Shown: positions 1 through 32,000 of the stretch, in pieces
How the letters are laid out: the number at the start of each line of letters is the position of its first letter
Numbering within the stretch: position 1 is the first letter of the stretch
NCBI RefSeq assembly: GCF_000009705.1
Contig: NC_003272.1
Location: 2,550,001 to 2,582,000 of the forward strand
DNA length: 32,000 nucleotides
Source of the DNA: Nostoc sp. PCC 7120 = FACHB-418
Lineage (GTDB): Bacteria > Cyanobacteriota > Cyanobacteriia > Cyanobacteriales > Nostocaceae
Direction: 5' to 3'
Notes under the pieces: model-generated
Databases searched by the model: none
What the model was told of the DNA's origin: nothing
Seen by the model: the letters and a program-made list of their open reading frames with translations, nothing else
Program-made: the position numbers and the translations under genes

Positions 1-961
1 TCCAAGACAGTGAATCTTGGACAATTTCCTGACGAAAATCTAACCAACCTTGCTCATTGCATAAAGCCAACAAATCATGAATTATTGTGTACCAAAGCAG
101 AGGTGTATCAGCACGTCCCTGAGCAAGAAACTGAGCAGCTTGTGTGAGAAAAGTAGTGATATCTTGCTCCACAAACGCGTGTTTGATGGAAAACCAAGCA
201 TAGGAACGTGAGTAGCGAGATTTGTCAGAGTGAACTGGTAACTGTAAATAATCTGCCGCAATTGTTAACAAATTAGCTGCTTGATTGCGGTCTTTATCTG
301 CCAAAATTAGGGCAACTTCACTGGTAATTTGGGCAAACATAGCAGAGACAAACTCAGGCGGCTGGCGTGCTATGCGTTCAAAACCCCAAGGATGGGGAGT
401 AGGTAAAGTCTGCAATTGTCCATCAAGATAGGCAAGAAGTTGAGCAGCAAGTGCGATCGCTCCTGTAAAATTTAATTGTCGTGCTTCTGTCCGCACCAAA
501 TTATGTAACAGTTGGATACGCTGCATCAGGAGAATATCATAACCATATTCTTCCTCTAAAACCGCACTTAATCTTAAAGCCTCTTCAGTGCGACTGTAAA
601 CTTGGTCAAAATCCTGATGACAATAATCGAGATAGGCTGCTGATTGCTCTAAAAATGACTGATGTAATAGCTTGGACTCCCGCGACAGTGTAGCCATTTG
701 CAAAGGCTTACGCGCTTCCTCAAATAACTGCGCGGCTGTTGTTAGTTGGCGGTGGCGAGCCGCTACCATCCCTTGACTACGAGCATTACTATAGCGACGC
801 AGTAATAATTGTTCTTGTAATGGTAAACGTTTCGCCATCAAAGCTTCTAGTTTTTCGCTAAATAAATCACCACTACCTGTGGGTAAATCCATAGTTGCAG
901 TACACCCCTGGCGATAACTTTCTGTGATTTGTGTTAGGAGTTGACTGGAAGTATCAAGCAT
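1..961 (-). CDS. Partial CDS (3' end lies outside the window): uncharacterised, probably all-helical protein, translationally coupled to the radical SAM gene
   Basis: It is absent from the ORF track because it has no stop codon in the window. My own minus-strand translation is open from ATG 961..959 to position 1 (MLDTSSQLLTQITESYRQGCTATMDLPTGSGDLFSEKLEALMAKRLPLQEQ...QEIVQDSLSW). The ATG overlaps the upstream gene's TGA (956..954) in the sequence ATGCTTGA. An alternative start is ATG 892..890. No family recognised. Confidence 0.6.
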   Translation of the reverse strand, partial: MLDTSSQLLTQITESYRQGCTATMDLPTGSGDLFSEKLEALMAKRLPLQEQLLLRRYSNARSQGMVAARHRQLTTAAQLFEEARKPLQMATLSRESKLLHQSFLEQSAAYLDYCHQDFDQVYSRTEEALRLSAVLEEEYGYDILLMQRIQLLHNLVRTEARQLNFTGAIALAAQLLAYLDGQLQTLPTPHPWGFERIARQPPEFVSAMFAQITSEVALILADKDRNQAANLLTIAADYLQLPVHSDKSRYSRSYAWFSIKHAFVEQDITTFLTQAAQFLAQGRADTPLLWYTIIHDLLALCNEQGWLDFRQEIVQDSLSW

Positions 962-2312
962 AAACTAAAGCCTCCTGGTTAGCTTCTGCTTCTTCAATCC
1001 GAGATAACGCATAGGTAAGTAATAAACGTTGCTCAATGTTATGTTTAGCACTGGGGCATGGTTCAATACCTTCTAACCAACTCTTTGGACAAGAACCACC
1101 GCAAACAGGTAACATAGGGCAAGTAGAACAGGGGTATGAACCTTGACGCACTTTATCATTAAAACTAGCTAAACGTTCCCTGTTACCAGGCATCTGTTTA
1201 CCTGATAAATGATCAATGGCATATTCATTAGGTGTGCCGTATGTAGGGACATAAGATACTTCTGTACAATTAAAAATATTGCCATAGGCATCAACTAATT
1301 CCGAATGGGGCATTACAGCCATACAAACTAGAGGTTTGCGCTCTGGTAATAACCCAACATTGAAACCTAACTCAACCATTTCCCCAAACCAAGTTATTTC
1401 CCAATTAGCAAATTCTTCTTTAGATAGGGAACGAGTATGAGCATCATTGCCCCAAGAATGAATTGGTGCTACATAAAAACTAATCTTGTCTTGTATCTCT
1501 ACCTCAGCTAACTTTTGTAGTAACAAAGAGACAGATTCATAATTTTGATAGTCAACATTACAACGAATATTAATTTGCACATCCAAATCTTGTCGATGAG
1601 CTAGGGCTGTAACATTAGCAAAAATTTTATCAAAAGTAGGTAAGCCATTTTTCTGCATCCGTCGAGCATCATGATATTCACCTACACCATCAAGAGTAAT
1701 TTCAATAGAATTTACGCCTAATTCTTGAACAATTTCTGTTGCTACTTGATGTGTTAGAGCTAAACCGTTGGTGACAATTTTTGCATGATAACTACAACCA
1801 AAACTGGCTGCAAGAGACTGTAGTTTTGGCGTGAGAGTTCTCATCACTGGCAACCCTACCAAAGGTTCTGCACCAAACCAACTAATTGAGAGACTACGAA
1901 AGTTCTTGCTTGCGAGTTTTTTAGCAGCCCGTTCTATAAATTTTTGCTGCTCATCTTCAGTCATCATTTTGCTAGTATGTTCTTGACCGCAGTAATGACA
2001 ACCTAGTTGACAAAAAGCTGTCGGTTGAATGACTAAATATAAATTATCGTCATCAATTGCCAAAGCATTATTATAATCTAAAATAGTCTGTAATTCGTTT
2101 TCTTCTTCAGGTACAATTAATTCAATATCAACGAGATCAAACAAAATATCTTGAGGTAATTGGTCAAAATCACCACTGGCTAAAATGTGCCAACTATGCT
2201 CATCAATAATTCTGACATCCGATGTTCGGCTAGAAAAAATAACCCGCTTTGTTTGTTGTTCAAGTTCATCAAAAAATGGTTGTGTAACTACATGATAATG
2301 TGAAAGTTTCAT
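954..2312 (-). CDS. Radical SAM enzyme with a C-terminal SPASM domain (peptide-modifying maturase type)
   Basis: 452-aa ORF. It carries the CX3CX2C radical SAM motif (CQLGCHYC). It also has a full SPASM cysteine pattern: CX13GX4C (CMAVMPHSELVDAYGNIFNC), CX2CX5CX3C (CSTCPMLPVCGGSC), and a trailing Cys (GIEPC). About 95 aa lie N-terminal to the core and could be a substrate-recognition domain. Confidence 0.9.
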   Translation of the reverse strand: MKLSHYHVVTQPFFDELEQQTKRVIFSSRTSDVRIIDEHSWHILASGDFDQLPQDILFDLVDIELIVPEEENELQTILDYNNALAIDDDNLYLVIQPTAFCQLGCHYCGQEHTSKMMTEDEQQKFIERAAKKLASKNFRSLSISWFGAEPLVGLPVMRTLTPKLQSLAASFGCSYHAKIVTNGLALTHQVATEIVQELGVNSIEITLDGVGEYHDARRMQKNGLPTFDKIFANVTALAHRQDLDVQINIRCNVDYQNYESVSLLLQKLAEVEIQDKISFYVAPIHSWGNDAHTRSLSKEEFANWEITWFGEMVELGFNVGLLPERKPLVCMAVMPHSELVDAYGNIFNCTEVSYVPTYGTPNEYAIDHLSGKQMPGNRERLASFNDKVRQGSYPCSTCPMLPVCGGSCPKSWLEGIEPCPSAKHNIEQRLLLTYALSRIEEAEANQEALVYA

Positions 2313-2356
2313 ATTTATAATCTCCCTGTAAAATAGACAAGAAAAAATAGTAAAAT

Positions 2357-2477
2357 AAGTTGCTAGTTATCAATTGAAGGATTGGTAATAGGTGATGGAT
2401 AATAGGTAATAATTTCGACTCAATTACCAGTTACCAATTACCAAATCCAGAAACCATATCTACATAACTAGCAACTT
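2357..2477. repeat. Nested inverted repeat (long hairpin) built partly from STRR-like heptamers, between the peptide gene and the rSAM gene
   Basis: The outer arms are a perfect 14-bp pair: aagttgctagttat (2357-2370) and ataactagcaactt (2464-2477). The inner arms are ttggtaat/aggtaat heptamers (2382-2410) facing attacca/gttacca/attaccaa (2423-2444). Confidence 0.7.
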
Positions 2478-2483
2478 GAGCAA

Positions 2484-2822
2484 TTACTTACGGATTTGAT
2501 CCTTAAAGATAGCTGGATTGGTAACTCTGCGTCCGTTATCAAGTAGGCGGCCACTGCAAGCTCCATCACAAACACCGTTATGTGCTGCTGCTCCACCAGG
2601 TTTTATAGTTCCTGGAAGTCTCTGTATAGAAGGAGTTAAATTATTAACTACTCCTGGACGAACTTTGACAGAATCAGTACTTAAATTAGCGCGGTTCAGT
2701 AAATTATCAACAGCACCAGGTTGGGGAGTTTGAGCATTAACGGCTGGATTTAAAGCTGCAATGCTTGTCATTGCAATCATGCTGAAAATGAACTTGATTT
2801 TGCTGGATTTTTGAGTAGACAT
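2484..2822 (-). CDS. Small secreted protein; candidate substrate or precursor of the adjacent rSAM/SPASM enzyme
   Basis: 112-aa ORF with a classical Sec signal: a Lys-rich n-region, the h-region FIFSMIAMTSIAAL, and the c-region AVNA|Q. The C-terminal part carries two Cys in HNGVCDGACSGRLLDNGRRV. It sits directly upstream of the maturase on the same strand. Confidence 0.65.
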   Translation of the reverse strand: MSTQKSSKIKFIFSMIAMTSIAALNPAVNAQTPQPGAVDNLLNRANLSTDSVKVRPGVVNNLTPSIQRLPGTIKPGGAAAHNGVCDGACSGRLLDNGRRVTNPAIFKDQIRK

Positions 2823-3021
2823 GACAGATATCCCTATAGAAAGAAGTGAATAAACAGATGTTGAATTGAGTGATAACTACTGAAAAACTGAGATTTTTGT
2901 TTTCAGGTTTCACCCTTCACTTACTCATAGGTTGGGGTTTATTTGTTTATGCAGTTTTTTCAAAAAAAATTTTGGCTGTGGTGAATTTATTGCTGAAAAT
3001 CCTTACCCGCAGGGCATTTGA

Positions 3022-5949
3022 CTATAAATCATTCATGAGCCAACACTGGTAAAATTCCTGATAAGTCAGATTTTCGGCACAGTACCACAGCACTTTGTAA
3101 CAATCTCGGTGTGATTCCAACTCGTTTTCCCTTGCTGTGGGAAAAAAGCAATCTTTCAGGTAGAAAATTACTTGTGGTAACTGTGCATCAATGAGGATTT
3201 CTTTTAAATTGTCTGCTGTGCGTTTGCGTAGCGATTCGCGTTGGGTTGACTTGAGCAATTGTAGTAAGGTGGTCAAGGCAATTTTATTACCTGGGTCAAG
3301 TTGTGCTAGTTTGTAGGCTCTACGTCTTTTGGTGTCTTCATCCTCACACGAGGAGATACCACGGATTAAGGCTGTGATTTTTTCAGGTACAGGGTAAAGT
3401 ACCTTTTGTTTTTGTTGTCGTTTACCTTGCCATTTATGTGTAATTTCTTCACCGCGTAAAGTTACTAGATTCTCGGTGGCTTGGCGGCCTTGGGAGGAAT
3501 CTGTGGCTGATTGGGCAATTTTTTCTAATGTGGTAATAGCTGTGGTGTTGAGGGAATCAAGTTTGCCTAAACTATAAGCAGCCTTACGACGAGTAGATTC
3601 ATTGTGAGTAGTTGCGATAATTTGCAGCAATGCAGTCATAGCCGTGGGATTTTCTGCATCGACTCTGCCTAAACTATAGGCAGCTTGCCAACGAATAGTC
3701 TCATGCCGAGCTATTTTAACAATATTTTCCAAAGAAGCGATCGCAATCTTGTTTCCAGGGTCGAAAATCTTACCTAAACTATAGGCTGCATTCCAACTAT
3801 CAAACTCATTGTCACAGGACGTGATAAATTGCTCTAAGCAGGCGATCGCTTTTAGGCGATCTGTTTTGAGTAAAGCTATCCGCGCACCTTCTACAATGGG
3901 TGATGGATATCTGCACCATTTTTGCTTTTGTGAATCAAAGTAGCCAAAACGCCACTTAATTAACTGCTGAATCATCGTCTCAGCTTGTTGACAATTGGTA
4001 AATTCAGCAATTCCCTGGGCTGCCAAAAAATAAGCTTGATAATTATAGAATCCCCCGCAGCCATCCTTAAACTGAATCAGTGCGTTAATCAACGCCTCTT
4101 TTTCTACTTGTGGTACATCATCCCTACCCAGCCACAATAGTATTACCTCTCGCCATTGCGGCTCAAAAATCCGGTAACTGCTTTCCCCTGAAAACAGATA
4201 ATCCCCTCCTACTCTCCAATCTGTAATAGCCTGAGCCGCAAAATATTCTTGAAATGTGGGATGGTAAAAAGCATAAACTTTTTCCCCTTGAGTTTCGGAA
4301 ATACCTACTTGATTCAACCAACCTAACTGGAGTGCTAGTTGGAACAGTTCATCTTCGGGAGCGCCTAAAACTTGGCAGACAAAACGATGTCTGAGGCGAA
4401 ACTTTGTTTGTTCTTGAGCGATTGCCAACAGCGCTAATTTTCCCAACGCTCGGTTTAACTCCTGTCGCTGAGTGGAAGTAGTAGGGAAAATGTCTTGTTT
4501 CCACTCATAAATTGCTTCCACAAACTGCTGATAAAGCATCGCCTTACTATGAGGTAATTCTCCCTGAGTGATGCCCCAAATCCGACACAACAACGCCAAG
4601 CGTAAGGGATTTTTTACCGTATCTTTGACGCGCCGCCTTTCTGGTTGCTTTAACTCATGTTGCAGTTTTTCGCCTAAAGCTGGATTGTACTGAAACCATC
4701 GACAAATAAATTGCCCTAACCACTCCTGTGTTTGATCCTGGCCGTAGGTAAAATGTAGATTGCAGTAAGTGTCAAAGTTTTCTAAAGCATTCTTACCCCC
4801 ATCCCAAACATTCAGCCGACAGGTAAGAATAATTGTGGCATCTCCTACCCAGCTTTTCAGGAAACTAGCAATTTTCGCCAAGGCGCTGGTAGATTCAATG
4901 GCCATTTCATCCACCGCATCCAGCAGTAACCAAACTCTTCCTTGGTTGAACTGTTCACAAAATGCGTCTTCAAGTTCTGGTGAAACCCTAAGTTTACGCA
5001 TAGCTGAAGGTAGCCAGTCTTGAATTAAATACTGTTCCAGCGTTTTACCTTGTAAATCTGCTAGGGAAATCCAAACTGGTAAATCTGCGGTATTATCTAA
5101 CACCCAAGCAGCAATTCTTTGCAAGAAAGTAGTTTTCCCTGCGCCTGGTTCACCAACAATGGCAATTCGCTGACTTTGCTTTTTTCCTAGTACCTGTTGA
5201 ATAAATTCATTATGGTCAAAGGTTTGAGTAATATCCAAGTCCTCTGGTTCATATAAACGCGAACCCTCTTGGGGAGTGACATCATCACGACGACGTAAAC
5301 GCTGTTTTCGCTGCACTAAGCCCAAAGGTACGTAAACCTGATTCAATTCAAAAGTGACACCATCTGCACTGGTAAGGGGATTGGTTGTCAGGCGGTTGTT
5401 GAGGTTGGCGCGGCATAGTTCTTGCCAATTTAGCTGGGGAGTGGGGGGATTTGCTTGTTTATCCGCTTTTGCTGCTGTGACTTCCTTGGATTTTTCTGGA
5501 CGGCGACTTTCCCAGTGGGAATCAAATTTTTGTAAGTTGGCTGCTATATCTTGGTGTTTGTACCAAAGATTGAGGGTGAAGTGCCAAGTTTCGGAACCAC
5601 TGCGAGATGGGCGATTGTCTTCTAATATTTCTAAGAAATCTGCAAACCGTTTTAAGGCTTCTTTGATTTGTTCAGATGTTAACTCATCTGATGTTAACCC
5701 CGTTAAAGCCTGCAAAAATCTGACTTTAGTTCTGACAACTAGGCGAGTTTCACTTTGCCAGCGAGTTTGTATTTGGGGACGCAGAGCATCTAAAGCCGCT
5801 TCATCGCAGCCTAGCTCATCATTAGCATAAGCTAATAGTACCTGTAATAAATGCCGCGATCGCTTTTTTGCCTCTGGGCCATAACTCGCTCTTGCCATTA
5901 TCGTAGCTGCATACTCAACAAAGTTCGGGGATTCCCCCAAGTTTAGCAA
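3022..5949 (-). CDS. STAND NTPase: unrecognised N-terminal domain + NACHT P-loop + C-terminal HEAT (PBS-lyase-type) repeats
   Basis: 975-aa ORF. Walker A is VGEPGAGKTT and Walker B is VWLLLDAVDEM. The linker LTTNPLT...VYVPLGLVQRK is typical of cyanobacterial NACHT proteins. The repeated AAYSLGK(I/L)/AAYSLGRV/RAYKLAQLDPGN units indicate HEAT repeats. The track start is TTG (5949); ATG at the MARASYG position is an alternative. Confidence 0.9.
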   Translation of the reverse strand: MLNLGESPNFVEYAATIMARASYGPEAKKRSRHLLQVLLAYANDELGCDEAALDALRPQIQTRWQSETRLVVRTKVRFLQALTGLTSDELTSEQIKEALKRFADFLEILEDNRPSRSGSETWHFTLNLWYKHQDIAANLQKFDSHWESRRPEKSKEVTAAKADKQANPPTPQLNWQELCRANLNNRLTTNPLTSADGVTFELNQVYVPLGLVQRKQRLRRRDDVTPQEGSRLYEPEDLDITQTFDHNEFIQQVLGKKQSQRIAIVGEPGAGKTTFLQRIAAWVLDNTADLPVWISLADLQGKTLEQYLIQDWLPSAMRKLRVSPELEDAFCEQFNQGRVWLLLDAVDEMAIESTSALAKIASFLKSWVGDATIILTCRLNVWDGGKNALENFDTYCNLHFTYGQDQTQEWLGQFICRWFQYNPALGEKLQHELKQPERRRVKDTVKNPLRLALLCRIWGITQGELPHSKAMLYQQFVEAIYEWKQDIFPTTSTQRQELNRALGKLALLAIAQEQTKFRLRHRFVCQVLGAPEDELFQLALQLGWLNQVGISETQGEKVYAFYHPTFQEYFAAQAITDWRVGGDYLFSGESSYRIFEPQWREVILLWLGRDDVPQVEKEALINALIQFKDGCGGFYNYQAYFLAAQGIAEFTNCQQAETMIQQLIKWRFGYFDSQKQKWCRYPSPIVEGARIALLKTDRLKAIACLEQFITSCDNEFDSWNAAYSLGKIFDPGNKIAIASLENIVKIARHETIRWQAAYSLGRVDAENPTAMTALLQIIATTHNESTRRKAAYSLGKLDSLNTTAITTLEKIAQSATDSSQGRQATENLVTLRGEEITHKWQGKRQQKQKVLYPVPEKITALIRGISSCEDEDTKRRRAYKLAQLDPGNKIALTTLLQLLKSTQRESLRKRTADNLKEILIDAQLPQVIFYLKDCFFPTARENELESHRDCYKVLWYCAENLTYQEFYQCWLMNDL

Positions 5950-6100
5950 CTTCCCCTAAGCATCTAAACTCGATTGCACAAGCATTTCCGGTTGCACCTT
6001 CACAATTAGCTTCAGGGAAGTTTCCCAGAATATTCTGATTTTATCCGAAGCACACGACTAAGCACTTGAATATATATCCATGTAGGTATTATTAATTCAT

Positions 6101-6469
6101 ATGTTAAAACTCACTTATACCGAAAATAGCGTTAGTTTAGATTATCTCGACGTACCTTTAGAAAATTGGGTAAATCAAAGAGTAAATTTGGCTCTTAGCA
6201 CTGGCACAAATATCTACATGGAACCCAGCACGGCGGCTTTTCTATTACCTATCGAATCATCCCCCTTAGCTGTTTTAGAGAAGTTAGCCCAAGCCAACTT
6301 GATAGATTTTTGTCCTTGTGATCCCTCATACTTTGAAGTTACTCTCCAAGGTATATACATAACGTCAACTGAAAACAGCGAAACAGGGGTCTTCGTCACA
6401 GATTTGATTTCATCTGTAGAATTATTACTCCAACAATTATCTCAAAGGCAGCAACTCTGCCACGCTTAG
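6101..6469 (+). CDS. Hypothetical protein (122 aa), first gene of the plus-strand locus
   Basis: Clean ATG ORF, divergent from the NACHT gene, ending 16 nt before the first structured RNA element. No motif recognised. Confidence 0.55.
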   Translation: MLKLTYTENSVSLDYLDVPLENWVNQRVNLALSTGTNIYMEPSTAAFLLPIESSPLAVLEKLAQANLIDFCPCDPSYFEVTLQGIYITSTENSETGVFVTDLISSVELLLQQLSQRQQLCHA

Positions 6470-6484
6470 TAATTCAGTCTTGCT

Positions 6485-6561
6485 GTTCGCGGGACTCTGG
6501 TATGACTTCCGAACCCAGTCTGTGAAACTGTCCTAGCTAGTCGTGTCGCCTTTCCCCGAAC
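6485..6561 (+). ncRNA. Structured RNA candidate 1 (Y-RNA-like terminal stem with a bulged C)
   Basis: 77 nt. The 5' GUUCG-C-GGGA pairs with the 3' UCCC-CGAAC, giving 9 bp with one bulged C. After an internal loop, GGUAUGACU (nt 15-23) pairs with AGUCGUGUC (nt 55-63). The apical hairpin is CAGU/ACUG with a 7-nt loop. The three G-U pairs would be C-A mismatches on the other strand, so transcription should be from the plus strand. Confidence 0.5.
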
Positions 6562-6573
6562 AGCACCCATAAC

Positions 6574-6614
6574 AATTCAAAATACCCTACGGGAAGCGCA
6601 AGCGCTACAAAATT
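6574..6614. repeat. Left arm of a ~40-bp inverted repeat
   Basis: aattcaaaataccctacgggaagc (6574-6597) is the perfect reverse complement of 6868-6891. The match continues imperfectly to gctacaaaatt (6604-6614), which pairs with 6853-6863. Confidence 0.75.
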
Positions 6615-6640
6615 CAAAATTTTTTAGCTTAAGTCTTAAT

Positions 6641-6717
6641 GTTCGCGGGACTTTGGTATGACTTCCGTTCCAACCTTTTAAGTTGTCTAACCTAGTCGTA
6701 CCGTTCTTTCCCCGAAC
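6641..6717 (+). ncRNA. Structured RNA candidate 2 (paralogue of candidate 1, 156 nt downstream)
   Basis: 77 nt with the same fold. The terminal stem is identical. In the second stem the partner is AGUCGUACC, where G-U pairs in copy 1 become G-C and U-A. The apical hairpin is CAAC/GUUG, which is two fully compensatory pair changes relative to CAGU/ACUG, and the loop is again 7 nt. Confidence 0.5.
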
Positions 6718-6757
6718 TTGATATAAAAGACTTCCAGATAAAAAAATATCCAAATTT

Positions 6758-6820
6758 TAGGGTGCGTCAGTATGAATAATTTCTTGGTACAGCTAGGTTT
6801 TTTCACACTGACGCACCCTA
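6758..6820. repeat. 14-bp perfect inverted repeat hairpin (dispersed-repeat type)
   Basis: tagggtgcgtcagt (6758-6771) faces actgacgcacccta (6807-6820), with a 35-nt spacer. Confidence 0.7.
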
Positions 6821-6852
6821 CTAACTACTACAAGCTTCCACTAATTTTCTTT

Positions 6853-6891
6853 AATTTTGTAGCTTTAGCTTCCCGTAGGGTATTTTGAATT
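6853..6891. repeat. Right arm of the ~40-bp inverted repeat
   Basis: aattttgtagc...gcttcccgtagggtattttgaatt is the reverse complement of 6574-6614. It overlaps the TTG start proposed by the ORF track for the next gene. Confidence 0.75.
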
Positions 6892-8372
6892 TTGAATTGG
6901 AGCGAAGCGACGTGACTAACCTCAATACAAACCGCGTTGAACAGGTAGCGCGAGAAGATTTAGTAATGTTTATTAATGCTTGTCTTGCTTGCACTGGACA
7001 AAAAGAATTTTATGATGATGCCTATGGTCAACGAGTATCAATTGACTTTTTACACGATTATATTCTGGGTAATTACCGTTTACTTTATGCCCGGACTTTA
7101 GCCGCAGGTATCAACCATTTCAACCAAGCCCAAATTATCTTAAAATTACTGGCGACAGGAAAAGACACAATCCCCGAACATCGCCAAGAAGAAGGCGCAC
7201 TGATTGCTCATGCACTCAACGCCTTACCTCCACAACGAGCTTGGGGCGTTTTACAACAGTTAAGACAACGTAAAATTAATAATAGACGAAGTAGAGCGAT
7301 CGCCCGCGATTATTTAAGTATGCGGCGTGATATGAGTTTTGATGCTGTTAAGTATCGCGCAAAAGTGAGAGCGATCGCTACCCACGCCCACCTGAAACTA
7401 CAAGGTGAATTGGGTACTTTCCTTTTCCACAACTGGAAGCAAAAGTCTTACTCCACTGAGTTATTTGAACAGTTTCGCCAAGCACATTACAGCGCCGAAG
7501 CCATTTACAATTTGCCTTTTACCATCGCCGAAGGATTTGCAGTTAAACACAAAGTCCCCCGCGATGTCTTCTTATCCCGGATTCAACAGCAAATGACTTT
7601 AGGCGAAAAGCTGCGTTTGCAAGGTGCGGCGGAACGTAACGAAACTGATATCAATATAGATTTTGGTCGTCTTCCCTTAACCAAGTTGGCGTTATATATC
7701 TTGTCTTTACCTTGGGATATACGACAACAACAAAGAGATATTTTACATCAAGCCTTAGAGCGATCGGCACATCTAGCGTTAAAAAAAGCGCCCTTAAAAC
7801 TAGGAAAGGTTGCAGCCGTCTTGGATTGCAGTTATTCCAGTTCCGGCTCTAGTGAAAAGCGCCGCCGTCCCTTGGGTATAGCTATGGCTGCACACTACTT
7901 ATTACAAGCCGCCGCGCAAGAATATCAAGCTTTTTGGACAGTACCCGTAGAAGATTCACTGCAAGTAAACGCCCGTGGACAAACAGACTTAGCCACACCA
8001 CTGTTAGCCGCTTTGGGAACAGGAGCCGAGTTAATCATAATTATTTCCGACGGTTGCGAAAATGACCCACCCAATGGAGCTGCTGAAGTCCTACGCATCT
8101 ACCGGACTAAATTAGATCCCAGAGGGCAAACTTCTATCATTCATTGCAACCCTGTATTCAACTCCGATGACTTTTCCCTACGCACCCTCAGCCCAGCCGT
8201 CCCTACCGTAGGACTAAGAGACGCAGAAGATTTACCAACGATGCTCAACTTTGCTCGTTTTGCTGAAGGTTCTGCACCTTTATCAGAACTAGAAACATAT
8301 CTAGCACAACGAGTAGAGCAATTTTTAACAGCATCTTCTTTAACTGGCACATCTTTTCGTGTTGGCTGTTGA
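6885..8372 (+). CDS. Protein with Ro60-like architecture: ~300-aa helical (TROVE-like?) domain + C-terminal vWA domain
   Basis: 495-aa ORF. A MIDAS-type DxSxS motif is present (VAAVLDCSYSSSGS), followed by a hydrophobic strand plus acidic motif (LIIIISDGCEND), as in vWA folds. The N-terminal segment LVMFINACLACTGQKEFYDD resembles the RFLxLG..GTxYY region of bacterial Rsr. The true start is probably downstream of the inverted repeat, at GTG 6912 (GGAG 10 nt upstream) or ATG 6963. The TROVE assignment is by eye only. Confidence 0.75.
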   Translation: MNFELERSDVTNLNTNRVEQVAREDLVMFINACLACTGQKEFYDDAYGQRVSIDFLHDYILGNYRLLYARTLAAGINHFNQAQIILKLLATGKDTIPEHRQEEGALIAHALNALPPQRAWGVLQQLRQRKINNRRSRAIARDYLSMRRDMSFDAVKYRAKVRAIATHAHLKLQGELGTFLFHNWKQKSYSTELFEQFRQAHYSAEAIYNLPFTIAEGFAVKHKVPRDVFLSRIQQQMTLGEKLRLQGAAERNETDINIDFGRLPLTKLALYILSLPWDIRQQQRDILHQALERSAHLALKKAPLKLGKVAAVLDCSYSSSGSSEKRRRPLGIAMAAHYLLQAAAQEYQAFWTVPVEDSLQVNARGQTDLATPLLAALGTGAELIIIISDGCENDPPNGAAEVLRIYRTKLDPRGQTSIIHCNPVFNSDDFSLRTLSPAVPTVGLRDAEDLPTMLNFARFAEGSAPLSELETYLAQRVEQFLTASSLTGTSFRVGC

Positions 8373-8408
8373 CGGTTGACTGTTAACCGTTAACAGTCAA
8401 CCGTCAAC
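8368..8408. repeat. 41-bp near-perfect palindrome made of STRR3-like heptamers, overlapping the stop codon
   Basis: gttgacggttgactgttaac (8368-8387), then c, then gttaacagtcaaccgtcaac (8389-8408). This gives 20-bp perfect arms built from the heptad units GACGGTT/GACTGTT/AACAGTC/AACCGTC. There is no T-tract after it. Confidence 0.8.
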
Positions 8409-8470
8409 TGTTAACAAATCATACAAATGACTATGTATTTTAAAAGCGTAATCGCTGAATAAAAATTGCT

Positions 8471-9649
8471 ATGTCAAAAACTAAAAGTTTATTAACAGAT
8501 ATATCACTCAAAGGATTGGAAATTGCGCCTTCTCAAATACGTGGTGCAGTACGTATTGTGCCATTGTTGCGGCGAGAAGTGCGGGGTGATTTGCGTTTGC
8601 TGCGTCGTTCTTACGATGAAGATATTGCGGTGGTTTCCCTGGAGGGTCAAATAAGCAAACCGGGGATGAAATACTTCTCTTATGTCCCTCATGGCTTAGT
8701 CATGTCTTGGAGTGATGACGGTAGTCCAGTAGCCAGCTTTGGCGGACAGATGCTCAAGCCTGAGGGTAAAAGTTTTAATTCCTGTTGTGCAAGTGTGCGG
8801 TTAATGCACCGCATGGCGAAACGAGAATCAAGGAATCAACTGAGATTTTTACCTTTGCACTTAGCAATGGAAGGTTTCCTTTCGCTGTTTTTTTCAGGCC
8901 CAGATATTGCTTGGAGTGAATATTCTAAGTATGCTTTGTCTCACGGACTGGGTTCACGCTACGAATCATCTTTTAGTGGGCGTTACATTGCTGGGTTAGA
9001 AGATGCTTTACGGGTGTTTGAGATTCACGAAAGACAAGTTGGTGTATTGGTATTTGTCGCTGAAGCTTTAGCCTCTGCTTTTGTCGTTCCCACACCTGAA
9101 GACTACCGCGCTCTGCACACCAGTCTTTTAGAAGACTTTTATGGTGAACTAATTTACGAGTACAGCTTGATGTATGGTGCAACTTTTCCAATGGCTACAT
9201 CTGTAGATGATGCCCAGATTAATAGTTTGACAGATTTAAGTGGAGCGATCGCCCAAATGCGATCAGATTGGGCTACATTCCAAGGATTCATGGCGGAAGG
9301 ATTGCTACAGCGCCAACTCCAATCCCAGAGAGTGTACACGGCTGGACAATTCCAACTGCAACGGTTCATTACTAATCTGCAACCTAAAGAAGAAAACCAT
9401 ATCGGTGAGGCGATTATTCGAGATAACGGAGAGTTAGAATATCTCAAAACTTACCGTCTATCAGCCGCCCAAACCCGTCGCGTGTACTTACTCAGCCAAC
9501 TAGCCGAATATAACTGGAATATTGATGCTACAGCCAAAGCCTTGGGACACACCCGCGATGAACTAGTTTCTCGCCTCGAAGCTTCAGGTTTTGGTTATCT
9601 ACTCAATCAACAAGTACGCGACGCAGCACGGAAAAAAGCGAAAAGGTGA
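8471..9649 (+). CDS. Uncharacterised 392-aa protein with a C-terminal Fis-type helix-turn-helix
   Basis: ATG ORF 98 nt after the vWA gene on the same strand. The C-terminus YNWNIDATAKALGHTRDELVSRLEASGFGY matches the pattern of Fis/NtrC-family HTH tails (NWN..AA..LG..R..L.RKL...G). The first ~330 aa were not recognised. Confidence 0.75.
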   Translation: MSKTKSLLTDISLKGLEIAPSQIRGAVRIVPLLRREVRGDLRLLRRSYDEDIAVVSLEGQISKPGMKYFSYVPHGLVMSWSDDGSPVASFGGQMLKPEGKSFNSCCASVRLMHRMAKRESRNQLRFLPLHLAMEGFLSLFFSGPDIAWSEYSKYALSHGLGSRYESSFSGRYIAGLEDALRVFEIHERQVGVLVFVAEALASAFVVPTPEDYRALHTSLLEDFYGELIYEYSLMYGATFPMATSVDDAQINSLTDLSGAIAQMRSDWATFQGFMAEGLLQRQLQSQRVYTAGQFQLQRFITNLQPKEENHIGEAIIRDNGELEYLKTYRLSAAQTRRVYLLSQLAEYNWNIDATAKALGHTRDELVSRLEASGFGYLLNQQVRDAARKKAKR

Positions 9650-9796
9650 AGGTGGGGAGGAATAGGAATAGACACTAGGATAAATGGGATGGGAATTTAA
9701 TAAAGAAAGTGGACTCTATCACGCTGCAACTTGAAACCCAGTAAGGACTAGAGACTAGCGTTCAGAGGGGGAGCAGGGAACAGGATTGAGGAATAA

Positions 9797-9827
9797 GGAC
9801 TGGGGACTGCCACTGAAACCCCAGTCC
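9797..9827. repeat. STRR1-based hairpin between convergent genes (possible bidirectional terminator)
   Basis: ggactgggg (9797-9805) faces ccccagtcc (9819-9827), a 9-bp stem with a 13-nt loop. CCCCAGT is the STRR1 heptamer. No clean U-tract follows. Confidence 0.3.
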
Positions 9828-9897
9828 CGCAGGCAAGAAATACGACTACTAAAAACCGAGGTCATGCCCCGGCTTGTTAGGTCTGTGTCGTCTCGAT

Positions 9898-10287
<390 letters not shown>

Positions 10288-10328
10288 TCAAGGGAGGGTC
10301 GACAGAACGCGACCGTAACCCCTCTAGA

Positions 10329-11441
10329 TTAGCGGCCGCCTATCGCCTGGGCGAGACCGAGGAAGAGCGGTATTGCCAAGCCAATGGCAATGGGTGTACC
10401 GATAGCTGTGGAGGCACCGATGTAGGCGGAGGGATTGGCCGACGGAATTCCGGCTCGCAACGTGGGTGGACCTGAGATGTCTGAACTGGAGGCGGCGATG
10501 ACGGCCAGGATCACAACACCGCCCAGGCTGAATCCCGTGGCGTAGTGGGCAATCATGCCGAGACCGAAGGCGATGAACCCATGCACCAACGGTGCCACTA
10601 CGCTATACACAACGTACCACTGGGCTACCTTCCGTAGTTCGCCAATCCTTGACCAAGCCTCCATACCCATAACCAGCATCAAGATCGAAAGCAAGCCTCG
10701 GAAGAGGGGGTCGTAGAAGCTTTTATAGACACTTTCCGGCTGGGTGAACAGGCCAAGAGCAATGCCGAGCAACATTGCCGATAGGGCAGGGCCCTGGAGG
10801 CTTTCCTTGACGATCGGCCATATTTTGACCCGATTATCAGCAGACTGCTGCTTGCGGAGATACTCTTGCCGACTGCTGGGATAATCCTGCTGATCGGGAT
10901 ACTCGCCTGCTGCAACACTCTGCTTGCTGAGATACTCGCCTGCTGCACTACGCTTCTTCTTGTTGAGATAAATGTTGGCCACCACAATCGCCGTTACGAG
11001 CGCGGGGATATCCATGAAGGGATAGAGTGCGGCTGCCCATGCCTCGTATTGGATTTTTTGTTCTTCCAGTAGCGTCAGGGCGGCAGCCATGGTAGAGCCA
11101 CTCACAGCACCAAACAACCCCCCGGTCGCAATCGCATCTACGGTGTTGACCTTCGGCAGCTTGGCCAAGGTATAGCGCGCGATGAATACAACAAGAACCC
11201 CTACTGCTACAGCAGACGCTGCGGGTAACACCATCTCTGTCAGGTTGGAATTGCGGATCGCAATACCACCGGTCAGACCGATTTTGGTGAGCAACATGAA
11301 GACGATGATCTGACAAATCGCCTCTGGAATTATCAATTCGCTACCGAGAGCGGCAATGACCATACCACCAATCAAAAACCCAAGTGTTGGGGACTGCAAC
11401 TGCTTAACGAAGTCCATTAAGAACAAGGAAAAAAAATCCAT
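10329..11441 (-). CDS. sbtA: Sodium-dependent bicarbonate transporter SbtA
   Basis: 370-aa polytopic membrane ORF with two homologous halves separated by a hydrophilic loop. The N-terminus is MDFF..FVKQLQSPTLGFLIGGM. The GGAGG ribosome-binding site is 7 nt upstream, and the gene pairs with sbtB. Confidence 0.9.
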   Translation of the reverse strand: MDFFSLFLMDFVKQLQSPTLGFLIGGMVIAALGSELIIPEAICQIIVFMLLTKIGLTGGIAIRNSNLTEMVLPAASAVAVGVLVVFIARYTLAKLPKVNTVDAIATGGLFGAVSGSTMAAALTLLEEQKIQYEAWAAALYPFMDIPALVTAIVVANIYLNKKKRSAAGEYLSKQSVAAGEYPDQQDYPSSRQEYLRKQQSADNRVKIWPIVKESLQGPALSAMLLGIALGLFTQPESVYKSFYDPLFRGLLSILMLVMGMEAWSRIGELRKVAQWYVVYSVVAPLVHGFIAFGLGMIAHYATGFSLGGVVILAVIAASSSDISGPPTLRAGIPSANPSAYIGASTAIGTPIAIGLAIPLFLGLAQAIGGR

Positions 11442-11661
11442 GAATACCTCCTTCTGCCTCCTCTAAAAAAGAGCGATTATTGTGATAAGTGAGCTTTAAG
11501 AAGTAAGGGTGCAACGCTTCAATCCTGCCGACAGGTGTTTCAAAGATGGCCGCTCTCCGAATGGGCCTGGAAGGTGTCGCTGTCCCACAGTAACTTCTAT
11601 AGATCAATATTTATTAAGAGCCAAAATTCTATGTACTTAAGTCAGATCTTTAAATTCGCAC

Positions 11662-11790
11662 AAATTTGCGATTGTTTTACATGGATATGCTAAGTAATTT
11701 CAAATTCAAATCATAAGTTTTCCTTTTATTTTCAGAAAATCCGTATATCTCTAGTCAGTGTAAATTGCGATTACAGAATTTTCTCTATAC
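11662..11790. repeat. 129-bp direct repeat, copy A (decayed copy of the 3' end of the 12564..12842 ORF)
   Basis: It aligns base for base with 12520-12648 (offset 858 bp) with scattered mismatches. In the frame equivalent to copy B, it reads TAG where copy B reads CAG (plus strand ctagtc vs ctggtc). Confidence 0.85.
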
Positions 11791-11871
11791 ACGGATATTG
11801 CACCGAGGACGGTATGGGATCAGCCAAATCGGAAGAGTTGCGTGGACACCAATCTTCTAGCAATGACTGAG

Positions 11872-12117
11872 CTAATCAATCCTCATTTCAGGGGGAGCTG
11901 TTGACGGTTCATAAGTCGTGGATGGACTGTAACTGGCGAGGTTAAACCACCCCACCGCCAGTAGGAGACTGAACCCACAGCCCAACAAAAAAGTCCAGGC
12001 GTGAGACGACTCGAGTACGCAGAGCAGGCGGCGATCGCTGCTATATACCTGCACTAGCCAGCCTTCGCTGGTGTTGTCAAATCTTGTCCGCAGTTTAGTT
12101 GAGTCAAACTTGTTCAT
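11872..12117 (-). CDS. Hypothetical small membrane protein (81 aa from ATG; the track's TTG start at 12222 gives 116 aa)
   Basis: ATG 12117 has GGAG about 10 nt upstream. There is one hydrophobic helix (AWTFLLGCGFSLLLAVGWF). The composition is GC-rich like sbtAB. No family recognised. Confidence 0.4.
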   Translation of the reverse strand: MNKFDSTKLRTRFDNTSEGWLVQVYSSDRRLLCVLESSHAWTFLLGCGFSLLLAVGWFNLASYSPSTTYEPSTAPPEMRID

Positions 12118-12519
12118 TGTGTATGCTCCATGCTGATCGAATGTTTGTGGCGGTGGCGGGTACTTGCACGCTACGATGGAAACACCTGTCAGAAATTCAC
12201 CTGTGAATGGAGAATATCTCAAGGAGAGAAACTGGGTCGCTCAAACCTGATATTGATGTCGAATAGAAGACAGACATCTATGCTTTCGCTTTGAACGATA
12301 TTTTTAACTTTATATAAGCGCATCAAAAAATCGGGCAAGAAATTCACGTTGTAATTCCTCCTTGATTCAGATATTAGGGGTTAAAACAATTCAAAATTGC
12401 AATCACTTAGAGCCTGATACCCAGAATTAATTCAAGATAAATCTTCTTCTTAGTTTTGCATTTTGCATTTTGAATTTAAAAAAGATCAGAACGGCAGGTA
12501 TGTGCCTAAGTTTATCTGA

Positions 12520-12648
12520 AAATTAGCGATCGCTTTACATGGATCTACTAAGTAATTTCAAATTCAAATCATAAGTTTTTCTTTTATTTTCAAAAAACCT
12601 GTATATCCCTGGTCAATGTAAATTGTGATCACAGAGTTTTCTCTATAC
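12520..12648. repeat. 129-bp direct repeat, copy B (overlaps the intact ORF 3' end)
   Basis: See copy A at 11662-11790. Confidence 0.85.
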
Positions 12649-12842
12649 GTTCTCAAAACCCCAGCAATTCTCATTTTGGCAAGAAGCTGTTCAAGCACTG
12701 AGAATCTCGGTATTGTGATGATATTTGAGAGATCCAAAAGAGCTAGAGCGTTTGCAAGAACGGGGTTTGTTCGTGTCAGAGCGATCGCCATAGTGCCATG
12801 ATTACTGCTGAAGTAGTTATAATTAATGACACTATCTTGCAA
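12564..12842 (-). CDS. Hypothetical protein (92 aa from TTG; an internal ATG gives ~75 aa)
   Basis: Support is the open reading frame alone, plus the fact that the paralogous copy A has lost this frame. No motif recognised. Confidence 0.35.
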   Translation of the reverse strand: MQDSVINYNYFSSNHGTMAIALTRTNPVLANALALLDLSNIITIPRFSVLEQLLAKMRIAGVLRTYRENSVITIYIDQGYTGFLKIKEKLMI

Positions 12843-12975
12843 TTAATAAGGGAAGTAGTCAGTAACTATCAAAGTATGAGGGATCACAAAGACAAAAATC
12901 TATCAAGTTGGCTTGGGCTAACTTCTCTAAAACAGTAGTTAAAGGTAGGTTGGGTGGAGGTGCATGAATTAATTT

Positions 12976-13781
12976 GTGGTAATGTTATCAATCTTCCGCA
13001 CCGTAACCCAACACCTAAACGTCATATTGGTCGAATCATTTATCAATAAATTTAGGGCGTTTTTTATTAATTCTGTGAGGTGCAGTTTCAAAATGACGAA
13101 AGACTATATGAGCGGGTATTTGCAGAATCTTGGTTATATTTCTATCGTAACCGGGATAGATTTAGTAATTTGCAAATTGTGATCATTTACCCATCCCGCA
13201 GTTTAGAACAAACTGATATTAGTCCTTACCTGAGTCAAATTAATAGCCCACAGGTGCATCGAATATATTTAGATGAGTTGGGAGATATTCGCCAATTACC
13301 TGTATGGGTTGCATTGATGATGTTGACTACAATTGATGAAGAACAAGCAACTGAAGAAGCTAGGTATTTATTAACCAGGAGTCAGCAGGAAACTCTGCAA
13401 CCAGAAAATCGCGCCATAATAGAGTTAATCACAACAATAATGGTGTACAAGTTTGAAGATAAGAGTCAACGGGAGGTAGAACAGATGTTGGGAATTACAC
13501 TACAAGAAACGCGGGTTTATCGGGAAATTAAGGAAGAAGGAATAAAAGAAGGAGAACAACGAGGACGAGAACAAGGACGAGAACAAGGACGGGAAGAAGG
13601 AGAAAAATCCCTCGTTTTGCGTCTATTATCCCGTAGAGTAGGGAAATTGCCGCACAAAGTACGATCGCGTATCGAATCCCTTCCCTTAGAACAATTGGAA
13701 AATCTGGGAGAAGCTTTGCTTGATTTTACCAGCATGGCTGATTTAGATGCTTGGTTGTCGGGATTGGATGGTAATTCTTAA
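12976..13781 (+). pseudogene. Rpn-family / DUF2887 + DUF4351-type protein (PD-(D/E)XK putative transposase-like), N-terminally degraded
   Basis: ORF 13080..13781 begins inside the conserved E-V-Q-F-Q block (FCEVQFQNDERLYERVFAE...VIIYPSRS), with a TAA immediately upstream. The expected ~60 N-terminal residues are missing or shifted into the 12976 frame. The C-terminus has the typical EGxxxG(R/E) repeat and the LLRLLSRRVG...LEQLENLGEALLDF tail. Confidence 0.6.
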
Positions 13782-14234
13782 AAAGCGATACCTGCGGTAA
13801 GCTGCGCTAACGCACTTCGAGGTAGTTACTAGGTGATCGCTAACACTAAGCTGTACGCTAACGCACATTTATTCCTAACCTATTTACAGTAGTTGGTACT
13901 TTATTCGTTTGCTTGTTGGGTTTCGCTGCGTTTCACCCAACCTACAAGATATGCGATCGCACTAATTTAATTGGAGATAATAATTGTGGGGGTCTGGACG
14001 GACAGGAAAATCCCTGTGATTTTTGGTGGGGGCAGGTAAAATATTATGCAACGCTTGCGATGTCACGGGTAGGTCGTGGTTTGGATTCGGTCAAAGAGTT
14101 TCTCAGTACTCTCACTCCTGACGAGCGTTGGGGGGTGCTGGTAGTCTTTGAGGAAGTACAGCCTGTGATGTTTGACCAATTGGTGGCAATCTTTTAAAGT
14201 GAGTTAACGCTAAATCAGTAGTAACATTACGCCG

Positions 14235-14357
14235 TGTGCAACTTTCTCTCAAACCTAACCCCCAACCCCTTCCCTGCGAGGGAAGGGGAGCAAGATTCAA
14301 AGCCTCTCTCCGCTTCGGGGAGAGGTTTGGAGAGGGGTTTCAAAAATAAGTTGCACA
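14235..14357. mobile_element. MITE-like element with terminal inverted repeats and two internal GC hairpins
   Basis: The termini are tgtgcaactt (14235-14244) and aagttgcaca (14348-14357). The internal hairpins are ccccttccctgcgagggaagggg and cctctctccgcttcggggagagg. Looser flanking symmetry (gttaacgc / taacattacg) suggests a larger palindromic context. Confidence 0.6.
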
Positions 14358-14481
14358 TCGCGTTAACATTCGTAATGTTTACGATTATGGTAATCGATCA
14401 CCAGCAATTCTCATAATAAGAATTATTATCACTATCATTAGCGTCTAGATATACTCTGCCCCATGCCTTTATCCACTTTTC

Positions 14482-17358
14482 TTGGTCTTGCGATTGCTAT
14501 TTGGGACATTCTGGGCAGAATCCATGCAGCCAATCTCCTCTCTGGCGCTTTTGAGCCTACCGCTCGATGCTTCAAACTCCCAAAAAGTAGCTTGGCTCAA
14601 TTGTGTTAACATTAACCAAGAAAAGATGCAGAAATGGGCAGAAAATGCTCCCATGAATGATCTACATAAATTTCATCTAGTCGAGGCAGAAAAAGCACGA
14701 GTCTTAGGGCAATTTTTTGAGGCTGAAGAGTTTTACGAGCGAGCGATCGCAGGTGCTGCTGAAAATGAGTTTATCCAGGAAGAAGCATTAGCCTATGAAT
14801 TAGCGGCTAAACATTATTTGGCGCGAGGTCGGTCAAAAATTGCCCAAACCTACATGAAAGAGGCGCACTATTGCTACGATCGCTGGGGCGCAACCGCTAA
14901 AGTTAAAGATTTAGAAAAACGCTATCCACAACTCCTCAACACCAACCTAGTTCGGCAATCACATTCAATCGTGACCGATGAAACGATCCGTCATCCGACT
15001 GCGGCGATAGATTTGGCTGCGGCGATGAAAGCGGCTCAAGCCATCTCAGAAATGATCCATCTCGATCAATTAACTGCAACGTTGATGCAGGTGGTGATAG
15101 AAAATGCAGGAGCCGAAACTGGCGCTCTGGTTCTCCTGGAAGATGATCGGCTCACTGTTGTGGCTCAGTGCAGTGGGAGTAGACAGTGTAACCTGGAAAA
15201 GATCGCTGTTGCTGGCTGTGCAACAATTCCTGTTTCCGTCATTCACTCGGTAGAACGCACTCAAGAAACTCTGGTGTTTGATGATGCAGTCAGCAAATTG
15301 TCTTTTTCAACTGATCCTTATATTCAACATCAACAAACGCGATCGCTCCTGTGTATGCCCATTCTCAAGCAAAATCAGCTGATTGGCATACTTTACCTGG
15401 AGAACAATCTTAGTACCGGAGTGTTTACTAGCGATCGCGTGCAAGTCCTTAAACTGTTGATTGCTCAGGCAGCAATTTCACTGGAGAATACTCGGTTATA
15501 TGAACGGTTATCGGATTATTCCGAAACACTGGAAAGGAAGGTAGAAGAGCAAACTCAAGCCTTGCAGCAGGAGATCGCGGAACGCCGACAAACTGAAGCC
15601 GCATTGAGACAAAGTGAAGCAAATTATCGCAACCTGCTACAAACCGCAAATTCCGTTATCATTCGCTATGATCCGCAAGGACGGATTCACTACATTAACG
15701 ATTATGGGGTAAAGCTTCTTGGCTATGAAGAACATCAGATTTTAGGGCGAACCTTATTTGAAACAATCATTCCAGACATCGAAATCTCTGGACGCGATGT
15801 CAAACCCTTTGTCCATGATTTACTTCGTAATCCTCAATCGTACCCGCAAGGCGAGGGTGAAAACCTGTGTCGAGACGGTCGGCGAGTTTGGGTTGCTTGG
15901 TCAAATCAAGCTATCTTCAATGAACAGGGAGATGTCGTTGAAATCTTATCGGTTGGCAATGACACCACCCAGCGTAGACAAGCAGAAGAGGCATTACAAC
16001 GCAGTGAAGCCAAGTTCCGAGCTATCTTTGAAAACTCGCAGGTTGGCATCTACCGAACCCGCACCTGTGATGGATTAATTCTCAATGCCAATCAACGCTT
16101 TGCCGATCTGTTTGGCTTTGATTCACCCCAAGAAATTATTGGGATTGAACACACTATAGGCTATTGGGTCAATCCCAGCGATCGCCAACAAGGCATTGAG
16201 GTGATGAAGCGGGATGGGGAAGTGCGAAGCTATGAAGCACAGATGCGAAAACGAGATGGGACAGTGTTTTGGGGACTTTTCTCTTCTTATCTGAATGCAG
16301 GCGATGACTACATCGAAGGGGTGATTGCAGATATTAGCGATGTCTACGACGAGCTCCGCTTACGCAAACAGGCAGAAGTAGCATTGCAAGCCTCTGAAGC
16401 AGAGCTACGGTCGCTCTTTTCAGCCATTCCCGATCCGCTATGTGTTGTTACTGCCCAAGGGCGAGTGATCGAAACAGTCGCAGGGAATCCGAGGCAGTTG
16501 TATAGTTCAGTTGAGGAGAAGGTTGGTAAAACACTGCATCAGATTTTTGAAGAAGAACAAGCCGATAAATTTATGGGTTATATTCAGCAGGTGCTGAGAA
16601 CCCAACAAGTACTTACCGTTGAATACAGCCTACAGATAGATGGGCGAGAAACTTGGTTTTCGGCGCGTATTGCACCGATTCGGCACGAACAGGTGATTTG
16701 GATAGCGCGAGATATTACGCTGCAAAAGCGAGCAGAAGCAGCCTCAATTCTGGAAGAGCGTAACCGTATGGCACGCGAAATTCACGACACACTCGCTCAG
16801 GCGTTTACAGGCATTCTGGCTCAGGTGGGAGCGGCAAAACAGGTGCTAACGGATGATTTAGAAGCAACTGAGTCACACCTAGACCTGATCAAAGAATTGG
16901 CGCGAACTGGACTGGTTGAAGCGCGGAGATCGGTAGTAGCACTCCGTCCTCAGCTTTTGGAGGAAGGCAGTCTACAGAGCGCTCTACATCGTCTCGTCGC
17001 TCAACTTAGAACTGCCGCAATAGATACGACTTTATATTATGAGATTGAGGGTGCAGTATATTCTCTGCCGACTGAAATCGAGAGTAACCTACTGCGGATG
17101 GGGCAGGAAGCCTTAACCAATGCGATTAGACACGCCAATGCTGACGAAATCCGAGTAGAACTAGTCTACGATCGCGATCGATTCTGCTTGCGCGTGAGAG
17201 ACAATGGACAGGGCTTTGGAGTTGGCAGTATTCCAGCCTCTGAGGGTTTTGGCTTATTAGGCATGAGCGAACGGGCAGAGCGCATCGGCGCACAACTCAC
17301 GATTAGGAGTCAACCTGGACAAGGAACAGAGATTGTTGTTACCGTCAATTGGGAGTAG
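14482..17358 (+). CDS. Multi-sensor histidine kinase (TPR-like remnant, GAF, three PAS, HisKA_3, HATPase_c); apparently 5'-truncated
   Basis: 958-aa ORF. The H-box is EERNRMAREIHDTLAQ, the N-box is EALTNAIRHANA, and the G-boxes are DNGQGF and GFGLLGMSERA. The N-terminal 150 aa (NQEKMQKWAENAPMN..HKFHLVEAEKARVLG...WGATAKVKDLEKRYPQLL) match the segment that normally follows Ser/Thr-kinase and AAA domains in ~1800-aa cyanobacterial kinases. Here the frame is closed by TAG at 14446 and starts at TTG. Confidence 0.85.
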   Translation: MVLRLLFGTFWAESMQPISSLALLSLPLDASNSQKVAWLNCVNINQEKMQKWAENAPMNDLHKFHLVEAEKARVLGQFFEAEEFYERAIAGAAENEFIQEEALAYELAAKHYLARGRSKIAQTYMKEAHYCYDRWGATAKVKDLEKRYPQLLNTNLVRQSHSIVTDETIRHPTAAIDLAAAMKAAQAISEMIHLDQLTATLMQVVIENAGAETGALVLLEDDRLTVVAQCSGSRQCNLEKIAVAGCATIPVSVIHSVERTQETLVFDDAVSKLSFSTDPYIQHQQTRSLLCMPILKQNQLIGILYLENNLSTGVFTSDRVQVLKLLIAQAAISLENTRLYERLSDYSETLERKVEEQTQALQQEIAERRQTEAALRQSEANYRNLLQTANSVIIRYDPQGRIHYINDYGVKLLGYEEHQILGRTLFETIIPDIEISGRDVKPFVHDLLRNPQSYPQGEGENLCRDGRRVWVAWSNQAIFNEQGDVVEILSVGNDTTQRRQAEEALQRSEAKFRAIFENSQVGIYRTRTCDGLILNANQRFADLFGFDSPQEIIGIEHTIGYWVNPSDRQQGIEVMKRDGEVRSYEAQMRKRDGTVFWGLFSSYLNAGDDYIEGVIADISDVYDELRLRKQAEVALQASEAELRSLFSAIPDPLCVVTAQGRVIETVAGNPRQLYSSVEEKVGKTLHQIFEEEQADKFMGYIQQVLRTQQVLTVEYSLQIDGRETWFSARIAPIRHEQVIWIARDITLQKRAEAASILEERNRMAREIHDTLAQAFTGILAQVGAAKQVLTDDLEATESHLDLIKELARTGLVEARRSVVALRPQLLEEGSLQSALHRLVAQLRTAAIDTTLYYEIEGAVYSLPTEIESNLLRMGQEALTNAIRHANADEIRVELVYDRDRFCLRVRDNGQGFGVGSIPASEGFGLLGMSERAERIGAQLTIRSQPGQGTEIVVTVNWE

Positions 17359-17365
17359 CATCACG

Positions 17366-17995
17366 ATGAGCCAAGCCATAACCATTCGGGTTCTGATTGC
17401 AGACGATCATGCTATTTTTCGGCAAGGATTAGCCACGATTATTAACCGTGACCCAGAGATGCAGGTGGTTGCCCAGGCTGAAAATGGGGAACAAGTGATC
17501 GCTCTCTTTGAGGAACATCAACCAGATGTCACGCTGATGGATCTGCGAATGCCGGAAGTGGAAGGCGTTGCCGCCATCAGTGCAATTTGTGCTACTGCTA
17601 AATCTGCTCGGATTATTGTACTGACCACGTATGATAGTGACGAAGATATTTATCGGGGATTGCAGGCAGGCGCAAAAGGATATCTGTTGAAAGAAACTGA
17701 ACCTGACGAGCTTCTGAATGCTATTCGTACCGTTCATCGGGGTCATAAGTATATTCCGCCTGATGTAGGAGCAAAGTTGGTACAGCGCCTCAGCAATCCA
17801 GAACTGAGTGAAAGAGAACTAGAAGTACTCCGCTCACTGGCGCAGGGAATGAGCAATGCCGATATTGCAGATGCTTTGAGTATTGGTGAAGGCACTGTCA
17901 AATCTCATGTCAATCGGATTTTGAATAAATTGGATGTTAGCGATCGCACCCAAGCTGTAATTGTTGCCGTTAAACGCGGCATTGTTAATTTATAG
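17366..17995 (+). CDS. NarL/FixJ-family response regulator (REC + LuxR-type HTH)
   Basis: Starts MSQAITIRVLIADDH, with the phospho-acceptor context DVTLMDLRMP and the HTH LSERELEVLRSLAQGMSNADIADALSIGEGTVKSHVNRIL. ATG 17366 lies 8 nt after the kinase stop. The track's TTG at 17333 is less likely. Confidence 0.9.
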   Translation: MSQAITIRVLIADDHAIFRQGLATIINRDPEMQVVAQAENGEQVIALFEEHQPDVTLMDLRMPEVEGVAAISAICATAKSARIIVLTTYDSDEDIYRGLQAGAKGYLLKETEPDELLNAIRTVHRGHKYIPPDVGAKLVQRLSNPELSERELEVLRSLAQGMSNADIADALSIGEGTVKSHVNRILNKLDVSDRTQAVIVAVKRGIVNL

Positions 17996-18165
17996 GATGT
18001 ACTTTCGATAGAATTGGGATTCTAACTTGAGTTATAACTAGCCTTCTACTCCACGATGGCATGGTTGCTCTATCAATTTATACTGTAAAAATTTTAACTT
18101 GCTATAGAAGACAGCTTGAAGGCGATCGCCTATATTGAATCTATGCAAATAGAAGTGCATCCAAT
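17945..18165. repeat. ~220-bp direct repeat, copy 1 (last ~50 bp of the regulator gene plus downstream DNA)
   Basis: It aligns with 18835-19055 at a constant 890-bp offset, with roughly ten mismatches by eye. Confidence 0.9.
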
Positions 18166-18260
18166 CAGGCAAATCATGCTCCTTGAGAGCGGTAAGAGGC
18201 TGTCTCTAAAGAAATGTAAAGGGGACGGAAGCGGGCGATCGCAAACGCTCAAATCCTTAG

Positions 18261-18313
18261 TTTAAGCGAATTACTGGAATGACACCAAAGCGGGTTCGTT
18301 AATTCCACAAGAA
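18261..18313 (+). promoter_or_regulatory. Conserved ~50-nt upstream motif, copy 1
   Basis: TTTAAGCGAATTACTGGAATGACACCAAAGCGGGTTCGTTAATTCCACAAG resembles 19746-19796. It contains TGGAAT...ATTCCA arms. Confidence 0.35.
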
Positions 18314-18399
18314 TCTGACAAATCATTGTAAGAATTTGAAAGAAGTCGAGCCTTGGAACTCAATACACTTTAAATAAATAGAACTAGGAGAATCCAATC

Positions 18400-18702
18400 A
18401 TGGTCAAACAGCAATCTGTAGACGAACAAGCAAATGGAAAGGCAACTAGCAACCTGACACCAGCCCAGAAGTTTTTGCAAGAACTCTGGGATGAGCATCT
18501 GCGGCTTGAGTTTGACGCTCACAACACTGAAGATACCCTCGCCACGATGGTTGAGGATGCTTACGTTAACGGCATTCCGGTAATGATTGGGGGAGTAGGG
18601 AAACCGGCACTGCCCGTTGTAGGAGTTGACAGTGCGCGCAAGGTGCTTGATCCGAGCTTGCCCTCAAACGCACTGATCGATCGTGCCAGCGATCGCAACT
18701 AA
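18400..18702 (+). pseudogene. Probable fragment of an NTF2/SnoaL-like protein (tentative)
   Basis: 100-aa ORF. The segment ELWDEHLRLEFDAHNTEDTLATMVEDAYVNGIPVMIGGVGKPAL resembles the N-terminus of SnoaL-like proteins, but the rest of the fold is missing. The ORF lies inside the segment bracketed by the 220-bp repeats. Confidence 0.35.
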
Positions 18703-18834
18703 GTGCAGGAGCCAGCAAATATCAATGCCAAAACCCGCCATTTTGCAACCAGGATCGTACTCATCCTAGTTGTAGGAAGCGCTTCTTATCGCTAGTTAGA
18801 TGTTAGCGATGCCTACGGCAACGTCAAGGACGAA

Positions 18835-19055
18835 CGCACCCAAGCTGTAATTGTTGCCGTTAAACGCGGCATTGTTAATTTATAGGATGTACTTTCGATA
18901 GAATTGGGATTCTAACTTGAGTTAGAACCAGCCTTCTACTCCACGATGGCATGGTTGCTCTATCAATTTATACTGTAAAAATTTTAACTCGCTATAGAAG
19001 ACAGCTTGAAGGCAATTTCCTATATTGAATGTATGCAAATAGAGATGCAGTCAAT
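18835..19055. repeat. ~220-bp direct repeat, copy 2
   Basis: See 17945-18165. It is preceded at 18799-18810 by gatgttagcgat (matching 17933-17944). A 24-nt insert, gcctacggcaacgtcaaggacgaa, follows that. Confidence 0.9.
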
Positions 19056-19106
19056 GGATTGAGCAAGTCAATTGCAAAGTTCCATACTTACTGCAAACGT
19101 AAAAAA

Positions 19107-19664
19107 ATGAACGATGATCGCAGCTACAGTTCCTTACTTGTACCCCCTTCAACTCAAGATTGGATGCAAGGTGTGCTGAGTGCCAAGGTCGTGCTGGTGA
19201 TGTATGGAGACTATCAATGCTCTAGAAGTGCGGACGTTTACAGGATGATTCAAGGAATCAAACAAGAGCTGAGTGCTTCTTTTGGAGAAGATTATTTATG
19301 CTTTATCTTCCGTCATTTTCCGCAAACACAGATTCATCCTCATGCTCAACGAGCCGCCGAAGTCGCTGAAGCCGCCGCTGCCCAAGGACAGTTTTGGCCA
19401 ATGCACGATACTTTATTTGTTTATCAACAGAAGTTAGAGAACGGTTATCTTGTAGAGTACGCCAATGATTTGGGGCTTGATATTCCTCAGTTTCTCAAAA
19501 ACTTGTCTAAACAAGTATATGTCGATCGCATCCACGAAGATATCGAAAGTGGAATACACAGTGGAGTAACAACTGCCCCAGTCCTATTTATCAATACCAT
19601 TCGATATACCGCACGCTGGAAAATGACAGAGTTGATGACAGCCATTGTTGCAGCAAGTCACTAA
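19107..19664 (+). CDS. DsbA-family thioredoxin-fold protein with a CxxS active-site motif
   Basis: VLVMYGDYQCSRSADVY...FIFRHFP...AAAAQGQFWPMHDTLF...TAPVLFIN is the DsbA-like pattern. ATG 19107 (MNDDRSY) is preferred because the track start at 19029 lies inside repeat copy 2. Confidence 0.75.
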   Translation: MNDDRSYSSLLVPPSTQDWMQGVLSAKVVLVMYGDYQCSRSADVYRMIQGIKQELSASFGEDYLCFIFRHFPQTQIHPHAQRAAEVAEAAAAQGQFWPMHDTLFVYQQKLENGYLVEYANDLGLDIPQFLKNLSKQVYVDRIHEDIESGIHSGVTTAPVLFINTIRYTARWKMTELMTAIVAASH

Positions 19665-19745
19665 GCTCTATTTATATCTGACTTGTTTGTGAGTGCTAGT
19701 CGGCGATCGCGCATTTGCTCGCTAGTTTTTGCCTGTTTTGTTGAA

Positions 19746-19796
19746 TTTAAACGCCTCACTGGAATGACCGCAAAACAGGTTGGCTAACTTCCAAGT
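19746..19796 (+). promoter_or_regulatory. Conserved ~50-nt upstream motif, copy 2
   Basis: TTTAAACGCCTCACTGGAATGACCGCAAAACAGGTTGGCTAACTTCCAAG lies 33 nt upstream of the CPBP gene start. Confidence 0.35.
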
Positions 19797-19828
19797 ACTA
19801 CATATATGTACGAGTACAGGAGACAAAG

Positions 19829-20812
19829 ATGAAAATTAAAGCAATCAAAAGACATCAGGGAATCGGAACAGAAGTGAAAGACGCGACTTACGTCGAGGCT
19901 GCTGGGTGGGGTAAGTATCGGTGGTGGCGGTATGTTCTGGGGCTGATAATCATCCTCTTTGCCTGGATGGTCGTTGCCAACTTCGCCAGTGCGCTCGTCG
20001 CGCTTGCGCTCGGCGGCAAAGAGGGTGTCGCGGCTTTCGGTCGGCTAGATTATGCCGCATTCGGTCGGGTAGGGGGCTTTGTCGTGAGCATGGCAGGTTT
20101 TCCGGTGTTCCTCGCAGGAATCCTCATCGCCGTCACCCTCATCCACCAGCGTCATCCCCGAACGCTCATCACGGCGCGGGAGCAGATCAGTTGGACTCGC
20201 GTCGGTCACGGCTTTGTAGCTGGGTTTGTGCCGTGGGTGCTGCTAGCCGGACTAGGGCAGTACCTCCTCTACCCCGATAGCTTCTCCTTCAACTCCGACC
20301 TCAAGACGTTCGCGCTCTTCGTGCCGATCGCGCTGGTCATCACTGCGATCCAGACGACCACTGAGGAGCTTTTCTTTCGCGGGTACATCGTGCAGGGCGC
20401 AAGCCTGATCTGGTCGAATCGGGTGTTTCTGGCGATCGTCTCGGCTGTGATCTTCACGCTGCCGCACGCCACTAATCCAGAGTCACAGGAGGGCGGCTGG
20501 ATCGGGATGTTCCTCGGACTCTTCGTCGGCACGGGTCTGCTGTTTGCGATCGTTTCATTGATCGACGGCACTACCGAGCTTGCGATCGGCGCACATTTCG
20601 CTAACAACATCGCGTACTTTCTTTTGTTCAACTGGTCTGGAAGCTTCTTCACTACGCCAGCCCTGTTCAGCGTTAGTGAGTACCATGCAAGATTCTACGA
20701 CATCACCTCTCTCGTGCTGATTCCCATTTTCCTGGTGATTGTTTTCCGGGTGTTCAAACGCGATGAGGCATCCGAACCCGTTTCCCAAAATCATCTGAAG
20801 GGTCGTCGGTAA
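19829..20812 (+). CDS. CPBP-family intramembrane glutamic endopeptidase (CAAX protease/Abi type)
   Basis: 327-aa polytopic ORF with AGGAG upstream. Motifs are EELFFRGY (EExxxR), FTLPHA, and HFANN. The coding sequence is strongly GC-rich. Confidence 0.85.
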   Translation: MKIKAIKRHQGIGTEVKDATYVEAAGWGKYRWWRYVLGLIIILFAWMVVANFASALVALALGGKEGVAAFGRLDYAAFGRVGGFVVSMAGFPVFLAGILIAVTLIHQRHPRTLITAREQISWTRVGHGFVAGFVPWVLLAGLGQYLLYPDSFSFNSDLKTFALFVPIALVITAIQTTTEELFFRGYIVQGASLIWSNRVFLAIVSAVIFTLPHATNPESQEGGWIGMFLGLFVGTGLLFAIVSLIDGTTELAIGAHFANNIAYFLLFNWSGSFFTTPALFSVSEYHARFYDITSLVLIPIFLVIVFRVFKRDEASEPVSQNHLKGRR

Positions 20813-20848
20813 TCTCGTTAATTTAATTACTTACAAGGAACAATCGCC

Positions 20849-21583
20849 ATGTCAACTGATGAGAACAAAGTTATTGCGATTACTGGAGCTAGTAGCGGTA
20901 TTGGTGAAGCAACTGCTAGATTGCTGGCTCGCCAGGGTTTACGGGTTATGTTAGGGGCGCGGCGTACCGATCGATTGGAAGCGATCGCTGCCGAAATTCG
21001 CTCTAAAGGTGGCGAAGCAGAATACCGCACCCTTGATGTCACCAACCTCGAAGATATGCAAGCCTTTGTCGAGTTTGCCCAAGATAAATTTGGTCGCCTT
21101 GATGTTGTGGTGAACAATGCGGGCTTGATGCCGCTTTCCAGGCTAGAGGTGCTGAAGATCGATGAATGGAACCGCATGATTGATGTGAACATTCGCGGTG
21201 TGCTTCATGGGATTGCTGCTGCACTACCCCTCTTTAAGCAGCAACGATCAGGGCAGTTTGTCAATCTATCCTCGATTGGCGGGCATAACGTCTATCCAAC
21301 CGCAGCCGTGTACTGCGCCACTAAGTTTGCAGTTTGGGCGATTTCCGAGGGACTGCGGCAAGAATCGACGGACATCCGGGTTACGGTGATTTCGCCTGGA
21401 GTGACGGAAACTGAACTTGCCAGCACGATCACGGATGCTGAAGCAGCAGAATGGGTGGAGGGATTTCGTGAGGCAGTGATTCCGGCAGATGCGATCGCGC
21501 GTGCGATTGCCTTTGCGATCGAGCAACCCGTAGAGGTAGATGTGAATGAAATCATTGTTCGACCGATTGGACAAATGAGCTAA
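20849..21583 (+). CDS. Short-chain dehydrogenase/reductase (classical SDR)
   Basis: Contains TGASSGIGEA (TGxxxGxG), NNAG, and the catalytic YCATK (YxxxK). 244 aa. Confidence 0.9.
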   Translation: MSTDENKVIAITGASSGIGEATARLLARQGLRVMLGARRTDRLEAIAAEIRSKGGEAEYRTLDVTNLEDMQAFVEFAQDKFGRLDVVVNNAGLMPLSRLEVLKIDEWNRMIDVNIRGVLHGIAAALPLFKQQRSGQFVNLSSIGGHNVYPTAAVYCATKFAVWAISEGLRQESTDIRVTVISPGVTETELASTITDAEAAEWVEGFREAVIPADAIARAIAFAIEQPVEVDVNEIIVRPIGQMS

Positions 21584-21744
21584 ATTTCGGAAGTCGAGGG
21601 AACACCTGGAGAACGTTATGCACCTCGACATATGAGCAGTGTGAATCAGTAAACGCATTCACGTCGTTTTCAACCTGCCCGCAATCCCAGCAATCATAGC
21701 TGCTGGCATGAGCTAATAGGACAGAGCATCTGGAGATTAAACCA

Positions 21745-22536
21745 ATGGCAATTCTGAAACAATTTGGAATTTTATTTGTATTGGGCAGTGTGGGAATTGT
21801 GATGTTTACGATCACGTCTATTCCTTTAATCGAGCAACAGTTAGCGAAACTGTCTCCAGAAACACTGGGAAAAGTGCCTCCATTATGGATTTTAATGCCT
21901 CTGCAAGGACTACAGTATTCAATTCTACTGGCAATCAGCATTCTGATCGGAATTGGCTGTGCCTATCGCGTTGGATTACGCTCACATTTGATTGACTACT
22001 GGGTACTTCATACCCCTAAAATTCCATATTCTGTCATTGAGATGAAATGGAGCTTGGGTGTGGGTGCAGCGACAACAATCACTGTCCTGTTGCTTGATCG
22101 GTTCATGAAACCTGCTCTACCTGAAGCGCTACAGGCATCCAGTCATACAGAACCGAATTGGCTGAGTTCACTTACAGCAATGCTTTATGGCGGCATCACT
22201 GAGGAAATTTTGATGCGATGGGGCTTAATGTCGCTGCTTGTTTGGATCGCGTGGAAATGGCTAAAACAAGGCGTTACGTTGCCAAGTCAAGGGATTTACC
22301 AGGGTGCGATCTTTCTAGCCGCTTTGGTATTTGGACTACTACACCTGCCAGCGACTACTGCAATCGTTCCCCTCACTCCAGTTGTGATTATTCGGGCGTT
22401 GTTACTGAATGGAATTGCGGGGACTGCGTTTGGCTGGCTCTTTTGGCAATATTCGCTAGAAGCTGCAATGTTAGCCCATATCAGCTTTCATGCTTTTGCT
22501 TTTGTTCTTAGCGGTTTACTGGCAAGGTTGGCTTAA
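21745..22536 (+). CDS. Second CPBP-family intramembrane protease
   Basis: 263-aa membrane ORF with the motifs TEEILMRWG (EExxxR), FGLLHLP, and HISFHAF. Confidence 0.8.
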   Translation: MAILKQFGILFVLGSVGIVMFTITSIPLIEQQLAKLSPETLGKVPPLWILMPLQGLQYSILLAISILIGIGCAYRVGLRSHLIDYWVLHTPKIPYSVIEMKWSLGVGAATTITVLLLDRFMKPALPEALQASSHTEPNWLSSLTAMLYGGITEEILMRWGLMSLLVWIAWKWLKQGVTLPSQGIYQGAIFLAALVFGLLHLPATTAIVPLTPVVIIRALLLNGIAGTAFGWLFWQYSLEAAMLAHISFHAFAFVLSGLLARLA

Positions 22537-22664
22537 GTTTTGGAATAGATATCGTAGGGCTGGCACTGCCCACAAAGCTTTACCGTGAAAGGTTTTAAAA
22601 ATGGTGGGCGATGCCCACTACTTGAATTGATGCTCAAATTTACAGTTTTCAGGTGGTAAATCAA

Positions 22665-22952
22665 ATGATTCAGTGCAAAGATTTTGCGCCTCGGATTACT
22701 GAGCGGGGGCCCTTCGGCGGAGCTTCCGATTACGAATCCTTCTCTGATGTTGTTAGTACTGTAAATCAGTGGATCGAAAGTACAACGATACAGGTAATCA
22801 ATGTTGAAACCGTTGTTTTACCCGATCGGATTGAAGGCACAAGTGATGATGTCTACGGAGTGACGACTAGTAATGCTTTCCACCCAGTGATGATCAGTCA
22901 GGGTCTTGCAATCAATTGCTTTCAATGTGTGCGTGTCTGGTACAGAGAATAA
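22665..22952 (+). CDS. Hypothetical small soluble protein (95 aa from ATG; the track uses GTG 22653)
   Basis: Support is the ORF only. No family recognised. Confidence 0.45.
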   Translation: MIQCKDFAPRITERGPFGGASDYESFSDVVSTVNQWIESTTIQVINVETVVLPDRIEGTSDDVYGVTTSNAFHPVMISQGLAINCFQCVRVWYRE

Positions 22953-22972
22953 GCTTTACCGGAGAAGAAATA

Positions 22973-23350
22973 ATGAAACGATTTACCTTGTTTACTTTTC
23001 TGTACCTCGCGCTGGGAGTCTGTCTGAGTGCGATCGCACTTGGATACCCAAACCTGCCTTCGGGTCTTCAAAGAAGCTTGTTCATCAGTGCAGGAACCTC
23101 CTACATTTTTTGTCTTCTCAGCACCTTCCCATTTTGGCGCGAGAGGACGATCCGCTTCTATCGCAGACGGAATTCAGCGGTAATTCTACCCTGGTTGGTG
23201 ATGGGATTCTATATTGTTTGGATGATCTGGGAGGTTCAGAGTCAGAACTGGACGATGGAAGCCATTTTAGGAGCGTTGTCGCGGCTAATATTTGTCTTAG
23301 GGTTTGCAGAAATCATTGTGATTACATGGCAAGTGAATTCTGAACATTAA
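22973..23350 (+). CDS. Hypothetical membrane protein (125 aa, about four hydrophobic segments)
   Basis: ATG 22973 (MKRFTLFTFLYLALGVCLSAIAL...) was chosen over the alternative frame 22906..23343 because of its coherent transmembrane pattern. Its stop codon abuts the point where transposase homology ends. Confidence 0.45.
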   Translation: MKRFTLFTFLYLALGVCLSAIALGYPNLPSGLQRSLFISAGTSYIFCLLSTFPFWRERTIRFYRRRNSAVILPWLVMGFYIVWMIWEVQSQNWTMEAILGALSRLIFVLGFAEIIVITWQVNSEH

Positions 23351-24247
23351 TTTCCACAATCGAGAGCGATAACTATTGCTACCACCGCAATCAGCCGTAA
23401 TCATTATATGCTGGCTTTTTGGATAAACTTCTTTTCCCATTGAGTACCACCAATGACGAATAGACTCGACTGCAAACTCTGCTGTATCGTGGTCGATGCC
23501 AACATTCACCCATCCTTGATTTGAGGTTAAATCATAAATTCCGTAGGGAATTGCTTTGCCCAATTTGGGGTCAACAAAATCATGCATCTTCACCTCAATT
23601 GGCCGTGCCTTCTCACACCACTCGGTTCCGGAATTTTTAAAATCTCCAATTAATTCTTTTTTTTTAGTATCCACTGAAATTACGGGTTCGTTCTGGGATT
23701 GAAAGTGCAAGACTTGCTTGGAAATATGTAAAAATTGGTCGTCCCTATCTGGATGAGATGAGCCATCACGGGTTTTACGATTTGATTGTAAGCTGTAGCC
23801 CAGCGATTCAAGTAAGTTGTAAACACTTTTAGGACTAGTCCTATGTCCGCCAATGTTTAATGCCGCGGCCAGTTTCACTACACTTTTAGAAGTCCATTTT
23901 AGAGGCGATTCTGGATCTCCCAGCGTCACTGGTTCAATCAGCGATTCTAAATCTGATAACAGCATCGCGTCTTTTTCTTCCAGTAGTTTACGTCCAGCAC
24001 CTGACGAACGAATTCGATTACTATCGCCATTCGAGGTTTCTTCCTCTGAAGCTTCTAACAATAACCTTATCCCAGCATGGATTGTAGTCCGGGATAGTCC
24101 AGTTGCGAGCGCAACCTGACTGATACCTCCCCACCCCAGGCTTCGGGCTTCGATTGCTGCCCAAACACGCCGTGTTTTCTCGTTCAAATAGGGCTTTAAC
24201 GAATCATACTTGTCTTGAATGCTTTCTACTACTTGGTTATCAGACAT
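23297..24247 (-). pseudogene. 3'-truncated ISAzo13-family (DDE_Tnp_ISAZ013-type) transposase
   Basis: Family-typical blocks are present: SVDTKKKELIGDFKNSG, AIPYGIYD, GIDHDTAEFAV, and ITADCGGSNSYRSRLWK. The expected continuation (the HxPPGTSKWNKIEHR region) is absent. After LWK (about 23351) the frame runs 17 unrelated residues to a stop. Confidence 0.8.
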
Positions 24248-24403
24248 CTAAGCCTTTAATTCGGTTACATTCTGATGATCTAACTATTCGGTAAATCGTT
24301 CAAGTTATTTTTACATGATGCCTAAGTGTAACTTATTGTCAATAAGTTTACCACTGAATAGATGATGCCGAGCAACTTAGGCAAGGGCTAAATAAACATT
24401 GGT

Positions 24404-26197
24404 TTAATGCACCCCAGACTGTACACGCCACAAGTTGGTGTAAATCCCATCCAGGGCGATTAAATCTTCGTGTGTACCCTGCTCGACAATTTGACCATGC
24501 TCCATGACATATATGCAATGACTGTGGCGTATTGTAGAAAGACGGTGAGCGATCGCAATGGTAGTTCGATTTACGGTAATCTTTTCTAAAGAACGTTGAA
24601 TAGCTGCTTCCGTCTCATTATCCACCGCAGATGTTGCCTCATCTAAAATCAAAATCGGCGGATTTTTCAAAACTGCTCTAGCGATCGCAATACGTTGGCG
24701 TTGTCCCCCAGATAACTTTTGTCCACGTTCCCCAACTATTGTTTCATAACCTTGGGGAAGTCGCATAATAAAATCATGTGCCTCAGCTACTTTTGCAGCA
24801 TTAATAATGGCTTCATCACTAGCATCAAAAGTACCGTAGGCAATATTTTCTGCCACCGTACCATGAAATAAGAATACATCTTGACTAACTAAGCCAATAC
24901 TGCGACGTAAATCAGATAAATTTAACTTTTGAATATCAATCCCATCAATGGTAATTGAGCCATGAGAAACATCATAAAATCGTAACAATAATTTCACTAA
25001 AGTGCTTTTACCCGAACCTGTAGAACCAACAACCGCAATAGTGTTTCCGGCAGGAATATGTAAAGATAAATCTTTAATAATCACTTCACTGTTTTGATAG
25101 GCAAAGGTAACGTTTTTAAAATCAACCTCACCCCGCACATTTTCCACAACTAAAGGTACATCCCCCGTAATAATTTGGATAGGAGTATCTAATAAATCCA
25201 TTACCCGCCTAGTAGAAGCCATTCCTCTTTGATAATGGTCAAAAGTTTCTCCTAAAAACACCAATGGCCACAGTAATCTTTGTACCAGCACCAGTAAAAC
25301 GCTGTAATTACCTATAGATATTTTCTGTGAATATGCTGCCATACCTCCCAGAAATAACAAAGCCGTAAACCCTGCTAAAACCAACATTCTAATTAAAGGA
25401 ATAAAAGCAGCAGAAAGTTTAATTGCTTTGGCGTTACTTTTTCTGTAAGCTTCACTTTCCTCTGCTAGTCTGGCACTTTCATACTTCTCTGCTGTAAAAC
25501 TTTTAATTGTCGTAATTCCACTAATATTATTAGCAAGCCGCGAGTTGAGAAAACTAACTTTTTCTCTAACATCGGCATAACGGGGTTCTAGCCGTTTTTG
25601 ATATACCAGTGAACCCCAAAGAATAAAGGGCATAGGTAACATTGCTGCAAGAGTAATGTTAAATGGCAAAATGAAAAACGCACCAACAATCAAAATTATT
25701 AAGGAAGTGGTGACTTGGATAACTTCATTTGCTCCCCCATTTAAAAAATCTTCAAGTTGGTTGATATCATCACTGAGAATTGACATCAAACCGCCTGTAC
25801 TGCTGTCTTCAAAATAAGCCGATTCTAATTTTTGTAAATGATTGTAGGCGTCTAAACGTAAACTATGTTGGATATTTTGAGCCACATTTCGCCAAATTCT
25901 GTCATAAGCGTATTGGGAAAGTGATTCAAATATCCAAACAATAACGGTAATTAATGAAAGTAATGCAAATTGCCATACTACTTCTTTAATACCAAATTTA
26001 GCAATTGTAGAATCTTGTTGTTGCACTAATATATCTACGGCAATACCCACTAACCAAGGGGGGGCTAAATCTAAAACTGTATTAATAACCGAATAGGTAG
26101 ACGCTTGGTAAATTTGTCCACGATATTTTTGTCCATAATTGAGTAATCGGCGCAAGGGAGAAAGTTTGTTTGATACATGATGGAATGTTGATGTCAT
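24404..26197 (-). CDS. ABC transporter, fused permease/ATPase (exporter type)
   Basis: 597 aa with an N-terminal six-helix transmembrane domain. Walker A is GSTGSGKST, the signature is LSGGQRQRIAIARA, and Walker B is ILILDEATS. Confidence 0.9.
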   Translation of the reverse strand: MTSTFHHVSNKLSPLRRLLNYGQKYRGQIYQASTYSVINTVLDLAPPWLVGIAVDILVQQQDSTIAKFGIKEVVWQFALLSLITVIVWIFESLSQYAYDRIWRNVAQNIQHSLRLDAYNHLQKLESAYFEDSSTGGLMSILSDDINQLEDFLNGGANEVIQVTTSLIILIVGAFFILPFNITLAAMLPMPFILWGSLVYQKRLEPRYADVREKVSFLNSRLANNISGITTIKSFTAEKYESARLAEESEAYRKSNAKAIKLSAAFIPLIRMLVLAGFTALLFLGGMAAYSQKISIGNYSVLLVLVQRLLWPLVFLGETFDHYQRGMASTRRVMDLLDTPIQIITGDVPLVVENVRGEVDFKNVTFAYQNSEVIIKDLSLHIPAGNTIAVVGSTGSGKSTLVKLLLRFYDVSHGSITIDGIDIQKLNLSDLRRSIGLVSQDVFLFHGTVAENIAYGTFDASDEAIINAAKVAEAHDFIMRLPQGYETIVGERGQKLSGGQRQRIAIARAVLKNPPILILDEATSAVDNETEAAIQRSLEKITVNRTTIAIAHRLSTIRHSHCIYVMEHGQIVEQGTHEDLIALDGIYTNLWRVQSGVH

Positions 26198-26343
26198 GAT
26201 CTAAATTAAAATTCAGGGATTTAGGTTTTCTAGTTAGCCATTGCAATTGCAGTTGACCAAAATATATAGATATTACTATTTTTTGATATGCGAATTCTAT
26301 CCAGAAACGGCAAATTTATATCCCAAAAAGGTAATTTATAGGC

Positions 26344-26479
26344 CAATACAGTTCAGTTAAGCCTAAAAATATTACTGCTGTAAGTTGGGTTGATGCAAGA
26401 AAAACCAACATCATCAATACTTTGTTGGATTAAGCGTAGCGCAACCCAACCTACCTTTTTCCTTAACTGAACCGTATTG
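26344..26479. mobile_element. 136-bp MITE with 18-bp terminal inverted repeats and a 10-bp target-site duplication
   Basis: The terminal repeats are caatacagttcagttaag (26344-26361) and cttaactgaaccgtattg (26462-26479), with one mismatch. The identical flanks are atttataggc at 26334-26343 and 26480-26489. Inside is the common gttgggtt...aacccaac hairpin. Confidence 0.75.
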
Positions 26480-26628
26480 ATTTATAGGCATTACTAGAGA
26501 GGAGTCAACAGGAAGTACCTCAACGGGCAAATCGTGTTATCATAGATTTATTAACAACAATCATGGTTTATTCAGTTGAGTAATACGTTACACTGCGACA
26601 AGATACGCGATCGCTCTCTGACGATGAT

Positions 26629-27714
26629 TTAAGGTGTTTTGACTAAATATTTATAGAGGTCATCAATTATTCTGTTAGCTCCCATAGCTCCCCCGACAGT
26701 CCAATTTACCCTATATATCTGTTTAGTTTTAACAGCTTTAAGATTTGACCAAATAGGCTTTTGTAAGAAAGATAAAACTTCAGGATTTGCTTCTTTAAAA
26801 TCTCTAGTCAAGTGTTCTGTCATAATAAATAAAATATCCGCATCGTATTTGGGTAAAACTTCAATACTTAAAGTTAACTCGCGTTGTTTTTGATTTTGTT
26901 GGATTAGTCGTAAACCTGCGTCGCTAAGAATTTGACCATAAGCTAGAAAGTCCGGTCTGTAGCTATAAAAAATATCCGCCGAACCTGCAAGATAAATCAC
27001 AGATATTGTTTTTGTTTCTAGTTGCTTTCCTAATTGCTGCCGCAATGTTTGGATACGATTTTGGTACTGAGTCAGAAGTTCCTCTGCGCGATCGCTCTTT
27101 CCCAACACCTGGGCTACATATCGTAGTCTTTCTTTAAAATCATACATACTCGGAAAATCGATCAGTACGGTTGGCGCGATACTGGAAAGGATTTTATAAG
27201 AACTCTTGAGCCATGTTAACCCCAAAATTAAATCGGGTTTTAAACTAAGAATTTTCTCTAGGGAAGGTTGATTTCCAATATTGCCCACCACTGGAACATC
27301 AGCAAGTAAGTCGCTGGGGATACCTCGAAAATTTTCCTCACAGTCCTGACAATACATGACACCAACTGGCTTTACACCCAGAGCCAGTACAGAATCGAGA
27401 ATTATATTTTCTTCTAATACAACAACTCGCTGCGGTTTAAGTGGAATTTTAACTTTACCTAAAGCATGGCTAATAGTTTTTGTTTCTATTGGACTTAGAG
27501 CAGTTGCACTTGTTTCCCTTTGTTCTAGCTGCGATGTGTTGTTACAGGCTGCGATCGCAACAACAGCAACTATGGTCAGAAAGAATGGTAAAAACTTGTA
27601 ATTACTCGAAAAAACAGTCTTGACAACCCAAACAAACTTAGCAAAAGTCAAAACACAAACTCCTTTAACAAGAACTAACAATGGCATAATTGTATTGATG
27701 ACTCTCTTTCTCAT
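26629..27714 (-). CDS. Iron-siderophore ABC transporter periplasmic substrate-binding protein (FhuD/FecB-like), probable lipoprotein
   Basis: 361-aa ORF with the lipobox-like AIAAC after a hydrophobic stretch. The pattern PQRVVVLEE...LALGVKPVG...PSLEKILSLKPDLIL is typical of cluster A-II binding proteins. The start codon is uncertain because the N-terminus is long. Confidence 0.8.
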   Translation of the reverse strand: MRKRVINTIMPLLVLVKGVCVLTFAKFVWVVKTVFSSNYKFLPFFLTIVAVVAIAACNNTSQLEQRETSATALSPIETKTISHALGKVKIPLKPQRVVVLEENIILDSVLALGVKPVGVMYCQDCEENFRGIPSDLLADVPVVGNIGNQPSLEKILSLKPDLILGLTWLKSSYKILSSIAPTVLIDFPSMYDFKERLRYVAQVLGKSDRAEELLTQYQNRIQTLRQQLGKQLETKTISVIYLAGSADIFYSYRPDFLAYGQILSDAGLRLIQQNQKQRELTLSIEVLPKYDADILFIMTEHLTRDFKEANPEVLSFLQKPIWSNLKAVKTKQIYRVNWTVGGAMGANRIIDDLYKYLVKTP

Positions 27715-27812
27715 TGCCAGGGATTTTTTCTTTAACTAATATTTGGCAGGTTGTCTAAAAGACTGGTGCTGTGTACACGCAAATTACTTAACTGATGATC
27801 TACAGGAGAGAG

Positions 27813-30434
27813 TTAAAATTCCCAGCTAATAGAGCCGATAATTGTAAAAGGCGCACCTCTTCGCAGGAATGTTCTGCCATCGTCAGAGGTTCTAATATAG
27901 TCGGTATCAAATAGATTACGGATATTGATACCAGCTTTAAAACCATCTCTACGATAGTAAATTGCCGCATCAGTACGCAAGTAATCGGGTATTTCAAAGG
28001 AGTTAGCGGAATCTCCCGATCGCGTACCCACATAAAACAGCCCCAAACCAAATCCCAAACCCTTCAAATCGCTATTTTGAAACTCATAGGTTGTCCAGAG
28101 ACTAGCTTGGTTTTTTGGCACACTTACCAATCGATTGCCTACAGGAATATCGTTATCTTCAGTTACTTCTGCATTAGTGTAAGCATAGGAAGCGATCGCC
28201 TTCCAGCCAGGTAAAATCTCCCCCGCAACATCTAACTCAATCCCTCGACTTCTTTGCTCTCCTACCTGAATTAAATAATCAAGCGCAGCTCTTTCAGGAT
28301 CAGGATCGGGGGTGAGAATATTAGACTTGGTGATTTGATAGGCTGCCAGTGTTGCCGAAAGCCTACCCTCTAGAAAGTCAGCTTTAATACCTGCTTCATA
28401 TTGTGTTCCTCTTGTCGGCTCAAATATTTCACCATCAGGGTTGACTCCCGTTTCAGGGACGAAAGATTGGCTGTAGCTGGTGTAGAGAGAAACAGATTTG
28501 CTAGGCTGATACACTAACCCGATTCGGGGGCTGAAAGCACTACTATCAGGGTTTTGTGTAGTATCCCCTGTCACGTTGTCTGTATTCTCGCCGGAAATCC
28601 AATCGAAGCGTCCACCGATTAATAATTTCAGATTATCTAGAAAGGTAATCTGATCCTGAAGGTAAATCCCGTAGGTTTGAAAACGTTCGGTAGAACTAGA
28701 ACGTGGGCCATAGTCGAAGCTGGGAATATTATAGTTGGGATTGAAAATATCTAGATTAGGAACATTCCTTTGAACTACCCTTGCAAAAGTATCAATATTA
28801 TGATTGAAATCAAAACCTATCAATATTTGGTGTGAAATCGATCCCGTATTAAACTTTCCTAGCAAATCGATCTGTCCAAAATAGTTATCTTGCGTAAATT
28901 CACGATCTTGAGCAAATTGCCGTAAGGACTGATCGTTCACTACCCCTGTGGCTAAAGTATATTCTTCAGCGTTTTTACTAGTAACCACAGAAAAGTTATT
29001 ACGAATCTGCCAGTTATCACTAAACTTGTGACTCAATGTGTAACCCAACTTTTGGGTAGTATTATCTACGTAAGCATTGTTAGGATATGCCTGATAGAAA
29101 CTTCGAGGCAGAAACGTATTATCGCTAAGAATAGAGGTATACTGCTCAAAAGTTCCTTTGAAGTTAATATACTCATAATATAGAGTCAGGTCTGTTCTAT
29201 CACCCAATTTCCAAGCGATTGTTGGTGCGATTGTAGTCAGATTTGTGTTGACAAAATCTTGAAAACCATCTGAACTTTGATAGCTAGCGTTGAAGCGATA
29301 AAGCAAAGTTTTATCGGCGTTTAAAGGGCCAGAGAAATCAATACTAGGCTGATAAAATGCCCTGTTCCCCACCTCAAATCCCAGCTGATAATAGGGTTCA
29401 CTCAAGGGTTGTTTGGTGACGACGTTGATTATTCCACCAGGTTCTACAGCCCCAAACAAAACCGAGGCTGGCCCTTTAAGGACTTCCACTCGCTCAATCG
29501 TCCCTACTCCTGTCAAGCCATAAGAATTTACATCTCGATAGCCATTTCGGAAACTTCCACCCTGTTCAAATCCTCTAATAATGAAGTCTTGTGCAGGCGA
29601 ACCGTTGTAGTCAGCACCGTCAACTACGCCACTAACCGTTTCCACAGCCTCAGCTAGACTTCTCACGTTGCGATCTTCCAGCACTTCTCGCGGCACTACC
29701 TGAATAGATTGGGGAATATCGCGCAAAGGTGTATCTGTCTTTGTTGCAGTCGTCGCATCCTGTACACGATACCCATTCTGTTGTCCCGTTACCACTAACT
29801 CAATCGGTTCATCCTGCTGTGCTGCTGGTTCTTCTTGGGGTATTTCAATTGCTGGCTTTTCTTGAGCTTGTGGCGTTTGTGGTTGTTGCGCCGTAGTTGT
29901 AGCAGGTGTTACGCCAAAAATCAGTCCTTCATCCCCATCAAATAACTCAACTATCGGCAGTCCTGTTTCCCCCGTCACCGTCACCTGGATAGTATTATTA
30001 TCTTGATTAACTACCAAAACTTCCGCAATTCCGGCAAATGGTTTTTCTTGACGAAATGTATCGCCACCCTCGTAACGCAATTGCGAATTGGGAATATCAA
30101 TAATTAATTTATTGCCTTCATTCTTCTGAACAGGTTTGAGAGCATCACCTTTAGCAGTTTCTAAAATGACCTCAACACCTTTTTCAGTTTGGTTGATACG
30201 TACCCCTGTAACTTCTACTATTTCCTCTGCATCAGGGTTCTGAGTTAACAACAGTGCGGCATTAGTCTGGGGAGGTTTTACCTCACTCAACTGGGGAATA
30301 CTTGATACAGATTTGCTTTTATCTCCAATATCAACCGAATTTCCTCCATCGGTTTCAGCCAGAACTGACTGTGTTGTGAGTATAAAAACTGAGGCTGTAA
30401 ACATCAGCCCGGAAAGCGATTTTATTAATCTCAT
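27813..30434 (-). CDS. TonB-dependent siderophore receptor with an N-terminal AMIN-like domain
   Basis: Has a signal peptide (ATG 30434, with GAGGGAG upstream) and an AMIN-like segment (VTGVRINQTEKGVEVILE...LIIDIPNSQL). A Pro/Gln linker follows, then a plug (DIPQSIQVVPREVLEDRNVRSL..AVETVSGV). The beta-barrel ends in a terminal aromatic (ISWEF). Confidence 0.9.
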   Translation of the reverse strand: MRLIKSLSGLMFTASVFILTTQSVLAETDGGNSVDIGDKSKSVSSIPQLSEVKPPQTNAALLLTQNPDAEEIVEVTGVRINQTEKGVEVILETAKGDALKPVQKNEGNKLIIDIPNSQLRYEGGDTFRQEKPFAGIAEVLVVNQDNNTIQVTVTGETGLPIVELFDGDEGLIFGVTPATTTAQQPQTPQAQEKPAIEIPQEEPAAQQDEPIELVVTGQQNGYRVQDATTATKTDTPLRDIPQSIQVVPREVLEDRNVRSLAEAVETVSGVVDGADYNGSPAQDFIIRGFEQGGSFRNGYRDVNSYGLTGVGTIERVEVLKGPASVLFGAVEPGGIINVVTKQPLSEPYYQLGFEVGNRAFYQPSIDFSGPLNADKTLLYRFNASYQSSDGFQDFVNTNLTTIAPTIAWKLGDRTDLTLYYEYINFKGTFEQYTSILSDNTFLPRSFYQAYPNNAYVDNTTQKLGYTLSHKFSDNWQIRNNFSVVTSKNAEEYTLATGVVNDQSLRQFAQDREFTQDNYFGQIDLLGKFNTGSISHQILIGFDFNHNIDTFARVVQRNVPNLDIFNPNYNIPSFDYGPRSSSTERFQTYGIYLQDQITFLDNLKLLIGGRFDWISGENTDNVTGDTTQNPDSSAFSPRIGLVYQPSKSVSLYTSYSQSFVPETGVNPDGEIFEPTRGTQYEAGIKADFLEGRLSATLAAYQITKSNILTPDPDPERAALDYLIQVGEQRSRGIELDVAGEILPGWKAIASYAYTNAEVTEDNDIPVGNRLVSVPKNQASLWTTYEFQNSDLKGLGFGLGLFYVGTRSGDSANSFEIPDYLRTDAAIYYRRDGFKAGINIRNLFDTDYIRTSDDGRTFLRRGAPFTIIGSISWEF

Positions 30435-30594
30435 CACCAAATCTCCCTCACACCAACATATTCATCAAACTTTTGACCCCTCTCCTGTGACAGATTAGGG
30501 TATTAGGTCACTCCATCTATCCCCACAAGCTGTTAGGAATATTTCTTAACTAAACTAGTAGTGTATCTACAATACGGGATTCGGATTTCTAATT

Positions 30595-30638
30595 TGAACG
30601 CTAGAGGGATTTTTTTTGAACGCTAGAGGGATTTTTGT
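30595..30638. repeat. 22-bp tandem duplication spanning the stop codon of the AraC-type gene
   Basis: tgaacgctagagggattttttt (30595-30616) is followed by tgaacgctagagggatttttgt (30617-30638). The second unit contains the gene's TAG and its last codons. Confidence 0.85.
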
Positions 30639-31642
30639 TGCTGTTGAAAGTATTGTTTGGGATTCAAACCAAATTTTTTGCGGAAAGCTAAAGCAAAGTA
30701 ACTGCGACTGTCAAAACCTACTCTAAATGCCACTTCTTCAACTTTCATTTCTCCTAATGCTAAGAGTTGTTTTGCTTTTTCTAGACGATAGTTGTGCAAA
30801 TATTTGAACGCAGATGTCCCGAAAACTTGACGAAACCCACACTTCAATTTAAATTCATTTATCCCTACTTGTTGTGCTAACTCTATCAGGCTAGGTGGAT
30901 TTTCTAGATTACCTAACAAAATTTCCTTGGCTTGGTATATTCTTTCAACATCTCTCAAATTCTTGCCGGGAAAGCTATGATTAGATCTCTCCTGCTCCTG
31001 AAATTGTTGGAAATAAAGCGTCATCAATTCCATTGCTTGACTTTCTAAATACATTCGCTTCATCAAGCCTTGATAGGGACACTTGAGGATATTACATAAC
31101 ACCTGCCACATTTGCTGTGTAATTTCCCCTTGCTGGTAGTAAGGCTGTACTTTACCATTCATCACTGCTTGGCGCAGGAAAATGGGTATCTGTTCTAATT
31201 CTTCTTCGCCAAAACTTTGAAAGAATTGCTGTGGTTCGATTTTCAGATAAATTCGTGAAAACTTTTCTCCGGCTTTCCACCATTCAGTTTCTTTGATATC
31301 GCAGTTACATTCTGAATAATATCTGCCTACGATTTCGTCTGTCTTGTCAGTTAAACCGTGGCGTTCAATCCTCACTTTTCCTGAAAGAAAAAAACTCAAC
31401 CCAAAGAGAGATTCATCAGGAATATCTCTGATCCATATCAGATCATTAATAAACTCTTTTTCATGTATCTTAATAAATAATCCGCTACGTAATTCTGTCC
31501 AGCATTCATAGGTATGACAGATATCTATAATTTTCCCTTGATGGATAGTTTCAAAACTCTTTAATTGACTAGAAAGTTGACCATTTTGTTCACTTTTTGT
31601 CCATATTTCTTCCCAGTCTGTACTTGTAATAATTTTTGTCAT
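30623..31642 (-). CDS. AraC-family transcriptional regulator (siderophore-responsive type by context)
   Basis: 339 aa. It has a C-terminal double HTH (LIELAQQVGINEFKLKCGFRQVFG...VEEVAFRVGFDSRSYFALAFRKKFG). It lies directly upstream of the receptor gene on the same strand. Confidence 0.9.
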   Translation of the reverse strand: MTKIITSTDWEEIWTKSEQNGQLSSQLKSFETIHQGKIIDICHTYECWTELRSGLFIKIHEKEFINDLIWIRDIPDESLFGLSFFLSGKVRIERHGLTDKTDEIVGRYYSECNCDIKETEWWKAGEKFSRIYLKIEPQQFFQSFGEEELEQIPIFLRQAVMNGKVQPYYQQGEITQQMWQVLCNILKCPYQGLMKRMYLESQAMELMTLYFQQFQEQERSNHSFPGKNLRDVERIYQAKEILLGNLENPPSLIELAQQVGINEFKLKCGFRQVFGTSAFKYLHNYRLEKAKQLLALGEMKVEEVAFRVGFDSRSYFALAFRKKFGLNPKQYFQQQQKSL

Positions 31643-31650
31643 AGTTAAAT

Positions 31651-31669
31651 GATAATTGCTATTATTATC
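31651..31669. promoter_or_regulatory. Candidate Fur box upstream of the AraC-type gene
   Basis: GATAATTGCTATTATTATC matches the GATAATGATAATCATTATC consensus at 14 of 19 positions, with GATAAT/ATTATC symmetry. It lies 9 nt upstream of the start codon. Confidence 0.35.
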
Positions 31670-31841
31670 AAGCTGATATATGGTTGAAACTAACGCACCT
31701 TTTCCAGTTTATTAAAAGGGAACACCTAATACTGGATGCAATGCAAACTTGATAAGTCAGCGATCGCTCCAGTATTCAGTACCCCAACCTGCTATATATC
31801 TTAAATAAGAAATATTATTAATTGTTGCACAAAATTTGCTG

Positions 31842-31867
31842 TAAAAAAAGCGACTTGTCGCAGTCGC
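31842..31867 (-). terminator. Intrinsic terminator candidate on the minus strand
   Basis: The minus strand reads AGCGACT-gcgaca-AGTCGCT followed by TTTTTTT (a 7-bp stem, 6-nt loop and 7 U). What it terminates is unclear, because two minus-strand frames are open from 32000 to about 31931-31935. Confidence 0.45.
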
Positions 31868-32000
31868 TGGTGGTGGTAGCTCCCATACCAGATTGCACAA
31901 GCCACAGACTGGCATCAATCCCATCAAGTGCTAGTCATTCCTCTTGCTTGCACTGCCTTGAGTTGTCGCCATAAAGGGTTTTCTTGGAGTTTTTCTCAAG

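Follow-up and report, generated by a model that had tools for sequence, protein, structure and literature searches.

A candidate ranthipeptide-like operon in Nostoc sp. PCC 7120 pairs a radical SAM/SPASM enzyme with a peptide bearing a predicted Sec signal

Three genes of Nostoc sp. PCC 7120, all2128, all2127 and all2126, follow one another in that order on the minus strand of the window analysed here (the whole 32,000-nucleotide stretch of NC_003272.1, positions 2,550,001 to 2,582,000) and make up an operon that opens with a small peptide gene, continues with a radical SAM (rSAM)/SPASM enzyme and ends with an all-α protein (Table 1). Every feature of gene order, position and motif described in an earlier, sequence-only reading of this DNA is found where that reading placed it. 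The ATG of all2126 (961..959) overlaps the all2127 stop codon TGA (956..954) in ATGCTTGA, and in a Δcse mutant all2126, all2127 and all2128 drop together, by −4.0, −6.2 and −7.2 fold, respectively (PMC7065334). Many cyanobacterial loci contain nothing beyond the peptide gene and the rSAM gene, and neighbourhood comparison revealed no dedicated exporter or protease at the cyanobacterial loci.

Table 1 Features of the operon, in window coordinates
Feature	Position	Strand	Description
all2126, probable TPR-like all-α solenoid	1..961	−	332 aa in full; last 12 codons outside the window
all2127, RRE-like + radical SAM core + SPASM maturase	954..2312	−	452 aa; PF04055 match
SPASM domain	1056..1325	−	7 Cys, two auxiliary [4Fe-4S] clusters; invariant Cys; TIGR04085
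Radical SAM cluster motif C101-x3-C105-x2-C108	1989..2012	−	Invariant in a 17-sequence alignment over several phyla
RRE-like N-terminal domain	2043..2312	−	~90 residues; β-β-β-β/α-α-α in the model
Spacer all2128/all2127	2313..2483	−	171 nt; long hairpin 2357..2477, small hairpin 2321..2345
Precursor peptide gene all2128	2484..2822	−	112-aa ORF with Sec signal (predicted), leader, core and C-terminal tail; identical to BAB73827
Core N82-G-V-C85 + D86-G-A-C89	2556..2579	−	Two [N/D]xxC units, predicted thioether sites
Leader motif L41-L-N-R-A-N-L47	2682..2702	−	Likely RRE-recognition element, by conservation
Predicted Sec (signal peptidase I) signal peptide	2733..2822	−	Codons 1–30; MSTQKSSKIK / FIFSMIAMTSIAAL / NPAVNA, cleaved before Q

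The start codon of all2128 determines whether the peptide has a signal at all. RefSeq begins the protein at M18, giving 95 residues from which the signal is removed. We reject this start in favour of ATG1 because ATG1 and its AGGA-like Shine–Dalgarno motif are conserved among orthologues, which carry V, I or L at position 18, and because nucleotide identity among them is 69% over codons 1–17 but 39% upstream. Read from ATG1, the n-region MSTQKSSKIK is free of acidic residues and has a charge of +3, the h-region FIFSMIAMTSIA spans about 14 residues (Kyte–Doolittle mean of 2.02 over 12 residues) and the c-region contains Pro and Ser, with cleavage predicted between VNA and Q at position 30. Judged by heuristic criteria (a basic n-region, a hydrophobic h-region of 10–15 residues and small residues at −3 and −1), the N-terminus is thus a predicted Sec (signal peptidase I) signal. 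Such a signal had already been proposed for the peptide, and the prediction is borne out by conservation, as the tripartite n/h/c layout with an AXA motif near position 30 recurs in all 22 cyanobacterial orthologues.

Beyond the signal, the leader motif takes the form (I/L)LNRANL or LLSQA(N/K)L in every cyanobacterial orthologue and aligns with LLxxA(K/Q)LxL in signal-less precursors of Chloroflexi, Planctomycetes and Proteobacteria. The sequence-only reading had singled out VCDGACSG (residues 84–91) as a possible target of the enzyme. The two-Cys region is indeed conserved, making a Cys-to-Asp/Asn thioether the best guess, and both its Cys residues and Asp86 retain their place in the argument; Asn82 was overlooked, the unit of interest being [N/D]-x-x-C. 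That the unit is NxxC rather than CxxxC follows from precursors whose repeats hold only one Cys each (FFDKNGSCG in loci L058 and L068; FDFNGSCG in L050). Some orthologues depart from this spacing, with NxxxC or C-DGGGS-x-N-x-x-C.

The small ORF is not a peculiarity of one genome, a concern raised when the pairing was proposed: the rSAM gene is immediately preceded by an all2128 homologue in all 21 other cyanobacterial loci that encode one, and about 22 representative clusters of homologues among 1.84 billion proteins have an identical layout. More broadly, 51 of 80 related loci, drawn from more than six phyla, have an upstream small ORF on the same strand with at least two [N/D]xxC units, compared with 0.6% of 5371 small ORFs used as a control.

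Between peptide and enzyme genes, the structured spacer noted previously is present and measures 171 nt, with a minimum free energy of −41.7 kcal/mol (z = −3.4) that none of 200 shuffled sequences matched. Its main hairpin is followed by a U-rich tract, and the second, smaller one overlaps the GGGAGA ribosome-binding region of all2127. The spacer hairpin escaped a simple terminator scan. In most other cyanobacterial loci the corresponding spacer holds perfect hairpins of 10–17 bp, and we infer a role as attenuator or stabiliser.

The maturase All2127 matches PF04055 at 39.2 bits (cut-off 29.5) and TIGR04085 at 42.5 bits (cut-off 27), the latter confirming the SPASM assignment. Its SPASM cysteines, arranged as C330-x13-G-x4-C349 ... 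C395-x2-C398-x5-C404-x3-C408 ... C419, are all invariant in the 17-sequence alignment. In the AF2 model (pLDDT 85), the best fold match is CteB (5wgg; E = 2.6e-15, 468 columns, full length), and anSME (sixth), SuiB, ChlB and TigE also rank high. The structural alignments to CteB and SuiB, both of which contain an RRE, run the full length and take in the N-terminal domain of All2127, which in isolation gave no PqqD/RRE match in a Pfam profile search; by modelled fold alone we describe it as RRE-like.

No curated family claims the enzyme. The best NCBIfam match is TIGR04463 ('rSAM_vs_C_rich'), at 201.5 bits against a cut-off of 525 and aligned over residues 23–433, and the models for CefB (Cys-every-fifth) and the geopeptide maturase score 157 against 600 and 130 against 400. 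We found no literature on these three models; together with Clo7bot and FlmE/OhkG they are the best-scoring families, all of them RiPP maturases. Because relatives from Nitrobacter, Pedobacter, Chitinimonas and a deltaproteobacterial MAG likewise fall under the NCBIfam cut-offs, the family of All2127 has no curated model of its own, and because All2127 lies below every curated maturase cut-off, its chemistry is not transferable by homology. Judged from these comparisons, All2127 belongs to a large uncurated family that is spread over many phyla and has so far gone unstudied. The original view of the locus as a RiPP precursor with its rSAM/SPASM maturase stands, within a multi-phylum family that it had missed.

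The 3′ end of the third gene, missing from the sequence first read, has been recovered, and the complete All2126 (P0121, 100% identical) has 332 residues. Its AF2 model (pLDDT 88.7) contains 17 helices, and Foldseek relates it weakly to the TPR domains of LapB, KLC and Rap (E = 3e-3 to 0.1, TM 0.3–0.47); there was no match in Pfam or NCBIfam profiles. The long start is favoured over Kazusa's M24, which would leave out the invariant Y16 and G19. Of the 80 loci, 23, from 5 phyla, have a gene of this type beside the rSAM gene. The earlier description as helical and translationally coupled holds good but passed over this optional nature; we regard All2126 as a probable TPR-like solenoid, on its model, and as accessory to the locus.

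Across the many phyla of the family, precursors mostly carry ordinary cytoplasmic leaders. C39-ABC exporters are confined to 10 Bacteroidetes-type loci, those with GG leaders, and no C39/ABC exporter is found among the cyanobacterial loci compared. An HMM of the part without the signal picks up precursors from other phyla that have cytoplasmic leaders (L021, E = 9e-9; L023, E = 6e-6), so that the Sec signal is an N-terminal addition; at the level of sequence, the cyanobacterial precursors are the family's leader and core preceded by a canonical Sec signal. Fast Sec export makes an awkward partner for a slow, O2-sensitive cytoplasmic enzyme in an oxygenic phototroph.

We propose, with moderate confidence, that all2128–all2127–all2126 is a ranthipeptide-like RiPP operon whose peptide would be modified in the cytoplasm before export through Sec. 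As expected of ranthipeptide or NxxC-type genes, cysteines and acceptors at fixed spacing lie beside an RRE-like rSAM/SPASM enzyme. The 112-aa precursor would be made in the cytoplasm, where the RRE-like domain of All2127 would bind the LLNRANL motif just past the signal peptide. The enzyme may then abstract hydrogen from Asn82 and from Asp86, each carbon radical joining a Cys thiol at position i+3 (Asn82 to Cys85, Asp86 to Cys89) that is bound to an auxiliary Fe–S cluster, to give two adjacent four-residue thioether rings and a loss of 2 Da per ring. Both the thioether chemistry and the carbon attacked are inferred. The general Sec pathway would presumably take the modified peptide to the periplasm or thylakoid lumen, and signal peptidase I would cut after VNA30 to leave an 82-residue product beginning at Gln31. 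The hairpin between the genes could keep precursor mRNA above enzyme mRNA, and All2126, made in step with All2127, may be an optional peptide-binding or scaffolding helper.

The same precursor–maturase pair and Sec export might serve a modification other than a thioether at Cβ, such as a Cα sactionine link, a C–C or C–O cross-link, epimerisation, Cys oxidation or a plain periplasmic disulfide. We think this possible though unlikely. It draws on the position of All2127 below every curated family cut-off and on the widely differing chemistries of the similar-fold anSME, SuiB, ChlB and TigE; moreover, QmpB links Asn to Cys at Cα, not Cβ. A DsbA-like gene in the window (19029..19664) would suit a disulfide, but single-Cys repeats (NGSC) are incapable of an intra-repeat disulfide, and most cores lack the aromatic residues that a cyclophane requires. 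Against all such modifications, Cys and the Asn/Asp three residues before it are the sole core residues conserved in all phyla.

The hydrophobic N-terminus could instead stay uncleaved, as a membrane anchor or as part of the leader, with a product that is cell-associated or otherwise released. Export and cleavage are indeed predictions, functional overlap between signal and precursor recognition is on record for bufferins (PMC11626156), and cyanobacteria have no obvious means of delaying Sec export. An anchor nevertheless fits poorly with an h-region of only about 14 residues followed by a Pro/Ser c-region and small-x-small residues at −3 and −1 in 22 of 22 orthologues, and All2128 has no lipobox Cys; a role in the leader fits poorly with an ancestral leader motif that sits downstream of the hydrophobic segment. 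We consider an uncleaved segment decidedly improbable.

GRRM, a cyanobacterial system (TIGR04260/TIGR04261) of an rSAM/SPASM enzyme and a signal-peptide-bearing substrate, had been named as the nearest family, with its cyanobacterial occurrence, the precursor signal peptide and the tetrapeptide GRRV (residues 97–100 of All2128) in its favour. A GRRM-type enzyme would be a cyclophane-forming GrrM/OscB rSAM acting on a Gly-rich repeat protein, and membership is refuted at each point: TIGR04261, now annotated as cyclophane-forming GrrM/OscB, ranks 19th at 42.2 bits against 310 and covers the rSAM core alone (residues 95–275); All2128 is neither Gly-rich nor repetitive and matches no GRRM precursor model (TIGR04260), nor any other relevant NCBIfam model, even at E ≤ 10; and GRRV is absent from orthologues except the 96%-identical L001. 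The chance of such a system here is very slight. Equally remote is a housekeeping maturase, anSME-like on an exported sulfatase or QhpD-like on a quinohemoprotein subunit: although anSME acts on Sec-exported substrates and is among the fold matches, and QhpD makes Cys–Asp/Glu thioethers, All2127 groups with no such family (anSME TIGR03942, 70.7 bits against 349; QhpD TIGR03906, 56.2 against 453), All2128 has no C/S-x-P/A-x-R motif, neither a sulfatase nor a QHNDH gene (qhpA/B/C) is present among the window ORFs scanned, and in other phyla the neighbours are classic for RiPPs (C39-ABC, YcaO, JmjC, a second rSAM), so that these two precedents serve as analogies and not as relatives.

The ranthipeptide-like reading invites a broader one, in which cyanobacteria and, independently, a Bdellovibrio-like lineage (L072) would have re-routed an ancient cytoplasmic-leader rSAM thioether RiPP by means of an added signal. 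The O2-sensitive step might take place only under micro-oxic conditions. One hint is that impaired heterocyst development lowers the operon along with nif and hup genes; another is that most carriers appear to be diazotrophs. TPR-like All2126 could serve as a holdase, keeping the peptide back from export until the enzyme has finished, and the 82-residue product might bind metals or act in signalling, either in the periplasm shared along the filament or in the thylakoid lumen. Taken whole, from Sec re-routing of an old RiPP through micro-oxic modification and a TPR-like holdase to a periplasmic or lumenal product, this reading strikes us as rather unlikely. If true, it would describe the first Sec-exported radical-SAM thioether peptide.

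Among known systems, CteB (SCIFF/ranthipeptide maturase, PDB 5WGG) is the closest solved enzyme by sequence (E = 4e-12) and fold. Its N-terminal RRE, rSAM core and SPASM domain are laid out like the RRE-like domain, rSAM core and SPASM domain of All2127, and its chemistry is thioether-forming; identity is about 16%, however, and the SCIFF model TIGR03974 gives 46.2 bits against 425. PapB (freyrasin), which like QhpD forms Cys–Asp thioethers, is represented by NF047865, scoring 75.2 bits against 340 on All2127. SCIFF and freyrasin motifs differ in order and spacing (CX3D in freyrasin), and their precursors have no signal peptide. The TIGR04463, CefB and geopeptide maturases resemble All2127 in being paired with small Cys-rich precursors, with scores far under the cut-offs.

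The likeness in core is to NxxcA/NxxcB of Streptococcus orisratti, in the NxxC subfamily of streptococcal RaS-RiPPs, where Asn stands three residues before Cys. According to two reports (PMC8326336, PMC9389541), NxxcB joins Asn Cβ to Cys S in the NxxC motif and tolerates Asp as acceptor; on that account, its i to i+3 ring and Asp tolerance match the N/D alternation of All2128-type cores, and it is, like All2127, an rSAM/SPASM enzyme with two auxiliary clusters. NxxcA itself is a short, one-ring peptide of Firmicutes that has a cytoplasmic leader and is controlled by shp/rgg quorum sensing; the All2128 locus, by contrast, lacks rgg/shp, includes a TPR-like partner and encodes a 112-aa precursor in which a predicted Sec signal precedes two adjacent units.

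For the export route, the parallel is with bufferins (BufA, the MNIO enzyme BufB and BufC), which establish that Sec-signal RiPPs exist, although rare among bacterial RiPPs (PMC11626156). Their enzyme belongs to an unrelated class, the multinuclear iron oxidases, and depends on O2, whereas radical SAM enzymes are O2-sensitive; their chemistry yields 5-thiooxazoles and their precursor fold is different. BufA acquires its Cys modification in the cytoplasm, after which Sec carries it out and signal peptidase removes the signal, without a transporter of its own (PMC11626156); its N-terminal Sec signal and transporter-free locus are the traits it has in common with All2128, for which Sec export and cleavage are predicted from sequence.

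Among NxxC-type radical-SAM RiPPs, a large and unstudied family, the operon of all2128, all2127 and all2126 represents a Sec-signal variant. The three minus-strand genes that the sequence-only reading had described in 1..2822 are confirmed by their open reading frames and by the overlap of the all2126 ATG with the all2127 TGA (956..954; sequence ATGCTTGA). The missing 3′ end of all2126, which that reading had proposed to recover, was retrieved; the complete protein has 332 amino acids, so 12 of its codons lie outside the window. The original all2126 annotation starts at M24 and gives 309 amino acids; Y16 and G19 are invariant and both precede M24, and the long, overlapping start is therefore real.

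Features of the operon and of its surroundings in the window
Feature	Position	Strand	Details
all2126, third ORF	ATG 961..959, runs past window start	-	exact database match
all2127, enzyme ORF	954..2312	-	452 aa; exact match BAB73826; locus name by gene order
Smaller spacer hairpin	2321..2345		overlaps GGGAGA 5′ of the all2127 start codon
Long spacer hairpin	2357..2477		in the 171-nt all2128–all2127 spacer
all2128, precursor ORF	2484..2822	-	112 aa; exact match BAB73827; locus name by gene order
EAD4-NACHT-HEAT-NCC-H STAND NTPase	3022..5949	-	975 aa; directly upstream of all2128
ARPP-2 family protein	8471..9649	+	
SbtA-type Na+/bicarbonate transporter	10329..11441	-	
DUF2887/DUF4351 protein	13080..13781	+	
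GAF-PAS histidine kinase with LuxR-type response regulator	14482..17995	+	
Further genes (see text)	19029..22536; 23297..31642	+; -	

A search of 5.8 billion proteins returned 1139 relatives of All2127 at E ≤ 0.001, the best 120 of which share at least 49% identity and are named just ‘radical SAM/SPASM domain-containing protein’. Scanning one genome for each species showed an enzyme locus in at least 141 species-level genomes; the 80 of 141 loci that were fetched for locus analysis (L-numbers below) come from Cyanobacteria, Chloroflexi, Planctomycetes, Alpha-, Beta-, Gamma- and Deltaproteobacteria, Actinobacteria and Bacteroidetes. All2127 has an invariant radical SAM motif (C101-x3-C105-x2-C108) and the canonical seven-Cys SPASM pattern (C330, C349, C395, C398, C404, C408 and C419), and TIGR04085 confirms the SPASM domain (42.5 bits, cut-off 27); Pfam searches with the isolated N-terminal domain and the isolated SPASM region gave no matches. 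All of its strong NCBIfam matches are peptide maturases, with the top scores (TIGR04463, 201.5 bits; CefB, 157; geopeptide, 130; Clo7bot, 128; FlmE/OhkG, 127) well under the respective cut-offs of 400–600 bits. Identity as anSME (71 bits against a cut-off of 349), QhpD (56 against 453), PapB, SCIFF, DarE or another named maturase is rejected, the scores being far under the cut-offs. The HMM scores likewise rule out GRRM membership of the all2128–all2127 pair: the sequence-only reading had named GRRM as the nearest family, wrongly, as GrrM/OscB scores 42 bits against a cut-off of 310. That interpretation is partly right, in that its RiPP pairing, its predicted Sec signal and its guess of a thioether product stand.

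Four distant relatives of All2127 also fall below every curated cut-off, so the family is large, coherent and uncurated. Our literature search turned up no characterisation of it and nothing relevant on OhkG, TIGR04463, CefB, geopeptide or cyanobacterial ranthipeptides; a family of this size, spanning several phyla, is thus uncharacterised and without a curated model. The AlphaFold2 model of All2127 (pLDDT 85) has its best fold match in CteB, a SCIFF thioether maturase (E 2.6e-15, 468 columns), and aligns with it over its full length, putative N-terminal peptide-recognition domain included; TigE, ChlB, anSME and SuiB follow. By sequence, too, no solved structure is closer than CteB.

A small open reading frame is kept immediately 5′ of the enzyme gene in 21 other cyanobacterial loci, the conservation on which the proposed pairing depended. 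These precursors share five parts: a signal made up of a basic n-region, some 14 hydrophobic residues and a small-x-small site near position 30; a conserved leader motif, (I/L)LNRANL; a variable stretch ending in P-S/T-φ-E-x-L/I; a core with two Cys, each with Asn or Asp at −3; and a tail often ending in PQIRK. The core units of All2128 are N82GVC85 and D86GAC89. Upstream peptides of non-cyanobacterial loci have no hydrophobic N terminus and retain an LLxxA(K/Q)LxL leader, followed by cores built of [N/D]xxC units that are often repeated (NTACDSGCDGGC, NQGCNGIC, NIACDTSC, NTGCQNSGC, FFDKNGSCG twice, TNTGCTNTSC...). Some repeats hold a single Cys each, and the unit is therefore NxxC rather than CxxxC. 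In 51 of the 80 loci, a same-strand upstream small open reading frame has two or more [ND]xxC units; only 0.6% of 5371 control small open reading frames from the same loci reach that number.

An HMM of the cyanobacterial peptides minus their signal retrieves the precursors of L021 (E 9e-9) and L023 (E 6e-6) and, more weakly, those of L053 and L044 and three L027 paralogues, which argues that the cyanobacterial precursor consists of an ancestral leader and core with a signal added in front. Scanning 1.84 billion representatives in full with phmmer gives only about 22 true clusters of the signal-bearing form, uniform in layout; two of the hits, P0210 and P0219, are repeat proteins that were matched spuriously. 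A word-indexed homologue search with All2128, limited by its sensitivity, found two relatives. In the Myxacorys loci L019 (5319..5813) and L020 (5141..5809), the core and the IEKLPGLKKGS motif preceding it are duplicated, giving MCDGGGSxNTGGC twice, which indicates that core-proximal motif and core repeat together as one module.

The signal depends on the choice of start codon. RefSeq (WP_242046751.1) gives All2128 as 95 amino acids from M18 (window 2771), which deletes the signal. The M18 start is refuted when 15 orthologues are compared codon by codon: elsewhere V, I or L stands at position 18, ATG1 is universal and preceded by an AGGA-like motif 8–12 nucleotides upstream, and nucleotide identity is 69% across codons 1–17 and 39% further upstream. 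The alignment thus favours the 112-residue form. In all 22 orthologues considered, the n-region has a net charge of +1 to +3 with zero acidic residues, the 12-residue Kyte–Doolittle mean reaches at least 2.0 and an AXA-type site lies near residue 30; no lipobox was found in these signals. The cyanobacterial precursors are accordingly still predicted to carry a Sec signal. The precursor of L072 (5641..5916, +), from a deltaproteobacterial BDEL-labelled MAG, carries its own, independent Sec-like signal (MKTSKLLKSVAAANLLLIGTAGISNA|ETK; core HNCCGCGGGTCNTSC), which suggests repeated gain of a signal peptide within the family. The signal-bearing loci (L001-L020, L025 and L073) are found in Nostocales, in Crocosphaera/Cyanothece-type unicellular strains and in Myxacorys; most of these carriers appear to fix nitrogen.

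Accessory genes differ among branches. C39-peptidase ABC exporters as neighbours of the enzyme are confined to 10 Bacteroidetes-type loci, where precursors have GG leaders; alphaproteobacterial loci add a YcaO gene, and others JmjC, a second rSAM or an M50 peptidase. A YcaO-domain protein of about 750 residues lies 3′ of the enzyme in L044, L045, L048, L051, L035, L036, L026, L027, L033 and L072 (Nitrobacter and others, mostly alphaproteobacterial; precursor core QNTGCQNSGCGG), suggesting that this branch combines a thioether with azoline or thioamide chemistry. No cyanobacterial locus among those fetched contains a dedicated exporter or protease, and many have nothing but the peptide and enzyme genes, with a convergent gene after them; the Sec signal is therefore the sole visible route of export and processing.

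The long hairpin in the all2128–all2127 spacer has a perfect 14-bp outer stem (AAGUUGCUAGUUAU/AUAACUAGCAACUU) that encloses a second stem and is followed by a U-rich tract. The spacer has a minimum free energy of −41.7 kcal/mol (z = −3.4), equalled by none of 200 shuffles. Perfect hairpins of 10–17 bp occur in the same spacer of most of 14 other cyanobacterial loci, with differing sequences. By analogy with precursor-first RiPP operons, the hairpin of the window probably either terminates transcription in part or stabilises the mRNA. A promoter and terminator consensus scan did not call it and gave no informative promoters. Nearly the same stem recurs across genera in L003, L004, L009 and L010 (GATAGTAGGT...ACCTACTATC) and in L016 and L017 (GATAGTAAGT...ACTTACTATC), within spacer sequence that cannot be aligned; these shared stems need not be generic terminators and may instead represent a conserved RNA element or a binding site for a protein.

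No NtcA site (GTA-N8-TAC) was found upstream of all2128, and the count in the window is that expected by chance. In the transcriptome of a Δcse mutant, all2126, all2127 and all2128 are down 4.0-, 6.2- and 7.2-fold and are listed together under ‘other gene clusters’, and heterocyst, nif and hup genes are also lowered (PMC7065334). This joint decrease supports co-transcription and at most hints at a tie to micro-oxic heterocysts or, with the taxonomy of the carriers, to micro-oxic physiology.

Pfam, NCBIfam and PDB sequence searches with All2126 gave no meaningful match. Its model is a 17-helix solenoid (pLDDT 88.7) whose structural neighbours are solely TPR domains (LapB, kinesin light chain, Rap receptors), all weak (E 3e-3 to 0.1, TM 0.3–0.47). 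By profile, 23 of the 80 loci have an all2126-type gene next to the enzyme, among them loci of Chloroflexi, Planctomycetes, Bacteroidetes and Alphaproteobacteria; the gene usually overlaps or abuts the enzyme stop codon, and many cyanobacterial loci lack it. All2126 is therefore accessory, non-catalytic and not confined to the signal-peptide variant; a scaffold or peptide holder would be our guess. For loci without a separate copy, fusion of the TPR gene into the nSTAND-WD40 or YcaO proteins downstream is rejected, as the HMM found no match.

Eight other cyanobacterial loci, including L005-L008, L014 and L073, have an nSTAND1-WD40 protein of about 1700 residues just 3′ of the operon. Together with the STAND NTPase of the window, this recurrence could mark a conflict or signalling island; as these genomes are rich in such genes, it may also be due to chance. 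A divergent pair, a sigma-70 region-4-containing protein of about 390 residues and a DUF1822 protein, lies 5′ of the peptide in 7–8 Nostocales loci (L003, L005-L008, L010, L014 and L073) and could be dedicated regulators; it is absent from the window. The ARPP-2, SbtA-type, DUF2887/DUF4351 and kinase genes of the window have no evident tie to the operon. Further along are a DsbA-like thioredoxin, two Rce1-like (CPBP) intramembrane proteases flanking a short-chain dehydrogenase, an ISAzo13-type transposase, an ABC exporter without a C39 domain, a periplasmic binding protein, a TonB-dependent receptor with an AMIN domain and an AraC regulator. The G+C content is 0.55 at 10–11 kb and 20–21 kb, and about 0.35–0.49 elsewhere.

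Nostoc sp. PCC 7120 is genetically tractable, and knock-outs, fusions and mass spectrometry are therefore straightforward; the value of the locus lies in this direct testability in a model organism rather than in a proven surprise. Bacterial RiPPs with a Sec signal peptide are reported to be rare, bufferins being the published precedent (PMC11626156), and the cyanobacterial branch would be a second, independent RiPP use of the housekeeping Sec pathway. Here that route combines an oxygen-sensitive cytoplasmic enzyme with an oxygen-evolving host, raising the question of how modification outpaces export. For the chemistry, the conserved [N/D]xxC unit yields a testable prediction of i-to-i+3 thioether rings. 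PapB and QhpD make Cys–Asp thioethers, and QmpB links Asn Cα to Cys S. In the NxxC motif modified by NxxcB from Streptococcus orisratti, Cys23 becomes linked to the β-carbon of Asn20, the acceptor position tolerates Asp, Gln or Ala, and an auxiliary Fe-S cluster is proposed to bind the Cys thiol (PMC8326336; PMC9389541). Because the All2128 units have the same NxxC spacing, alternate N and D and accompany a CteB-like rSAM–SPASM enzyme with a putative RRE, we infer by analogy, as the best reading, two adjacent four-residue thioether rings, which would join Asn82 to Cys85 and Asp86 to Cys89 at the α- or, as in NxxcB, the β-carbon.

Follow-up and report, generated by a model that had tools for sequence, protein, structure and literature searches.

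The Ro60 binding site in Y RNAs is a conserved helix carrying a single bulged C, with a second bulge on the opposite strand, and the upper loop of these RNAs is variable and is thought to permit sub-specialisation (PMC4726728). In bacteria Y RNAs are encoded adjoining rsr, and the YrlA RNAs are defined by the motif GNCGAAN0-1G near the 5' end together with a tRNA-like domain having near-invariant T and D arms (PMC4201824). The YrlA survey covered genomes with TROVE-annotated proteins and found few YrlA RNAs in cyanobacteria; bacterial Y RNAs are known for part of the Ro60-encoding bacteria, and the survey authors predicted that variant Y RNAs would exist (PMC4201824). Phage phiLo carries two Y-like RNAs upstream of its Ro60 gene, and these bind its protein (PMC12135203). 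The ARPP superfamily, which is also represented at the locus described here, comprises predicted enzymes with conserved Cys and Gln residues, and in conflict systems their proposed targets are ribose or ADP-ribose moieties (PMC9503650).

Here we analyse two RNA elements of Nostoc sp. PCC 7120 that precede a divergent Ro60-like gene and an ARPP-2 family gene in a 32,000-nucleotide stretch of DNA (the window). A sequence-only reading of this stretch had proposed a candidate Y-RNA-like pair beside a Ro-like gene, and this overall interpretation is supported by the orthologous loci, by the linkage of RNA and genes, by the predicted Ro60 fold of the neighbouring protein and by the design of the RNA. 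The features concerned are as follows.

3022..5949, minus strand: EAD4-NACHT-HEAT STAND NTPase (Pfam EAD4, NACHT, HEAT_2 and NCC-H), divergently oriented, present at 20 of 80 loci and in Nostocales only
6101..6469, plus strand: gene for a small protein of the alr0857 family (NCBIfam NF045647, E 9e-42), an accessory neighbour present at 34 of 80 loci and in Nostocales only
6473..6484, plus strand: conserved 5' flank box TTCAGTCTTGCT before RNA copy 1; its copy-2 counterpart, TTAAGTCTTAAT, lies at 6629-6640
6481..6565, plus strand: RNA copy 1, type 1, with internal loop CCGAAC; core 6485-6561 plus a 4-bp extension of the terminal stem (UGCU/AGCA)
6641..6717, plus strand: RNA copy 2, type 2, with internal loop CCGUUCC; base and proposed protein-facing core as in copy 1, apical part different
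6912..8372, plus strand: divergent Ro60-like gene (BAB73830 of Nostoc sp. PCC 7120; mechanical ORF start 6885), encoding a predicted TROVE-type helical ring and a C-terminal vWA domain with a MIDAS
8471..9649, plus strand: ARPP-2 family gene (Pfam PF22549, E 3e-117), the conserved operon partner

From the order of accessions beside the sbt operon (all2133-all2134), the locus tags alr2130, alr2131 and alr2132 are inferred for three of the window genes; no mention of these tags was found in the literature searched. The intergenic region around the RNA copies is rich in Nostoc-type repeats, with a 30-nt inverted repeat flanking copy 2 on both sides and a 22-nt hairpin following it, and a 39-nt direct repeat (D1) is noted in connection with the 5' flank boxes of both copies.

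The window elements had originally been described as two 77-nt units with shared ends. Both copies are real, and the shared ends are confirmed, with one mismatch (C/U13) in the first 27 nt and identity over the last 13 nt; the 27-mer occurs exactly twice in the window, where no occurrence is expected. The length, however, needs revision, since the terminal stem runs for four further base pairs beyond the 77-mer, so that the element measures about 85 nt. These extension pairs covary, being 88-94% paired in the family with several pair types at each position; copy 2 retains just two of the four, and at copy 1 an inverted repeat is seen at 6481-6492/6554-6565. The minimum-energy fold on the plus strand is the same in both copies (copy 1, -22.5 kcal/mol, z -2.2; copy 2, -27.1 kcal/mol, z -5.2), the value for copy 1 with four extra bases on each side (85 nt) being -31.7 kcal/mol (z -3.95), and the reverse complements of both fold less distinctively. 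All of the compensatory changes proposed earlier are present: the apical stem CAGU/ACUG of copy 1 becomes CAAC/GUUG in copy 2 through two double substitutions with the 7-nt loop retained, and the G16-U and U17-G pairs of copy 1 are replaced by G-C and U-A. Equally, a bulged C (C6), a 4-bp helix and then an internal loop are found in both copies, in the order that had been claimed.

These elements are members of a strongly conserved structured RNA family. Eighty genomic loci were gathered, each encoding an orthologue of the 6912-8372 protein, and a covariance model was built from 26 copies of the RNA. It gave 96 matches (E 2e-25 to 4e-10), in 73 of the 80 loci and in the window, with one, two or three copies each; copy 1 of the window scores 97.2 bits (E 5.5e-25) and copy 2 89.7 bits (E 8.6e-23). 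The full family consists of 104 copies in 82 sources, and these score 46-99 bits on the strand of the genes as against 15-20 bits on the opposite strand. This, together with several pairs that are predominantly U-G across the family, bears out the earlier assignment of the structure to the plus strand.

The orthologous loci, a comparison suggested by the sequence-only reading, hold the element with abundant covariation. Within the 104-copy alignment 96.3% of cells are paired, double changes are present in 13 of the 23 pairs, and 254 cells carry a double change compared with 64 in the shuffled alignment. The covariation score of 0.410 exceeds both the value for shuffled alignments (0.211, with none of 500 shuffles reaching 0.410) and that obtained when the 3' partners are slid (0.05-0.08), although the alignment used was fitted to the model and so favours the structure somewhat. 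RNAalifold gives the same helices as the covariance model, and the pair types are diverse, e.g. CG, UA, AU and GC in the apical stem. The closing stem (9+4 bp) is 99% paired, with covariation in four of its five basal pairs and in all four extension pairs. Three blocks are essentially invariant (about 100%) across two phyla, namely GCGGGACU, which includes the bulged C, ACUUCCG and UCCCC; the bulged nucleotide itself is C in 97% of the family, and the internal-loop nucleotides are invariant across cyanobacteria and actinobacteria. The overall architecture is that of a single rod-like hairpin.

Linkage of the RNA to the Ro60-like gene is equally strict, as the placement of the elements upstream of a Ro-like gene pair had implied. 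Each of the 104 copies precedes an orthologue of the 6912-8372 gene and shares its strand, and of the 76 genome loci whose flanks are long enough, 73 have the RNA in this position. The same linkage is seen in four metagenome contigs, four actinobacterial genomes and two Nostoc plasmids, whilst at three loci (L008, L009 and L038) the gene pair is present with no RNA within 4 kb. No copy away from the gene pair was found in about 0.75 Mb of related loci. A scan of 7.3 Gb of plasmid sequence yielded four matches, all from Nostoc, and both of the two examined have the same gene pair downstream.

The number and spacing of the copies vary. A single RNA copy is present in 61 of the 82 sources; among the 21 multi-copy loci, counting the window, 18 retain the order type 1 followed by type 2. 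Tandem copies share the same base and differ in their apical part, and are separated by spacers of 34-243 nt. The interval between the end of the RNA and the start codon differs greatly across loci, with a minimum of 24 nt and a maximum above 1.2 kb: it is 24-45 nt in actinobacteria and the Nostoc clade, and the longer spacers found elsewhere (to more than 1.2 kb) are filled with heptamer repeats. At three loci (L024, L025 and L037) an alr0857-family gene sits between the RNA and the Ro60-like gene, such that the RNA lies upstream of the alr0857-family gene.

Cyanobacterial hosts of the RNA comprise Nostocales, Oscillatoria, Phormidium, Altericista, Stenomitos, Prochloraceae and Coleofasciculaceae, along with one Candidatus Obscuribacterales genome, and the module also occurs on Nostoc plasmids. 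A metagenome scan with the pattern GCGGGACT-N8-AYTTCCG returned 120 loci, of which four were real and the remainder chance matches. A metagenome contig of 69% G+C that carries the module led to the actinobacteria, where Streptomyces graminofaciens, [Actinomadura] parvosata, Stackebrandtia endophytica and Streptacidiphilus rugosus have the RNA before the same gene pair (48-56 bits), with the same invariant blocks as the cyanobacterial copies; the RNA is thus kept between the two phyla despite their very different G+C contents. In planctomycetes a distant Ro60-like branch is paired with an ARPP-1-type gene, and the covariance model found no match in this ARPP-1-linked branch. The tRNA-like sequences upstream at one locus of this branch (L210) proved to be a usual tRNA-Cys gene and a usual tRNA-Lys gene. 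Two further loci from the metagenome scan (L132 and L173) gave weak model matches of about 22 bits.

The 486-aa product of the 6912-8372 gene matched nothing in Pfam, NCBIfam or PADLOC, nor in the PDB by sequence or by profile, and the Pfam TROVE family (PF05731) matched neither the window protein nor its actinobacterial orthologues nor nine distant relatives, although UniRef labels several family members 'TROVE domain-containing'. The Ro-like architecture claimed for this gene is nonetheless recovered by structure prediction, which shows the protein to have a Ro60 fold. The AlphaFold model, based on a 34-sequence alignment, has a pLDDT of 84 and a pTM of 0.81. The top six Foldseek matches in the PDB are all Ro60, Rsr or TROVE structures (E 2e-7 to 1e-4, TM 0.40-0.56, about 530 aligned columns), i.e. 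human and Xenopus Ro60, Deinococcus radiodurans Rsr and Thermus phage phiLo Ro60, with the next match at E 1e-2, so that Ro60-type structures alone reach significance; an earlier, shallower AlphaFold model gave the same ranking. Matches in BFVD include Ro-like and TROVE proteins, e.g. a Gordonia phage 'Ro-like RNA binding protein'. The MIDAS residues of the vWA domain (DxSxS; D305, S307 and S309) show no variation among 34 sequences, which come from two phyla. The Ro60-like family has 720 representatives at 50% identity (E<=1e-3); it is a divergent paralogous family and not canonical Rsr. Its divergence puts the protein beyond the reach of Pfam TROVE and of profile searches against PDB sequences, and its mode of RNA binding may therefore differ from that of Ro60.

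The ARPP-2 gene lies downstream of the Ro60-like gene at 76 of the 80 loci. The two genes overlap in actinobacteria, and one protein (P0280) is a natural 828-aa fusion of the Ro60-like and ARPP-2 proteins. As for the accessory neighbours, no similarity was detected between the alr0857-family ORF and the EAD4 domain of the neighbouring NACHT protein.

Signals for transcription were sought around the RNA. Many lineages have a -10-like TAnnnT box 9-17 nt ahead of the core, in the form TGnTAnnGT in actinobacteria, and from its position we infer that the stem base would coincide with the transcript start. The sequence YAGTCTTGCT is conserved before most Nostocales copies, with no conservation farther upstream; judged by sequence, this 5' flank box would represent either the 5' end of the transcript or a promoter or processing signal. 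A strict sigma-70 scan detected no promoter directly before either window copy. Within 90 nt downstream, a terminator-like site was found for one of 101 distinct copies, which is not above the shuffled control. With no terminator to separate it from the genes, the RNA probably shares a transcript with the operon.

On balance, we consider that the elements are paralogous genes for a noncoding RNA of about 85 nt that would serve as a dedicated, Y-RNA-like partner of the downstream Ro60-like protein. A role in trans is favoured by the tandem paralogues in fixed order, by the distance to the start codon, which varies so widely, and by the intervening gene at three loci. Several observations weigh against this interpretation: terminators are lacking, and in actinobacteria and the Nostoc clade an RNA that follows a -10-like box and ends so near the start codon has the anatomy of a 5' leader; known Y RNA signatures are absent, the protein is divergent, and three loci have the gene pair without the RNA. 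One step is common to a Y-like partner and to a protein-binding leader, namely binding of the RNA by the Ro60-like protein, and this step we regard as likely.

The most serious rival is accordingly a cis-acting autoregulatory leader, in which the Ro60-like protein, or a complex of the Ro60-like and ARPP-2 proteins, would bind the leader of its own mRNA, with repression of translation or a change in stability and no role in trans. The leaders of ribosomal-protein and PNPase mRNAs are examples of such autoregulation. The -10-like boxes, which place the stem base at the likely transcript start, would suit a leader, as would the absence of a terminator between the RNA and the genes, the strict same-strand linkage, the predominance of single-copy sources and, for actinobacteria and the Nostoc clade, the small gap before the start codon. 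However, the distance to the ribosome-binding site varies over the full range given above and the spacers contain repeat insertions, at three loci the gene that comes next after the RNA is one of the alr0857 family, and no helix that would sequester the Shine-Dalgarno sequence or the start codon is evident, the terminal stem being closed on itself. Moreover, two diverged paralogues in fixed order across Nostocales are hard to fit to a simple operator. We therefore judge the leader to be unlikely, whilst taking it as a serious competitor.

Some riboswitches occur in tandem, and the RNA might be viewed as a riboswitch-like sensor of a small molecule, e.g. a ribose- or ADP-ribose-derived metabolite relevant to ARPP-2, that controls the operon. 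The tandem copies would fit such a sensor, as would the invariance of the internal-loop nucleotides across two phyla and a position 5' of an operon whose second gene encodes a predicted sugar- or ribose-acting enzyme (PMC9503650). Yet no expression platform is apparent, there being neither a terminator nor an alternative helix that sequesters the Shine-Dalgarno sequence; the spacing to the genes is variable and at times very long; and the single rod-like hairpin offers no multi-helix junction or pseudoknot to suggest a ligand pocket. The neighbouring protein with an RNA-binding fold is a simpler reason for the conservation, and we consider a sensor of this kind highly improbable.

Finally, a dispersed repeat, a remnant of a mobile element (MITE- or STRR-like) or a duplication that arose by chance and does not function as RNA might be suggested by the Nostoc-type repeats, inverted repeat and hairpin around the window copies, but has next to no likelihood and is refuted by the gene-strand linkage, by covariation that keeps the pairing and by conservation between cyanobacteria and actinobacteria, there being only two copies in the window, none unlinked in the related loci examined (the sequence-only reading had asked whether the unit was a high-copy dispersed repeat) and only Nostoc among the plasmid matches, the two that were examined carrying the gene pair.

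For the Y-RNA-like partner, the following course of events can be envisaged. Transcription would start a few nucleotides ahead of the terminal stem, and the transcript would fold into a 13-bp closing stem broken by the almost invariant bulged C. The invariant 4-bp helix (GGGA/UCCC) would come next, separated by a 3x4 internal loop from a 10-bp helix whose last pairs are the invariant GACU/AGUC; the top would consist of a large internal loop, its sequence starting UCCG, and an apical hairpin of 4 bp that closes a loop of 7 nt. After co-transcription with the operon, the RNA may be released, or stabilised by its closed stem, as a discrete species. We propose that the Ro60-like ring docks on the invariant lower half. 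The upper half is variable, distinguishing type 1 from type 2, and may tether or gate a second component, most obviously the co-encoded ARPP-2 enzyme or its RNA substrates, in parallel with the Y RNA that tethers Rsr to PNPase.

A more tentative extension, for which we hold a positive case to be possible but doubtful, is that RNA, Ro60-like ring and ARPP-2 form a three-part ribonucleoprotein system common to cyanobacteria and actinobacteria, in which the RNA would dock on the ring and gate or target ARPP to damaged or modified RNA (e.g. ADP-ribosylated RNA), the planctomycete proteins with ARPP-1 representing a distant branch. If this were true, it would constitute a new mechanism of RNA surveillance, RNA repair or anti-phage defence, and would provide the first functional context for ARPP proteins.

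Known Y RNAs, covering part of the Ro60-encoding bacteria and few of the cyanobacteria, leave a gap in which variants were expected (PMC4201824). Into this gap the present work adds a sharply defined RNA family tied to Ro60-fold proteins that lie outside the domain databases, and to ARPP-2, an enzyme family without an assigned function. Whether non-canonical Ro60-like rings use dedicated RNAs, and what ARPP proteins do, become testable questions in genetically tractable hosts (Nostoc PCC 7120 and Streptomyces), and the covariance model is ready for use in annotation.

With regard to known families, the RNA fails the sequence tests for membership of either Y_RNA or YrlA. The comparison with Rfam Y_RNA and with the signatures of known bacterial Y RNAs, which the sequence-only reading had put forward, was negative: neither the cyanobacterial nor the actinobacterial versions of the element match any Rfam family at gathering thresholds or at E<10. 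The GGUCCGA motif is absent, the conserved 5' strand being GCGGGACU, as is GNCGAAN0-1G, the 5' end reading GUUCGCGGGACU; CCGAA is present only in the type-1 internal loop, with U instead of G at the second position ahead of it. An ARAGORN search of the window for tRNA and tmRNA was negative, the elements had no match in the Rfam tRNA clan, and no T or D arms were found. A Planktothrix type III CRISPR repeat (PMC9398003) shares the 12-mer GTTCGCGGGACT, a match judged to be coincidence because the hairpin context differs. Rfam has no entry for this RNA, and the publications searched describe neither the RNA nor the Ro60-like/ARPP-2 gene pair; no link between TROVE and ARPP, nor the RNA sequence, was found there, and the RNA family is apparently undescribed.

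Among the ARPP conflict systems (PMC9503650), the likeness is confined to the second gene of the pair, which here also belongs to the ARPP superfamily; the partners described are ARG/phosphatase, HIRAN, WYL or deacetylase proteins, with no TROVE or Ro60-like partner and no RNA given. The YrlA and YrlB RNAs resemble the present family in lying beside the gene for a Ro60 orthologue, sometimes as two adjacent copies (PMC4201824). They are, similarly, co-transcribed with the operon in Salmonella and modular, with a protein-binding stem and an effector module (PMC4201824), but the GNCGAAN0-1G motif and the tRNA-like domain with T and D arms that mark YrlA are missing here.

A similarity in design exists with the metazoan and Deinococcus Y RNAs (RF00019 Y_RNA; D. 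radiodurans Yrn1). There is no sequence similarity to these, the conserved helix GGGA/UCCC has 4 bp here as opposed to 7 bp of the GGUCCGA type, the second distortion is a 3x4 internal loop in place of a 3-nt bulge, the partner protein falls outside Pfam TROVE, and the operon partner is ARPP-2 and not PNPase or RtcB. Nevertheless, the Y-RNA design claimed for the window elements resembles the published description (PMC4726728): both kinds of RNA are about 85-100 nt in length, and in both a long closed stem is formed by pairing of the two ends. The 5' strand of this stem carries a single bulged C, beyond which come a short helix under strong conservation and then a further distortion, here the internal loop (PMC4726728). 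Both also have a variable upper part that differs between paralogues, and a gene situated beside that of a Ro60-fold protein (PMC4726728, PMC4201824).

Yrl1 and Yrl2 of phage phiLo differ in having a CGAA motif in a large bulge and a demonstrated protein interaction (PMC12135203), whereas the protein partner here is a predicted one and CGAA is confined to the type-1 copies (in CCGAAC), being conserved neither in type 2 nor in actinobacteria. In arrangement, both loci present two tandem RNAs of Y-like design directly upstream of a Ro60 or Ro60-like gene (PMC12135203), and the phage RNAs, like those described here, were identified by their position and stem-bulge-stem shape and not by homology (PMC12135203). 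The phiLo Ro60 protein (9l5y_B) is, furthermore, among the best structural matches to the predicted window protein (TM 0.54-0.56).

That the Ro60-like protein (gene at 6912-8372, plus strand) and its operon partner ARPP-2 (8471-9649, plus strand) act together physically is suggested by a natural fusion in the representative protein library, P0280 (828 aa), in which residues 6-444 correspond to the Ro60-like protein and 452-721 to the ARPP-2 domain. At locus L208, part of a conjugative plasmid from Nostoc, an insertion of XisH/XisI genes (5618-6357) separates the Ro60-like gene from the ARPP-2 gene. The incomplete PLSDB gene table for this record has no CDS over the Ro60-like gene.

At L008, L009 and L038 no copy of the structured RNA lies within 4 kb upstream, the Ro60-like and ARPP-2 genes being kept; a rearrangement is suggested at L038, where similarity to its relative L054 breaks off 138 nt upstream of the gene. 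Distant Ro60-like relatives in a planctomycete branch (L210, L211 and L212) are paired with ARPP-1-type genes, not ARPP-2. The L210 pair has Band_7, endonuclease V, tRNA-Cys, tRNA-Lys and HIT-PLD-helicase genes as neighbours, and that of L211 is followed by four tRNA genes. As the covariance model built from the RNA family found no match in these three loci, this branch may have another RNA partner.

The surroundings of the RNA and its gene pair in the window comprise the following features.

3022-5949, minus strand: EAD4-NACHT-HEAT-NCC-H STAND NTPase gene
6101-6469, plus strand: alr0857-family small protein gene
6574-6603 and 6862-6891: 30-nt inverted repeat, 93% complementary, arms flanking RNA copy 2
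6758-6779 and 6799-6820: 22-nt hairpin with TAGGGTGCGTCAGT arms, between RNA copy 2 and the Ro60-like gene
10329-11441, minus strand: SbtA-type bicarbonate transporter gene (Pfam Sbt_1), downstream of the module of RNA, Ro60-like and ARPP-2 genes

The 30-nt inverted repeat, which ends a few bases 5' of the GGAG preceding the Ro60-like start codon, could form a long-range helix or be a remnant left by an insertion; it has no further copies in the window and is missing from orthologous loci whose spacers are short. The 22-nt hairpin likewise occurs once in the window. Elsewhere (L005, L007, L012, L016, L017, L030-L036 and L059), spacers adjoining RNA copies are filled by tandemly repeated heptamers of the Nostoc STRR type, including CCCCAGT, CAACAGT, AATTCGT and TTCAAAA, that vary between loci, the RNA being intact throughout.

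The STAND NTPase and alr0857-family genes neighbour the module in Nostocales only. The family's founding member, alr0857, is reported to be induced during translational stress as well as in a trcR mutant (PMC10272220), but the ORF at 6101-6469 is a paralogue and not alr0857 itself. From accession order we infer that the SbtA-type gene belongs to the PCC 7120 sbt operon all2133-all2134 (PMC7699953); it is unrelated to the RNA finding.

Finally, the 12-mer GTTCGCGGGACT (6485-6496) is identical to part of a type III CRISPR repeat of Planktothrix agardhii (PMC9398003). This identity is probably coincidental, and in the CRISPR repeat the same 12-mer lies in a different hairpin, CCCG-TTCG-CGGG, from that of the RNA element.

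Follow-up and report, generated by a model that had tools for sequence, protein, structure and literature searches.

The closest described systems are the Ro60/Rsr-Y RNA ribonucleoproteins, namely Rsr-Yrn1-PNPase of D. radiodurans, rsr-yrlBA-rtcBA of Salmonella and Ro-YrlA of a mycobacteriophage. Ro60 holds Y RNA at the outer face of its ring, whereas the ends of misfolded RNA enter the central cavity. Salmonella Y RNAs sit in an rsr-Y RNA-rtcBA operon, whose activator RtcR combines CARF, AAA+ and HTH domains and is divergently transcribed. Bacterial Y RNAs are encoded on the same strand as rsr at a distance of at most 4 kb, and Ro-binding motifs lie near the Y RNA 5' end, GGUCCGA in vertebrates and GNCGAAN0-1G in bacteria (PMC4201824). 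A second point of reference are ARPP proteins, which come from ARG-centred NAD+/ADP-ribose conflict systems (Iyer, Burroughs, Anantharaman & Aravind 2022, PMC9503650). They contain an absolutely conserved cysteine and glutamine, have ARG, rhodanese-phosphatase, HIRAN, WYL or deacetylase neighbours and, within conflict systems, a predicted activity towards sugar moieties (PMC9503650).

Here we describe a locus of Nostoc sp. PCC 7120 = FACHB-418 which we judge, with modest confidence, to encode a Ro60/Y-RNA-type ribonucleoprotein module of previously undescribed composition. The whole analysed stretch of 32,000 nt (GCF_000009705.1, NC_003272.1:2550001-2582000) is referred to as the window. Two consecutive reading frames are found on its plus strand, 6885-8372 (495 aa, TTG start; ORF1) and 8471-9649 (392 aa, ATG start; ORF2). 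The second is co-directional with the first, as stated in the initial annotation. The ORF1 start assumed there, TTG 6885, is probably not the true one, since the deposited protein begins at GTG 6912 (486 aa) and the alignment with most orthologues does not start before residues 10-20. Codon 6885 sits within an inverted-repeat arm. All ORF1 residue numbers refer to the 486-aa form. Features of the locus are listed in Table 1.

Table 1. Features of the locus, in coordinates of the window
Feature	Coordinates	Strand	Basis
EAD4-NACHT-HEAT-NCC-H STAND NTPase gene	3022..5949	-	Pfam domains
orf122, Alr0857-family protein	6101..6469	+	NCBIfam NF045647, E 9e-42; PF28246
Structured RNA copy 1, type A, loop motif UUCCGAAC	6481..6565	+	MFE, covariation, covariance model R1
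Structured RNA copy 2, type B, loop motif UUCCGUUC	6636..6721	+	MFE, covariance model R1, direct repeat D1
ORF1, Ro60-like protein, 486 aa	6912..8372	+	GTG 6912 start; 100% identical to deposited protein P0001
TROVE-like all-helical region of ORF1, residues 1-292	6912..7787	+	Secondary structure of model, invariant columns
vWA domain of ORF1, complete MIDAS	7794..8277	+	Conservation in alignment A1, beta-alpha pattern, alignment with Ro60 vWA
ORF2, ARPP-2 protein with HTH-like C-terminal tail, 392 aa	8471..9649	+	Pfam PF22549
ARPP-2 domain of ORF2, residues 11-292	8501..9346	+	PF22549 model positions 1-278 of 278
ORF2 tail, residues 332-391, predicted three-/four-helix, probable Fis/NtrC-type HTH	9464..9643	+	HTH_8, PDB profiles

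Both ORFs are genuine and conserved. ORF1 has 1120 homologues at E<=1e-3, forming 581 clusters at 50% identity, and thus does not represent a chance reading frame. ORF2 is adjacent to ORF1 in every genome locus having sequence downstream of ORF1 and lies directly 3' of it in essentially all loci, while a reciprocal search with ORF2 found ORF1 upstream in 49 of 52 loci. Conservation of the pair across cyanobacteria, proposed as a check by the initial annotation, is therefore confirmed, and the pair is found beyond cyanobacteria too. The two genes overlap in 21 of 84 non-redundant loci and are at most 20 nt apart in 17 more (38/84 together). The order RNA-ORF1-ORF2 on one strand is kept in Cyanobacteria, Myxococcota, Planctomycetota and one Armatimonadota MAG. 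The conserved unit consequently consists of three parts, one RNA, ORF1 and ORF2. A module of five components, including orf122 and two RNAs, had originally been proposed; its RNA-ORF1-ORF2 core holds, whereas orf122 is present in 27/48 genome loci and more than one RNA copy (two or three) was seen in just 24 of 70 non-redundant loci.

Comparison of the predicted fold and of sequence profiles shows ORF1 to be a distant Ro60/Rsr homologue, composed of TROVE helical repeats followed by a vWA domain with intact metal-binding MIDAS. Its AlphaFold model (pLDDT 88.8, pTM 0.86) displays helices only up to approximately residue 292 and then the beta/alpha alternation of vWA domains, in agreement with the Ro60-like layout that had been read from the sequence. 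When the model was compared with PDB by Foldseek, the best seven matches were all human or Xenopus Ro60 aligned over the full length (probability 1.0, E 6e-7 to 1e-5, TM-score 0.48-0.56, about 500-550 aligned columns). The next match follows at E 0.045, after a 4000-fold gap in E-value. In BFVD, the best match is a phage Ro-like RNA-binding protein (TM-score 0.59). Phage TROVE proteins and the DUF2828 family have the two-domain layout in common with ORF1, but they give weaker Foldseek matches and their structural similarity to ORF1 is lower than that of Ro60.

Profile comparison by hhalign of the ORF1 family (A1) with Ro60 proteins (A5, four phage Ro proteins passing Pfam TROVE and vWA_Ro60 as positive controls) gave 93.5% probability and E 2.3e-7 over 278 columns. 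The match spans ORF1 residues 124-409 and Ro residues 149-511, with the first ~120 residues of ORF1 outside it. It takes in all MIDAS elements as well as the VKYR...H motif, FDAVKYR...HAH of ORF1 being paired with YQAVKYRQRNGWTHRDLLRLAHP of Ro60; inside the ORF1 helical region, this corresponds to an invariant K147-Y148...H160 motif. The MIDAS is formed by D305xS307xS309 (7824-7838), a GxT motif at residues 356-358 and D380. Across 28 sequences with identities as low as 24%, D305, S307, S309 and D380 are invariant and G356 is almost so. The DxSxS motif had been called intact in the initial annotation, and both VAAVLDCSYSSSGS and IIIISDGCENDP are indeed present.

ORF1 was also suspected to be far from known Rsr proteins, and this is borne out by its identity to Ro60 of only ~13-15%; it is about 50 residues shorter as well. 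The suggested search with Pfam TROVE (PF05731) gave no match to ORF1 even at E<=1, and the same applies to vWA_Ro60 (PF25045); in 10 distant ORF1 family members neither model matched at E<=0.01. No Pfam, NCBIfam or PDB sequence model was matched by ORF1, and its family profile retrieved no Ro60 from PDB sequences. Some ORF1 orthologues carry the UniRef label "TROVE domain-containing". The missing Pfam TROVE match and TM-scores of only ~0.5 might indicate that the Ro60 resemblance is generic and that ORF1 is a helical and vWA peptide-binding chaperone for ORF2 with no role in RNA binding, all the more as vWA domains in ARG/ARPP systems were described as Mg2+-dependent peptide-binding modules (PMC9503650). 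We consider this very unlikely, since Foldseek aligns the whole of ORF1 to Ro60 and to nothing else significantly, and the profile match covers the most conserved TROVE motif (VKYR...H), beyond vWA alone. A chaperone would moreover leave unexplained why a covarying RNA is conserved beside ORF1 across phyla.

ORF2 had been considered unrecognisable except for its very end. However, residues 11-292 match the Pfam family ARPP-2 (PF22549) over its full length (E 3e-117, 391 bits at a cut-off of 27), and so do 39/39 ORF2 orthologues. ARPP-2 is an uncharacterised sister family of ARPP-1 (PF20208), and the profile search of ORF2 yielded no well-characterised family of unrelated role. ARPP-1 itself gives a weak match to residues 164-224 (19 bits, under the cut-off of 27), which is common to 39/39 ORF2 orthologues tested, and ARPP and ORF2 alike have a vWA protein as neighbour. 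Among 114 ORF2 sequences (46-98% identity), 23 residues are invariant over the whole protein. Many of them are polar or charged, which suggests an enzyme or a ligand-binding domain. Those within the ARPP-2 domain include Q22, R28, R125, R181, E184, Q189, D211, H216 and D222; invariant glutamines are Gln22, Gln189 and Gln334.

None of the cysteines is conserved in the 114 sequences; the published ARPP mechanism rests on such a residue. ORF2 further differs from ARPP in an extra beta-rich segment and the HTH-like tail, and its neighbours do not include genes for ARG, rhodanese-phosphatase, Nudix, HIRAN, WYL or deacetylase. Its linkage to a TROVE protein and an RNA is a context neither described in PMC9503650 nor found in the literature searched. 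Since the ARPP-2 fold is poorly modelled by AlphaFold (pLDDT 47), the enzymatic nature of ORF2 is a conjecture.

The Fis/NtrC-type HTH claimed for the C-terminus of ORF2 is marginal. NtrC-family DNA-binding domains (3e7l, 4fth) are the best PDB matches of the tail profile (E 0.05), and the tail is the only confidently modelled part of ORF2 (ten-residue pLDDT blocks 77-91, the last 70). HTH_8, however, scores 14 bits (E 0.042), short of its cut-off of 22, and reaches E<=0.1 in 5/39 orthologues. ORF2 may thus share with RtcR a C-terminal HTH of this type, a likeness below threshold. As noted initially, no AAA+ domain is present: neither an AAA+ sigma-54 activator domain nor CARF was detected in ORF2 by Pfam or NCBIfam. 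In contrast to the divergently transcribed RtcR, ORF2 follows the Ro-like gene, and the two are often translationally coupled. The noted absence of RtcB and RtcA was also confirmed, as neither lies nearby nor recurs among neighbours in 131 loci. With no RtcR nearby and an ARPP-2 protein as invariant partner, the set of partners differs from known Ro systems, as had been supposed. To our knowledge, no ARPP-2 partner is known for other TROVE/vWA-like viral or cellular proteins (phage TROVE, DUF2828).

The third part of the unit is an ~85-nt RNA whose consensus structure is an unbranched hairpin. In copy 1 of the window, the basal stem leads over one bulged C to an invariant GGGA/UCCC helix and, past an internal loop, to a 9-bp helix; a loop with invariant UUCCG and a variable apical stem follow. 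The ends are paired in a 9-bp covarying basal stem, the bulged nucleotide is C in 83 and U in 24 of 107 copies, and UUCCG is extended to UUCCGAA in 72% of copies. The window contains two copies, the second 156 nt downstream of the first. Copy 1 has an MFE of -32.4 kcal/mol (z -4.2) and scores 107.8 bits with covariance model R1; the values for copy 2, whose type is also present in other Nostocales loci, are -28.9 kcal/mol (z -5.5) and 89.4 bits. In the alignment to which copy 1 belongs (A3), 16 of 26 consensus pairs show compensatory double changes and 95.2% of cells are paired, compared with 84.4% in shuffles. Its covariation score of 0.419 is reached by 0/500 shuffles (0.219) and exceeds the 0.06-0.15 of slid controls.

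The RNA and ORF1 share a strand, with the RNA upstream, in 44/47 usable genome loci and in 47/51 metagenome loci found through ORF2. Beyond cyanobacteria it occurs, with compensatory stem changes, in Archangium (Myxococcota), two Planctomycetota and one metagenome contig. The RNA is thus shown to have a conserved, covarying structure and to accompany ORF1 in several phyla. Three loci contain ORF1-ORF2 and gave no RNA match, L009 in a search of the whole 13-kb locus (±6 kb) with filters off, L011 and L041 with default filters.

It is likely that the hairpin is the cognate "Y-like" RNA of ORF1. In common with Y RNAs, it is small, structured and encoded beside the gene on the same strand, with several diverged copies in some loci; a long stem containing a bulged nucleotide joins its 5' and 3' ends, and gene and RNA are probably co-transcribed. 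It differs in matching no Rfam family, Y RNA models included, at gathering thresholds; at E<=10 there was none on 4.5 kb and none on 436 nt with lax filters. Unlike YrlA, it is unbranched and has no tRNA-like domain, none being found in the RNA by ARAGORN. No GNCGAAN0-1G or GGUCCGA motif was recognised at the expected place; the only resemblance is UCCGA within UUCCGAA, which is placed in the internal loop following the second helix instead of in the 5' strand of the terminal stem. Another difference from known Ro systems is the position of the RNA upstream of the Ro-like gene.

The RNA frequently ends only tens of nucleotides 5' of ORF1, usually lying on the same strand within ~100 nt upstream, and no terminator-like site separates them in the window, so it might be a mere cis-acting leader. 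In 36 of 81 first copies, the GYGGGACU anchor is preceded by a -10-like hexamer ending 13-17 nt ahead of it, while control windows gave 16 and 10; the TG-extended form of the hexamer is found in 14, against at most 1. Such boxes place the start at the RNA, which would then share one transcript with the genes. According to this alternative, the 5' leader would be bound by the Ro-like ring or by ARPP-2 and feed back on translation or stability, no stable trans-acting RNP would exist, and ORF2 would mainly be a ligand-sensing transcription factor of the operon, as its NtrC/Fis-like helix bundle might suggest. We regard this as rather unlikely. Loci with tandem copies contain them in two diverged types, and the distance from ORF1 varies from ~20 nt to ~1 kb, before or after orf122, which is sometimes interposed. 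Such variable placement is unusual for a leader acting on the ribosome-binding site; together with a copy number of one to three (one in 42 of the 70 loci), it fits a separable RNA unit. Furthermore, co-transcription with rsr is the rule for accepted bacterial Y RNAs, too. Both readings are compatible and do not exclude each other.

The trio therefore looks like a new version of the Ro60-Y RNA particle, the novelty being the RNA family and the ARPP-2 protein as partner in a ribonucleoprotein of Ro60/Y-RNA type. The initial annotation named three outcomes that would speak against it; the predicted helical region does have a TROVE-like fold, the two genes co-occur and ORF2 does not belong to a known family of another role. 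The biochemical role of the module we infer as follows. ORF1 would bind the RNA at two elements, the UUCCG loop and the bulged GYGGGACU/UCCC junction, which is invariant. In compact loci, the positional enrichment of -10-like boxes suggests that transcription may begin with the first base of the RNA stem and continue through ORF1-ORF2; the RNA would then head the operon transcript and probably be cut down to a stable species protected by protein. ORF2 would be the obligatory partner and, being often translationally coupled to ORF1, probably forms a stoichiometric complex with it, in which it may dock on the vWA MIDAS. If the published ARPP prediction is a guide, ORF2 may act on ribose, ADP-ribose or nucleotide moieties, possibly those at RNA ends captured by the ORF1 ring, and its HTH-like tail might provide binding to nucleic acid, either an operator (autoregulation) or RNA. 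The Y-like RNA would gate the ring or tether it to its partner. ARPP-2 would thus take the place of PNPase or Rtc enzymes in known Ro systems, and the particle as a whole may capture and process or survey damaged, misfolded or foreign RNA.

Gene neighbourhoods were compared in 131 loci, in which only four gene clusters recur: ORF1, ORF2, orf122 and the NACHT gene. The last is divergently oriented and adjoins the module in 20/48 genome loci although other flanks differ, and it is confined to a portion of the cyanobacterial loci; it may be a lineage-specific neighbour rather than a part of the module. NACHT proteins protect bacteria against phage (bioRxiv 10.1101/2022.07.19.500537). The trio might hence be primarily a conflict or anti-phage system, in which the RNP senses foreign or damaged RNA, ARPP-2 is effector or signal processor and, in Nostocales, the module is wired to the adjacent STAND NTPase. 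This reading concerns the biological role and overlaps with the ribonucleoprotein module preferred above. It is in accord with the patchy distribution over phyla, with the position of the Archangium copy amid Tox-REase-5/Imm52 cassettes and an HNH gene, and with the definition of ARPP in predicted conflict systems (PMC9503650). We take it for possible, if doubtful. No PADLOC-DB 2.0 model matches ORF1, ORF2 or orf122 at E<=1, no defence gene recurs beside the module outside Nostocales, and neither an ORF2 homologue in phage nor RNA copies in viral contigs were found. Across cyanobacterial orders, sequences are highly conserved (65-97%), in contrast to the rapid divergence typical of defence genes. 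Orf122 was considered as an EAD4 adaptor of the NACHT protein and rejected, since it has no EAD4 domain. All loci with orf122 are cyanobacterial, and the gene is always found on the plus strand upstream of ORF1; in some of these loci it separates the RNA from ORF1. It counts as an accessory gene, which only a part of the Cyanobacteria carry within the module.

The two co-directional reading frames proposed in the initial annotation, 6885-8372 (495 aa) and 8471-9649 (392 aa), are both present in the ORF listing of the window. The frame of the first gene stands, but its start at TTG 6885 probably does not. GTG 6912 is the likelier start, because 486 aa is the length of the deposited protein, alignments with orthologues begin at residues 10-20, and one arm of an inverted repeat covers TTG 6885. 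The ORF1 protein is 100% identical to a protein in Anabaena sp. FACHB-709 and related assemblies, and the same 21-kb context of ORF1 is found on a chromosome carrying the identical protein.

Features of the module and its surroundings (window coordinates; ORF1 residues are numbered in the 486-aa form)
Feature	Position	Strand	Description
STAND NTPase (NACHT gene), 975 aa	3022-5949	-	EAD4-NACHT-HEAT repeats-NCC-H; divergent from orf122
orf122	6101-6469	+	Alr0857 family: NCBIfam NF045647, Pfam PF28246
RNA copy 1	6481-6565	+	~85-nt hairpin RNA
Inverted repeats, 30 nt + adjacent 14 nt (~44 nt together)	6574-6617 with 6850-6891		flank RNA copy 2 plus the 22-bp hairpin
RNA copy 2	6636-6721	+	~85-nt hairpin RNA
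Hairpin, 22 bp	6758-6820		separate from RNA copy 2, within the inverted repeats
ORF1	6912-8372	+	Ro60-like protein, 486 aa
Palindrome, 57 nt, near-perfect	8360-8416		GTTGACT/GTTAACA-type heptamers; fills ORF1-ORF2 spacer
ORF2	8471-9649	+	ARPP-2 protein, 392 aa
SbtB (PII-like)/SbtA bicarbonate-transporter pair	9898-11441	-	convergent, 3' of module

ORF1 contains the motifs LDCSYSSSGS and ISDGCEND, as had been claimed. Across 28 aligned family members, with identities as low as 24%, MIDAS residues D305, S307, S309 and D380 are invariant and the GxT glycine G356 is almost so, while K147, Y148, H160 and P202 of the helical part are invariant or nearly invariant. Direct searches with the ORF1 sequence gave no match in Pfam, NCBIfam, PADLOC, PHROGs or PDB, and the family profile had no match in PDB. 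Distant family members did not provide a bridge to Pfam TROVE either (0/10 tested match). The homology of ORF1 to Ro60 emerged from fold search and profile-profile comparison alone. The AlphaFold model, built on 45 sequences (pLDDT 88.8, pTM 0.86), is helical to approximately residue 292 and continues with a beta/alpha pattern of vWA type. When this model was compared with PDB by Foldseek, the best seven matches were human and Xenopus Ro60 (E 6e-7 to 1e-5, probability 1.0, TM 0.48-0.56, 500-550 aligned columns); the first match after them has E 0.045. Among viral models, a phage protein named "Ro-like RNA binding protein" ranks first (TM 0.59), and proteins annotated as TROVE or vWA come next.

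Four phage Ro genes, each confirmed to pass Pfam TROVE and vWA_Ro60, served as Ro60 controls. They were fetched with a human Ro60 query, and the evidence consists of the retrieved Pfam-verified phage proteins alone. Profile-profile comparison of the ORF1 family with phage Ro gave 93.5% probability (E 2.3e-7, 278 columns). The alignment sets ORF1 FDAVKYR...HAH against Ro60 YQAVKYRQRNGWTHRDLLRLAHP and also pairs DxSxS, GxTD and the SDG/TDN strand. The curated Pfam TROVE model, put forward as a check of the Ro60 assignment, is not matched by ORF1, but both the fold and the profile relationship were found. Since ORF1 displays the predicted Ro60 fold and detectable profile similarity but fails curated family models, it is, as judged from profiles and the structural model, a distant Ro60 homologue that represents a deep branch rather than an ordinary Rsr. 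The family comprises 581 clusters at 50% identity, distributed over many cyanobacterial orders, Myxococcota (Archangium, Melittangium, Vitiosangium), Planctomycetota and one Armatimonadota MAG; some members carry the UniRef label "TROVE domain-containing".

ORF2, regarded initially as unrecognised, in fact belongs to a Pfam family: its residues 11-292 match the full model of PF22549 (ARPP-2) with E 3e-117. A weak match to ARPP-1 was observed in all 39 ORF2 orthologues tested. Iyer, Burroughs, Anantharaman and Aravind described ARPP, a domain of ARG-centred NAD+/ADP-ribose conflict systems, as uncharacterised and predicted that it acts on sugar moieties via conserved Cys and Gln (PMC9503650). 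HIRAN, WYL and deacetylase genes are given there as its neighbours, and TROVE proteins are unmentioned (PMC9503650). Among 114 relatives of ORF2 (46-98% identity), 23 residues are invariant, including Q22, R28, R125, R181, E184, Q189, D211, H216, D222 and E313; a conserved cysteine is absent from the same set. The Fis/NtrC-type HTH proposed for the extreme C-terminus is the best match of the tail in both Pfam and PDB profile searches, but it is sub-threshold in both. The Pfam HTH score is 14 bits against a cut-off of 22, with 5 of 39 orthologues at E ≤ 0.1, and the best PDB matches are NtrC4 DNA-binding domains at E 0.05. The tail is probably an HTH. The AlphaFold model, for which 39 close orthologues were available, is confident for the tail only; as it is unusable elsewhere (whole-model pLDDT 47), Foldseek output was discarded as meaningless. 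Sequence searches found no relatives of ORF2 in PDB.

Co-occurrence of the two genes, on which the initial annotation had made its proposal dependent, is borne out. ORF2 is the next gene in every genome locus with sequence 3' of ORF1, and the four non-cyanobacterial loci examined have the same pair within unrelated flanks. The two genes overlap in 21 of 84 non-redundant loci and are at most 20 nt apart in another 17. A reverse search of metagenomes starting from ORF2 recovered ORF1 in 49/52 loci with enough upstream DNA and the RNA in 47/51. When all ORFs of 131 loci were clustered, only four genuine gene families recurred: ORF2 (in 131 loci), ORF1 (106), orf122 (39) and, in 26, the NACHT gene. 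The remaining recurrent clusters look like shadow ORFs: the representatives whose coordinates are listed lie on the opposite strand and overlap with ORF1 or ORF2. The RNA is present in one copy in 42 non-redundant loci, in two copies in 22, in three copies in two, and is missing from four. On the basis of these counts, the core of the module is RNA, ORF1 and ORF2. Of the five components suggested originally, these are retained, but orf122 is a cyanobacterial insertion and the RNA varies in copy number.

Three loci, L009 (Nostoc sp. 106C), L011 (Aulosira sp. ZfuVER01) and L041 (Nostoc sp. T09), contain ORF1-ORF2 without RNA match, orf122 or NACHT gene; the RNA search covered the whole 13-kb locus (±6 kb) with covariance-model filters off for L009 and used default filters for L011 and L041. 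Their RNA may be encoded at another site in these genomes, or lost. In one metagenome contig (L134, 3943-4011), the RNA directly precedes ORF2 and ORF1 is absent. Two cyanobacterial MAG contigs (L059 and L078) have an ARPP-2 gene with neither ORF1 nor RNA within 4 kb; according to protein names, the ORF1 orthologue of the L059 MAG (Desmonostoc vinosum) is located on another contig.

The RNA itself appears in the window as two 90%-similar repeats between orf122 and ORF1, both folding as long hairpins (z-scores -4.2 and -5.5). By nhmmer it was found in 44 of 47 genome loci with upstream sequence, always 5' of ORF1 and on its strand. A covariance model also detected it 5' of ORF1 in Archangium, two Planctomycetota and one metagenome contig, with compensated stems. 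The consensus derived from 47 copies has 26 pairs, 16 of them with compensatory double changes. Paired cells amount to 95.2% (84.4% in shuffles), and the covariation score of 0.419 compares with 0.219 in shuffled alignments (0/500 reach it) and 0.06-0.15 with slid partners. From base to tip, the RNA begins with a covarying 9-bp basal stem and one bulged nucleotide (C or U). The GGGA/UCCC helix that follows is invariant and is separated by an asymmetric loop from a further helix of 9 bp; beyond this come a loop in which UUCCG is invariant (UUCCGAA in 72% of 107 copies) and an apical hairpin that covaries freely. Three Rfam scans, including one at E ≤ 10 on a 436-nt query, ruled out a known family, ARAGORN found no tRNA-like element, and an intrinsic terminator was rejected as no U-tract follows the stem. 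Covariation and conserved linkage to ORF1 argue that the two RNAs are real and part of the module.

First or only RNA copies have a -10-like hexamer, in many cases TG-extended, whose end lies 13-17 nt 5' of the GYGGGACU anchor and 5-7 nt 5' of the first basal-stem base. It is present in 36 of 81 such copies (control windows: 16 and 10), and its TG-extended form in 14 of 81 (controls: at most one). No terminator-like site was found between RNA and ORF1 in the window. Position of the hexamer and lack of such a site suggest a transcript that would start with the RNA and run on into ORF1-ORF2. This raises the main rival reading, namely that the RNA is a purely cis-acting leader; we disfavour it, as the RNA occurs in tandem diverged copies and at variable spacing.

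Ro60-Y RNA particles, a major autoantigen, show conservation all the way from bacteria to humans. To our knowledge, coupling of the ring to effector enzymes by Y RNAs is known for very few systems. The best-supported reading of the locus is a particle of Ro60/Y-RNA type in which both the RNA and the partner are new. A bolder proposal, to which we give somewhat less than an even chance, is that bacteria have a second and widespread class of Ro60-like RNPs, first exemplified by this locus, that combines a deeply divergent TROVE-vWA ring, its own RNA family and an obligatory ARPP-2 enzyme with new RNA-end or ribose chemistry. The RNA of this class would be a "Y-like" hairpin of ~85 nt without branches, its sequence not related to that of Y RNA or YrlA. 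The ARPP-2 partner would act on RNAs captured by the ring, through new RNA-end or ribose-directed chemistry, and would stand where PNPase or Rtc enzymes stand in known Ro systems. If this is true, the known range of Ro-type RNPs widens, RNA catalogues gain a new family, and ARPP-2, an uncharacterised family, gains an RNA substrate context. According to Chen et al. (PMC4201824), few YrlA RNAs were found beside TROVE-annotated genes in cyanobacteria and delta-proteobacteria, groups where the divergent ORF1 family also lives. Together with the UniRef TROVE labels on its members, this scarcity, which the module may explain, would fit the use of an RNA other than YrlA by ORF1-family proteins.

UniRef, by its TROVE label, and Pfam, by the ARPP-2 family, already flag parts of the module; the RNA has no Rfam family. 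Literature searches found neither the RNA nor the RNA-ORF1-ORF2 trio described, and no link of ARPP with TROVE/Ro60 or of Y RNA/Ro60 with Anabaena, Nostoc or myxobacteria. The SbtB/SbtA pair is all2133/all2134 in Anabaena PCC 7120; papers using these tags exist, and no mention of the presumed neighbouring locus tags was found in these searches. The pair is not kept beside the module in any other species' locus. The module is compact and has three parts, namely a Ro60-like protein missed by standard domain models, a covarying RNA that is new, and a partner from an uncharacterised family; its host, Anabaena PCC 7120, is genetically tractable, and through it the ARPP superfamily becomes directly accessible to experiment.

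In 20 of 48 genome loci the NACHT gene is next to the module, though other flanks differ. Together with toxin-cassette neighbours, it makes a role of the module in conflict or defence plausible, but PADLOC gave no match, and direct support is absent both in searches and in gene-recurrence clustering. EAD4 is thought to recruit an effector bearing the same domain. No such partner is evident at the locus, and orf122 as a stand-alone EAD4 adaptor was ruled out (hhalign probability 0.2%). orf122 is limited to cyanobacteria, lies between RNA and ORF1 in some loci and has no relatives in PDB. Its namesake paralogue alr0857 adjoins an HNH endonuclease gene, is derepressed in a trcR mutant and is induced by translational stress (PMC10272220). 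Phage origin of the module was also rejected. No phage homologue of ORF2 was found, and the sole phage match to the ORF1 family (104921-105379 of LR756500.1, the unannotated record of an uncultured 462-kb jumbo phage) has 25% identity to ORF1 residues 10-159 (E 2e-7). A pattern scan of IMG/VR for the RNA gave 28 matches, of which the covariance model upheld none.

Upstream of the NACHT gene (window 1-2822; 1-5911 of the locus L001) are a radical-SAM gene, some hypothetical genes and a gene for a 1683-aa protein with caspase-like Peptidase_C14, nSTAND1 and WD40 repeats, which makes the region rich in STAND-type conflict genes. In Archangium primigenium (L053, 341-5744), the module is located directly 3' of two Tox-REase-5/Imm52 toxin-immunity cassettes; an HNH_2 gene is nearby, giving the neighbourhood a conflict-island flavour.

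The palindrome probably explains why ORF1 and ORF2 are separated by 98 nt here and overlap in other phyla. Similar GTTGACT tandem heptamers occur 5' of the RNA in the Nostocales loci L018, L021, L032 and L035; they resemble STRR repeats of heterocystous cyanobacteria. The inverted repeats around RNA copy 2 were dismissed as a conserved outer helix, since they are not conserved in 8 other loci; locus L020 does have an inverted repeat at the same relative position, but a different one of 21 nt.
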